From positions 115,384,001 through 115,444,000 of the forward strand of contig NC_086107.1 in NCBI RefSeq assembly GCF_963921235.1: DNA of 60,000 nucleotides, given 5' to 3'. Source of the DNA: Mobula hypostoma (lineage: Eukaryota). The position numbers and the translations under genes are program-made. Positions within the stretch are counted from its first letter, which is position 1. Every line of letters begins with the position of its first letter. Shown piece by piece: positions 1-60,000 of the stretch. The notes under the pieces were generated by a model, which was not told the origin of the DNA, made no database searches, and saw nothing but the letters and a program-made list of their open reading frames with translations.

Positions 1-200
1 CCACGAAAATCAATACAGCATACCTGTAGTCTTTCAATTTTTTATTTCGAACAACAGGCGGGACATTTAAGTAGGATTTTACAATTCAGCCAAAGCTTTA
101 GTCGGATGACCAAGCGTCGTGGTTGCAATCATGTCAGATGTTTCCTGTTAAGTATTGAACAACGATTGATTACTCGTTTTGGAGCCCAATCTGCTGTATC
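1..200. repeat. Copy 1 of a near-identical direct duplication (partner 6472-6670); probably continues beyond the left edge
   Basis: ccacgaaaatcaatacagc...ctgctgtatc occurs at both 1-200 and 6472-6670 with only a few differences. Confidence 0.9.
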
Positions 201-2899
201 ATGTTTGTGAATCGAAGTCGAACGAGATAATGCCCTGGAACAGGAGTGCCGGGTCAAAGGATCATTTCATTATTGATTATGGTGGGAGTGCCGGTTCATT
301 ATTATCCTGAACTCCCCCTTTTTTACGACTGGAGATTCGAAGGTGTCCGCCTAAATACGTCGGCTGAAGATCGAGCTGACGTGAAAGTGGAGGCCAATGT
401 TGAATCGAAGACTCGATGAGACGATTCACCTAATTCCATCCCGGTGCCACATCTGGTCCTATTGTTTCTGAAGTATTATTTTTACTCTTCTTTTATAAAA
501 TGCTTTAGCGAGGCGGCCGGGGTGTGCGTGAGAAGCGAAAATTATCTACCTACGAAATAGAAAATGTGGTTCTTCAAATTCCTCAAGCTGTGGTAAATAT
601 TTTAATCCCCAGTGGAAATACAGCGCCAGAGACCAACCTGCAAGACGGAGCTTCAAAGTTCAAAGTTCAAGGTTCAAAGTAAATTTATCGGCAGAATACG
701 TGTAAGTCACCAAACACCACCTTGGGAGTTATCTTCTTGCAGACATTCCCATTCGGGCAGAGAAATACAATATAACGTATGACAAACTACACAGAAACAT
801 ACACTGACAATCACCAAGGTGGAAAAGAAGACAACCTGCAGATTAAAAAGTACAAAACAGAATAATAGTAAGAACATGCGTTGTAGAATCCTTGAAAGTG
901 AGTCCATAGGTTGTGGAATTAGTTCCGAGTGAGGGTGAATGAAGTTAACCGCATAGATGGTTGAAGTTTCCACTTTGTCCGGGTTCTCATGTGTTATTGG
1001 AACTGTACTCTTCGAAGCAACGGGAATGTATCTATTGCGAAATAACTTTGTACATGTATCACCGCAGAACAGATTTTTAAAATATCTGCCAATTCTCCCA
1101 AGTGCCAGGGGATATTGGGGCAACTGGGCAAGTCAGAGGCACGACCGTTCAAATAACACACTCTGTACTAGAGACGAACTAGAAAGTTTATTGAAAGCAA
1201 CTGGCAGATCAGAATGGTGGGGGATGGAACGTTGAGCATGTAGTGTCAGGAAATGTAATGGAAACTTGACCCAAAAGCAGAGCCACAGAGCCGATTCAGT
1301 GGTGAATGATAACTTTAGCAATAGACTACAAAGTAACAAGCTAGAGGAGACAACACGACAGGTAACAAGGCAAACTTTACGCAAGGAGAGTGAAGGCCAG
1401 CAGCAACTGGGAGAGGTTGGTTGGTTCAATGGGTGAACAAGGACCGTGGCGGAGAACTGAGGTAAATAGCCTGCAGGTTGTAAGTCCGGGACAAGTGGCT
1501 GGTGAATCGGATGAGCTGGGAGGACTGTGGGAGGTGCTTGCATGTGTAGGCTGGGAGGCATCAGCGGGAGCAGGCCTGACATGTAAATGGGATGTAGTCT
1601 GTGAAAAGTCGACGTAGTTAATGGACGAGAACACAGTTGGGAGGACCAGAGTATCGGTCTCGTGCTGGTAACCTGTAAAGAAAGAACTAAACTTTCAAGA
1701 ATTCATATTAGATTCCTCCTTGTCATATGGGAAAATATGTAAAACTCTGTAATGTTGCATTCTGGTATTTCCAGTATGTGCCATTCTGGTTTATTCCATA
1801 TCAGAGTCGGCTGCAGTCGGGTGCTTCCAATGCATCGGCAAGTTTGCGGCGCTGGAGGTTCATGGCAGGGAGAGTTTCTCCCTTCTGCCACCTGCGTTAG
1901 ATGATGAGTCGATCGGGACTTTGAGACTTTTTTTTTACCGTGCCCATGGTCTGCTCTTTATCAAATTAAGATATTGCTTTGAACTGTTGTAACTATATGT
2001 TATAATTACGTGGTTTTGTCAGTTTTTGTCTTGGTTTGTCCTGTTTTTCTTGTGATATCACTCTGGAGGAACATTGTATCATTTTTAATGCATGCATTTC
2101 TAAATGACAATAAACGAGGATTGAATGTTCTCATAATCTAATCTGTATTTCATCTTCTGAAATTATTTTAATGTAATCCCTTATTCTTCATAACTATTTA
2201 ATGTTTTTTGTTGTATGTCGTGACCCGACCAACGCACCTGAGCAAACTTGTAAGTGTATTAGGTCATAAATTCCCTCCTTGATCTTTGATCATTGAGCAA
2301 AAAGCAAACAAAATAAAAAGATTTAAGAAGTGATATGTGGTAATCCTTTGAGCAGTTACGGGAATGCATAGCTTTGAGATTAGATGAAGGTAAATATCAG
2401 GCTCACCGTGGGTAAATAACTGTAAAGCATGTTCAGAATCAGAACACATAATCAGATTTATTATCCCTGATATACAGTTTATCTGAAGTTTGTTTTCTGA
2501 GGTATAATAAAAGCGCATAACATAACATACACTGTAAATTACAATAATAACGAAACTAGCAGTGCGAAAATAGTGAAACTGTTTAAGGCATGTGTTTAGC
2601 TGGAATACTACGGGAGATAAAAAAAACGAAAGGAATGAGGGGTTGAAAGGTATAAAAGGCTATTCCTTTGTGTAAGGCGGAGCAGGTCGAGACCCCCGCT
2701 TAAGATACAGACTGGCAGAGAGCAGGGAGACTGTTGGAGCAAGCTGCTGGGCACTTGGAATTCTGCTTCGGCGTTGTATCCGATCAGCTGATAATTATTT
2801 ATTCCTCTGCATTTTATTGAAGTGGTTAATGTGCAGCTTTCATAAGTCTAATAAAGTAGTCTTATATCACTCAACAGTGTATAATGTCTCCTTTGTTTG

Positions 2900-3230
2900 T
2901 AAAAGAATCTTCAAAAGGTGGTGCCTGGAGAAGGCGGAATGTATCATGAAGAATCAACGCCATGAAGGCTTTTCATTGGTACCATCGGGGAGGAGGTACA
3001 GCGGCCTGAAGACGAACACTCATCGTTTTAGGAACAGTTTCTTCCCCGTCGCCGTCGTTCCTGAACGGTGCGTGGATGCTGAACACTATCTCATTATTCC
3101 TCGTTGCCATGGTTATTTATTTCACTTCATTGCCACGTTTTGTAACACATCTGTTTTGCACTGTACTGCGGCACAAAACAACAAATCTGACGATACGTGT
3201 CACTGATAATTAAATGTGATTCTGATTCTG
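2900..3230 (+). mobile_element. Rex1/Babar-type LINE 3' fragment
   Basis: Translates to FSLVPSGRRYSGLKTNTHRFRNSFFP, a typical Rex1 ORF C-terminus, followed by a tgattc tail. Confidence 0.7.
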
Positions 3231-4257
3231 AGCAGCATTTCTTGCTGAATCGGGTTAGGACATGGACGGACTTTAGAATAATAAATTGCGCTCCCAGTAT
3301 TAGAGAGCTGGAAAGGACAGTGTTTCTGACACGTTGACACCCGGGCCCTGAACATGAAAGAGTTGTGTATGTAGAACCACGTTACACCTGTTTCGCGTGG
3401 ACGAGTCAGTCGCTCGCACTGTGGCGCCTAAACGCAACGAACAAGTGAAAATTTCACCCGATGTAGCTCAACACCATGTCGCAGAAAGGGCAACTCATGC
3501 ATTGCATCCGGCGCTCAGGTACCCCTGTCCGAAACAACTAACTGAAGTCCATCAAACGAGTTTTTCATTCTTCGACAGGTGGGTTTGGGAATTGTAGCGA
3601 GGACACTCGGCACTTGAGTCTCATCTGGGCCAGGCTGTATTGTCCTCGTGTCACACTTAGAAAGAAGCGAATACTCTAGTTCATGTCAAAAATGTTAATC
3701 TAAACCCAACGACATTCTTCGCTACTGATGGGACAATGCTCATTGCTTAATTATAACCAGTCCGGTAGTTCATCATTCACACCTGCAGATAACAAATAAA
3801 GAACCCAGATGAATTAAACGTAGAAATATTATTAACTTGATAGTGAAAGTCAACACGACTTAACTGTAATTGCTGTGGCTTTCCGCGCGTTCAGAGAGGG
3901 AGAGAAAGAAAGGCAAAATGGAAACGCCGTTTTAAATAGACACATTCTTTCGCAGATGATCGATCGGCAAAATAAAACAAACCAAATTCCAGAACGGCTG
4001 CCGTTCCAGATTCCTGATTGGTAAGACATTAGCCATGGTTGAAACTTAGGTCACGATTTGTTTCATCTCTTGGATATCAACAGGTACTTGGGGCTGATGA
4101 AATGTGGACAACTGCTACAGTTATTCCTTCTCCTAAGACGACCATGCCAAGTCTCTGCTGAGAACTGACCTGGCAGGCAACTGAAATGTCAGGATTATTC
4201 GGAGCTTCTCTCCGAGAGTCTATGACCTCCCATCCCTTCCCTTCCAATTTGGTACTT

Positions 4258-4912
4258 TGGTAGCTTTTGGTACATTGGCCTTTACTAATCAAAGTATTGA
4301 GTATAAGAGCTGGAATGTTATGATGAGGTTGTATAAGGCATTGGTGAGGCCGAATCTGGAGTATTGTGTTCAGTTTTGGTCACCAAATTACAGGAAGGAT
4401 ATAAATAAGGTTGAAAGAGTGCAGAGAAGGTTTACAAGGATATTGCCAGGACTTGAGAAACTCAGTTACAGGGAAAGGTTGAATAGGTTAGGACTTTATT
4501 CCCTGGAGCGTAGAAGAATGAGGGGAGATTTGATAGAGGTATATAAAATTATGATGGGTATAGATAGAGTGAATGCAAGCAGGCTTTTTCCACTGAGGCA
4601 AGGGGAGAAAAAAACCAGAGGACATGGATTAAGGTTGAGGGGGGGAAAGTTTAAAGCGAACATTAATGGGGGATTCTTCACACAGAGAGTGGTGGGAGTA
4701 TGGAATGAGCTGCCAGACGAGGTGGTAAATGCGGGTTCTTTTTTAATATTTAAGAATAAATTGGACAGATACATGGATGGGAGGTGTATGGAGGGATATG
4801 GTCCGTGTGCAGGTCAGTGGGACTAGGCAGAAAATGGTTCGGCACAGCCAAGAAGGGCCAAAAAACCTGTTTCTGTGCTGTAGTTTCTATGGTTTCTGTG
4901 GTTTCTATGGCT
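4258..4912 (+). mobile_element. CR1 LINE 3' end (RT C-terminal region)
   Basis: LYKALVRPNLEYCVQFWSP...LERRRMRGDLIEVYK...FFTQRVVGVWNELP; (tttctatgg)n tail. Confidence 0.92.
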
Positions 4913-5169
4913 CTAATTAAATGTACCCGTTCAGCAGTTGTGTTTACTTATTCAATCATCTGGCCTGGGGATTACGCCTTAGACCCAGCGACGATGAAGG
5001 AACGGCGAAGTGCTTCCAAGTCGAGTTTATAAACGAGCGGGATGCCATTCTCCAGCATTTGCAGGTACTCCTCGTGGTCTACAATATCAGAGCCGCCGAG
5101 GCAGGTAACTTGCCCTGGCCCTGGCACCTTAGCTGCGTGCTATAGGTTCCCGCTCTATTTTCTGTCAGT

Positions 5170-6190
5170 TCTGTTGTATATAGAACCTGTTCTCCTCCAC
5201 TCTCACCCTGAACACAAGCATGCCTCAAGGCTGTGTGCTGAGCCCTCTTCTGTACTCCCTTTCGACCCATGACTGCGTTCCTGTACATGGTTCTAACTCC
5301 ATAATCATGTTCGCAGACGACACCACAGTGGTTGGCCTGATCAGAGGGAATGACGAGACGGCCTACAGGGACGAGGTCCAGCACCTGGCCGCATGGTGTG
5401 CTAACAACAACCTGGCCCTTAACACCCAGAAGACCCAGGAGATCATTGTGGATTTCAGGCGTGCTAGGAGCCACAGTCATGTCCCCACCTACATCAACGG
5501 AGCTGTAGTGGAGCGTGTATCAAGTTTCAAATTCCTTGGTGTCCACATTTCCAAGGCCTCACCTGGTCCCTGAACTCCTCCATCCGGATCAAAAAGGCAC
5601 AACAGCGCCTTTATTTCCAGCGGAGCATCAAGAAAGCTCACCTCTGTCCCAGGATACTGACGGACTTTTACCGCTGTACCCATTGAGAGCATACTCACCA
5701 ACTGCATCTCATTGTGGTATGGAAATTGTCCCGTATCGGAGTGCAAAGCACTCCAACGTGTGGTGAAAACTGCCCAGCGGATTATCGGCACCCAATTGCC
5801 CACCATTGAGAACATCCACCGTAAACGCTGCCTGGGCAGGGTGAAAAGCATTATCAAGGATGCATCTCACCCTAACCATGGACTTTTTACTCTCCTCCCA
5901 TCCAGTAGGTGCTACAGGAGCCTCCGCTCCCGCACCAGCAGGCACAGGAAGAGCTTCTTCCGTGAAGCTGTGACGCTGCTGAACCTCACATCACAGCGCT
6001 AAGCAGTATTGCACCCATATTGTACTGTCTCAGTACTTTTATATTTGTGTGCTGTAGCACTTACTTTATTCGCAGTTAATTTGTAAATAACACTATTCTT
6101 TGCATTTCTGGTCAGATGCTAAATGCATTTCATTGGCTTTGTATCTGTACTCGGCACAATGACAATAAAGTTGAATCTATTCTAATCTAA
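5170..6190 (+). mobile_element. Rex1/Babar LINE, frameshifted RT 3' half
   Basis: PQGCVLSPLLYSL..HDC..FADDTTVVGLI; LQRVVKTAQRIIG; aataaa plus (aatct)n tail. Confidence 0.9.
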
Positions 6191-6471
6191 TATATTGTGC
6201 ATTCAGTGGTCCGCCGATAACATCCGCAGTTTGACACACGTTGGAATAATAACATCAATGAAACGTTTTGAAGCTTTGTCTATTTTATGTATCTATTCAC
6301 CTTCATGCATATAAATATTCAATGCCGTGATGCGCGGCTCTCTGGATTACAAAATAATTTCTTTGATGCGGAATCTAATTAAATCTTTTCCACAATTCTA
6401 TATTTAGAAACTGGTTTGGGCCGCGTTCTCTTGGTAAATACAGTAATACATTGAGCAGAATCACGTCAAAT

Positions 6472-6670
6472 CCACGAAAATCAATACAGCATACCTGTAG
6501 TCTTTCAATTTTTATTTCGAACAACAGGCGGGACATTTAAGTAGGATTTTACAATTCAGCCAAAGCATTAGTCGGATGACCAAGCGTCGTGGTTGCAATC
6601 ATGTCAGATGTTTCCTGTTAAGTATTGAACAACGATTGATTACTCGATTTGGAGCCCAATCTGCTGTATC
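6472..6670. repeat. Copy 2 of the direct duplication of 1-200
   Basis: Direct sequence comparison. Confidence 0.9.
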
Positions 6671-6683
6671 TTTGGATATGGAG

Positions 6684-6907
6684 ATTTCTTAAGGTTGTCA
6701 TAGCCGTAGCTGGGGGCCGTGGGTGGCTCGTGGGGATAAGCTCCCACTGTCTATTAAACGCTCCTCATGGCGTGCGTCTCAAACAGCCTCTGATAACCAA
6801 GTCCAACTCCTAGCCTTCACGTGTGGCTTAACTACTAACCCCGGCCGAACCGCTTCTAGTGAGAAAAGACGGGAAAAAAGGCTGTTTTTTTTCGGAGGGC
6901 CTCACTA
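6684..6907. mobile_element. Short insertion flanked by a 10-bp direct repeat (probable non-LTR element fragment)
   Basis: ggatatggag at 6674-6683 and 6908-6917. Confidence 0.5.
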
Positions 6908-7647
6908 GGATATGGAGTTCCAAGATTTGGACTCAGACAAGAGGAAAATTGGCTAACAGTTTGTTCAGGTATTTCAGCGATTGACTATGTATCTGCCATT
7001 GACATCCTTACAATGGAAATGCTGCTGAAAGATGCTGAATTGGCCATATATTTTGTGTGGATTGAAAGCTGTGCTGTGGTAACGCGCTTTGGAAGGGGCT
7101 GGAGTTCTTAGGGTAATGCAGCGGGGCGTGACCAATCCAGCTCCTGCTCCCTGATGCCCGTAACGTTTTCGTGCATCATTTGCCGCCAACAGTGTTAAAC
7201 TACACCACAAAAGGAGTGTGCTATGTAGTATATCTTGCCCCCTTTACAGGCGTTCATAAAGAATGAATTGTACTGCCTCTTGTGCACTGGCACTACCCGT
7301 CAGACAGGGCAATGAACGGCAGATGGCGACAGGCCGCGGTCACACAGGACAGGACCGGAGAAACGCGGCATCTGATTTTTATTGGGAATATAATGCACTC
7401 TGTTCCTCTTGTTATTCTCAGACACGCACGACAGTCCGGTATATCTGCTTATGTGTCATGTGTAAATCAAAATCCAACGAGACTATTATAGCTTAAATGT
7501 GTGTTGGGCAATATTGATAATATCCATGCAAGTAACTAATTATTAACTAGGACAGTCAATTATTCTCTCCTGCGAGGCAACAAGTTCCATATGAAGTGGG
7601 TATACGCATTTATAATGTGAGAGTGAAGTTGCAGTCGTCTCATTCAT

Positions 7648-7657
7648 TTTCTGTTTC
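7648..7657. promoter_or_regulatory. ISRE-like core (TTTCTGTTTC) upstream of a candidate non-coding first exon of the IRG gene
   Basis: Matches TTTCNNTTTC; donor G|gtaaga at 7768; IRG acceptor tctttctccag ends at 9741. Confidence 0.3.
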
Positions 7658-9755
7658 ACAAGGACTGAAGCAAAGTTCAAAACAAAACAACTGATTTTCG
7701 CAGTGCTTCCATCTCTGCAAAGCATTAAACGATTCCCAGAGCAGGCAAGGCTTCATGTCACTGAATGGTAAGAAATATATTCCTCAATTTAAAATTAGGT
7801 CACTTTTTTTGGTATTTATTTATGGACTTCAGATGTCTGTATAGCGAATAACTTTCGCCGCGTTACGCGTTAGTGTCGACTCCTTCAGGTATTTCCTCGC
7901 ACGAGGAAGCCACGCGGCCAAGTTCTGCATGACCTCCTTACATAAGAGAAGTTCAGGGTTACCTGTCTGAACCACTCTCAGTCAGAGACAGGTGAATTGC
8001 AGGATGCACATGCAGGGCAGACACAACATCGTGTGCTGCAGAACGACATGATCCAGCTGGCTGCCGTTTGATTATACCGGGCGTATCGAAGTTCGGCGCT
8101 GCCTAATAACCCAACACGTTTATTTATTTTATTTTAATTTCATTTCTCTTTGGACATATGGCGCCGAATAGGCTCTCCTTGCCTAACGAGCCGCGCCGCT
8201 CAGCAACCCACATTTTAACCCCAGCATAATCACGGGACAATTTAGAATAACCCATTAACCTACTAACCGATATGTCTTTGGAAAACGACGCACTCGAAGA
8301 TGACCAGTGCGCATATGGAAGGGACCCACGAACTTGCTTACGCTGGAATTGAACTGCGGCGCACCGGACATTAGCGCTTAACTTCAACGGGACGTTGTGA
8401 AATCAGCAGTTGTCCAAACCTCCAGTCAATTATAGAAATGTCCACTGTCACCCATAGCTTTCTCAACCATGAGGACCATACTTTATCCACGGTCAGTCCG
8501 ACTCCAATGTTTCAATGGTCGCTGCTTGACATTCTCTGACATTCCCTCTGTTTTTGTAAGCACTTTTCTAGAAGTTGCGTTGCTAACTGAACTGCATTCC
8601 CCTCATAAACTTCCTCTTTGGAATATTCTAGTAATAACACAAGCATTATTTTCAAGGATGATTCTTCCGTCTCTCTTTCGTGACAAAAGGCATACACGTT
8701 GTGTAAGATGTTCGCATAATGAAGATGTAGTTAAAGAAAGCATGATCGTGAGCTTATTGGCAACTGAGGTGGGCTTGTGCTGGAACATCCAGAATGGAAG
8801 AGTACAACACGGGCACAGGCCCTTCGGCCCACAATATTATGCCGAGCCAATTAAAGTAGTCATCAAATGGCCAACCAAACTAATTCCCTCTGTCAATACA
8901 AGGTCATTATTTTTAAATTTTCTTCACTTTAATGGGCCTATCTAAACGTCTCTTAAAATTCTCTAATGTATCTGCCTCTACCGCCCCAGGCAGCGCGTTC
9001 CAAGTACCCACCAGTCTCTATGTAAGAGGCTTGCCCCGACGTCGCCTTTGAAATTGCCCCTCTCGCCTTGAATGCATGCCGTCTGGTTTTAAGCATTTGG
9101 TGGTTTGTTTTCGATGTTGTTTGGGCCACGCAAGGGAAAAGATCTCAGATTCAGCTCCGCGTTTGAAGAACACTTGCAATTGGCTCTGTCCATAAATTTT
9201 ACATTTTAATTTTTAAAATCTGAGTTAAGTAACTTCAGGGTACACATTATGTAACAATGCAGGCCAGGGGTAGTACCCGCCTGCCGGAGGAACGGTCCAG
9301 CTGGCAGCTGTCAGTCCATGTTGAGGCTGTCCTATGCCGAACGCTTACATGCACTTTCTGCGTGTTTATCAGCGTGCGCTGTCCAGAGCGAAATGGGAAG
9401 AAAGAGTCACGATAAGGCTCTGTCACGGACATACCTTGTACAAAATAGAGAATGACAGGAGACTGTGCATAACCCACTGTAATAATTACTTTCGGCACGT
9501 TGAGGGGATGTTTTGCCAGAGGCATAGCTGGGGCTCTGCCCTGTTTGTAAAGCACCGTAATGCCAGCACCTGAATGAAACCCAATGTGTATCCAAGTATT
9601 TTTTTTCCTTCGGAGCGTGGGATAATGAAATACAGTGGATGGCGACAAGCTGTTTAATGCATCCTAACAAACAGTAGTTGAGTAGGATAAGACAGTGCCA
9701 ATTCAGAGTTGAACATACATGTCTTCCTATTCTTTCTCCAGTTAGAAATCCTAGA

Positions 9756-10934
9756 ATGGCTGCTGCTTCCATCGAAAGCGAATTGCAATCTCTCTTCACA
9801 AAGGGCGGATTGGTTGCGGTCGTTCAACGGGCGAAAGCAGTTCTCGAAAATGTGGAGAGTACGACGCTGAACATTGCTGTGATTGGAGAATCCGGCGGTG
9901 GGAAATCATCCTTCGTCAGTCTTTTGGGCGCGTCGGGCATCGAGGGACATTCGGCATTAACGGCTGGTAAGGAACCGCAGATGGAGCCAGTGCAATACCA
10001 GTTCTCCAGCGACGATAAAGTCAGCATCTGGGACTTCCCTGGGACATAGACAGCGAAATTCGATGCCGATGCCTACCTCAACAGTCTAACATTTGACAAG
10101 TATCATTTCTTCATTGTTCTCGGTGGTGCTGAGTTTGAGGAAACCGCATGGCAACTGACCAAGAAAATTCGGGAGAAGAGGAAGAAATGTTACTTCGTGC
10201 GAAATAAATTAGATTCTTACCTGGAGTCTGAAAAACAACGAGAAGAAAGCCAGTACGATGAGACGAAAGCTCTGGAACACCTCAGAAATACTTTTGTTGA
10301 GCGCTCAAAGAAGGAGGGGTTGGAACCTACTCAAATATTTCTGATCTCCAGCTTGCACCGAGACAAGTTTGACTTCGAAGAACTTCAGCGGAGGCTAAAA
10401 GAAGAATTGCCTGCCTTGAAGAAGACTATCCGTTCGCATGTTCTGGACAAGCAAATATCATTACTAACATCACTAATCGATAAGAAGAAAGACGGCTTGT
10501 TAGCTGAAACTTGGAAAATTGCTGCTGCGGCGGCTTCATCTAGGGTCATGCCAATTCCAGGAGCTGCTTTTGCTTGTGACATCCCCTTGTTACTTTACAA
10601 CATTTCCTCTTACCGTTCCTCCTTCGGTTTAGATCCCAGTGTTCTCGTGACATTGGCGTCAATGATTGGGAAGGAGTTCGAGTATCTGAAGGCTGAACTG
10701 CAGTTTGCCTTTTCGCAAGAAATTACCATCAGCAGAATCTCCCAGGAACTCCTGCAGATGGCAGGTGAGGAGATAGTGCAGGGAACCATTCTGGAATTTG
10801 TACCTCTGATAGGCCAGGGCATATCGGCCAAGCGAGCTTACAGCTCAATCAATGGTTTTTTAGGGGACAGTGTGCGGAAACTCGCGGAGGACAGCAAGAG
10901 AATAATTAAGAAGGTTTTAATGCTAGACGATTGA
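9756..10934 (+). pseudogene. Immunity-related (p47/IRG, interferon-inducible GTPase-like) gene, GKS type, 393 codons with one premature TAG at 10047-10049
   Basis: G1 IAVIGESGGGKSSFV; G3 IWDFPG; YHFFIV; G4 YFVRNKLD; IFLISS; PIPG..FACDI; YRSSFGLD. The frame is continuous across the TAG, and a splice acceptor lies just before the ATG, matching the single-coding-exon IRG layout. Confidence 0.9.
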
Positions 10935-11639
10935 GAACGGCGAAGACACATCCAGCAGACAGTTGTACAAACGGTGGAAATCTTCACGCTAAATGTCTCA
11001 TTCAGATGTTAATTCGATTAAGATGTGTAGATGATTTATGTTTATTTTGTGGTCTGGTTTCTAGTCTCTCCTATTTTTCTTGCTAATTTGGACGACTTTG
11101 AATCGAGCCCGCTTGCGGATAATGAACTCTGAGCTGAACTGAAATACGCCTTTTGATTTCGTGCTTTCTATCCCATGTTTCGCTCGATTTTCTTTTTTGT
11201 TGCTACTTGTGCGATTTGGGGTTTTTTTTGCGCAAGGGGGAAAAGGTTAGAAGTTTTTATTTCTTTGAACGGGTTCCATGGCTTCTCTTTGTTTCCTGGC
11301 TGCCTGTGGGAAGACGAATCTCGGGGTTGTATACTGCATGCATATTTTGATAATAAACGTACTTTGAATCTTTGAATATTAAATCTTTGATATTCACACA
11401 GACATGTAAAAGGTAACGCCATGTAGACACACATACACACGCATATAATCAGGATATACTGCTCATGCTGGAAATCTTGACAAACATGCACAAATACTGG
11501 AAGACTGCGGGTCAGATAACACATTAAAAGAGGAGTAAACATTCTACGTTTCGGGCCGAGGCCCTTCATCATGGGCCATACTCTCTTAAATGTGCCCGAA
11601 TGTCCAACTGTTCTCAGAACATATCCAGCGTGGACACAA

Positions 11640-12120
11640 ACTCGCACATAGGCAAATACATAGAGAAACATACACACAGCCACATGCACACAAACACGCA
11701 CAGACTCTCTCACACACACACGCACACATACACACACACACTCACACATACTCTCAGAGACACACGCACACACGCACACTCACAAGCATATTCTCTCTCA
11801 CACACTCATACGTACTCTCTCTCTCTCACCCACGGACACGCACGTACGCACACTCTCTCTCAATCACACACACACACTCATACCTACTCACACACACTCT
11901 CTCACACGCACGCACATACACACACTCTCTCTCACACACACTCATTCATATATTCTCACACACACGTATATACGCACGCGCGCACACGCACACACAGATA
12001 CATACTCTTAGACACACAGACTCTCTCTCTCACACAAACACTTATACATACTCTCACACACACATAAACACACGCACACACTCACATCCACGGACGCACA
12101 TATATATACACACACTCACA
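11640..12120. repeat. Degenerate (CA)n/(CT)n microsatellite
   Basis: Direct inspection. Confidence 0.9.
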
Positions 12121-13478
12121 ATAGACAAAAGACAATAGGTGCAAGAGTAGGCCATTCGGCCCTTCGAGCCAGCACCCCCATTCACTGTGATCATGGCTGA
12201 TCATCCACTATCAGTACCCTTTTCCTGCCTTCTCCCTATATCCCTTGATTCCGCTATCATTAAGAGCTCTATCTAACTCTTTCTTGAAAGAATCCAGAGA
12301 ATTGGCCTCCACTGCCTTCTAAGGCAGAGCATTCCACAGATCCACAACCCTCTGTGTGAAAAAGTTTTTCCTCAACTCCGTTCTAAATTGTCTACCCCTT
12401 ATTCTTAAACTGTGGCCACTGGTTCAGGACTCCCCCAACATCGGGAACATGTTTCCTGCCTGTAGCGTGTCCAATCCCTTTATAATCTTATATGTTTCAA
12501 TCAGATCCCCTCTCATCCTTCTAAATTCCAGTGTATACAAGCCCAGTCGCTCCAATCTTTCAACATATAACAATCCCGCCATCCCTGGAATTAACCCAGT
12601 GAACCTACGCTGCACTCCCTCCATAGTAAGAATGCCCTTCCTCAAATTTGGAGACCAAAAATGCACACAATTCTCCAGGTGTGGTCTCACCAGGGCCTTG
12701 TACAACTGCAGAAGGACCTCTTTGCTCCTATACTCAACTCCCCTTGTTATGAAGGCCAACATGCCATTAGCTTTCTTCAGTGCCTGCTGTACCCGTATGC
12801 TTACTTTCAGTGACTGATGAACAACGTCATCCAGATCTCGTTGTACTTCCCCTTTTCCTAACTTGACACCATTCAGATAGTAATCTGCCTTCCTGTTCCT
12901 GCCACCAAAGTGGATAACCTCACATTTATCCACATTAAACTGCATCTGCCATGCATCTGCCCACTCACCCAACCTGTCCAAGTCACTCTGCATTCTCATA
13001 ACATCCTCCTCACATTTTACACTGTCACCCAGCTTTGTGTCATCTGCAAATTTGCTAATGTTACTTTTAATCCCTTCATCTAAATCATTAATGTATATTG
13101 TCAATAGCTGCGGTCCCAGCACCGAGCCTTGCGGTACCCCACTAGTCACCGCCTACAATTCTGAAAGGGACCCGTTAATCGCTACTCTTTGTTTCCTGTC
13201 TGCCAACCAATTTTCTATCACGTCAGTACTCTGCCCCCAATACCATGTGCTCTAATTTTGCCCACTAATCTCCTATGGGGGAGCTTATCAAAGGCTTTCT
13301 GAAAGCCCATGTACACCTGGCTTTCCCTTGTCCATTTCATACTAATATCCCCAAAAAATTCCAGAAGATTAGTCAAGCATGATTTCCCCTTCGTAAATCC
13401 ATGCTGACTCGGACCTATCCTGCTACTGCTATCCAAATATGCCGCTATTTCATCCTTTATAATTGACTCCAGCATCTT
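12121..13478 (-). mobile_element. CR1 LINE, RT domain to 3' end
   Basis: QHGFTKGKSCLTNLLEFF; SGVPQGSVLGP; SKFADDTKL; LVRPHLE. Confidence 0.95.
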
Positions 13479-14349
13479 CTTAACAAAACATTTGTGTAAT
13501 AATAAACGGAAGAGAAATAAACAGAGCATCTAACAGACGAGTATAAATGGCATGGACATCGTGAAGGAAGTATAATAGATGCACACATTTTATATTAAAA
13601 TAAAAATTCTTAAGATAATTGCATTTGTTTAAAACGATGATTGTAGGTCCGTACGTATCGCCTAAGCGTGTCAGGATTTCCTAATGACGCAATGGCATTG
13701 ATTAAGCTCCAATAATTCCGTGCTTCCGTTCAACAAAGTCTGAATAGCAACTGCGTGTAAATCTATTTATTTTGTTCAATAATCTCCCACTCACCTAAAT
13801 CTTCCCCGAAAATCAGTATATATATCTCCGCATTTTTCATGAAACCTGTTTATACGCCCAACTCTATATAGATTTGAGTGTAAACCGGTTTCATGAAAAC
13901 GGCCATAAACAGGAGCATTGCGCCATCACGAGCCTCCTGACATGTTTCAATAGCAACGTAACTCCTCCCAACCGCACGCTTTCTCTCGTAATTATATTCT
14001 ATTACTGTATGTAAAGGCGTCGTCCTTTAGCAGTTTAACTTCATGCGAGCAAGTGGAAACATTCCAGCTCTTGCTGTTTTGCTCAAGTCTTTCACATTTT
14101 CTAAGGTTAGGTGCGCATAAATGAACACAATATCGCAGCTATTGATGGATTCCAGCTTCAGTTTGAACTGTATACTGATACCCAGGAATATCAACAGCAC
14201 GCCAACTTAATCGATCGATAGGCTCTGGTCAGTTCCAGCGTATTTCCGGTTTTCACGTTTTTTACTTAGCCTTCTGTAATAGAACTATAAAGTGGAGTAT
14301 AGAGCTAAGCGAGGGGAGTGAGACAAAACTCTGTATCTAGAAAGCATAC

Positions 14350-14970
14350 GGTGCATTGGCATTCATCAATCGTGCGATTAGGTTTAGGAGCCGAGAGGTA
14401 ATGTTGCAGCTAAATAAGACCCTGGTCAGACCCCACTTGGAGTACTGTGCTTAGTTCTGGTCGCCTCACGACAGGAAGGATGTGGAAACCATAGAAAGGG
14501 TGCAGAGGAGATTTACAAGGATGTTGCCCGGATTGGGGAGCATGCCCTATGAAAACAGGCTGAGTGAACTCGGCCTTTTCTCCTTGGAGTGATGGAGGAT
14601 GAGAGGTGACCTGATAGAGGTGTATAAGATGATGAGAGGCATTGATCGTGTGGATAGTCAGAGGCTTTTTTCCAGGGCTGAAACGGCTGCCACCAGAGGG
14701 CACAGGTTTAAGGTGCTGGGGAGTAGGTACAGAGGAGATGTCAGGGGTAAGTTTTTACTCAGAGAGTGGTGAGTGCGTGGAATAGGCTGCTGGCAACGGT
14801 GGTGGAGGCGAATACAATAGGGTCTTTTAAGAGACTTTTGGATAGGTACATGGAGCTTAGAAAAATAGAGGGCTATGGGTAACCCTAGTAATTTCTAAGG
14901 TAGAGGCATGTTCGGCACAGCTTTGAGGGCCGAAGGGCCTGTATTGTGCTGTAGGTTTTCTATGCTTCTA
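14350..14970 (+). mobile_element. CR1 LINE 3' fragment
   Basis: ctggtcagaccccacttggagtactgtg...; tttctatg tail. Confidence 0.85.
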
Positions 14971-15900
14971 TGTAACCTCTTCCCAGATGGGAGTGGGACA
15001 AACAGTCCACGGGCCATGTGTATAGAATACTTCATGATGTTGCTGGCTCTTTTCCGGCACCTTTCAGTATATATGCTCTTAACGGTGCGTAGGCCGGTGC
15101 CGGTGATGCGTTGGGCAGTTTTGACTGCCTGGCGTAGAGCCTTCCTGTCCGTCACAGTGCCGTTCCCGCACCGACCGGCGATGCGGCTCGTCGGGAAGCT
15201 GTCTACTGCGCATGTCTAGAATGACGTAAGTATGGATCTGCATAGTCCAGCTTTCAGTCAGGATCAGGTGAAATATCAGGGGCATACGCCATGAAATTTG
15301 TTGCAATTCATGATAATAAAACCTGCAAATTACAGTGAGATATATATTTGTGGAGATCTGTTTTCACTTTGACATGAATCTTTTTCTGTTAATCAGCGTC
15401 AAAGAAGCCAAATTACATCCACTGCGATTCAATGTTGTAAAACAATAAAACATGAAAACTTCCGGGGGGGGGGTGAGGTAGTGTTCAAGGGCTCGATGAC
15501 GATTCAGAAATCTGATGGCAGAGGGGAAGAAGCTATTCCTAAATCTGCCTGTCTCTGATGGTACCAGTGAGAACAGGGCATGTCCTGGATGACAGAGACC
15601 CCAGTGACGGACGCCGCCTTTTTGAGGCATCGTTCCTTGAAGGTGTACGGGATGCTTGGAAGTCTAATGCCCATGTGGGAACTGATTGAGTTCGCAACTT
15701 TCTCCAGCTTATTTCTGTGCAGTGCCCCCCTCCCCTTAACTCCAAATGAAATACAGCCGCTGTCGTGCCTTCTTTGTAACTGTATCGATATGCTGGGCCC
15801 AGGATAGAGCCTCAGAGATATTGACTGCCAGGAACTTGAAACCACTCACCCTTTCTACTTCTAACCCCTTGGTGAGGACTGCCTCGGCTTACCCTTTCTG
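14971..15900 (-). mobile_element. Rex1-like LINE fragments
   Basis: RKALRQAVKTAQRITG; HPGHALFSLVPS..RFRNSFFPSAIR. Confidence 0.7.
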
Positions 15901-16611
15901 AAGTCCACCATGAATTCTTCGGTTTCTCCTCAGTCTCCTCGGAAACTGGAGGCGTTGGTGAGTCCTGACTGTGTAGGATGTGCTCTGGCGACGAGCGGTT
16001 GTGAGATGTGCAGTCCCGGGGGTTTCAAACCGCTTGTAGTTTCCAAGCCGATCTAAAGGCCGGTGTGAGTGATACGAGTTCTCCTGAAATCTATAACCGT
16101 CTCAGTTGTCTTGCAGACATCAAGGAAGAGATTTATTTTATAGTTTAAAGTGCATTTATTACCAAATTATGCACGCAGTAGACAACCCTGAGATTGGTCT
16201 TGCCCACGGACAGTCACGAAACAAAGAAAACCATGAATCCTTTCAAATAGAAACATCCCCCACCCCAACCCCCACCACCACGCGCAAAAGAAAAGGAATC
16301 GTGCAAACGATAACAAAAGAAAACGAGCGAAAAACACAAAGTCGAAAGAGTCCAGGAATAATTCAGCTCAGCTCAGTGTTCGTTAACTGCAGGCCGCCCC
16401 GATCGAATATCATCCAAATTCGCAACGAAAAAGGAGCGTCCAAAAACCAGAAACACATCATAACACATCAACTACAGGGTCCAATCAACAAACTGCGTCG
16501 ATTACACATTGCCCAAGATCTAGGGCTCCGGCACCATCCCCGACTGCGCCGAGGGAGAGGGAGGGACCATCCGACGCCTGGCTCTAGGCCTCCAACTCTT
16601 CCACCCCCTTT

Positions 16612-16965
16612 CTGAAGGCCGTTTCATTGCTGTTGGTGATGAACTTCGCCGCTATTGTGTCATCGGCGAACTTGCCAATGTGATTATTCGGGAATTAGTC
16701 TGCTCGGTCATGTGTGAGCGGAGTGTACGGCAATGGGCCCAGCACACAGCCCCGGGGGCGGGGGGGGGCACCCGTGTTGAGGATGATGGGGAGGGAGAAG
16801 CTGTTGTGCACCCAGACCATCTGAAGCGTTAGGAAGTCCAAGTGGTACATTTAGACCGGGGAGTAGGACGTTATTGACCAGAGTCTGTGGGACAATCGTG
16901 TTCAATGCCGAACTGAACTCCAGGAGCAGCAGTCTGATCAACGTGCCCTTGTTTTCGAAGTCTGT
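16612..16965 (-). mobile_element. Rex1-like RT fragment
   Basis: RLLLLEFSSALNTIVP; degenerate PPGLCAGP and KFADDT motifs. Confidence 0.65.
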
Positions 16966-17510
16966 CAGGGCTACGCGCACGAAAGACGATGTAGAACGGC
17001 ATGTTGGTGGGTGTGTCCATTGTGGCACAAATGGAGCATTTGATGTGTGCTAACATGCACCTGGGCGGTACATTAGTATTTACAGTGGTCACCATGGAGT
17101 GTAGCATTACCTTACAGGAATTACCGGGCAGTCCCAGGGTGTGTGTCAGTATCTGCAGCGTGTTCCAGGAAATATATCAGTGGTTACATGGGGTCTCCTG
17201 TATTGTGTCCGTATGTAGAGAGGTCTCATTTGCAAGTCTTTATTTAGCTGGTGTCCCCACCTCTGTCTTTACTTACAGGAGGCCCGTGTGCGTGTTTGTA
17301 TCTAGAGGTGGGCGGTGTGTGAGGGTCTGTATCTGGAGGCGGGACCCGTGTGAGAGTGATAAGGGAGTCACCGCGTGCGTGTCTTTATTTAGAGGAAGTC
17401 ACCGTGTACCTGTCTTTATTAACCAGGGTCCTGTGTTTGGGGTGTATTCCCGCGTGTCGGAATTTACAAGGAGTCGCGGAAAGTATGCCAATATTTACGG
17501 AGGGCTCCGT

Positions 17511-18918
17511 GGTGTGTGTGTGTGTTTGTGTGTGTGTGTTGTGTGAGTGTGAGTGTGAGTGTGGTGTGTGTGAGTGTGAGTGTGAGTTTGAGTGCGTGAG
17601 TGTGAGTGTGTTGTGTGTGTGTATGTGTGTGTTGTGTGTGTGAGTGTGAGTGTGAGTGTGGTGTGTGTGAGTGTGAGTGTGAGTGTGAGTGTGTGAGTGT
17701 GAGTGTGAGTGTGTTGTATGTGTGTGTGTGTGTCTGTGTGTTGTGTGAGTGTGAGTGTGAGTGTGGTGTGTGTGAGTGTGAGTGTGAGTGTGTGAGTGTG
17801 AGTGTGAGTGTGAGTGTGTGAGTGTGAGTGTGTGTGTGAGTGTGTTGTGTATGTGTGTGTGTGAGTGTGAGTGTGAGTGTGTGAGTGTGTGTGTGTGTGT
17901 GTGAGTGTGTGTGAGTGTGAGTGTGAGTGTGTTGTATGTGTGTGTATGTGTGTGTATGTGTGTCTGTGTGTGTGTGTGTATGTGTGTCTGTGTGTGTGTG
18001 AGTGTGAGTGTGTGAGTGTGTGTGTGAGTGTGAGTGTGAGTGTGAGTGTGTGAGTGTGAGTGTGTTGTGTGTGTGTGTATGTGTGTCTGTGTGTTTTGTG
18101 ACTGTGAGTGTGAGTGTGGTGTGTGTGAGTGTGAGTGTGAGTGTGTGAGTGTGAGTGTGAGTGTGAGTGTGGTGTGTGTTTTTGTGTGTGTTGTGTGTTG
18201 TGTGAGTGTGAGTGTGAGTGTGGTGTGTGTGTATGTGTGTGTGTGAGTGTGAGTGTGAGTGTGTGTGTGTGAGTGTGTTGTGTATGTGTGTGTATGTGTG
18301 TGTGTGAGTGTGAGTGTGTGAGTGTGTGTGTGTGAGTGTGTGTGTGTGAGTGTGAGTGTGTTGTATGTGTGTGTGTGTGTGTATGTGTGTCTGTGTGTGT
18401 GTATGTGTGTGTGTATGTGTGTCTGTGTGTGTGTGAGTGTGAGTGTGTGAGTGTGTGTGTGTGAGTGTGTGTGTGAGTGTGAGTGTGTTGTATGTGTGTG
18501 TGTATGTGTGTGTGTGTATGTGTGTCTGTGTGTTGTGTGAGTGTGAGTGTGAGTGTGAGTGTGGTGTGTGTGAGTGTGAGTGTGAGTGTGTGAGTGTGAG
18601 TGTGGTGTGTGTGTTTGTGTGTGTGTGTTGTGTGAGTGTGAGTGTGGTGTGTGTGTGTGTGTGTGAGTGTGAATGTGTGAGTGTGAGTGTGAGTGTGTGT
18701 GTGAGTGTGTTGTGTATGTGTGTGTGTATGTGTGTGTGTGAGTGTGAGTGTGTGAGTGTGTGTGTGTGAGTGTGTGTGTCTGTGTGTGGGTGAGTGTGAG
18801 TGTGAGTGTGCGTGTGAGTGTGAGTATGTTGTGTGTGTGTGTCTGTGTGTGGTGTGTGTGTGTGTGTATGTGTGTATGTGTGTGAGTGTGAGTGTGAGTG
18901 TGAGTGTGTCTGTGAGTG
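17511..18918. repeat. Complex (TG)n/(TGAGTG)n satellite, about 1.4 kb
   Basis: Direct inspection; explains the 548-aa His/Thr ORF. Confidence 0.97.
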
Positions 18919-19852
18919 TTTAGAGGATCCCGTGGAGTGTGTCGGTATTTGCAGGGTCTCGCTGGTGATATTTCTCTATTTAAAGTGGGTCCTTGTGGCG
19001 GTGTCTGTATTTTGTTGAATTGCCTGCCCACAGCACCACCCCACCCCCACGGTCATTCATGAAACCTCAAAGACACACGAGATTCTGCAGGTGTTAGACA
19101 GCCTGAGAAACATACATAAAATGCTGGAGAAACCCAGTAAATCAGGCAGCCTCTATGGAGGAGGGAGACCAGAGGGAGGAGGTTGACAGCTGAGGTGTAG
19201 TGCAGGAGTGAGAAGAGAAATGGAGGAAAGGAGAGAAGTGGAGGGGGAAGAGACGGCGATGTTCCTGCCGTCAAGTTGGAGGCTGATCATACGGAATGTG
19301 AGGTGTTGTGGGGAGTTGTGCACACAGCGCGTCACGGGAAACGGCCTCTCCTTTTGGACTGCCTATACTTCTTGATGCTTTGGTAAAGCAGCTTAATCAA
19401 AGTTCAAACCTACCCCGGACACCCTCTTTTCTCCCCTACCACTGTTACGCAGAATATACCCGAAAGCACGTCCCTCCAACTGCAGGACAGCTCCTACCCT
19501 GCAGTTATAAGATGAATGAATGGAACTCTTGTATGGTAAGGTGGACCTCATTGTTACCTGGAGTGCAAGTGGAACAGTTACATTTTACATTCCAGTATTG
19601 TTTAACCCTGTAGTACCTCGATGCTCTGTGCAATGATCTGACCCGTGTGGATGGCATGCAACACAAAGTATTTCTATCTATCTCGTCACGTGTGACAGTA
19701 ATAAAACGATTTACCATTTGTAAGAAGTAGCAAATAAGCTGTACAGCGTTTTTGCCTCCCTCCGCTGGTGCGCAGCGGTTACGTTGCAAATCTGAAACAC
19801 TTGTCGGGCTGCACCGGGGGTATTGCATTCATTTCTGGTCGCCCACTACAGA

Positions 19853-19854
<2 letters not shown>

Positions 19855-19933
<79 letters not shown>

Positions 19934-20032
19934 TGAGTGTGAGTTGTGTGTTGTGTGTGTGAGAGAGTGTGAGTGTGAGAGTATGAGTTGTGTGTTGTGT
20001 GAGTGTTGTGTGTGTGTGTGTGTGTGTGTGTG
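19855..20032. repeat. (TG)n(AG)n compound microsatellite
   Basis: Direct inspection. Confidence 0.95.
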
Positions 20033-20669
20033 TAGGGGAGGGGACGGGGTTAAGAAGATGCCAAAGAGGTTCACCAGGTGAATTAGAGGGTGTATAGACA
20101 GAGCAGACAGCTGGTGACATTTTCCCCCGGGTGCAAACACTAGAGTGCTGCTCTTTCAGATGAGAGGGGTAAGTTCAAAGGAGATTTGCGGGGCAAGTTT
20201 TCTTCTACACGGAGAGCAGCGGGTGGAATGTGCTGCCGAAGGGGTGCTGCAGGCCGATCTGAAAGAAGCTGTTAGTCCAAAACACGGGTGTATACAGTGG
20301 AGGGATCGAGACAATGTGTAAGCGAGTGGGATGGGTTGGCACGAGGAATTCTGCAGATGCTGGAATTTCAAGCAACACACATCAAAGTTGCTGGTGAACG
20401 CAGCAGGCCAGGCAGCATCTCGGGCTGCTGCGTTCACCAGCAACTTTTATGTGTGTTTGGGATGTGTTGAGTTGAATGTTCCTAATGACCGGCTTGATTA
20501 GTTGAACACAAGATGGTAGGCGGAAGGGCGTGTTTCTCTGCTTTTCGCCACACTCCTCCACAGCCCCGACCCCCCACACACCCCTCCCCCATGGCCCGGC
20601 ATCCTGACGCACGCGCATTTGTTCACCGCCAGTGTAACTCCGACACCCAGTGTCCGTCACGTGGATTCA

Positions 20670-20889
20670 TTAGAGAACCGGCGGCTTGGCGGCCGCGTCC
20701 TGCTCCTCGTAGGCCGAGTTGGCGTAGGTGTAACCGAGGTGCACAGAGGGTTTGTAGTAGTCGATGTTCCGGACGGGCGGTAAGTATGGGACCATATAGG
20801 AATCCCATCGGTGGCCCTCGGGCACCAGGCTATGCAGCGGGTACATGTGGAAGCGATCGGGGTGTGCCCGTAGCCAATCTTCCCAGATC
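20670..20889 (-). CDS. Tyrosinase-like gene, coding exon 4 (terminal): (K)IWEDWLRAHPDRFHMYPLHSLVPEGHRWDSYMVPYLPPVRNIDYYKPSVHLGYTYANSAYEEQDAAAKPPVL*
   Basis: Acceptor ttcctctgccgcaag; phase 2 fits exon 3; homologous to TYR exon 4 (IFEQWLRRH...GH..SYMVPF.P..RN...LGY.Y); ends TAATGA. Confidence 0.9.
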
Positions 20890-21463
20890 CTTGCGGCAGA
20901 GGAAACAGCGATCAGGGAGGAAAAGTTTTTGTCTCCTTGTCAATCCCTGAGATCCACCGTATCCCAACTCCTCCTCCTCGACCCTCGTGATCCATTCGTC
21001 TCCCTCCTCCTCTTTGCCCCCGTGATTCACCATTCTGTCTCCTCGTCCACCCCCATGCTCAACCATCATCACTCCTCCTCATCCCCCCATGTTCCACCTG
21101 TCTCCCTCCTCCTCGTCCCCCCCGTAATTGACCCATTTCCCTCGTCCCCCCGTGATCCACCCTTCTCCTGCCTCCTTGTTGCCCCCGTGATCCACCCCCT
21201 TCCTCTTCGTCCGCCGCCACCCACCCGCTCCTCCATGGCCCTCCCGTGAAACACTGATCTCCCTCTACGTCCCTCCTGTGATCTACCCGCCTCCTCTACC
21301 TCCCCCCTCGTGAGTCACTGTCTCCCTCCTCCTCATGCCTCTGAGTTCTATCCGAACCCCTCCTTTCCATCGCGCTTCCTCGGGATCCCGTGATTAGTCT
21401 ACTGGGCAGGGAAGGTAACGCTAGCAACTGCTGAGGTCACTGGCACAGGCAATGGCATCTTAC

Positions 21464-21605
21464 TTGTCGATGAAGGCATGGTGGAGAAGGAAGATGGGGT
21501 CGTTTGAGGCCGCGGCCACCTTGGAGATCGTGCCGTTGAGATAGATGTGAACTAGGTTGTGCAAAGTGCGACCCCTGGACCCAGAACGGCTGGGTTTCTG
21601 GTATC
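21464..21605 (-). CDS. Tyrosinase-like gene, exon 3 (CuB site): [46 protein letters not shown]
   Basis: cag/gtaag boundaries; HxxxH...NDPIFLLHH CuB motif. Confidence 0.95.
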
Positions 21606-21679
21606 CTGAAAGGTGACAGAGATCTGAGAGTCGTTGGCAATACAAAGATCCTGTAAGCGTGTTATGGGAAGGCGCAGAG

Positions 21680-22260
21680 GGAGATTCACTTTGTCTGACC
21701 CCGGGAGTGTGTGATGGGACGGTGTGGAGGGAGCTTCACTCTGTGTCAGACCCTTGTGTTGGGATGGAGTGGAGGGAATTTCACTCTGTGTCTGACCCCG
21801 GGAGTGTGTGATGGGACGGTGTGGAGGGAGTTTCACTCTGTGTCTGACCCCGGGAGTGTGTGATGGGACGGTGCAGAGGGAGATTCACTCTGTTTCTGAC
21901 CCCGGGAGTGTGTGATGGGATGGTGTGGAGGGAGTTTCACTCTGTGTCTGACCCCGGGAGTGTGTGATGGGACGGTGTGGAGGGAATTTCACTCTGTGTC
22001 TGACCCCGGGAGTGTGTGATGGGACGGTGTGGAGGGAGTTTCACACTGTGTCTGACCCCTGGAGTGTGTGATGGGACGGTGTGGAGGGAGCTTCACTCTG
22101 TGTCTGACCCCGGGAGTGTGTGATTGGACGGTGCGGAGGGAGATTCACTGTGTCTGACCCTGGGAGTGTGTGATGGAACGGTGTGGAGGGAGATTCACTC
22201 TGTGTCTGACCCCGGGAGTGTGTGATGGGATGGTGCGGAGGGACATTCACTCTGTGTCAG
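21680..22260. repeat. 52-bp minisatellite (cactctgtgtctgaccccgggagtgtgtgatgggacggtgtggagggagatt), about 11 copies
   Basis: Tandem units fill most of tyrosinase-like intron 2. Confidence 0.95.
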
Positions 22261-22290
22261 ACCGTGTGCGGGGTAATGCGCTCTCTGCAC

Positions 22291-22510
22291 CTTCCAGCAC
22301 GTTGCGGAAGCTGGAGATGGCGAACTGGTTGTAGGGATAGCCATCGTAGTTCTGTAGACTCAGGGCGTTGGACACATCGCGGGCGGTGGGCAGACGCGGG
22401 GCTCGCGGGTTAGCCCCTGGCCGGCGCCTTAGCAGATGGGTCTGTCGAGTGGGCTGGAGGCAGATGCTGTCCATGGATGCCTCTGTGTCTCCGTCGTAGG
22501 TGCACACCGT
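22291..22510 (-). CDS. Tyrosinase-like gene, exon 2: TVCTYDG...RRRPGANPRAPRLPTARDV...SSFRNVLEG
   Basis: cag/gtgcag boundaries, phase 0 to 1; homologous to TYR exon 2 (PRLP...FRNTLEG). Confidence 0.93.
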
Positions 22511-22513
22511 CTG

Positions 22514-23060
22514 TAGGGGGAGAGGAGTGGGAGAGAGAGGGTGTGGAAATGTGAGATGGAGGGGTTGGGAGGGTGATGGAGAGGTGGGGCGAATGAAAGG
22601 GTGTGAGTGATATGGAGGGAAAGAGATAAAAGGTGAGGAGGGAGGGAACAAGTGGGAGGGTGAGGGAGAGTGGAAGGAAAGGGGAAGAGAGCGGAGTGAA
22701 TGAGAGAGGGGGTGATGGAGAGGGATAGGATGAGAGAGGGGGTGGATGAGAGAGGGGGTGATGGAGAGGGGTGATGGAGAGGGGGGAGGATGAGAGAAGG
22801 GGGTGGATGAGGGGGGGTGGATGAGAGGGGAGGGTGGATGAGAGAGGGGGTGGATGAGAGAGGGGGAGGATAAGAGAGGGGGGGTGGATAAGAGAGGGGG
22901 GTAGATGAGAGAGGGGGGTGGATGAGAGGGGGAGGATGAGGGGGGTGGATGAGAGAGGGGGGTGGATGAGATTCGGGTGAATGAGAAGGGTTGATGGAGA
23001 AGGAAGGGGAGGAGGAGAAGGGAGAGAGTGGGCATGGGGAGGAAGGAGGAGGGAGGAGAG
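22514..23060. repeat. Purine-rich (ggatgagagagggggt-like) degenerate repeat
   Basis: Direct inspection. Confidence 0.85.
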
Positions 23061-23874
23061 AGGCGTGAGCAAGGGGATACAGTGAGCAAGGATATGGAAG
23101 AGGGATGAGTGGAGAACAAAGTTACTGTTAATCGGATATGCCGGGGGAATCGAGAAATAAGGCGTACTCCTGTTGTCCCCTATTTGCTCACATCATAGTC
23201 ACAGTCAAAGTCATACTTTATTGATCCCGAGGGAAATTGGGTTTCGTTACAGTTGCACCAACCAAGAATAGAGTATAAATATACCAATATAAAACCATAA
23301 ATAATTAAATAGTAATATGTAAATTATGCCAGGAAACATCCTCGGCATTTGGTCCATACTTTCCTATCCACGTACCTGTCCGAGTTAAATGTGAATGTAC
23401 CTGTCTCAACCACTTCATCTGGCCTCCCAACCACTGAGCACATCTACAGGAAGAAGGTACAGAAGCCTCAGGACTCACACCGGGAACAGTTACTACCCCT
23501 CAACCATCAGGGTCTTGAACAAAATTGAATAACTTCACTCAACTTGCTTTCTCCTTTATTGAAATGTTTTCACAACCAATCGACTCACTGTCAAGGACTC
23601 TTATCCCATGTTCTCAATATTTATTGCTTATCTCTTTATTATACTTAATATTACTCTTTTTGTAATTGCACAGTTTATAGTCTTCTGCACTTTGAATGCC
23701 CTAGATGGCCGGTCTTTCATTGATTCTATTATGGTTGTTATTCTATAGATTTATGGAGTATGCCCACAAGAAAATGAATCTCGGGATGGTATATGGTGAC
23801 ATATATGTACTTTGATAATAAAATTAACTTCGAACTTTGATAGCACGTTCCATATACAGAGCACCCTCTGGGTA

Positions 23875-25590
23875 CAAATCTGTCCTTATTAAACATTCTC
23901 CTCTCACCTTAAACCCGTGTCCTCTGGTTATTGATAGAAAAAGACTGTGCGCATTCATCCTGTCTGTGCCCCTCATGATTTTATACACATCTGTAAGGTC
24001 ACCCCTCAGTCTCCTACCCTGCAAAGAATAAAGTCTGAACTTTGCCAAACTCTCTGTAACTCAGTCCATCGAGTCCTGGCAACATCCTCATAAATCTCCT
24101 CTACCATTTTGCTGTCAATGGGGGGCGTTGGTATGGACCCAAATGCAAGACTCAGACACTGAAGTACTAGGAACAGGACTAGGCGTGACAAGGCAGCAAG
24201 GGAAGAGGGGAAGAAATGACGCTGGACATTGACACAGGCCCTGGACGAGACAAGGATTCAGAGCCTGGACTAGGACATGGACAAAAAACACGGAATCCGG
24301 ACAAGGATTATGGAACAAGGAGCCTGGACTAGTGACACGGAACTCCAGAACCAGAGCCGGGACAAGGACCCAGAAGCCGGGTCTTGGTTGGGACTCAGAA
24401 CCTGGGTCTAGGCTAGGACTCGTGACTAGGATCTTGGCAAGGACAGGACGTGGCTACAGAACAGGATGTGGAACTCCAGCACAGGTCGAGGCACATGGTC
24501 AGGACGAGAACACAAAGCCTTGACTTGGACAGGACGAGGTTCTTGGACGTGACTTGGACAGAACGAGAGACTCCTGGACAGTTCTAGGGAACCACTGCAC
24601 CGGGCTGGGCGAGGCACATGGACAGGACGAGAACACGAAGTCTTGACTTGGTCGAGGGAGACAGGAACGCAGAGCTTTGGTAATCTTGAGAGACAGGAAC
24701 ATGGAACACAGAGCCGGGACCCCTCCTTGGAAACAGGACGTAGGGCCGGGACTCATACACGGAACATTGAGAGACAGATCTCCACTCAAGGTAGCGGCAA
24801 ATGGCCGGAACTACCCAGCGAAGGCGAAGGCACAAGGAGACGGTTCCCAACACAAGGTAGCGGCAAACACCCGGACCTACCTAGCAACGGCGTGGACACA
24901 GATAGTTCCCAACTCGAGGTAGCGGCAAACGGTTGGACCTACCTAGAAACGGCGTGGACACAGAGACAGTTCCTAACTCAAGGAAGCGGCAAACGGCCGG
25001 ACCTACCTAGTGAAGGCGTGGACACAGAGACAGTTCAAAACAACGATAGACAGTTCCTTATCTTGCTCCAGCGGTTTAACTTGACAACGGTACAGGCGAG
25101 GATTACAGGCGAGGCGAGGCTTCAGGCGAGGCTAGGTTTCAGACACTAGTTGCAGGACAAGGCTTCAGGAGGAAGAGTCCGAGAAGGGATTCAGACAGGG
25201 GATATGGACGTGAACAATCCAGCAGCCAAGCCCTGGTCTCCGGAGGTATTTATGTGTCTGCCCAAACGAGAATCATGTGCCTTAATTAGAGCACCCAGCA
25301 GAACAATGGAAAACCGGAAATCCTGGAATACAGATCGAAGGACTGGACCGTGAACCAGAATGCGGATTTCATGGACCGGACCATGACATTTCCAGATTAA
25401 TGGCATCTTTTCTGTCGCAGGGCGACCAAAACTGAACAACAGCTGAGTGTGACCTGTACAACATCTTATCAACTGCATCATAACGTCCCAATTCCTGTAA
25501 TCAGTGGCCTGACTGATGAAGGTCAGTGTGACAAAGAGCACCTTCACCACCCTATCTTACCGTGGCGTTACTTTCATGTAAACCATATCC
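23875..25590 (-). mobile_element. CR1 fragment split by an LTR insertion
   Basis: RRLRGDLTDVYKIMRG (about 23900-24050); CR1 sequence resumes at 25389. Confidence 0.75.
24113..25388 (-). mobile_element. Solo LTR-like element (1276 bp) with internal tandem repeats
   Basis: Termini TGTCAATGG...CCATGACA; 5-bp TSD tttgc/tttcc (one mismatch); inserted in CR1; about 60-bp internal repeats at 24786-25035. Confidence 0.75.
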
Positions 25591-25619
25591 CTGAACCCTT
25601 TGTACCAATTCATTCAAAG

Positions 25620-26323
25620 TGTGTGCAATCACTCGGATAATAGATTTGCAAACGCAACTAATTTTGAAATTGGGAAAGAGAATGGTGTACGACTGGCAAC
25701 AAAAAACTCAGCTAGAAGTACGTACGTACTACGATGATAGCGCTGCCTAAAAATGCCACGGCAATATTGTGATTTCAACTTCATCCTTTCTGAGAGAGTT
25801 AAGATAGGTTTAATTAAGGCATCCACTCATATGTTGAACTTCGTGCTTAGAAACGCAGAATGTGAAGAACTGTCAATTCTTGTTGACACCGTTGGAACAT
25901 TTCAAGCCTCTGGTGCTGGCTGCGAACGTGAATTCAGTCTTACGAATTCAATCAAATGGCAAATCCAGACACAGACCAGAAGTGGACCATTTGGACGATC
26001 TAATGAGGATTAAGACATATCTTTCATCCGGACCCAAAGTTACTCCGAATATTGTTTATCGACAACGGATTTGCAATAAAGACCGACCAGTATAAAGTTT
26101 ATGAAACGTGAAAGCTTCTCTTTTGTAATGTATTTCATTACACCTTTCAATTAATACATGAAATTAAAACTATCTGATATTTAAAAGTTCGTTGTAAATA
26201 ATCAGAGTGTGCGTGTTACAAAGCAGTAATAAAGCGCCTCCGCGTTTTTCAGGTCGTGTAAATGTTTCCTTGGCAGAACAATGGCTGATCCTCACAGCTG
26301 TTTAAAAAACGGAGGCAACGCTG
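25620..26323 (+). mobile_element. Degenerate hAT transposon 3' end (dimerisation domain plus TIR)
   Basis: TFQASGAGCEREFSLTNSIK/KSRHRPEVDHLDDLMRIK resembles the hAT CERxFSxM..K..RNRL....L..LMRI motif; ends gcaacgctg (CAG-type TIR). Confidence 0.75.
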
Positions 26324-26407
26324 CTTTCCAGGGACCTGCCCTGGTTTGTCTTCCCGAAGTTCATTATCTCAATTCACTTGTAACCCGCTTTAATTAGAAT
26401 GGCTTCG

Positions 26408-26640
26408 GCGTTTAAAGGGAGGGGTAAATGGGGCCCCGGTGGGTTTAAAGGGAACGGGAAGCAGGATCCCAATCCGTTTAATGGGGAGCGGGGTACGGAG
26501 TCCTGATAGGTTTAAAGGGAGCGGCAAACGGAATCTCGGTGGATTTAACGGGAGCGGGAAATGCGATCGCATTGGGTTTAATGAAAGCGGGGAAAGGGGT
26601 CCAGTTGAGTTTAATGGGAGTGGGGAACGGGCCCAGGGGA
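26408..26640. repeat. Degenerate ~30-bp repeat built on gtttaa(a/t)gggagcggg
   Basis: About 7 recurrences. Confidence 0.65.
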
Positions 26641-27158
26641 TCACACAGACGGGATGGCACATGGGAGACTCATTGACACTCAGAGGGGTGTAGGGGAGGA
26701 AGGGCTCTTGGAGACGGGAAGGGGCGTAAGGGAGGGAGGGCGTGACAGAGGGGTGTGGATAGTGTATATTGATTGATAGGGTTGCGGCTGTTTTGTGTAT
26801 GTTGTGTAAATAGGATCTGCACAAGGTTGGGGACTGAGGGATTTGGCAGGTCACCGTGTCCCTGACCAACTGCTGACCGTAGGTCCGAGGGCTAACATCC
26901 CGTGACTCTGCTCGTCCGCAGGCAGCTAGTGAGATGTGACCGCGATAAACCTCTCCTTGCCCTTTACCCCTCTCCGTCTCCATTAGTTCTTCCTTTCCAC
27001 TACACCCCCTTCCCGATCGGCAACCCCCGCCCTTCTTCCTCGTCTGCGCCAATCCCTCCCCGTCTCCATGACCCTCTCCCTCCCCTACATTCCTCCCCCT
27101 CTCTGTCACAGCACTCCGTCACCCTTTCCGGCCTCCGCGACCCTCTCCGTCCTCTCAC

Positions 27159-28085
27159 CTTCCAGCCGGCGAGGAGGGCGGGCGCCCGTATCTTGCCGCT
27201 GTCGTCACTGCGCCCCATTTGGCTGCCCCGACAGACATCACAACCCGAGGTCCGGGTCCAGTTCCAGTAAGGCAGGCTGAACTCTTCGTCCCCCGACAGC
27301 AGCCTGAGCTCCTCCTCGAGGAACGCCAGGTAGCGCCGGTGCCAGGGGGTGAAGGCCGGACCCCCGTGGGCAAAGTTGGCGCCAGAGATCGCCCCCTCCC
27401 TCACACCCCCACCAGCTTTCCCACCCAGGGGCTTGGTGGCCAGGTAATGCATCCAGGTGATAAGGTCGTAGACTGTGGCGTCTCGGAAGGCCAGACCCCC
27501 TGGCAGCGAAGGGTCAGACGGGGAGGAAGGGGAGAAGGGGAATAGGGTGAATGAGAAATGGGACGAGGAAGCAAGTGGAGGGGAGCGGTCGGCAGATGGG
27601 GTGGCCAGCATGACGTATCGGCCGCTGACGGTGCCCTTCGCCTTTTTCAGCATCCAGAGGAGGGCCCGCCACTGCTGCCGGCTGAGCTGATGGACCCCCT
27701 TCCTCACCCGGACCGCCCAGCGCTCGCAGAAGGGACCCCGCCAGCCTCCCGCGCACCTTCCGCAATCGAATCCCGAGAAATGCGGGCGGCATGCACAGAC
27801 GTGGGCAAAGAAAGCGCTGGGCCAGGCCAGCCGGAAATCCCAGGGCGAGGGGAGCGCGGAGGGGGGTGTGGAAGGAGGAGGGGGGCGGAGGAGCATGCAG
27901 GACCCCCGGCCGCTGCGCTCCCCGCAGGGAGACCCATCCCCTGGCCAGTGGGGACAGCAGACACGCGAGTTCAGGGCGGAGAGCGAGGCACAGGGACGGG
28001 GGAACTGGGCGAGAGGGGTGGGGGGCCGGGAGAGAAGCAGGAAGAGTGGGAGGAGGATGAGGGCGAGGGGGCTCGACTCCTGCAT
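27159..28085 (-). CDS. Tyrosinase-like gene, coding exon 1 (signal peptide, Cys-rich domain, CuA site)
   Basis: MQESSPLALILLPLFLLL..AQFPRPC..CCP..GRGSC..CAC..FSGFDCGRC; WMHY; FAHGGPAFTPWHRRYL; LPYWNW..CDVC; donor AAG|gtgag at the TYR intron-1 position. The start ATG is less certain because tgcag could be an acceptor. Confidence 0.92.
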
Positions 28086-28316
28086 TTGTGAAGCGGGGAG
28101 GGAGGGATGAGGGACTAGAATGAGAGAGGAGGAAGGAGAGAGGAGGGGATGGAGCGATTGAAAGAGAGGTAGAGGGGTAGAGGGACAGAGGGAGGGAGAG
28201 GAGCTACGAGGGTGGAGGCGGGACAAGCAGCGAGGGGGAAGAGGGACGGAGCGAGAGAACGAGAGAAGGAGAGCGAGGCAGTCACCAGTCGGGAGGGTAG
28301 GGAGGAGATGGAGGGG

Positions 28317-28322
28317 TTTATA
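28317..28322 (-). promoter_or_regulatory. Candidate TATA box (TATAAA) for the tyrosinase-like gene
   Basis: About 230 bp upstream of the ATG on the minus strand. Confidence 0.35.
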
Positions 28323-28403
28323 AAGGAGTGGGTGTTGGTTTGGCTGAGGGTTCATACGCGTGAAATAGGGCACCGAGCCAGGACAGGATGTGTGAGTGAT
28401 GTG

Positions 28404-28447
28404 GAGAGAGAGAGAGAGAGCGAGAGAGAGAGAGAGAGAGAGAGAGG

Positions 28448-28495
<48 letters not shown>

Positions 28496-28503
28496 GCGAG
28501 GGC

Positions 28504-28560
<57 letters not shown>

Positions 28561-28643
28561 GAAGGCGAGAGAGAGAGAGAGAAAGAGGGAGAGAGAGAGG
28601 GAGGGCGAGAGAGAGAGAGCGAGAGAGCGAGAGAGAGAGAGAA

Positions 28644-28677
<34 letters not shown>

Positions 28678-28701
28678 CGAGAGAGAGAGAGAGAGAGAGA
28701 G
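28404..28701. repeat. (GA)n microsatellite
   Basis: Direct inspection. Confidence 0.97.
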
Positions 28702-28729
28702 ATGGAGGAGCTAGAATCCGCGGTCCGCC

Positions 28730-28860
28730 CTCTAAATACACACAAATACGGAGTTCCTTTCTAAATACAGACTCGGATCCGGGAGCCCCGCTAAATACAG
28801 ACACGAATCCGGTGACCCCTCTAAATACAGATACGGGGTTCCCCTCTAAATACAGGCGCT
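28730..28860. repeat. ~29-bp tandem repeat with a ctaaataca core, 5 copies
   Basis: Direct inspection. Confidence 0.7.
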
Positions 28861-29260
28861 CATAGCACCCACACGGGACCCGCCTATAAATATTCACGCA
28901 CATGGGAACTCATTAAAGATATGTAAAGACACCCACAACGACCAACCCCCCCCCCAAATAAAGGCATGCACATGCCCCTCCAAATAAAGACACACACTCC
29001 CTCTAAATGAAAGGATCTCTCACTGATCCATTGTCTCTCTCTCTGATTCAGACACCCCACGGTCGAGGTACGGCACCCCTGCAGCACTAGAAGATCCCAA
29101 GAGGCGGCAATCTCCCAGTGGGCACTGGGCTGGACCACCAGCCCATGCCAGCCACTGTTCGGTAATCATTGCTTCCCCCCGCCCCCAACAACCCATTCCA
29201 CACCTGCCTCACTTCGCCCAACCAACACAAACGTAACCACCCCGTACATTCGGGAGTAGA

Positions 29261-29996
29261 GGATTGTGGGGCTTGTAGTCCCAAGGGCCAGGATAATCGA
29301 TGGAGTTTTTTAGCCTCTACCATGTCGCATGTTGGAAGGCAAGGGATTATGGGTATTGTAGTCAATATTGGCTTAGCAACAACAGCAGAGATGGGCGATC
29401 GGACGACACGGCTCACAATGGTCTGGCTGCATCGCCAGTCCGGTTCAAGAGTAGCGAAAAGCACCGTCCAACAGAGGGGAGCGCTCCATCTGTTTGAGAA
29501 ACAGAGGGCTATGAGTCCGCAACAGCTGCGGAGAGGGAAGCAAGGACTACACTTCCCTCAGTGCCACCCGTCTGGTGGCATCGCCTGCACAGTTATTCAG
29601 AAGGTTTGTAGTCTCTGTTGGCAGGTCAACAAGGGCGGACATGGCATTTCGGACTACTTTTCCACAATAGCAACAGAGCTGCGGCTCTATAAATCCAATT
29701 CAAACTATCTATGCTCGACTCAATGGGCGCGGTAAAGATGGTGAGGAACGCATTTCTAAGGGAGCGCTCGGTTGGCAGCGGATTGTGGGTCATGTAGTCA
29801 TTACGCAAAACAACAGCAGAGGTAACGCCAGACTACACATCCCATGTTGCCGAGCTAGAGCCACTGCGGTTGCGCAACCGTCGGACCGTCGTTGGCAAAT
29901 AGGACGAGAGGTATGCTGGGGATTATAGTCCATTGACGCCGGAAACGTGGGTAGCCCCGCACGCTGGCATAACACGGACTACAAATTCCGGCATGC
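29261..29996. promoter_or_regulatory. Cluster of ZNF143/THAP11-type (GACTACAnnTCCCAnnATGC-like) motifs in a CpG-rich divergent promoter
   Basis: Copies at 29261-29280(-), 29344-29363(-), 29545-29564(+), 29652-29670(+, weak), 29780-29799(-), 29831-29850(+), 29911-29930(-), 29977-29996(+). Confidence 0.75.
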
Positions 29997-30047
29997 CCAG
30001 CGCCGTTACTCGTCGCCGCCGGAGCGGCCTGAGGCAAAGAGGGAAAG

Positions 30048-30159
30048 ATGTCCGGACGGCCCAAGCCGCGCACCGCCGCCAACGCCGAGCGTGGTACCGT
30101 GTCGGTCAACGAGCGAGTCCTACGCGAGTGCCACTCTCTCTACAGCGAGCCCGACACCG
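30048..30159 (+). CDS. EHD/dynamin-like membrane P-loop NTPase, exon 1: MSGRPKPRTAANAERGTVSVNERVLRECHSLYSEPDT
   Basis: ATG (aagATGt) in a CpG island; donor G|gtgagt; phase 1 joins exon 2. Confidence 0.85.
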
Positions 30160-30619
30160 GTGAGTGAGGGTGGGAGCTGCCGGAGAGCGATTCAGCCGGC
30201 GCCGGACCGGATCCTGAGAAACGTAAAACTCGGACCGGTACCTGAACTGAAGACCTGCGGCTCCCGATCCTGCGGGTACTCCAACGCCGGGCTTTCGGAA
30301 ATACAGCTGCGTCGTATCTTGTCTAAAACATCTTGCTCCCACTCTCTCCACTAGTGAGGATTTAAAGCCTCCCATTATGGGATGTTTTCACCTTAAAACT
30401 CGGGGTATTTTCCCCATACAAACTACAGTGGACGCAGAAGTGATCCCTGCAGCTTGATACTGTTCACCAGTCTCCAAAGCACACTTCCACTACATCCCTC
30501 GAATTCTATATAAAACTCTGGTCAGGCCGCATCTGGAATATTATGGTCATTTCTGCTCACCCCATTACAGGAAGGGTAGGGGGGCTTTGGAGAGGGCGCA
30601 GAGGAGGTTCACCAGGATG

Positions 30620-31084
30620 ACTGCTCACTGCTGTAGCCCCTCCACTTTAATATGTGCCTTCAGAGATGCTCTTCTGCACACCACTGTTGTAACACATGGT
30701 TATTTTGAGTTACTGTCCCCTTCCTGACAGCTTGAACCAGTCTGGCCATTCTCCTCTGACCTCTCTCGTTAACAAAGTGTTTTCACCCACAGAACTGCTG
30801 CTCACTGGGTGTTTTTTTTTGTTTTTCACACCATTCTCTGTAAACTCTAGAGACTTGCGCGTGAAAATCCCAGGGGATCAGCAGTTTCTGAGATGCTCAA
30901 ACCACCCCATCTGGCACCGACAGTCATTCCACAGTGTGAAAGTCATTTAGATCACATTTCTTCCCTCATTCTGAGCAACAACTGAATCCCTTGACCACGT
31001 CTGCGTGGAGTTGCTGCCACACAATTGGCTGATTAAATTTGCATTAATGGACAGGCATACCTTAATAAAGTGGCCACTGATTGT
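30620..31084. mobile_element. Tc1/mariner-derived non-autonomous remnant
   Basis: Ends taataaagtggccactga.tgta, a Tc1-like TIR followed by TA. Confidence 0.55.
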
Positions 31085-31089
31085 ATATC

Positions 31090-33180
31090 ATAGAGTCATA
31101 CAACACAGAAGAAAGCCATTTGGCTTAACTGGTCCCTGCCAACATCAATTCCCATCTGCCCACGTTTGGCCCATATCCCTCCAAGCCTTCCCTATCCACG
31201 TACCTGTCTGAGTGTCTTTTAAACATTGGTAATGTACCAGCCTCAACTACTTCCTCTGGCAGCTTGTTCCATATATAGACCACCATCTGGATGAAATTGT
31301 TACCCCAGAGGGTCCCTATTAAATCTCCCTCCATTTTCACCTTAAATGAGTGCCCTATATTTCTTGATTCCCCAACCCTGGGGAAAAGACTCTGCATATT
31401 CACCCTAACTGTGTAGGTTCAGTTGCTCGGCATTCAAGATGAGCAAGTAAATTAGGCTAGACATTGGCTTTGTGGGAGAAGCCACAGAGAGAGGTGGTAG
31501 CAGGTTGCTTCTCTGACTGCAGGTCTGTAACCAGTGGACCCGACGCGATCGGTGCTGGGTCCTTTGTTGTTTGACATCTATATCAACTATTTGAGTGATA
31601 ATGTGGTTAACTGGATCAGCAAATTTGGGGATGACACTAGGATTGGAGGTGTAGTGGACAGCGAGTAAGATTATCATGGCTTACAGAGCGATTTGCATCA
31701 GCTAGAAAAATGGGCTGAAAATCTTCAGATGGAATTTAATGCAAACAAGTGCAAGGTTTTGCCCTTCAGTGGGACCAACCAGGGTAGGTCTTACACAGTG
31801 AACGATAGGGCACCGAGGAGTGTGGTAGAACAAATGTCCATAATTAGTTGAAAGTGGTTCGTAAGGAAAGGTTTTGGCACATTGGCCTTCATAAATGAAT
31901 GTATTGAGTACAAGAGGAGGGATGTTATGTAGAAGTTGAATAAGGCGTTGGTGAGGCCTAATTTGGAGTATTGTGTGAAGTTTTGGTCACCTACCTGGAG
32001 GAGAGATGTAAAGAAGGTTGAAAGAGTGAAGAGAAAATTTACAAGGATGTCATCGGGTCTGAAGAACCTGAGTTATTAGAAAAGATTAGGACTATATTCC
32101 TTAGAACATCGAAAGTTGGGAGGGATTCGATAGGAGGTATATAAAATGGAGGGGTAGATAGGGGAAATGCAAGTAGGCTTCTTCCACTTGCATTTGGTGG
32201 AACTGCAACCAGAGGTCATGGGTTAAGGGTGAAAGGTGTAAAATTTAAGGGGAACATGAGGGGAAGCTTCTTCACTCAGGGTCGTGAGAGTGTGGAACGA
32301 GCTGTCGGCACAAGCTCGATTTCATCGTTTAAGAGAAGTTTAGATAGGTATATGGATGGTCGGGGTGTGGAGGGCTATGGTCCCAGTGCGGGTCGATGGG
32401 AGTAGGCAGTTTAAATGGTTTTGCCATGGACTAGATGGGCTGAAGAGCCTGTTTCTGTGCTGTACTCTATGAGATCATTCCCTCGGTCTTTCATGCTCCA
32501 GAGAATAAAGTACCAACCTGGCCAACCTCTCTCCATAACTCGAGTTCCTCGAGTCCTGGCCATATCCTTATCAATCCTCTCAGCACTCTTTCCAACTCAA
32601 TGACATCTTTTCTATGGCAGGGCAACCAAAACTGAACACGATACTCTAAGTGGAGCCTCAGTAATGTCTTGTGAATCTGAATGATGAAGGTCAATGCCGA
32701 GCACCTCCTTCACCACCGTGTCTACCCGTGGCTCTCCTTTCAGGGAAGCATGCACTGTACCTGTACCCCTCAGTCCCTCTGTTCTACAATACTTCCCAGG
32801 ACCCTGACATTCACTGTGACTTGTCCTGAAATGCAACACCTCACACTTATCGGAATTAAACTGCATTTGCCATTCCTCGGCCCACTTTCCCAGCTGTTTG
32901 AGATCCCCCTGTCAACCCTGATAACTATCCTTGCTGTCAACCACACGGCCGATTTCAGTGTTGTCTGCATATTTACTAACCACTTCTAGGTACTTGCTTA
33001 TCTGAACTGTTGATTCAGATGACAATGGCAATGGGCCCAGCACTGTCCTCTCGGGGACACCACTAATCACGATCCTCAAGTCCGAGAAACAGCCTCCCAC
33101 CGAGTTCCTTCCTGGGTCCCTCAGTTCTGCAACAGTCCTTGGGGCCTGACCGTTCACTGTGAAGTTCCTGCTCGGATTAG
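31090..33180. mobile_element. Cluster of CR1 fragments in both orientations (31410-32470 +; flanks -)
   Basis: WNKLPEEVVEAG; LLRLHLEYRVQFW; QFNSDKCEVLHF. Confidence 0.85.
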
Positions 33181-34419
33181 AATCAGAACCAGGTTCATTT
33201 CTGCCGGCATATGAAATGTGTTGTTCTGCGGCAGCAGTACGGTGCAAAATATTAAAAGTCACTGTGAGTTACAAACATTGGCAGTGCAAAAGGTGAATAG
33301 TGTTCGTGGGTTCAGGGGCCATTCAGAACTGCAATGGCAGAGGGAAGAAGCTCTTCCTGAATCAAGGACTGTGGGTCTCTCAGCTCTAATGTATCTGTCT
33401 CTACTGTCACCCCTGCAGGGTGATACACACATCCACCCACTCTCTGTGTAATAAAACGTCCCTATTGTATCTGATTTTACATTCATCCATGGCAGGGCGA
33501 TCCGCACACACCCACCACTCTCTGTGTAATAAAATGTCTCTACCGTCACCCCTGCAGGGTGATGCACACACCCACCACTCTCTGTGTAATTTTTTTTAAA
33601 ACTACTTCTGACATCCCCCCCAATGCTTTTCTCCGTTCGCCTTAAAATTATGCCCCCTTAATAGCTGTTTCTGCTCTGTGAAAAAGACACTGGTTATCCA
33701 CTCAATTTATCTTATACACTTCTATCAAGTCACCGCCCATCCTCCTTCACTCCTCTTCGAGAGAAAAGCCTGAACTTGCTCACCCTCTCCTCTTAAAGTA
33801 CCCTTCTCTACTCCAGACGGCATCCTCTCTAAAGCTTACTGTAATGAGGAGACTAGAACTGATGAAGGGTCTAGGCCAGAAACGTCGACTCTTTAATCCT
33901 CTCCATGGAGGCTGTCTCACCTGCTGAGAATTTTATGTGTGTTATTCTTAAACCACTGCAGAGGAGGGCAGAAGGGATTTGGCTAATATGGCACCATCTT
34001 TGTACTATTTGGAGACTCTCAACAAGGGAAAAGTTTTATCTGCAGGCTAAGTTGGCCCAGATTCCGTGTGAGCCAGCCTCCTGGACCGAGGCTGGCACAC
34101 AGTGTCGCTGTACAAACAACTGGCAACAGACCGGAACCAACACAATCAGTCAGAACAGCTACACCTTGTTCCCTGATAGTCAGCACTGATAATGTTGCAG
34201 AGCATATTATCCAGTTCCCAACCCCTTCCAACACGAGGAGCAGGGGAGCGAATCGTCCTGGTAGGGTGTGTAGTTGGCAGAGATGGCCTTCTCTGAATCC
34301 ACAGGAGAGGGACGGCTTCACCAAGTACGGCTTGTAGTAGAGGGAGCAGGGGTCACAAAGGTGGGAGAGAAGCAGGAGGCGGGGGTGTCGTGGAGGCAGC
34401 GAGGATGTAGCGGAGGGTA

Positions 34420-35012
34420 TGGCAGAGGTGTTGGAGACAGGGAGGGGTGGAGGGGAGGAGGTGCTGGAGACGGGGAGTGGAGGGGAGGAAAGGGGTATAG
34501 GGTAGGGCAGAGGTGCAGGAGATGGAGGAGTGAAGGGGAGGGAGGGGGTATAGGGTGGGGCAGAGGTGTTGGAGACGGGGGTGGAGGGGAGGGAGGTGTA
34601 GGGTGGAGCAGAGGTGTTGGAGACGGGGAGGGTTGGAGGGGAGGGAGGGGGTGTAGGGTGGAGCGGAGGTGCAGGAGACGGGGGGTGGAGGGGAGGGATG
34701 GGGTGTAGGGTGGGGCAGAGGTGTTGGAGAAGGGGAGGGAGGGGGTGTAGTGTGGGGCAGAGGTGTTGGAGACGTGGGGCTGGAGGGGAGGGAGGGGGTG
34801 TAGGGTGGGGCAGAGGTGTTGGAGACGTGGGGGTGGAGGGGAGGGAGGGGGTGTAGGGTGGGGCAGAGGTGTTGGAGACGGGGAGGGAGGGTGTGTGGGG
34901 TGGGGCAGAGGTATTGGAGATGTGGGGGTGTGGGGTGGGGCAGAGGTATTGGAGATGTGGGGGTGGAGGGGAGGGAGGGGGTGTGGGGTGGGGCAGAGGT
35001 GCTGGAGACGGG
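34420..35012. repeat. G-rich minisatellite (gggtggggcagaggtgttggagacg...) with G-quadruplex potential
   Basis: Direct inspection. Confidence 0.9.
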
Positions 35013-35063
35013 GAGTGATGTCGGAGGGTGAACAAGCTGACAGTTTACATCCCTGTCCCCCAG

Positions 35064-35175
35064 GACTAATTGACATCATGTCCCGTCTGGGGATGCAGCT
35101 CACTCCCCCCCGGAAGAAGATGACGGTGATGTTGATGGGGAATCACTCGGCTGGAAAAAGCTCGTTCATCAACTG
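35064..35175 (+). CDS. EHD/dynamin-like NTPase, exon 2 (P-loop GNHSAGKSSFINW)
   Basis: cag/gtaac boundaries; Walker A motif. Confidence 0.95.
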
Positions 35176-35821
35176 GTAACCCTGCACCCTGGCCCATCGT
35201 CCCACATGCCCTAGCCCTCCTGCTCCTCCTCTCCACCTCTCCCTCTGTCTCCAGCACCTTCCGTCTCTCCTCCCCCACCACTCCACCCGTATGCCTTTGC
35301 CCCTCCTTCCCCCTTTCCCTTCGTCTCCTTCCCCCCCTACTCCCCGTGTCTCCCTCCCCGCCATCTCCTCCCCTGTCCCGCGGAGAGTGCTGAACACCTC
35401 GGTGAGGGTGGGTTCTGTGTGGGCAGAGGGGAGGAGCGACAGGCTAAAGGAGGGAGGAAAAGTGAAGGGGAAGTTCAGAGGGAACGGTGAGTGAGTAGGG
35501 GCTGAGTGGAGTGATTCGGGGATGTTGAAGATGTAGGAAGATGGAGGGAGTATTGAGACAGTAGGAGGGAGAGGGCAGGGTCGGGGAGGAAAGGGGGAGT
35601 GGTCAGTGAGGAGGGAGGGGACAGAGAGGGAGGAGGAGGGAGGACTGATGAATTGAGAGGGGTAGTGACAAAGGACAGTGAGGAAGGGGCGGAGGAAAGA
35701 GGGTGAGGACGAGGGCTAATGAAGAAAGGGGTAGTGAGGAGGGAAGCAGAGCAAGGGTACATATTGAAGAGCGAGAAGCGAGTGTGAGGAGGGAAGGAAA
35801 GCAAGGGTGCAGTGAGGTGGC

Positions 35822-36405
35822 AGGGAGGGAGGGGTAGAGAGACCGAGGGGTTGGACGTAGTCGAGGGATGGAGGAGGGAGGGTGGTGAACTTTGGAGAGG
35901 AAGGGCAGTGAGGGGAGGCAGGGAGGGAGGGGTAGAGAGAACGAGGGGTTGGACGTCGAGGGATGGAGGAGGGAGGGTGGTGAAGTTTGGAGAGGAAGGG
36001 CAGTGAGGGGAGGCAGGGAGGGAGGGGTAGAGAGAACGAGGGCTTGGACGTAGTCGAGGGATGGAGGAGGGAGGGTGGTGAAGTTTGGAGAGGAAGGGCA
36101 GTGAGGGGAGGCAGGGAGGGAGGGGTAGAGAGAACGAGGGGTTGGACGTCGAGGGATGGAGGAGGGAGGGTGGTGAAGTTTGGAGAGGAAGGGCAGTGAG
36201 GGGAGGCAGGGAGGGAGGGGTAGAGAGAACGAGGGGTTGGATGTAGTCGAGGGATGGAGGAGGGAGGGTGGTGAAGTTTGGAGAGGAAGGGCAGTGAGGG
36301 GAGGCAGGGAGGGAGGGGTAGAGAGAACGAGGGCTTGGACGTAGTCGAGGGATGGAGGAGGGAGGGTGGTGAAGTTTGGAGAGGAAGGGCAGTGAGGGGA
36401 GGCAG
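35822..36405. repeat. ~95-bp purine-rich tandem repeat, about 6 copies
   Basis: Direct inspection. Confidence 0.9.
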
Positions 36406-36678
36406 GAGAACGAGGAGAGAGTGGCGGGCTGGAATGTTGAGGCAAGGGTTAGTGAGGCGGTATAGGGGGCAGTGAAGTGGGAGGGATGGAGGGAAGGGTT
36501 TCCTTTCCTCAGCTGTATATGTCCCCTATCCCAGGTCTGCCCCTTCCCCACCCCCAACTCCCCCAGGTTCATCCAGTTCCTCACTCACTGCCACCTCCCT
36601 CACCCCCATCCCCTCTCCTCTACGCTCTCCCCCAAGTTCATCCCGTATCTTACTGTCAGCCCCCTTCCTCTCCCCCAG

Positions 36679-36772
36679 GTACGTGGAGGAACACATCCAA
36701 CGCACAGGCGTGGCCATCGAGACTCAGGGCTTTACTTTCGTCACCAGTGGCCGCAAGAGGGAATCACTGACT
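36679..36772 (+). CDS. EHD/dynamin-like NTPase, exon 3: YVEEHIQRTGVAIETQGFTFVTSGRKRESLT
   Basis: cag/gtgag boundaries; phases fit. Confidence 0.93.
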
Positions 36773-36828
36773 GTGAGTTGACCCAGAAGCATAATCACAG
36801 GAAACCTCACCTACCCCTTCCCAGACCT

Positions 36829-37394
36829 TCACTCTGTGTCTGACCCCAGAGGGTGTGATGGGACGGTGTGAAGGGAGATTCACTCTGTGTGTCTGACCCC
36901 GGGAGTGTGTGATGGGACGGTGTGGAGGGAGATTCACTCTGTGTCTGACCCCGGGAGTGTGTGATGGGACGGTGTGGAGGGAGATTCACTCTGTGTCTGA
37001 CCCCGGGAGTGTGTGATGGGACGGTGTGGAGGGAGCTTCACTCTGTGTCTGACCCCGGGAGTGTGTGATGGGACGGTGTGGAGGGAGATTCACTCTGTGT
37101 CTGACCCCGGGTGTGTGTGATGGGACGGTGTGGAGGGAGCTTCACTCTGTGTCTGACCCCGGGAGTGTGTGATGGGACGGTGTGGAGGGAGATTCACTCT
37201 GTGTCTGACCCCGGGAGTGTGTGATGGGACGGTGTGGAGGGAGATTCACTCTGTGTCTGACCCCGGGAGTGTGATGGGACGGTGTGGAGGGAGATTCACT
37301 CTGTGTCTGACCCCGGGAGTGTGTGATGGGACGGTGTGGAGGGAGATTCACTCTGTGTCTGACCCCGGGAGTGTGATGGGACGGTGTGGAGGGA
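36829..37394. repeat. 52-bp minisatellite (same family as 21680-22260)
   Basis: Direct inspection. Confidence 0.95.
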
Positions 37395-37496
37395 TCTCCC
37401 AGGTGGTCATAGGCTGGTTCTGTAGATTTGGGACGTCAGGAAGTGTGTGTAAAAGGGTTCCTTTCACCCAGACATCTTTCTTCGTCTGTCCACCAG

Positions 37497-37551
37497 GGGA
37501 ATGCAACGCTCCATCTGTATCCACACTTCAAACCACTGCAGAACATTGAAG
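37497..37551 (+). CDS. EHD/dynamin-like NTPase, exon 4: GNATLHLYPHFKPLQNIE
   Basis: cag/gtagg boundaries; phases fit. Confidence 0.92.
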
Positions 37552-37660
37552 GTAGGAATCACACAATATCCCCTGCTTTCACTGTCACCTGCAGACTGCC
37601 TTCCTGTTGGGGCTAGAAATGATGTACAGTCTTCAAATAATACTGTGTAGAGGACTGTTA

Positions 37661-38303
37661 CTCTGTGTCTGACCCCGGGAGTGTGTGATGGGATGGTGTG
37701 GAGGGAGTTTCTCTCTGTGTCTGACCCTGGGAGTGTGTGATGGGCGGTGTGGAGGGAGCTTCACTCTGTGTCTGATCCCGGGAGTGTGTGATGGGACAGT
37801 GTGGAGGGAGATTCACTCTGTGTCTGATCCCCGGAGTGTGTGATGGGACGGTGTGGAGGGAGATTCACTCTGTGTCTGACCCTGGGAGTGTGTGATGGGC
37901 GGTGTGGAGGGAGCTTCACTCTGTGTCTGATCCCGGGAGTGTGTGATGGGACAGTGTGGAGGGAGCTTCACTCTGTGTCTGATCCCTGGAGTGTGTGATG
38001 GGACAGTGATGAGGGAGATTCACTCTCTGTCTGACCCCGGGAGTGTGTGATGGGAGGGTGTGGAGGGAGATTCACTCTGTGTCTGACCCCGGGAGTGTGT
38101 GATGGGACGGTGTGGAGGGAGATTCACTCTGTGTCTGACCCCGGGAGTGTGTGATGGGACGGTGTGGAGGGAGATTCACTCTGTGTCTGACCCCGGGAGT
38201 GTGTGATGGGACGGTGTGGAGGGAGATTCACTCTGTGTCTGACCTCGGGAGTATGTGATGGGACGGTGTGGATGGAGATTCATTCCGTGTCTGACCCCGG
38301 GAG
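37661..38303. repeat. 52-bp minisatellite (third array)
   Basis: Direct inspection. Confidence 0.95.
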
Positions 38304-38387
38304 CACTTTATGCCTGACCGTGCGAGTGTATGACGGGATATTGTGAAGGGAGCCTCACCTCCTTCAGCCTCTCTCCACCTCTGGCAG

Positions 38388-38528
38388 GAGTGTCGGAGTA
38401 CCTCAGCACAGAGATCTCCACTTCGAAGCAGAAGAAGTTCAGCCTGGTCACGTTCATCGATACTCCAGGACTGGTCGATGGCGACATGAAGTACCCATTC
38501 GATGTGGACCAAGCTATCCTTTGGCTGG
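38388..38528 (+). CDS. EHD/dynamin-like NTPase, exon 5 (G3 FIDTPGL)
   Basis: VSEYLSTEISTSKQKKFSLVTFIDTPGLVDGDMKYPFDVDQAILWL; cag/gtgag boundaries. Confidence 0.95.
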
Positions 38529-38944
38529 GTGAGTGTCCAAGGCACCACAGGATGCTTCCCACCATGACTCCTCCTCTCCGTGAACCCCTCCCTAGTCTAC
38601 ATGGCTCCCCATCTCTGTGATGCCCTTACCTTCCTATCTCTGACCTCCTCCCTCCCCTACACCACTACAGGAGGGCTGCCTCAAGAAGGCAACGTCTGCC
38701 GTCAAAATCCCCACCATCTGGGCCACGCCCTCTTCCTGCACCTCCCATCGGGCGGGAGGTACAGAAGCCTGACGTCCCACACCACCAGGTTCAGGAACAG
38801 AGACTTCCCTTCAACCGTTCGGTTCTTGAACCAACAGCACAATCCAAGTCACTGTCCCCGAACGGAAACACCCTGACCACTTTGCACTAAAATAGACTTT
38901 GGTTTTAATTCTAAATGTGCTCTTTCTTGTAAGAATTGTCCACA

Positions 38945-39460
38945 GTTGGAGTATTTTGAGCAGTTTTGGGCTTCTTATCTAAGAAAGGATGTGTTGGCAT
39001 TGGAAAGGATTCAGAGGTGGTTCAGGGGAATTGTCCCAGAATGAAAGGGTCAATGTATATGGAGTGTTTGATGGCTCTGGACCTGTATTCACTGGTGTTT
39101 AGAAGGTTAAGTGAGGATTTGAACCTATCAGATATTGGAAGGCGTAGATAGAGAGGATATAGTGGGGGGAGTCCAGGACCACAGGGCACACCCTCAGAAC
39201 ACAAGAACATCCATTTACAACAGAGATGAGGAATTTTTCAGCCAGAGAGTATTAAATCCTCATTGAAAGTTCATTGATGGCTGTGGAGGCCAAGTCATTG
39301 AGTATATTTAAAGCAGAGGTTGAGATGTTCCTGATTAGTAGGGGCATCAAAGGTTACGGGGAGAAGGCAGAAGAAAGGGGTTGAGAGAGATAATAAATCA
39401 GCCATGATGGAGAGACTCGGTGAGCCGATTGGCCTAATTCTGCCCCTACATCTTATGGTC
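38945..39460 (+). mobile_element. CR1 3' fragment
   Basis: ttggagtatt..gagcagttttggg...; tcttatggtc tail. Confidence 0.8.
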
Positions 39461-39994
39461 CATTGCCCAATCACTGACGTTTATCCACGAGTTGAATCTC
39501 CGCTGGTTAGTTGATCCATGTTCTGCTTCAAGAAACCCTCTTGGACACATCCTATAGAGTTTGCCGCAGCTAAATTTTGCGTGTGAGGAGTTCCCAGCAC
39601 AAAATACTTGAATGAGAGTTTATAACACTGCAGTGTAACCTCTCAGCTCTTGAACAAACTGAGAGCATCGAGAGGAGAGAATTTTAGGAGAATTCCAACA
39701 CAAACCATGGCTGCCAATGACCATAGATTAATTACCTTTCTTTCCTGTCTTCCTCTCCCTCTTTCCTTTGCCTCCCCCATCCTCTCTTCCCCCTGCCTCC
39801 CCCACCCTCTCTTCCCCCTGCCTTCCCCATCCTCTCTCTCCACCGCCTCCCTCACACTGTCCCACCCAACATCCTCCTCCCTCTGTCCCCATCCAATACT
39901 CCCTCCCTTCCCATCTGAACTCCTTCTCTCCATCCATCCCTCGCCATCTTTCCCCGTCTTCCTCTTATCCCCTCACCAATCCCCCCACCCTCAG

Positions 39995-40155
39995 GGCAAC
40001 TGTGTGAGCTGGTGTTCGTTTTCTTCGACCCCATGGGTCAGGCACTGTGCAAGCGGACACTGAACATTGTGGAGCGGCTCAATGAGACCCAGGGGGACAA
40101 AATCCGATTCTACCTCAGCAAGGCCGACGAAGCAGGGATCGAGACCGACCGGCAG
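39995..40155 (+). CDS. EHD/dynamin-like NTPase, exon 6 (G4-like LSKAD)
   Basis: QLCELVFVFFDPMGQALCKRTLNIVERLNETQGDKIRFYLSKADEAGIETDRQ. Confidence 0.95.
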
Positions 40156-40350
40156 GTGGGGACGTGTGGCCCGAACCTTCCTCGACCGTCCGTCCTGTAG
40201 CTTCATACTTCCTGTTCCATTGGTTCTCCCAATGGCTCTGGGTAACCACAGTCCTTTCTGTTTCTGCTCCCCTCTCCTCCCTTTCGCACCCTTCCCTCCC
40301 CTCCCTCACCTTCCCCGCCCTTTCCACCTCACCCTTCCTCCCACGTACAG

Positions 40351-40449
40351 CGAGTGATGATGCAGATCGTCCAGGAACTGTGCAAACGGCCCGGTCTGAA
40401 CAAATGTGGCTTCGACATGCCCACCATCTACATCCCCCAATCCAACAAG
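40351..40449 (+). CDS. EHD/dynamin-like NTPase, exon 7: RVMMQIVQELCKRPGLNKCGFDMPTIYIPQSNK
   Basis: cag/gtgag boundaries; 99 nt, phase 0 to 0. Confidence 0.93.
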
Positions 40450-41012
40450 GTGAGGCTGGTCCCTCTCTGGGGAGCGCTGGGGTGTGGGGTGGTGTGAGAA
40501 ACAGAGAGAGAATGGAGACTTTAGTGTCAGGGACACAGGTATGCAGCTACACTGAAAATGTCTCAGCAGCAGCATCAGAGGTAGGTTCAGACCACACGCA
40601 AGACATCAAATATACATTCATTTTAGACATAAGTCACTGGATACCCAGAACAACACACAGATTAGGCAGGAGGAACTCAACAGGTCACCTGTGGAAAGAA
40701 ATAAACAGTTAAAATATTCAGACGAGTCTCTTCATCAGGACTGGAAAGGAAGGGGGAAGAAGGCAGAATAAGAAAGTGGAGTAGAGGAATACAAATTGGC
40801 AAACTTCAAAGATGAAAGTGAATTTATTATTGAAGTATGTACTGTAAATGTTACAATATTCCACTTTTATGAAAAGCTGTTGTATTTATGTACGGACAAT
40901 GAGTGACAAACAATCCTATCTATGTTCTCATCATTTTGTACACCTCGATAAGATCTCTGCTCATTCTCCTGCACACCAGGAAGTAAAGTCCAAACCTATT
41001 AGGACTTAATTA

Positions 41013-41300
41013 GGGCAGCACAGTAGCTTAGCAGTTAGTGTTACACTTTATAGTGCCGGCAATCGTGATCGGGGTTCAGTTCCCAACACAGTTTGCACGT
41101 TCTTCCCACGGCCGTGTGGGTGCCCTCCTCCTGCTGCAGTTTCCTCACTCCAGAGCCGTGCAGTGACGTTTTCTACATTGTGGATGCTATGTTGGTGCCA
41201 GAAGTGTGGTAACACTTGCAAACTGCCCCAGCACATCCCTTGGATCGTTGACACACACTACACATTTCGCTGTACATGTGACAAGTAAAGCTGATCTTGA
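41013..41300 (+). mobile_element. tRNA-derived V-SINE-like element
   Basis: A-box-like tagcttagcagttag, B-box-like ggttcagttcc, then a tttgcacgttcttcc core. Confidence 0.6.
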
Positions 41301-42399
41301 TCTTTTATCATATTTATTCAACCTCTCCCTATAAGTCAGGTCCTCAAATCCAAGCTAATTCTGTGTAATTCTCTTCACACACTTCCAGTCTCATTCATAT
41401 CTTTCCTATAAATAGGCGACCAGAACTGCACACAATACTCAAATTTGGTCACACCAACGCCCCTTGAGCAATTCAACATAAAATCCCAGCTGCTGCATTC
41501 AGTGCCCTGATTTATGAAGGCCAATGTGTCAAATCCTCCCTATCGATCTGTGACACAGCATTCAAGGCATTATCCAGATCTTCCTGTTCTACAGCACTCC
41601 TCAGTTCTCTACTGTTTGCTGTGTAAGTCCTACCCTGGTTTGTCCTCCAAAAGTGCAACACCGCCAATTTGTCTGCGTTAAATTCCATCTGCCATTTTCA
41701 GCCCATTTCCCAGCTGGTCCAAATCCCACTGCAAGCTTTGATAGTCTTCCTCACAGGCCAATACACCCCCACTATTGGAAAGGAAATTAATTATCAAAAG
41801 TTGTGTTCATTTTCTTGCACGCATTTATAGGCAAAAAGAAATGCAATAGAATTTTACAAAAATCAATGTGTGAACAGATGACAGACAAATAACCAATGTA
41901 CAGAAGTCAAACTGCGAATAGAAATTCTAAAGATCTCCATAGATGCTGACAGGCTCGCTGAGTTCCTCCAGCATTTTGTGTGTGTGTGTTATACCAACAT
42001 TATACATGACAGAAAACTGTATGAGACATCAAAGGGTATGGGGTGAAAGCAGGGGAGTGGGGATGACTGGAAGAATTGGATAAGCCCATGACTGAACGGT
42101 GGAACAGACTCGATGGGCCGAATGGCCTACTTCTACTCCTATACCTTATGGTCTTATGAGACATTGGTGAGAGTGCTGTTGGAGTACTATGTGCATTTTC
42201 TGTTTGCCAAGCTATAGGAAGGGTGTGATTAAGCAGGAGAGATTAGAGAAAGATTCATGGGGGATTGAGTTATGAGAGACTGACAGGCAGCGGCTGAGAA
42301 TAGAGCTGTTGGATTACAAGCAGAGGCAGTGTGTATTGAGACTGTCAGGGAAGACAGGCAGACGATGGGGCACAATTGGAGTCAGTGAGATGAGTTGCA

Positions 42400-44940
42400 G
42401 TGGAAAAGGAAGACAAAATCAAAAAGGGTGATGGATACAAGACTGAAGGTGTATTTAAATGCACACAGTATAACAGAATAAAGTAGATGATCATGTAGCG
42501 TAGTTAGAGATTGGCAGGTATAACGTTATGGACATCACTGAGTTGTGGCTGAAAGAAGATTGTAATTGGGAGATCAATATCCAAGGATAAACTTTGTATT
42601 GAAACAACAGGCAGATGGGCAGGGCGTGGGGTGGCTCTGATGGTAAAATGTAAAATCAAATCCTTAGGAGGAGGTGACATAGGATCAGAAGATGTAGAAT
42701 CCTTGCGGGGGAGTTTAGGCGAAGGATGAAAAGATCTGGATGAGAGTTATGTTTAGGCCTCTGAACAGCAGCATAACATATGGGCTACAAATTACAATGG
42801 GAGATAGAAAAGACAAGTGAAAAGGACAATGCTACAATAGTCATGGGGGGTTTCAATATGCGGGTAGATTGGAAAAAGCAGGTTGGTGCTGGATCCCAAG
42901 AGAGGGATTTTATAGAATGCCTGCGAGAAGTCTTTTCAGAACAGCTCGTGGTTGAGCCCACTAGGGGATCAGCTATTTCAGATTGGGCGTTGTGTGATGA
43001 ACTGGATTTGATTTAGGGTGCTTAAGGTCAAGGAACTCTTGGGGGCAGTGATCATAATATGATAGAATTCACCCTGTAATTTGACAGCGTGAAGCTAAAG
43101 TCAGATATATCAGTATTACATTGGAGTAAGGGAAATTATAAAGGCATGAGAGAGGAGCTGGCTAAAGTTGATTGGAAGGGTACGCTAGCAGGGATGATGG
43201 CAGAGCAACAATGGCTGGAGTTTCTGGGAAGAATTCGGAAGGCGCAGGATGGATGCATCCCAAAGAGGAAGAAGTTTTCTAAAGGCAGGGTGACGCAACC
43301 TTAGCTGACAAGGAAAGTCAAGCCAACACAAAAGCAGAAGAAAGAGCACATCATAGAGCAAAAATTAGTGGCAAGTTTGAGGATTGGGAAGCTTTTAAAA
43401 ACTATCAGAAGGCAACCAAAAAAGCCATAATGGGCAAAAAGGTGAAATATGAAGTTAAGCTAGCCAACGATATCAAAGAGGATACCAAAAGTTTTTTCAG
43501 ATATATTAAGAGTAAGAGAGAGGTGAGAGTAGATATTGGACCACTGGAAAAATGATGCTCGAGAGGAAGTAATGGGGGAACAAGCAAATGGCAGATGAAC
43601 TGAATAAGTATTTTGCATGAGTCCTCACTGTAGAAGACACTAGCAATATTCCTGAAGTTCGAGAGAGTTAGGGTGCAGAAGTGAGTGCAGTTGCTATTAC
43701 TGGGGAGAAGGTACTTGGGAAACTGAAAAGTCTGAAAGCTGGTAAGTCACCTGGACCAGTTGGACTACACCCCAGGGCTCTGAAAGAGGTAGCTGAAGAG
43801 ATTGTGGGGGGATTAGTAATAATCTTTCAGTAATTACTAGATTTTGGAATGGTACCAGAGGACTGGAAAATTAAAAATGTCACTCCACTCTTCAAGAAGG
43901 GAGGAGTACAGAAAAAATAAATAAATTATAGGCTAGCTACCCTGACCTTAGTGGTTGGGAAGATGTTGGAATCAATTGTAGGCGTCCTGATAAAACAGGC
44001 CAAAGTCAACATAGTTTCCTTAAAGGAAATTTTTACCTGACAAATCTTTTGGAATTCTTTAAGGAAATAACAAGCAGGATAGACAAAGGTGAATCAGTGG
44101 ATGTTGTGTACTTGGATTTTCAGAGGACCTTTGATAAGTTGCTGTAAATAAGGTTGTTTAACAAGATAAGAGCGCATGGTATTACAGGAAAGATACTAGC
44201 ATGGGATAGAGCATTAGTTGGTTGGCAGGAGTAAAGAGTGGGAATAAAGGGAGCCTTCTCTAATTGGCTGTTGGTGACCAGTGGTGGTCCGCGGAGGACA
44301 GTGCTTGGACTGATTCTTTTTACGCTCTGTGTCAATGATTTGGATCTTGGAATTGATGGCTTTGTAGCCAGATTTGCGGACAATACAAAGATAAGTGCAG
44401 GGCAGGTAGTTTTGAGGAAATAGGGAGGCTACAGAAGGAGCTGGACAGACTAGGAGAACGAGCAAAGTGGCAGATGAAATAATGTCAGGAAGTGTGAGGT
44501 CATGCATCTTGGTAGAAGGAATAAAAACACTGAATATTTTCTAAACAGAAAATTCAAAAATCCAAGGAACAAAGAGACTCAAGAGTCCTTCTGTAGGATT
44601 CCCTAAAGCTTAATTTGCAGGTTGGGTTGGTCCTGAGGAAGGCAAATGCAAAGCTGGCGCTCATTTCAAGAGGACTGGAATATAAAAACAAGGATGTAAC
44701 GTTAAGGCTCATAAGGCACTGTTCTCATTTGGAGTACTGTGATCAATTTTGTGACCAGTTCTTACTTAAGAAAAGATGTGCTGATATTAGAGAGAGTTCA
44801 AAGGAGGTTCACAAAAATGATTCTGGGAAGAAAGGACATATCGTATGAGGAGCGATTGATGAATCTGGGCCTTTACTCGGCGGAATTTAGAAAAATGAGG
44901 GGGATCTCATTGAAATCTACTGAATGTTGGAAGGTCTAGA
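42400..44940 (+). mobile_element. Long degenerate CR1 ORF2 (APE endonuclease plus RT)
   Basis: IVMGGFN; VVEPTRG; SDH; KSPGP.GLHPR; VTSGGPR..VLG; ARFADNTK; many stop codons. Confidence 0.9.
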
Positions 44941-44944
44941 TCGC

Positions 44945-45810
44945 AACACACACAGAATGCTGGAGGAACTCAGCAGGACAGCTGTATCTATGGAAATAAG
45001 TACTGCAGGCATTTTGGGCTGAGACCCTTCAGCAAGACTGGAGAAAAAAAGAGTAAAGTTAAAAGGGGAAGGAAAGAAGAAACACAAGGTGATAGGTGAA
45101 ACCGGGAGGGGGAGGGGTGAAATAGTGAGCTGAGAAGTTGATTGGTGAAAAAGGTACAGGGCTAAGAAGGGGGATTGTAGTAGAGGACAGAAGTCCCTGG
45201 GGAAAAGAAAAGGGGGGAGGAGCACCAGAGATAGGCAGGCAAGGAGATAAGGTGAGAGAGGGAAAAGGGAATGAGGAATGGTGAAAGTAGTGGGGGGCAT
45301 GAGTAGAGGTTAGAGAAGTCAATGTTCATGCCATCAGATTGGAGGCTACCCAGACGGAATATAAAGTGTTGTGCCTCCAACTCGAGTGTGGCCTGGTCAC
45401 GACAGTATGGGAGGCCATGGACAGACATATCAGAAGAGTGATGAGGCCTACTCAGACTGGAGCAATTGAGGCCACACTCAGGTTGGAGGAACAACACCTT
45501 GTATTCCGTCTGGGTAGCCTCCAACCTGATGGCACGAACATTGATTTCTCAAACTTCCTGTAAGTTTTTTGATTTCCCCATTCTGAGTGTCTGTTACCTC
45601 CCTCTGTTGTTGCTCCTCTTTCTTCCTCTTCTCACGTGGCCCTTTCTAATCAGTTTCCCTCTTCTTAAGCCATTTACCTTTTGCGCCGATCACTTCCCAG
45701 ATTCTCACACCATCCCCCTCTCCCCTACCCGCCACCTTCTCTTTCTGGTCTCACCTTTCACCTGCTAGATTGTACTACTCCTCCTTCCCCACCTTCTTAT
45801 GCTGGCTCCT
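44945..45810. mobile_element. Penelope-like element fragments in inverted arrangement
   Basis: EEQHLVFRLGSLQPDGTNIDFSNF (GIY-YIG C-terminal type) on + at 45469-45550 and on - at 45312-45394. Confidence 0.7.
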
Positions 45811-46174
45811 CAGTCTTGACTGAAACAGCGGCTGCCAACGCGTCCTTCCTTAGATAAGAGACCCAAGACTGCTCACAATACTCTGAATATGGTCTGACAA
45901 ATGCTTTATGAAGCATTGACATCACATCCTTTCCCCAGTGAGAAATGGTACATGGTCTCCCGATGTCCCTTCCTGGCGTCCGCCTTTCGCTCTTGGGTTC
46001 GGTTTCTGTTGAGTGTGAGCTGTACAGTCTGACAAGACAGGAACAAGCAATCAGGCCAACCTGTCCATGCAGCCTAGGTTCCTGTCTGAGCTGGTCCCAC
46101 TCAAAAGAGGCGGTGTGGAGTTTGTGTGTGAGGTGCCTGCCATACTAGCTTAACCCTCTCTGACCCACCTTCAG

Positions 46175-46320
46175 CCCAGTCGGTGTGTGAATCAGATTGA
46201 TGAGGTCTGTCGCACCATCGAAAAGGCCATCAGCCAGACGGTGCAGAAGACCCTGAACCAGCTGGAGCGCGATTGTCTTCTCCTCACCAGCACGGTGGAC
46301 CAGAGGCTACAGGAGGACAG
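46175..46320 (+). CDS. EHD/dynamin-like NTPase, exon 8 (helical): PSRCVNQIDEVCRTIEKAISQTVQKTLNQLERDCLLLTSTVDQRLQED
   Basis: cag/gtgag boundaries; phases fit. Confidence 0.92.
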
Positions 46321-47321
46321 GTGAGTTGCTCCTCCCTCTCGTTTACCCAGCTGGCTTTCTTTTTCCCTCCTGTCTCCCCATCCAGTATCTCTCTTCTCAT
46401 CTGCTGTTTCCCCATCTGGTTTCTGTTTTCTCCTCTCTCAGACCAGAATCCATTTCCCTCTTCCATTTCCACATCCACTTTCTCTTTCTCCTTTGCCATT
46501 TCCCTGTCTAGTTTCTGGTTTCCCCTCTCCCATCTCCCCATCTGTTTTTTGTCTGGTTCCAGCTGGTGTCCGTTTCCCTGGCTGAATTCCACGACCCACC
46601 TCCTGTCTCCCCAGTTTTCATTTTTCATCCTCCTAGACTGGTTTCCACGTCCCCCTCCCCAGCTTCCTGGCTGCTCTCTGTCTTCCCCCTTCCCGACTTC
46701 TCTCCAACTTCTTCCTTCCCAGCTGGTTTCCATTTCTTCCCTCCTCCCCACTGCCACCTTCCTGCCTGCTTTCGATCAGATTCTGCCCCCCCCCACTCCA
46801 AATCTCTGTCTGGTTTCCATTTCTCCTGTCCCAACTGATATCTAGTCCTCTTCCCACCTCTCTGCCTGGTTTCCATTTCCATTTCTGTTTCCCTTCTCCT
46901 GGCTATATTCTGTCTGTTTTTTCTCATCACTTTAGCTGGTTTCAGTTTACATTTCCCTTTCCTGTCTGGTTTTTGTTTCCTCTGTCATGGCCAATTTCCA
47001 TTTCCATTGTCTTCTGCTGCCCAGCTTCTGTCTCCCACCTCCTCAGATGGTTTCTGTTCCCATTTCTCCTTTACTGGCTAGTTTCTATTTTCCTTGTCCT
47101 GGAGGTTTCTATCTCTGCTCTCCCATCTCCTCAATTTGCTTCCATTTCCCTTTACCCTTTCCTGTCTGGTTTCTGTTTCCCCGTACCACCGGGTTTCCAT
47201 CTCCCTGGCAGGTTTCCATTACTGTTTACCCTCTTCCCCACCCAGTTTATGATTCCCCTCTTCCATCTCCCTTACTGGTTTCTATCCCATCTCCCTGACA
47301 ATTTCTCACTCTCCTTTCCAG

Positions 47322-47493
47322 TCTGGCCAGTGTCCGCAACCGGAGAGCCCAGACCAAGGGCTGCCTGCTGGGATTTCTAGGTCTGCTGGTGCCCACCTTC
47401 CTGTTTGTCAGCGTGGTGCTGGGAAGTATGTCCACAGAGGTGGCCGGTATCCTGCTGGGCGAACAAGGGACCCAGACATTACAAGTTTACATG
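47322..47493 (+). CDS. EHD/dynamin-like NTPase, exon 9 (hydrophobic helix 1: CLLGFLGLLVPTFLFVSVVLG)
   Basis: cag/gtgag boundaries; phase 2 to 0. Confidence 0.9.
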
Positions 47494-48098
47494 GTGAGTC
47501 TAGAGGCTGCCATGGGATTGGCCAAGTCAGCAGTGTCCCTGAATGGGATTGGACTAGGATGGGATGGGAAGGGATTGGATGGAGCAGTCGGGGTGGGGTG
47601 GGTCGGTCTGTGATATGATTGGATGGAACATGGGCTGGGAGGAGATGAGGATTGGATGGAATACAAGTTGGTGGGAAGGGGATTGTACAGGGCTTGGAGT
47701 GGAATTGAGCAATCGGGATTGGTCAGAGCAAGGATGGGCTGGGAAAAGATTGCACGAGACAGGGTTGGGATGGGAAGGGATCGAATGAGGTGAGGTGGAC
47801 TAGGAGACAATTCAACTGGGCTTTTGTGAACTGTCAAGAGATTGAAACAGGACAGAATGAGCTGGGAGGGGGCAGTCAGGAGAGGATTGGGCAGGATGGG
47901 TGTGAAGGTTGAACCAGGAGTGCTAGAGCAGGAGGGAGTTGGACAGGAGTGGGCTGGGAGAGGCTTGGGCAGGACAGGGGCCGTAAACTGAGCGGGGAAG
48001 GTACTGGACAGGGACGGAATTGGACATCACTGGCCAACATTGACCCACTCTCTCTCTCTGGTTCTCTGTTCCCACCACAACATCCTTCCCCACCTCAG

Positions 48099-48211
48099 AG
48101 TCCTGTCTCAACTTTCTGGGCCCTGATTCCCCGGGACAAGGTAATCTACGTCCTGCTGGCGCTCGCCCTGCTCTCCCTAGGACTACTGCTGTCGGCCCAC
48201 AGCTCCTTCCG
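48099..48211 (+). CDS. EHD/dynamin-like NTPase, exon 10 (hydrophobic helix 2: VIYVLLALALLSLGLLLSA)
   Basis: cag/gtggg boundaries; phase 0 to 2. Confidence 0.88.
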
Positions 48212-48400
48212 GTGGGTTCAGGGTGGGGTGGAGGGGTACAGGATTTGAGGATGGGGGAGAGTGGGGGGGATGGAGGAAGGGGAGCGGAGGGAGGGATGGG
48301 TGGGAGGGAGAGGGAGCATGGGGGCGAAAAAGGGGGACAGATGGTGGATGAGGAGGGAGGACGAAGGAGGGAGGTGATCGAAGGAAGTAGGTGTGACGAG

Positions 48401-49225
48401 TGTTACGTACCCCGTAACTGGGTTGCCAAACCAGCAGAAATGGACCACTCGTTGGAGTCTGGTTTACTAAATAATAAAGTTTTATTAAAGAAATAAGTAA
48501 CACAGTACTCTAATCGTAAGGATATAAATGCAACAGGTTAGCAATGGTAAAGCATACATGTACACAGAACTAGGATAATAGGAATCAACCAAGCTCTATT
48601 GCAGTCTAGGGGTAAAATGATCAGTCTTAAGTGACGCAGAGTTCAGTTCAGCTTAGTAGAGTTCGCAGTAATCGCTGTTGTGCCGTTGGAGAGAGAGAGA
48701 GGGAGGGGGATGCAATTTGATTCAGCCAGACCTTTGATGTCTTCGCAGTTGGATTCGGGCAGGCCCTTTTATGTCTTCTATCCCGCTGTGGTCACTGACT
48801 GTGACCCCTCCGTTCCGGATACGATCATTCTTCCGTGGTGAACCCGGCACCCAGGCAAGGGCGGACACACGCACCAGGTTCCCACCCATCGTACCTTTAA
48901 ACCCTGTGAGCCTCTGGTCGGTTCCCGCGAACCGGACCTCCAAACTCGCACCAACTTGTGGGGGCACACCACTCTTCCAGGGTCTCATGATCTTGTGGTG
49001 TGTCGCGTGCCTTAGCGAACCTGCTCTTTTTATCCCCCTGCTGGGGTATTACCTGTCCATCAAACTTCAAACAGTTCAGGTTCAAAGTAACCGGTCTGTC
49101 AATATCTGAATTGTGTTTCTTTTCTGTTATCTCTCTCTCCTCCATCAAACATGTTGAACGTTTCTCCATTTGTCTCCCTTATCCTCATCAGCATCAATCT
49201 TCTGATAACTTGGTTTGTCGTCACA
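48401..49225 (-). mobile_element. Solo LTR, 825 bp
   Basis: TGTTACG...CGTCACA termini; perfect 4-bp TSD CGAG (48397-48400 and 49226-49229); minus-strand TATA-like and AATAAA signals. Confidence 0.85.
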
Positions 49226-49359
49226 CGAGGAAGGGGGAGCGGAGGAGTGAGGAAAAGGGAAATAGTGGTCAAGGGAGGGATTGAGGAGGGTCAAGGGAAA
49301 GTAGGGGTGGGGGTAACGGAGAGAGACAAAAGTGAAGAAGTGACAGAGAACTTCTGACT

Positions 49360-51357
49360 GCCCTCCCCTCCCCGCCTCTCCTTCCCCTCCCCTCCTCTCC
49401 TTCCCCTCCCCTCCTCTCCTTCCCCTCCCCTCCTCTCCTTCCCCTCTCCTTCTCTCCTTCCCCTCTCTTTCTCTCCTTCCCGTCCCCGCCTCTCCTTCCC
49501 CTCCCCGCCTCTCCTTCCCCTCCCCGTCTCTCCTTCCTCTCCCCGCCTATCCTGCCTACTCCCCGCCTCTCCTGCCCCTCCCCGCCTCTCCTTCCCCTCC
49601 CTGTCTCTCCTGCCCCTCCCCTCCTCTCCTTCCCCTCACCTCCTCTCCTGCCCCTCCCCTCCTCTCCTTCCCCTCCCCTCCTCTCCTTCCCCTCCCTGTC
49701 TCTCCTGCCTGTCCCCGCCTCTCCTTCCCCTCCCCTCCTCTCCTTCCCCTCCCCTCCTCTCCTTCCCCTCCCCTCCTCTCCTTCCCCTTCCCGTCTCTCC
49801 TTCCCCTTCCCGTCTCTCCTTCCCCTTCCCGTCTCTCCTTCCCTTCCCCATCTCTCCTTCCCCTCCCCTCCTCTCCTTCCCCTCCCCTCCTCTCCTTCCC
49901 CTCCCCTCCTCTCCTTCCCCTCCCCGTCTCTCCTTCCTCTCCCCGCCTCTCCTGCCCACTCCCCGCCTCTCCTTCCCCTCCCCGTCTCTCCTTCCTCTCC
50001 CCGCCTCTCCTTCCCCTCCCCGCCTCTCCTTCCCCTCCCCGCCTCTCCTTCCCGTCCCTGTCTCTCCTTCCCCTCCCCGTCTCTCCTTCCCCTCCCCGCC
50101 TCTCCTGCCCCTCCCCCTTTCCTTCCCCTCCCTGCCTCTCCTGCCCCTCCCTTCCTCTCCTTCCCCTCCCCGTCTCTCCTTCCTCTCCCCGCCTCTCCTT
50201 CCCGTCCCCATCTCTCCTTCCCCTCCCCTCCTCTCCTTCCCCTCCCCGCCTCTCCTTCCCCTCCCCGTCTCTCCTTCCCCTCCCCGTCTCTCCTTCCCCT
50301 CCCCGCCTCTCCTTCCCCTCCCCATCTCGCCTTCCCCTCCCCTCCTCTCCTTCCCCTCCCCTCCTCTCCTTCCCCTCCCCTCCTCTCCTTCCCCTCCCCA
50401 TCTCTCCTTCCCCTCCCCTCCTCTCCTTCCCCTCCCCATCTCTCCTTCCCCTCCCCGCTTCTCCTTCCCCTCCCCGTCTCTCCTTCCTCTCCCCGCCTCT
50501 CCTTCCCCTCCCCTCCTCTCCTTCCCCTCCCCGTCTCTCCTTCCCCTCCCCTCCTCTCCTTCCCCTCCCCGTCTCTCCTTCCCCTCCCCGTCTCTCCTTC
50601 CCCTCCCCGTCTCTCCTTCCTCTCCCCGCTTCTCCTTCCCCTCCCCGCCTCTCCTTCCCCTCCCCATCTCTCCTTCCCCTCCCCATCTCTCCTTCCCCTC
50701 CCCTCCTCTCCTTCCCCTCCCCATCTCTCCTTCCCCTCTCCTCCTCTCCTTCCCCTCCCCTCCCGTCCCTCCCATCCTCTCCTTCCCCTCCCCTCCTCTC
50801 CTTCCCCTCCCATCCTCTCCTTCCCTTCCCCTCCTCTCCTTCCCCTCCCCTTCTCTCCTTCCCCTCCCCGCTTCTCCTTCCCCTCCCCGTCTCTCCTTCC
50901 CCTCCCCTCCTCTCCTTCCCCTCCCCGCCTCTCCTTCCCCTCCCCATCTCTCCTTCCCCTCCCCTCCTCTCCTTCCCCTCCCCTCCCGCCCCTCCCATCC
51001 TCTCCTTCCCCTCCCCTCCTCTCCTTCCCCTCCCATCCTCTCCTTCCCCTCCCCTCCTCTCCTTCCCCTCCCCATCTCTCCTTCCCCTCCCCTCCTCTCC
51101 TTCCCCTCCCCTCCTCTCCTTCCCCTCCCCATCTCTCCTTCCCCTCCCCTCCTCTCCTTCCCCTCCCCTCCTCTCCTTCCCCTCCCCATCTCTCCTTCCC
51201 CTCCCCTCCTCTCCTTCCCCTCCCCTCCTCTCCTTCCCCTCCCCATCTCTCCTTCCCCTCCCCGCCTCTCCTTCCCCTCCCCGTCTCTCCTTCCCCTCCC
51301 CGCCTCTCCTTCCCCTCCCCTCCTCTCCTTCCCGTCCCCGTCTCTCCTTCCCCTCCC
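49360..51357. repeat. ~2-kb 18-bp polypyrimidine minisatellite (ctctccttcccctccccN)
   Basis: Direct inspection; explains the 641-746 aa G/R/E ORFs. Confidence 0.97.
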
Positions 51358-51367
51358 ACCCCTGCAG

Positions 51368-51452
51368 GACAACCAGAACCCTGAGTAGGAGGCAGAGGAG
51401 GCAACTGCTGGCAGAGCGAGAGTTCGTACAGGACGTGGTGAGGGAAAGGAAG
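51368..51452 (+). CDS. EHD/dynamin-like NTPase, exon 11: TTRTLSRRQRRQLLAEREFVQDVVRERK
   Basis: cag/gtgag boundaries; phase 2 to 0. Confidence 0.88.
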
Positions 51453-51834
51453 GTGAGTGGGAGTGGGAATAGACAGATCGCTCTTGGGTCCCAGTTTGAT
51501 CTCTCCCATCTCGCCCTGAACCTTGCCCTTTGGTCTTGATTCTCAACCCCTGGGTGCACATTCTCCTCGGGGGTTAGGGGTTATTAATTCTGCACGACAC
51601 TGTGGGCAAAGAAAGCTGTGCCATTCAAAATTGTGTTAAATTCTCTCTGCCGATCCTCAGGGTCATAGAACTGAGGACAGGAACAGACCCTTCAACCCAC
51701 ATTATCGTGTTCAATCAGTTCAACACCTAACTAACCCTTATGTCCATCACCCTCCATTCTTTATATTCACATGTCTGTCTGGGGTGGGGGTGGAACGTGT
51801 TGCAGACATGATACAGGTACAGCATTTGTCTGCC

Positions 51835-52590
51835 TCCACCCCCACCCCGAGCAGCACGTCCCACCCCCACCCAGACAGCACGTTCCGCCCCCACCCAGAC
51901 AGCACGTTCCACCCCCACCCCAGACAGCACGTTCCACCCCCACCCCAGACAGCACATTTCACCCCCACCCAGACAGCACGTTCCGCCCCCACCCCAGACA
52001 GCACGTTCTACCCCCACCCCAGACAGCACATTCCACCCCCACCCCAGACAGCACATTTCACCCCCACCCAGACAGCACGTTCCACCCCCACCCCAGACAG
52101 CACACTCCACCCCCACCCCAAGCAGCACGTCCCACCCCCCCACCCCGAGCAGCACGTCCCACCCCCACCCCAGAAAGTACTTTCCAGCCCCACCCCAGAC
52201 AGCACGTTCCCCCCACCCCAGACAGCACGTTGCAGCCCCACCCCAGACAGCATGTTCCCCCCCACCCAGACAGCACGCTCCCCCCACCCCGAGCAGCACG
52301 TTCCACCCCCACCCCCGACAGCACGTTCCCCCCCACCCCAGACAGCACGTTCCACCCCCACCCCAGACAGCACGTTCCCCCCACCCCAGACAGCACGTTG
52401 CAGCCCCACCCCAGACAGCATGTTCCCCCCCACCCAGACAGCACGCTCCCCCCACCCCGAGCAGCATGTTCCACCCCCACCCCCGACAGCACGTTCCCCC
52501 CCCACCCCAGACAGCATGTTACCCCCCACCCCAGACAGCACGTCCCACCCCCACCCCAGACAGCATGTTCCACCCCACCCCCGACAGCAC
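51835..52590. repeat. ~24-bp minisatellite (ccccaccccagacagcacgttcca)
   Basis: Direct inspection. Confidence 0.93.
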
Positions 52591-53339
52591 ACTCCAGGCA
52601 CCCACCACTCTGTATTTGAACAAAAAAAATTAAAAATTGAAAGAAAATGCCCTACGTATCTCCTTTGTACTTTCCCCCTCTCTCCTTAAGTGCATGCCCT
52701 CTGGTATTAGACAGTACTGGCCCTTCGCCCACCATGTTGTGCGACCTTTTAACCTTCAACATGGTCAATTTTTCCCTTCCCTCCCACAGTTCCACTTTTC
52801 GATCATCCATGTATCTGCCTGTACCACCACCTTGTCAGAACATTCCACAAACCCACCACTCCCTATCTTTAAAAAAATAAACCCCTCCCTCCCTCAGATA
52901 TCTCCCCTATACCTCACACCATCACGTTAAATGGATGTCCTGTTGTATTAGCCAGTAAGCACCAGCTGTCCGCTCTATCCATGCCTCTTTTCATCTTGTA
53001 CATCTCCATCAAATCACCTCTCCTCCTCTTTCACTTCAAAGACAACAGCTCAAGCTTGCTCAGCCTTTCCTCTTCAGACATGCCCTCTAATCCAGGCAGC
53101 GTCCTGGTAAAGCTCGCCTCTAAAGCTTCCACGTCATTCCTACAATGAGGTGACCAGAAATGAACAGGATCAACCCCAGGGAAAAGGTGCTGGCTGCAAG
53201 TCTAACTGTGCCTCTCGTAATCTGAACCTTACATCCCCTCAGCTTCCACCCCTCCAGAGAAAAGAACCCAAGTTTCTGCAACCTCTCATTGTAGCTCACG
53301 CTCTCTAATCCAGGCAGCATCCTGGTGAACAACTTCTGC

Positions 53340-53610
53340 ACCCTCTCCAAATCCCCCTACCCTCTCCAAAGCCCCCCTACCCTCTCCAAAGCCCCCACAC
53401 CCTCTCCAAAGCCCCCACACCCTCGCCAAAGCCCCCTACCCTCTCCGAAGCCCCCACACCCTCTCCAAAGTCCCCCTACCCTCTCCAAAGCCCCCACACT
53501 TTCTCCAAATCCCCCACACCCTCTCCAAAGCCCCCACACTTTCTCCAAATCCCCCACACCCTCTCCAAAGCCCCCACACCCTCTCCAAAGCCCCCACACC
53601 CACTCAAAGG
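53340..53610. repeat. 20-bp minisatellite (ccctctccaaagcccccaca) expanded inside an antisense CR1
   Basis: Direct inspection; CR1 sequence flanks both sides. Confidence 0.9.
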
Positions 53611-54104
53611 CCCCCACTCCCTTCCTGTAACCAGGTGACCAGAAATGAACGTAATACTCCAGACGTCAGCCTGTGGAGCCACCTTCACGGAGCTGTGAAT
53701 TTGGACCTCAGGATCCCTCAGTAGGTCAACACTGTTAAGGGTCCTGCTGTTAACTGGGCTCTGTCCCTTTCCATTTGACCTCGTAAAGTGCATCACCTCA
53801 CTCTTGCCCGGATTAAACTCCGTCAGCCATTTCTCTGGCCATATTAGCAACTGATGTATATACTGCTGTATCCTTTAGCAATCTTCTCCACTGCCCACAC
53901 CACCACCAACATTGTGACAATCACCAAACCACATCTTCTCCGGGAGCCATGGACAGAGCGATTTGCCACCCATTCGTGTTAGGGATGAAGGGAGTGGGTG
54001 GAGGGGTTTGAGACCAGGGAGCTCGCTATCTGTGGAATTGTCCTATGCAGGCCTGTCGTCAGCCCCTCCCTTACACCCCCCCCCCTTTGTCTGTGTTCCC
54101 ACAG

Positions 54105-54161
54105 AGGCAGCTGTATGAGGAGTATCTGCGGCAGAGTGTGGGAGAGCACGAGACCTTGTGA
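54105..54161 (+). CDS. EHD/dynamin-like NTPase, exon 12 (terminal): RQLYEEYLRQSVGEHETL*
   Basis: Acceptor cccacag; TGA; total spliced CDS 1347 nt = 448 aa. Confidence 0.88.
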   Translation, partial: RQLYEEYLRQSVGEHETL

Positions 54162-54714
54162 CGGGTTACATCGACTGTTCACTGTCAACTGATCCATTTT
54201 ACCTGGTACATTCCACAACTGGAACTCGAGACACGTACAGACACTAACAGTGTCCATCTCTCCCAACTGACAGCACCACCTCAGAAACTGTGAATTAAAG
54301 CATTCCCCTCCCCCTCCCCACCCACTCCCCCTCCCCCTCTCCCTTCCTCCCTCTCCCCCTCCCCTCCCCCCTCCCTTCCTTCCTCTCACCCTCTCTCCCT
54401 CCCCTCCCTCTCTCTCCCCCTCCCTCTCTCTCCCTCTCCCCCTCCCTCTCTCCCTTCCTCCCTCTCACCCTCTCTCCCTCCCCTCCCTCTCTCCCTCCCA
54501 AGTGCCTTGCGTCTGCTTCCCTGTGCAGTGTTGGGGTCGATGTGTGGTCAGGTGGGTATTAGTGGAGGTTGCCCCTCCTGCTCATCACCCGCTCCACCTC
54601 GGGTGGGAACTTGCTGAGAATAACGTGGTTGCAACCTCCCCCCTCCTGACATGCCACTGGTACTGCTGATCTGCTCTGCCCTGCCCTGTACTTTCTACAC
54701 TTTGTACTGACCTG

Positions 54715-54720
54715 AATAAA
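54715..54720 (+). terminator. Candidate polyadenylation signal for the EHD/dynamin-like gene
   Basis: First AATAAA after the stop codon. Confidence 0.6.
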
Positions 54721-54822
54721 ATCTGCAACTGTGACACAACCCGTCTTCTGGGGTGAATGAGTGGGACAGACACACACACACACCAACCACACACAGAAAC
54801 ACACACACAGGGCCGATGGAAT

Positions 54823-54823
<1 letters not shown>

Positions 54824-54883
<60 letters not shown>

Positions 54884-55308
54884 TTCTCACTCTCTCTCTC
54901 TCTCTCTCCCTCTCTCTCTCTCTCTCTTTCTCACTCTCACTCACTGACTCTCACACTCACTCTCTCTCTCACTCTCTCTCTCTCTTTCTCACTCTCTCTT
55001 TCTCACTCTCTCTCTCTCTCTTTCTCACTCTCTCTCTCACTCTCTCTCTCACTCTCCCTCTCTCACTCTCCCTCTCTCTCTCACGCTCTCTCTCTTTCTC
55101 ACTCTCTCTCCCTCTCTCTCTCTCTCACTCTCTCTCTCTCTCTTTCTCACTCTCACTCTCTCTCACTCTCTCTCTTTCTCACTCTCTCTCTTTCTCACTC
55201 TCTCACTCTCTCACTCTCCCTCGCTCTCTCACGCTCTCTCTCTTTCTCACTCTCTCTCTCTCTCTCACTCTCTCTCTCTCTCTCCCACTCTCTCTCTCTC
55301 TCTCACTC
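54824..55308. repeat. (CT)n-rich microsatellite between the two convergent 3' ends
   Basis: Direct inspection. Confidence 0.95.
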
Positions 55309-55444
55309 CCCCCCCCATTGCAGCCTCCATCATGACGCACTTTCTCCCTCCGTCTCTCATATGCGTTCTCTTTCTCATTCAAGTTCTCCTTCTCTCTCAC
55401 ACACGCATGAAGAAAGTACCAAGCCTGTGCTGTGCTTTGCAGTT

Positions 55445-56768
55445 TTTATTCAGTGTCTGGTGCACGTTCCACTTGTGTCTCAGCCCTCCCTTTCCGCTTG
55501 CTATGTGCCGGACCCCCTCCTTGTCCCAGGAGGTGAGGCAAGGTCCACAGCTACAAATTCTGGGCGATGGGGGGCAGGGAGGGCTGCAGCAGGAAAGCTG
55601 AGGGCAGCCTCACTCTGCAAAGGGACTGGGAGAGGGTGTGTGGAGGGTGACTGGGTGAACCTCTGGCTGGCCGGCATACTGCAAGGTGGGGAACCAAGGC
55701 CAGATGAGTCTCAAGAGGATTATCCAAGGAGTGGGGAGAGGGTGGAGAGACAGGAGGCAGAGAGGAGATAAGGTATGAGGAGGAGGCAGATGGGTGGATC
55801 ACGGGGCATGAAGAGAGATTTTAGCAATCGGGATGAGAAAGCTTTATTAGAAGAATGGACAGAGTGACGGGGGAATGAAGTGTAGAGAAGTGTATAGTCG
55901 TGTGTTTGTTTTGGTAGAAGGAATAAAGGCACAGATTATTTTCTAGATGGGGAGCAAATTGAGAAATCGGAAGTGCAAAGAGACTGAAAGTCCAAGTGCA
56001 GGATTCCCAAGGTTGACCTGCAGGTTGAGTCGGTGGAGATGAAGGCAAATGTAAGATTAGCATTCATTTCCAGAGGATTAGAGTATAAAAGCAAAGATGT
56101 AATGCTCAGGCTGATAAGGCATCACTTGGAGTATTGTCAGCAGTTTTGGGCTCTGATCTAAGAACGGATGTGCTAGAATCACAGAGGGCTAAGAAGAGAA
56201 TCACGAAAATTATTCTGAGAACGGAAGGATTAACTGTGAGGAGCGTCTGGCGGCTCTGGGCCTGTACTCACTGGAGTTTAGAAGAATGATGGGGAGGGGG
56301 GCTGGGGGTGGAATCTCGTTGAAGCCGACGGAACATTGAATCTGCAGAGGATGTTTCCAATAGTGAAGTAGTCTAGGACCAGAGGACACATCTTCGATAG
56401 AAAGGCACCCCTTTAGAACAGCGACCGGGGGAATTTCTTTAGCCAGAGGGTGGTGAATCTGTGTAATCCATCACACAGGAGGCCAAGTCATTGGGTATAT
56501 TTAAAGCAGAGGTTGATGAGTTCTTGATTAGTCAGGGCATCAATGGTTACAGGGAGCAGGCAGGAGAATGGGGTGGAGAGCGATAATAAATCAGCCATGA
56601 TGGAATGGGAAAGCAGACACGATGGGCCAAATGGCATAATTCTGCTACTGTCTTGTGGTCTATCCCTTCTGATTCCAAAGAGTCCCACGGCATTCCCAAG
56701 TCCACGTCCAGTCCGAGAGCTTCCTTGCATTCCGGTCCGATGTCCGCTGTGTCCAGTCCTGAGACGCC
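55445..56768 (-). other. nupr1: Probable non-coding terminal exon (3' UTR) of nupr1
   Basis: Acceptor ctcccgcag at 56769; minus-strand AATAAA at 55445-55450 (alternative 55843-55848). Confidence 0.55.
55780..56660 (+). mobile_element. Degenerate CR1 3' fragment
   Basis: cacttggagtattg..cagttttggg; agccagagggtggtgaatctgtg; tcttgtggtc tail. Confidence 0.8.
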
Positions 56769-57221
56769 CTGCGGGAGATGGAGATAATATTGGGTGAAAA
56801 GCACTCTGGTTCGGGGTTCAATGGGACAAGAGGGCAGGTGATGGTGGGCTGGGGCTCCGGGGCAACAGGAACAATGTTGACAGAAAGGGGATCTACGCTG
56901 GGTGGGGGCAGTGAGCGGGGAGGGGAATGGCATGGGAGCAGGAGATTGGATGAGAGGAGAGAGCGGGGGCAGAAGGAGATTGGGGGCAGGACAGGGGGGG
57001 AATTGGAGATGTGAGGGAGAGGGAGGGAAGGAAGCAGTAGATAGGGGAGGAAGAAAATAGGTGGAGGGAATGGTGGGGATGATGGACGGGGAGCAAGAGA
57101 GAGCATGAATGGTGGAACGGAGGGTGAGGGTGGGTGGGAAAGAGGGAGAGGATGGCCAGCAGAGTGTCTGGGATCGGGGCAGCTTATTGTCGACGCCCCT
57201 GGACTCCAGTCCTACCTGCCT

Positions 57222-57352
57222 TCATTTCTCCTTCCTCTTGCGCTCGCTCTGCTGGAGTTTAGCTGCCAGCTTCCTCTCGTGTCCGGCTGGGCTGTGGCGG
57301 TTGGTATGTTCACTCGCTTCCTTTTTACTCCTCCCCTTCCGGCTCCCACCAC
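57222..57352 (-). CDS. nupr1: Nuclear protein 1 (p8), second coding exon: GGSRKGRSKKEASEHTNRHSPAGHERKLAAKLQQSERKRKEK*
   Basis: Closely matches the NUPR1 C-terminal half GGRKGRTKREAAANTNRPSPGGHERKLVTKLQNSERK; acceptor cccacag; donor AG|gtagg 6 nt after the stop. Exon 1 was not found in the window. Confidence 0.92.
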
Positions 57353-57558
57353 CTGTGGGACAGTCAGAAAGGGCTGAGTGTACGGTCTAACCCCACCCAG
57401 GGAAGTGGGGAGTGCCCCTCGCACCCCTGACCTGTAAATGGGGGAGAACTAATGTGGGTTTTGTGTGTAGGGTCTATCCCCCCACCGAGGGAAGAGGACA
57501 GTGTCCCCACATCTGTGGATGGGGTTCAGGTAATGTGGAGAGTGTCCCCTCACACCCG

Positions 57559-57998
57559 ATGTGACGAAAGACTGGATCGATTAGGCTTATACTCGCTGGA
57601 ATTTAGAAGATTGAGGGGGGATCTTATTGAAACGTATAAGATCCTAAAGGGATTGGACAGGCTAGATGCAGGAACATTGTTCCCGATGTTGGGGAAGTCC
57701 AGAACGAGGGGTCACAGTTTGAGGATAAAGGGGAAGCCTTTTAAGACCGAGATGAGGAAAAACTTCTTCACACAGAGAGTGGTGAATCTGTGGAATTCTC
57801 TGCCACAGGAAACAGTTGAGGCCAGTTCATTGCCTATATTTAAGAGGGAGTTGGATATGGCCCTTGTGGCTAAAGGGATCAGGGGGTATGGAGGGAAGGT
57901 TGGTGCAGCGTTCTGAGTTGGATGATCAGCCATGATCATACTGAATGGTGGTGCAGGCTCGAAGGGACAAATGGCCTACTCCTGCACCTATTTTCTAT
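57559..57998 (+). mobile_element. Young CR1 3' end
   Basis: ERLDRLGLYSLEFRRLRGDLIETYK...FFTQRVVNLWNSLP; ttttctatg tail. Confidence 0.92.
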
Positions 57999-60000
57999 GT
58001 GTGAATGGGGTCTCGATAATGTGAGAGTCTCTCACACCCGAAGTGTGAATGGGTTCAGGTAATGTGAGAGTGTCTCCTCACACTCCTGATCAGTGAATGG
58101 GGTCTGGGTAATATGGACAGTGTCCCTCTCTAAACGCGGGAACCGGGTAATGTGGGTTTGTGTGCATGGGCTAACCCCACAAAGGGAGGTGGGAGCTTCG
58201 GACTTGAGGTGTAAGGAAACACTGGACAGGCTGGGACTCTTTTCCCGGAACCTAGGAGACTGAGGGGTGCCCTGCTGGTTTTATAAAACCAATAGGAGTT
58301 TAGATATAAAACCCTGGTGGTTTTACAATAGAAGTTTAGATAGGATGAATGTGCACAGTCCCCAAGGTTGGGGGATCAAGAGCGATGGAGCAGAGGTTTA
58401 ACGTGAGAGGGAAGATGTTTAACAGGGACGCGAGGAGCATCTTTTTCACGCAGGTTCACGGATAGGAAAGGTTAAGGAGCTCAGGGCCACACGGGAAGCA
58501 CCTTGGGGCGGCAGTGACGAGCAGGGAGGGAGACCGTCCTGTAGCTATTCCGCCAGTGTTCATCGGGGGAAGGGCAAAGGGGCGGCCCTGTCGTTGAGTT
58601 GGGCGTTGGGAAGGGAGGTGTGGGTTTCTGTGAAAGAGGTTCCGCGCTCGGAGGGGCGGCGGCGTTCAGAGGGAGCGGATACAGATTTGAACAGCAGGCG
58701 CAAGAGGCGCATTGCTGGCCGCAACACTGCCTGTACGTCAACAAGCCAGCCGGCTGTGGACTTTGCCTCCAAGTCAAAACAAACTTTCTTGGAAACGAGA
58801 GTACAACAAACAGTTCGAGAGGTGCCGAGAACCTTCACAGCCTAAAAAAAGAACACGTCCTTTCTGGTCAAGGAGACCTACCTGTGTTTAAAGAATTGAT
58901 TGATTAAAATGATAACATGCAGAGGGCTGTTAAAAATCTGGTTGAGTGGCGCCACGACTGCCTCTCGCTTAAAACCAGCAAAGCTAATGAGCTGACTGTC
59001 GAGTACAGGAGGAAAAATATAGAACGGTACCGTGCAAGTCTTCGGCCCACAATACTTAATTATCTTAAATGTCCCTAATGTATCTATTTCTATACCTCCA
59101 CCCAGCAGTGGGTTCGATCAATCACCCCTCTATTAGCTCTGCCGCCTTGGGAAAGAGGTACTGACTGTCCAATCTGTCCCTCTTGTCATTTTACTTCTAT
59201 CAAATCACCTCTCAAAGAGAAAAGCCCGAGCTCATTCAACCTTTCCTCATCAGACATGCTCTCTCATCTAGACAGCATCCTGGCAAATCACATCTGCGTT
59301 TCTATAGCCTCTACATCCTTCCTACAATAAGGCGACCAGATCTGAACACGGTATTCCAAGCGAGGTCTAACCGAAGTTTTATAGAGCAGCAACATTACTT
59401 CGCTGCGCTTGAACTCAATCCCCTACAAACGAAGACATGCCTTCTTAACCATCCCATTGACTTGGAGGTATCTGGATTTGGACCCCAAGATCCCTCTGTT
59501 CCTGCCCACCGCTATGAATCCTTATATTCTGCTTCATGTGTGATCTTCCAGAGTGGTATTTTGAAGTCATAGAGCACTACAGCACAGAAAAGGTCCTTCG
59601 GCTCATCTAGTCTGTGCTGACTATTATTCTGCCGACTTCTGGTGACCTACACCTGGGCCATACCCCTCCCATCCATGCAATTATTCAAATCTCTCTCAAA
59701 AATAGCAACCGAACTTGCATCCGTCACTTCCACTGGCAGCTCGTTCCAGGATCTCTCACCACCCTCTGAGCAGGAAAGTTCAACCTCAGTTTTCCTTCAG
59801 GCATTTCACCTTTTACCCTCAACCCATGACCTCTAATGCCTGCTTGCATTTTTCCAAGCTGTACCTCTGTTGATTTTATATTTATAAAATCTCTCCTCAT
59901 TCTCCTTCGCTCTAGGGGGAAGAAAGTCCTAACCTATTCAACTTTCCCCAATGCATCAGGTCTTCAAGTTCCAGCAACATCCTTGTAAACTTTCTCAGCA

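Follow-up and report, generated by a model that had tools for sequence, protein, structure and literature searches.

An anchorless tyrosinase of an old fourth vertebrate lineage in the ray Mobula hypostoma, predicted to act as a secreted phenoloxidase

Sorting of vertebrate tyrosinase (TYR) depends on its transmembrane (TM) segment and its tail. According to the accessible parts of three papers, the vertebrate tyrosinase family comprises three genes, all of which encode melanosomal membrane proteins (PMC12294924, PMC3658974, PMC3334994). Two of them, TYRP1 and DCT, are given in the accessible part of one of these papers with seven and eight coding exons, respectively (PMC12294924), compared with four in the ray gene presented here. 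Cys-rich tyrosinases were defined as a TM-bearing gamma-subclass, next to a secreted alpha-subclass (PMC3658974), and a 'tyr-like' lineage of amphioxus and hemichordates is said to have been lost in vertebrates (PMC3334994). From butterflyfish and clownfish, a third tyrosinase-type gene, tyrp3, was reported to have four exons and about 40% identity to tyr1 and tyr2; it lies between mrpl16 and txnl4b and was described as new and reef-fish-specific (PMC10468729).

Here, we analysed a tyrosinase gene of Mobula hypostoma in its genomic context. The window is the whole stretch of DNA analysed, 60,000 nucleotides in length, and the gene has the following features:

20670..20889, minus strand: coding part of exon 4, 220 nt including TAA
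21464..21605, minus strand: exon 3, 142 nt, phase 2 donor, with CuB
22291..22510, minus strand: exon 2, 220 nt, phase 1 donor, with two Cys and E382 (equivalent to TYR E345)
27159..28085, minus strand: exon 1, 927 nt, phase 0, codons 1-309, with leader, Cys-rich subdomain and CuA
27339..27449, minus strand: CuA histidines H213, H240 and H249 (equivalent to TYR H180, H202 and H211), placed by alignment
27498..27596, minus strand: stingray-specific Ser/Pro/Phe-rich insertion, about residues 164-196, with no counterpart in skate and sharks
28008..28085, minus strand: predicted signal peptide, residues 1-26, ahead of the conserved QFP start, from hydropathy only
28316..28322, minus strand: weak candidate for a TATA-like element, lying about 235 nt ahead of the start codon, from sequence

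The four exons lie on the minus strand, with GT..AG at all three introns. Spliced, they give a coding sequence of 1509 nt with a single stop (GC3 0.79), and the resulting 502 amino acids are a 100% match to RefSeq XP_062917594, a Mobula hypostoma protein annotated as 'tyrosinase-like'. A preliminary description, which had overlooked this annotation, proposed four phase-compatible exons encoding about 502 amino acids; the motifs it quoted were found in place, and the coding sequence is uninterrupted and agrees fully with the RefSeq model. Its assignment of the intron positions and of the HH pair in CuB to the TYR type holds as well. Exon 1 ends at the TYR-type exon 1 boundary, with the TYR-type fragment P0275 stopping at the identical residue, all three exon boundaries are shared with the TYR-type fragments P0275, P0133 and P0302, and the HH pair is present in the alignment. 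The query region used to search RNA runs contained a 52-bp tandem array (21659-22263) and a SINE-like repeat, which probably account for the small shares obtained. In the four of 24 runs that were inspected, depth lay nearly entirely on the repeat at 20340-20420, and one contig from a relative spans the exon 4/intron 3 boundary unspliced; no spliced transcript from a ray was observed.

The ray protein matches the Pfam Tyrosinase family (PF00264, E 1.3e-39), and a cluster-atlas search with it retrieved tyrosinase clusters only. Its leader, called from hydropathy alone, carries in stingrays a non-canonical Pro at position -3 relative to where cleavage usually occurs. Ten N-terminal Cys of the Cys-rich region and 14 of 14 Cys overall align with TYR. 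In exon 3, H398, H402 and H425 of CuB align with the TYR ligands and H424 adds the HH pair; the same exon encodes N399, V412, a sequon at N406 and A415, which replaces TYR S380. Equivalents of TYR E345, N364, V377 and H389 are retained in the alignment, and Ala occupies the S380 position in all eight elasmobranch orthologues checked. HH versus LH in CuB and the residue at S380 may carry functional meaning, and Ala at the latter would favour catecholase. The accessible part of PMC12940576 deals with the roles of TYR active-site residues and places S380 in the gating loop, and no confirmation of an HH-versus-LH or S380 rule was found in the accessible part of PMC5855855. The AF2 model of the protein (148-sequence alignment) reached a pLDDT of 87 and a pTM of 0.88; residues 170-188, within the stingray insertion, fell below pLDDT 50 and form a low-confidence loop. 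The best Foldseek match was the TYRP1 luminal domain (5m8l/9ey8; TM-score 0.85 of target, E 4e-38), and Bacillus tyrosinase was also matched (E 3e-19). Judged by alignment and predicted model, the protein is a member of the type-3 copper family, with a tyrosinase-type fold and three His in each of CuA and CuB. We infer that it binds copper and acts as a phenol or catechol oxidase; loading with copper rather than zinc would be expected because the active-site residues are of TYR type.

Exon 4 reads into a TAA located 17 codons past the GYTY motif, and the protein ends without an anchor and without a KDEL-type or dileucine-type tail. The 19-residue hydropathy maximum after CuB is -0.19, compared with about 1.8-3.2 in anchored TYR/TYRP proteins among the rows listed. 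Three GT sites within the 90 nt that precede the stop have donor scores of -7.5, -4.7 and -6.3; with the same simple donor matrix, the true donors of the gene score +6.5, +0.3 and +4.4. A tblastn search with nine anchor tails (TYR, TYRP1, DCT and percomorph) gave no match better than E 0.012 in the 60-kb window and none better than E 0.099 in the 20 kb downstream of the gene. Donor scores, tblastn and hydropathy agree with the preliminary description, which had placed the stop in exon 4 with neither a good donor nor a TM exon. Three other stingrays stop at the identical position, skate and two sharks at most one residue away from it; conservation of the peptide following GYTY extends from rays to sharks. 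Among 283 records examined, which include paralogues and isoforms and of which 33 were excluded as C-terminally incomplete, a TM segment was absent from the complete elasmobranch-type (9/9) and amphibian-type (81/81) proteins and present in 106 of 115 TYR/TYRP/DCT/other proteins. Frog-type anchorless ORFs of full length (443-447 aa) were found on Logan contigs of 1.5-2.6 kb, which presumably represent spliced mRNA.

In an ectodomain-only tree, the ray protein belongs to a clade with 100/100 support, apart from TYR, TYRP1 and DCT, which comprises shark, skate, bowfin, percomorph and multi-copy amphibian proteins; members were also found in salamanders and tarpon, and frogs carry multiple copies. 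A tree including TYR, TYRP1, DCT and tyrosinase-like sequences had been proposed in the preliminary description, and its outcome, with the ray protein outside TYR, accords with the claim made there of a separate, divergent family member. Orthology with TYR was rejected (p-AU 6.8e-6), a sister position to TYR was not (p-AU 0.19), and Hypanus and Rhinoraja each have a separate anchored TYR on a different contig. Membership in TYRP1/DCT was likewise dismissed (different clade, HH and not LH in CuB, four and not seven to eight coding exons), as was a shark-specific gene, the clade being present also in bony fish and amphibians. The distribution points to an old, fourth tyrosinase lineage that would date back to the split between sharks and bony fish. 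Its ray member was automatically annotated as 'tyrosinase-like', and as a lineage it has apparently not been described so far. We found no description of an anchorless vertebrate tyrosinase clade in the literature searched outside subscription journals and old scans, and nothing on the ray gene in the accessible parts of PMC8371935, PMC11368843, PMC6472079, PMC9999432 and PMC12641477; matches to a ball-python 'tyrp3' proved to be a text artefact. No amniote members occur among the named matches listed, which is weak evidence of loss. Among the matches listed, an orthologue was also missing for Narcine, of which TYR was found, and for several other annotated elasmobranchs. A second anchorless shark type is represented by Mustelus P0243.

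A TM segment was detected in 22 percomorph records of the clade, a point overlooked in the preliminary description. By HHalign, the percomorph TM segment resembles that of TYR (77%) and not those of TYRP1 (16%) or unnamed controls (3%), from which it follows that the anchor may be ancestral to the clade. The anchored percomorph tail gave no alignment across the TYR dileucine motif.

As for the genomic neighbourhood, exon scans of the window recognised a P-loop GTPase-like gene upstream and no gene in the 20 kb downstream; neither mrpl16 nor txnl4b was recognised within the 60 kb. The usual neighbours of TYR are GRM5 and NOX4. The M-box core (TCATGTG) is absent from the interval between the gene and the next one (28086-30047) and occurs five times in the whole window. 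A scan for oestrogen-response elements gave seven two-mismatch matches against 4.2 expected, which is not above chance.

With moderate confidence, we propose that the ray gene encodes an old, anchorless, fourth-lineage tyrosinase, a predicted secreted two-copper enzyme that likely acts on catechols or phenols, forming quinones by which surface secretions are tanned or melanised. The leader would direct the protein into the ER, where it would fold like the luminal domain of TYR or TYRP1 and be loaded with copper. Lacking both a TM segment and a sorting tail, it would leave the cell through the default secretory route or by way of secretory granules, and secretion is a sound prediction from sequence. 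Outside the cell, DOPA or other catechols would be converted to o-quinones, which polymerise or cross-link proteins; skin, mucus and wound surfaces are candidate sites, possibly together with oviducal secretion in egg-laying sharks and skates. According to the accessible part of PMC3879332, the luminal domain of human TYR is soluble and active when deprived of its TM segment. In the skin transcriptome of the coqui, as far as the accessible part of PMC12270160 goes, a 'TYR-LIKE' transcript (UniProt A0A6I8QAH5) stood at 232 in the stressed versus 52 in the native population, a rise of about 4.5-fold that accompanied wound genes, the identifier having been assigned through the best match, a Xenopus protein, in one small study of another vertebrate class. 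This protein (P0404) is a member of the clade in our tree, and frog skin is the sole tissue evidence found for the clade. A more general proposal, which we advance as speculative and doubtful, is that jawed vertebrates possess a secreted fourth-lineage phenoloxidase with invertebrate-like functions in tanning and wound melanisation, present in sharks, rays, amphibians (where it expanded) and some bony fish, apparently lost in amniotes, and responsible for both the catechol oxidase of skate egg capsules and the pro-tyrosinase of frog epidermis.

The preliminary description had put forward tanning of the egg capsule as one testable role, with melanisation of skin, mucus or wounds as alternatives. 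We know of no tanned capsule in frogs, salamanders, bowfin, tarpon or percomorphs, and because the clade occurs in these animals, with tissue evidence from frog skin only, capsule tanning does not stand as its general role; it is plausible as a co-option. In this narrower form, the elasmobranch enzyme would be an oviducal-gland catechol oxidase recruited from the wider clade for quinone tanning and now relaxing in live-bearing stingrays, which we regard as rather unlikely, if a serious candidate. Stingrays are live-bearing and skates lay eggs, and Tajima tests on the clade gene found more changes in stingray than in skate (59 vs 29, 70 vs 29 and 73 vs 30; p 1e-3 to 2e-5), with no such excess in TYR (36 vs 29 and 35 vs 23; p 0.39 and 0.12). 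The rate gap could nevertheless reflect GC bias, the composition of the window protein having been flagged, and the reading frame is intact in Mobula although it is live-bearing. An egg-capsule catechol oxidase was reported from little skate (Koob & Cox 1988, cited in PMC4806620, as given in the accessible part of the latter), the clade supplies the only anchorless proteins among the elasmobranch family members retrieved, and the uniform Ala at the S380 position would suit a catecholase. Against this, no oviducal expression data were found in the literature searched, an oviducal transcriptome included, amphibians have the clade in expanded form and bony fish have it too, and the second anchorless shark type (Mustelus P0243) could be the capsule enzyme instead.

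A role inside the cell, as a soluble luminal partner that assists ordinary pigmentation in melanosomes or other lysosome-related organelles, would be in line with the TYR-like fold, Cys set and intron positions, with the unrejected sister position to TYR and with frog skin expression, which is compatible with pigment cells; such a role was suggested for reef-fish tyrp3 without functional data (PMC10468729). We consider it improbable, since the TM segment and tail that sort TYR are absent from the ray protein, the dileucine motif of TYR has no aligned counterpart even in the anchored percomorph tail and, as a weak point, the upstream interval has no M-box core. That the anchorless form is an artefact of the gene model, the true mRNA joining exon 4 to a TM exon farther away, appears very improbable. 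Most anchorless teleost models diverge from anchored ones at one common spot (Amphiprion percula, anchorless, and A. ocellaris, anchored, split at one residue, and several such models exist), so read-through can make a database model look anchorless; in the ray, no AATAAA or ATTAAA lies within 3.2 kb of the stop, and with 20 kb of downstream sequence covered, an exon 5 could be farther away. The pre-stop donor candidates score very badly, however, rays, skate and two sharks share both the stop, to within one residue, and a conserved peptide ahead of it, and a TM segment is missing from all 90 complete records of elasmobranch or amphibian type. Hardly credible is a decaying remnant in stingrays, for which it may be said that two of four stingray models miss core residues (the Hypanus model the region of the first CuA His, the M. 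birostris model about 50 residues including several Cys), that the evolutionary rate of the stingray copy is roughly double that of its skate counterpart, with low-complexity insertions in addition, and that Hemiscyllium has Gln at the first CuA His. The gaps in Hypanus and M. birostris may be assembly or annotation errors, and the window copy and that of Hemitrygon are complete and 85% identical, with all Cys, all metal-binding His and canonical splice sites.

If the secreted phenoloxidase that we favour is real, vertebrates, too, oxidise phenols outside the cell, as is commonly associated with tanning and immunity in invertebrates, and named candidate genes become available for two old activities, skate capsule catechol oxidase and frog epidermal pro-tyrosinase. 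A vertebrate tyrosinase predicted to be naturally soluble is also a candidate for structural work; among the structure-search matches, TYRP1 and no solved vertebrate TYR was present.

Compared with TYR, the ray protein shares the leader, the Cys-rich subdomain, 14 Cys, six metal-binding His, the HH of CuB, the equivalents of E345, N364 and V377 and the first three introns, but it is only about 36-39% identical, forms a separate clade at a separate locus, has four coding exons instead of five, lacks exon 5 with the TM segment and the dileucine tail, and carries Ala and Tyr at the equivalents of S380 and F347. With TYRP1/DCT it shares the fold, the disulfide set and a Tyr at the F347/Y362-type position, whereas identity is 32%, CuB has HH and not LH, the gate holds Val and not Thr or Pro, and there is no anchor. 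Soluble pro-tyrosinase of frog epidermis was characterised biochemically in the 1970s-80s, and we know of no gene for it or for the skate capsule catechol oxidase; both are extracellular or soluble vertebrate phenoloxidase activities, which the ray protein would resemble. The ray protein has the Cys-rich domain and leader of the gamma-subclass without its C-terminal TM segment, and it resembles the 'tyr-like' and secreted alpha tyrosinases in belonging to a non-canonical lineage, of unknown function or secreted. The published tyrp3 probably corresponds to the percomorph members of this clade: the Amphiprion member is 40% identical to tyr, as published for tyrp3, and Chaetodon and A. percula members fall inside the clade in our tree, the proposed match drawing on exon count, the roughly 40% identity and species placement. 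This probable publication was overlooked in the preliminary description. If our reading is true, the view of tyrp3 as a reef-fish innovation needs correcting: tyrp3 was called reef-fish-specific, whereas the clade spans sharks to amphibians, and many of its percomorph members are anchored.

The tyrosinase-like gene of the window is real and intact, and a second gene lies head-to-head with it, about 2 kb upstream:

28085-27159, minus strand, exon 1 of the tyrosinase-like gene
22510-22291, minus strand, exon 2
21605-21464, minus strand, exon 3
20889-20670, minus strand, exon 4 (coding)
30048-48222, plus strand, P-loop multi-exon gene (exon scan)

The four exons splice to a 1509-nt CDS through GT..AG introns of phases 0, 1 and 2, giving 502 aa identical to XP_062917594 ('tyrosinase-like [Mobula hypostoma]'). 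The protein starts with a hydrophobic leader of 26 residues (the stingray leader is blemished by a Pro at position -3 relative to the typical cleavage point; skate and sharks differ) and contains two N-glycosylation sequons and 14 Cys, each aligned with TYR and TYRP1. Metal-binding His were found at H213/H240/H249 (CuA) and H398/H402/H425 (CuB), with H424 adjoining the last. The stop codon follows 17 codons past the GYTY motif. Tandem arrays with periods of 52, 62-64 and 33 bp occupy parts of introns 2 and 1 (21659-22263, 24770-25036, 26410-26630), and a very high-copy SINE-like repeat lies about 250 nt past the stop (20340-20420). The neighbouring gene, with weak Dynamin_N/MMR_HSR1 matches (E 0.03-0.05) and hydrophobic candidate last exons at 47322-47493 and 48099-48222, resembles an uncharacterised dynamin/EHD-like GTPase; it may be useful as a synteny marker.

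We are highly confident that this paralogue has no C-terminal anchor. With a simple donor matrix, the three GT sites before the stop scored -4.7 to -7.5, real donors +0.3 to +6.5, and anchor tails of nine relatives matched nothing downstream of the gene better than E 0.099. Among rays, skate and two sharks the stop position shifts by no more than one residue, and the preceding peptide is conserved. Most anchorless teleost models diverge from their anchored counterparts at one shared residue and are therefore probably read-through artefacts; anchorlessness in databases is thus no proof by itself, and a real ray mRNA might likewise reach a distant exon 5. However, given the missing donor and the conserved stop and peptide, this is very improbable. 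Because exons, Cys/His set, stop and donor and anchor-tail results agree, the preliminary description of an intact four-exon paralogue with leader, CuA, CuB with its HH, and a stop in exon 4 without good donor or recognisable TM exon proves accurate.

It had also regarded the gene as a family member separate from TYR, which held. Hypanus and Rhinoraja each possess an orthologue and, on a different contig, an anchored TYR. A 22-row tree joined the window protein to its orthologues from skate and sharks (100/100). Its constraint with ray TYR, a test taken from that description and run here after two earlier trees had been inspected, was rejected (p-AU 6.8e-6). After tails had been cut so that the anchor could not influence topology, sharks/rays, bowfin/percomorphs and amphibians formed one clade (100/100) outside TYR, TYRP1 and DCT; its placement as sister to TYR is compatible with these data (p-AU 0.19). 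TYR-type database fragments end at the same three residues as the introns, confirming the TYR-type positions noticed earlier; coding exons number five in TYR, seven in TYRP1 and eight in DCT, according to PMC12294924. The clade would thus have arisen when a TYR-like gene was duplicated early, before the shark/bony-fish split, with an unfixed root that makes a deeper origin possible.

Orthologues were found in four stingrays, one skate and at least seven sharks. Further members comprise bowfin, tarpon, percomorph and many frog and salamander proteins, the amphibian ones several per species and often on one contig. In axolotl (P0007/P0215/P0295; P-numbers are our handles for database proteins) and Pseudophryne (P0236/P0287), TYR and a tyrosinase-like gene are recorded on contigs of equal length, so they may share a chromosome arm. 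No amniote member occurred among named matches, and a turtle survey (PMC12294924) lists only three family genes; loss in amniotes is suggested. Among 283 proteins screened for a TM (33 dropped as C-terminally incomplete; rows not independent), it was present in 0/9 elasmobranch-type and 0/81 amphibian-type records with complete C-termini, in none from bowfin or tarpon, in 22/41 of the records binned as teleost (bowfin and nine A. percula models among them) and in 106/115 TYR/TYRP/DCT/other records. Full-length anchorless frog-type ORFs sit on Logan contigs of 1.5-2.6 kb, most simply spliced mRNAs. The percomorph TM resembles that of TYR (HHalign 77%, controls 16% and 3%, dileucine motif not covered by the alignment), so the anchor may be ancestral and have been lost more than once. 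Percomorph P0043, P0136, P0139, P0405 and relatives carry such TYR-anchor-like tails and may act at the cell surface instead of in melanosomes.

Several records deviated. More divergent anchorless types also occur in Mustelus and amphibians; short divergent shark and amphibian types were P0243 (Mustelus), P0249 (Logan), P0265, P0270, P0287, P0295, P0297 and P0416. In P0243, P0249 and P0295, CuB neighbours are altered, HH is absent and a gate residue is changed, suggesting other substrates. Models P0002 (M. birostris) and P0004 (Hypanus) skip essential core residues, and Gln replaces the first CuA His in P0023 (Hemiscyllium), through either annotation errors or lineage-specific decay. P0018 (Chiloscyllium punctatum, RefSeq 'tyrosinase') joins exons 1-2 of the orthologue to unrelated, presumably C2-domain-like sequence and is probably mis-joined. 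JGI records P0048, P0067, P0075, P0080 and P0090 (TYR-like, ~602 aa) bear thrombospondin-type repeats in place of the anchor, apparently another secreted architecture.

A secreted, active phenoloxidase is quite likely. The AF2 model (pLDDT 87, pTM 0.88) best matched the TYRP1 luminal domain (TM-score 0.85 of target). Default secretion would be expected because a leader is present and TM, KDEL-type end and hydrophobic GPI tail are absent; copper loading and quinone formation are likewise predicted. Equivalents of TYR E345, N364, V377 and H389 are retained. Loss of S380 would push the enzyme toward catechols; its equivalent is Ala in 8/8 elasmobranch orthologues checked, and rays and skate have Tyr at the F347 position. 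These are gating residues in PMC12940576. PMC3879332 reports a soluble, active luminal domain of human TYR that lacks the anchor; therefore anchor loss need not impair catalysis.

As for biological role, tissue evidence for the clade is amphibian only. In coqui skin, 'TYR-LIKE' (UniProt A0A6I8QAH5, P0404, placed inside the clade) was raised with wound-healing genes in a stressed population (232 vs 52 in the native one; PMC12270160). Owing to this and the amphibian expansion, we lean slightly towards a general role at surfaces (skin, mucus, wound) as the main one. That the elasmobranch copy is an egg-capsule enzyme is an attractive idea but seems rather unlikely. A capsule catechol oxidase has been reported from little skate. 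Changes have accumulated at roughly double the rate in the stingray copy compared with the skate one (p 1e-3 to 2e-5), a difference not seen for TYR (p 0.39, 0.12), matching the relaxed selection expected in live-bearers, but composition bias might have inflated this rate. Moreover, Mobula is live-bearing and its gene is intact, a shark carries another anchorless type, and no oviducal data were found. Surface and egg-capsule roles are compatible.

An anchorless vertebrate tyrosinase clade was not described in the literature searched; subscription and older papers lay outside this scope and may hold an earlier account. An extra 'tyr-like' lineage is reported as lost in vertebrates in PMC3334994. 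The four-exon 'tyrp3', called reef-fish-specific and ~40% identical to tyr1/2 (PMC10468729 with its table S16), is probably the percomorph branch of our clade, since the Chaetodon and Amphiprion members fit its description, a match by description rather than sequence. The window protein belongs to the tyrosinase family yet is none of TYR, TYRP1 and DCT. The gamma subclass has a C-terminal TM (PMC3658974), whereas the window protein has none, and we propose that it functions like the TYR luminal domain, as a soluble form.
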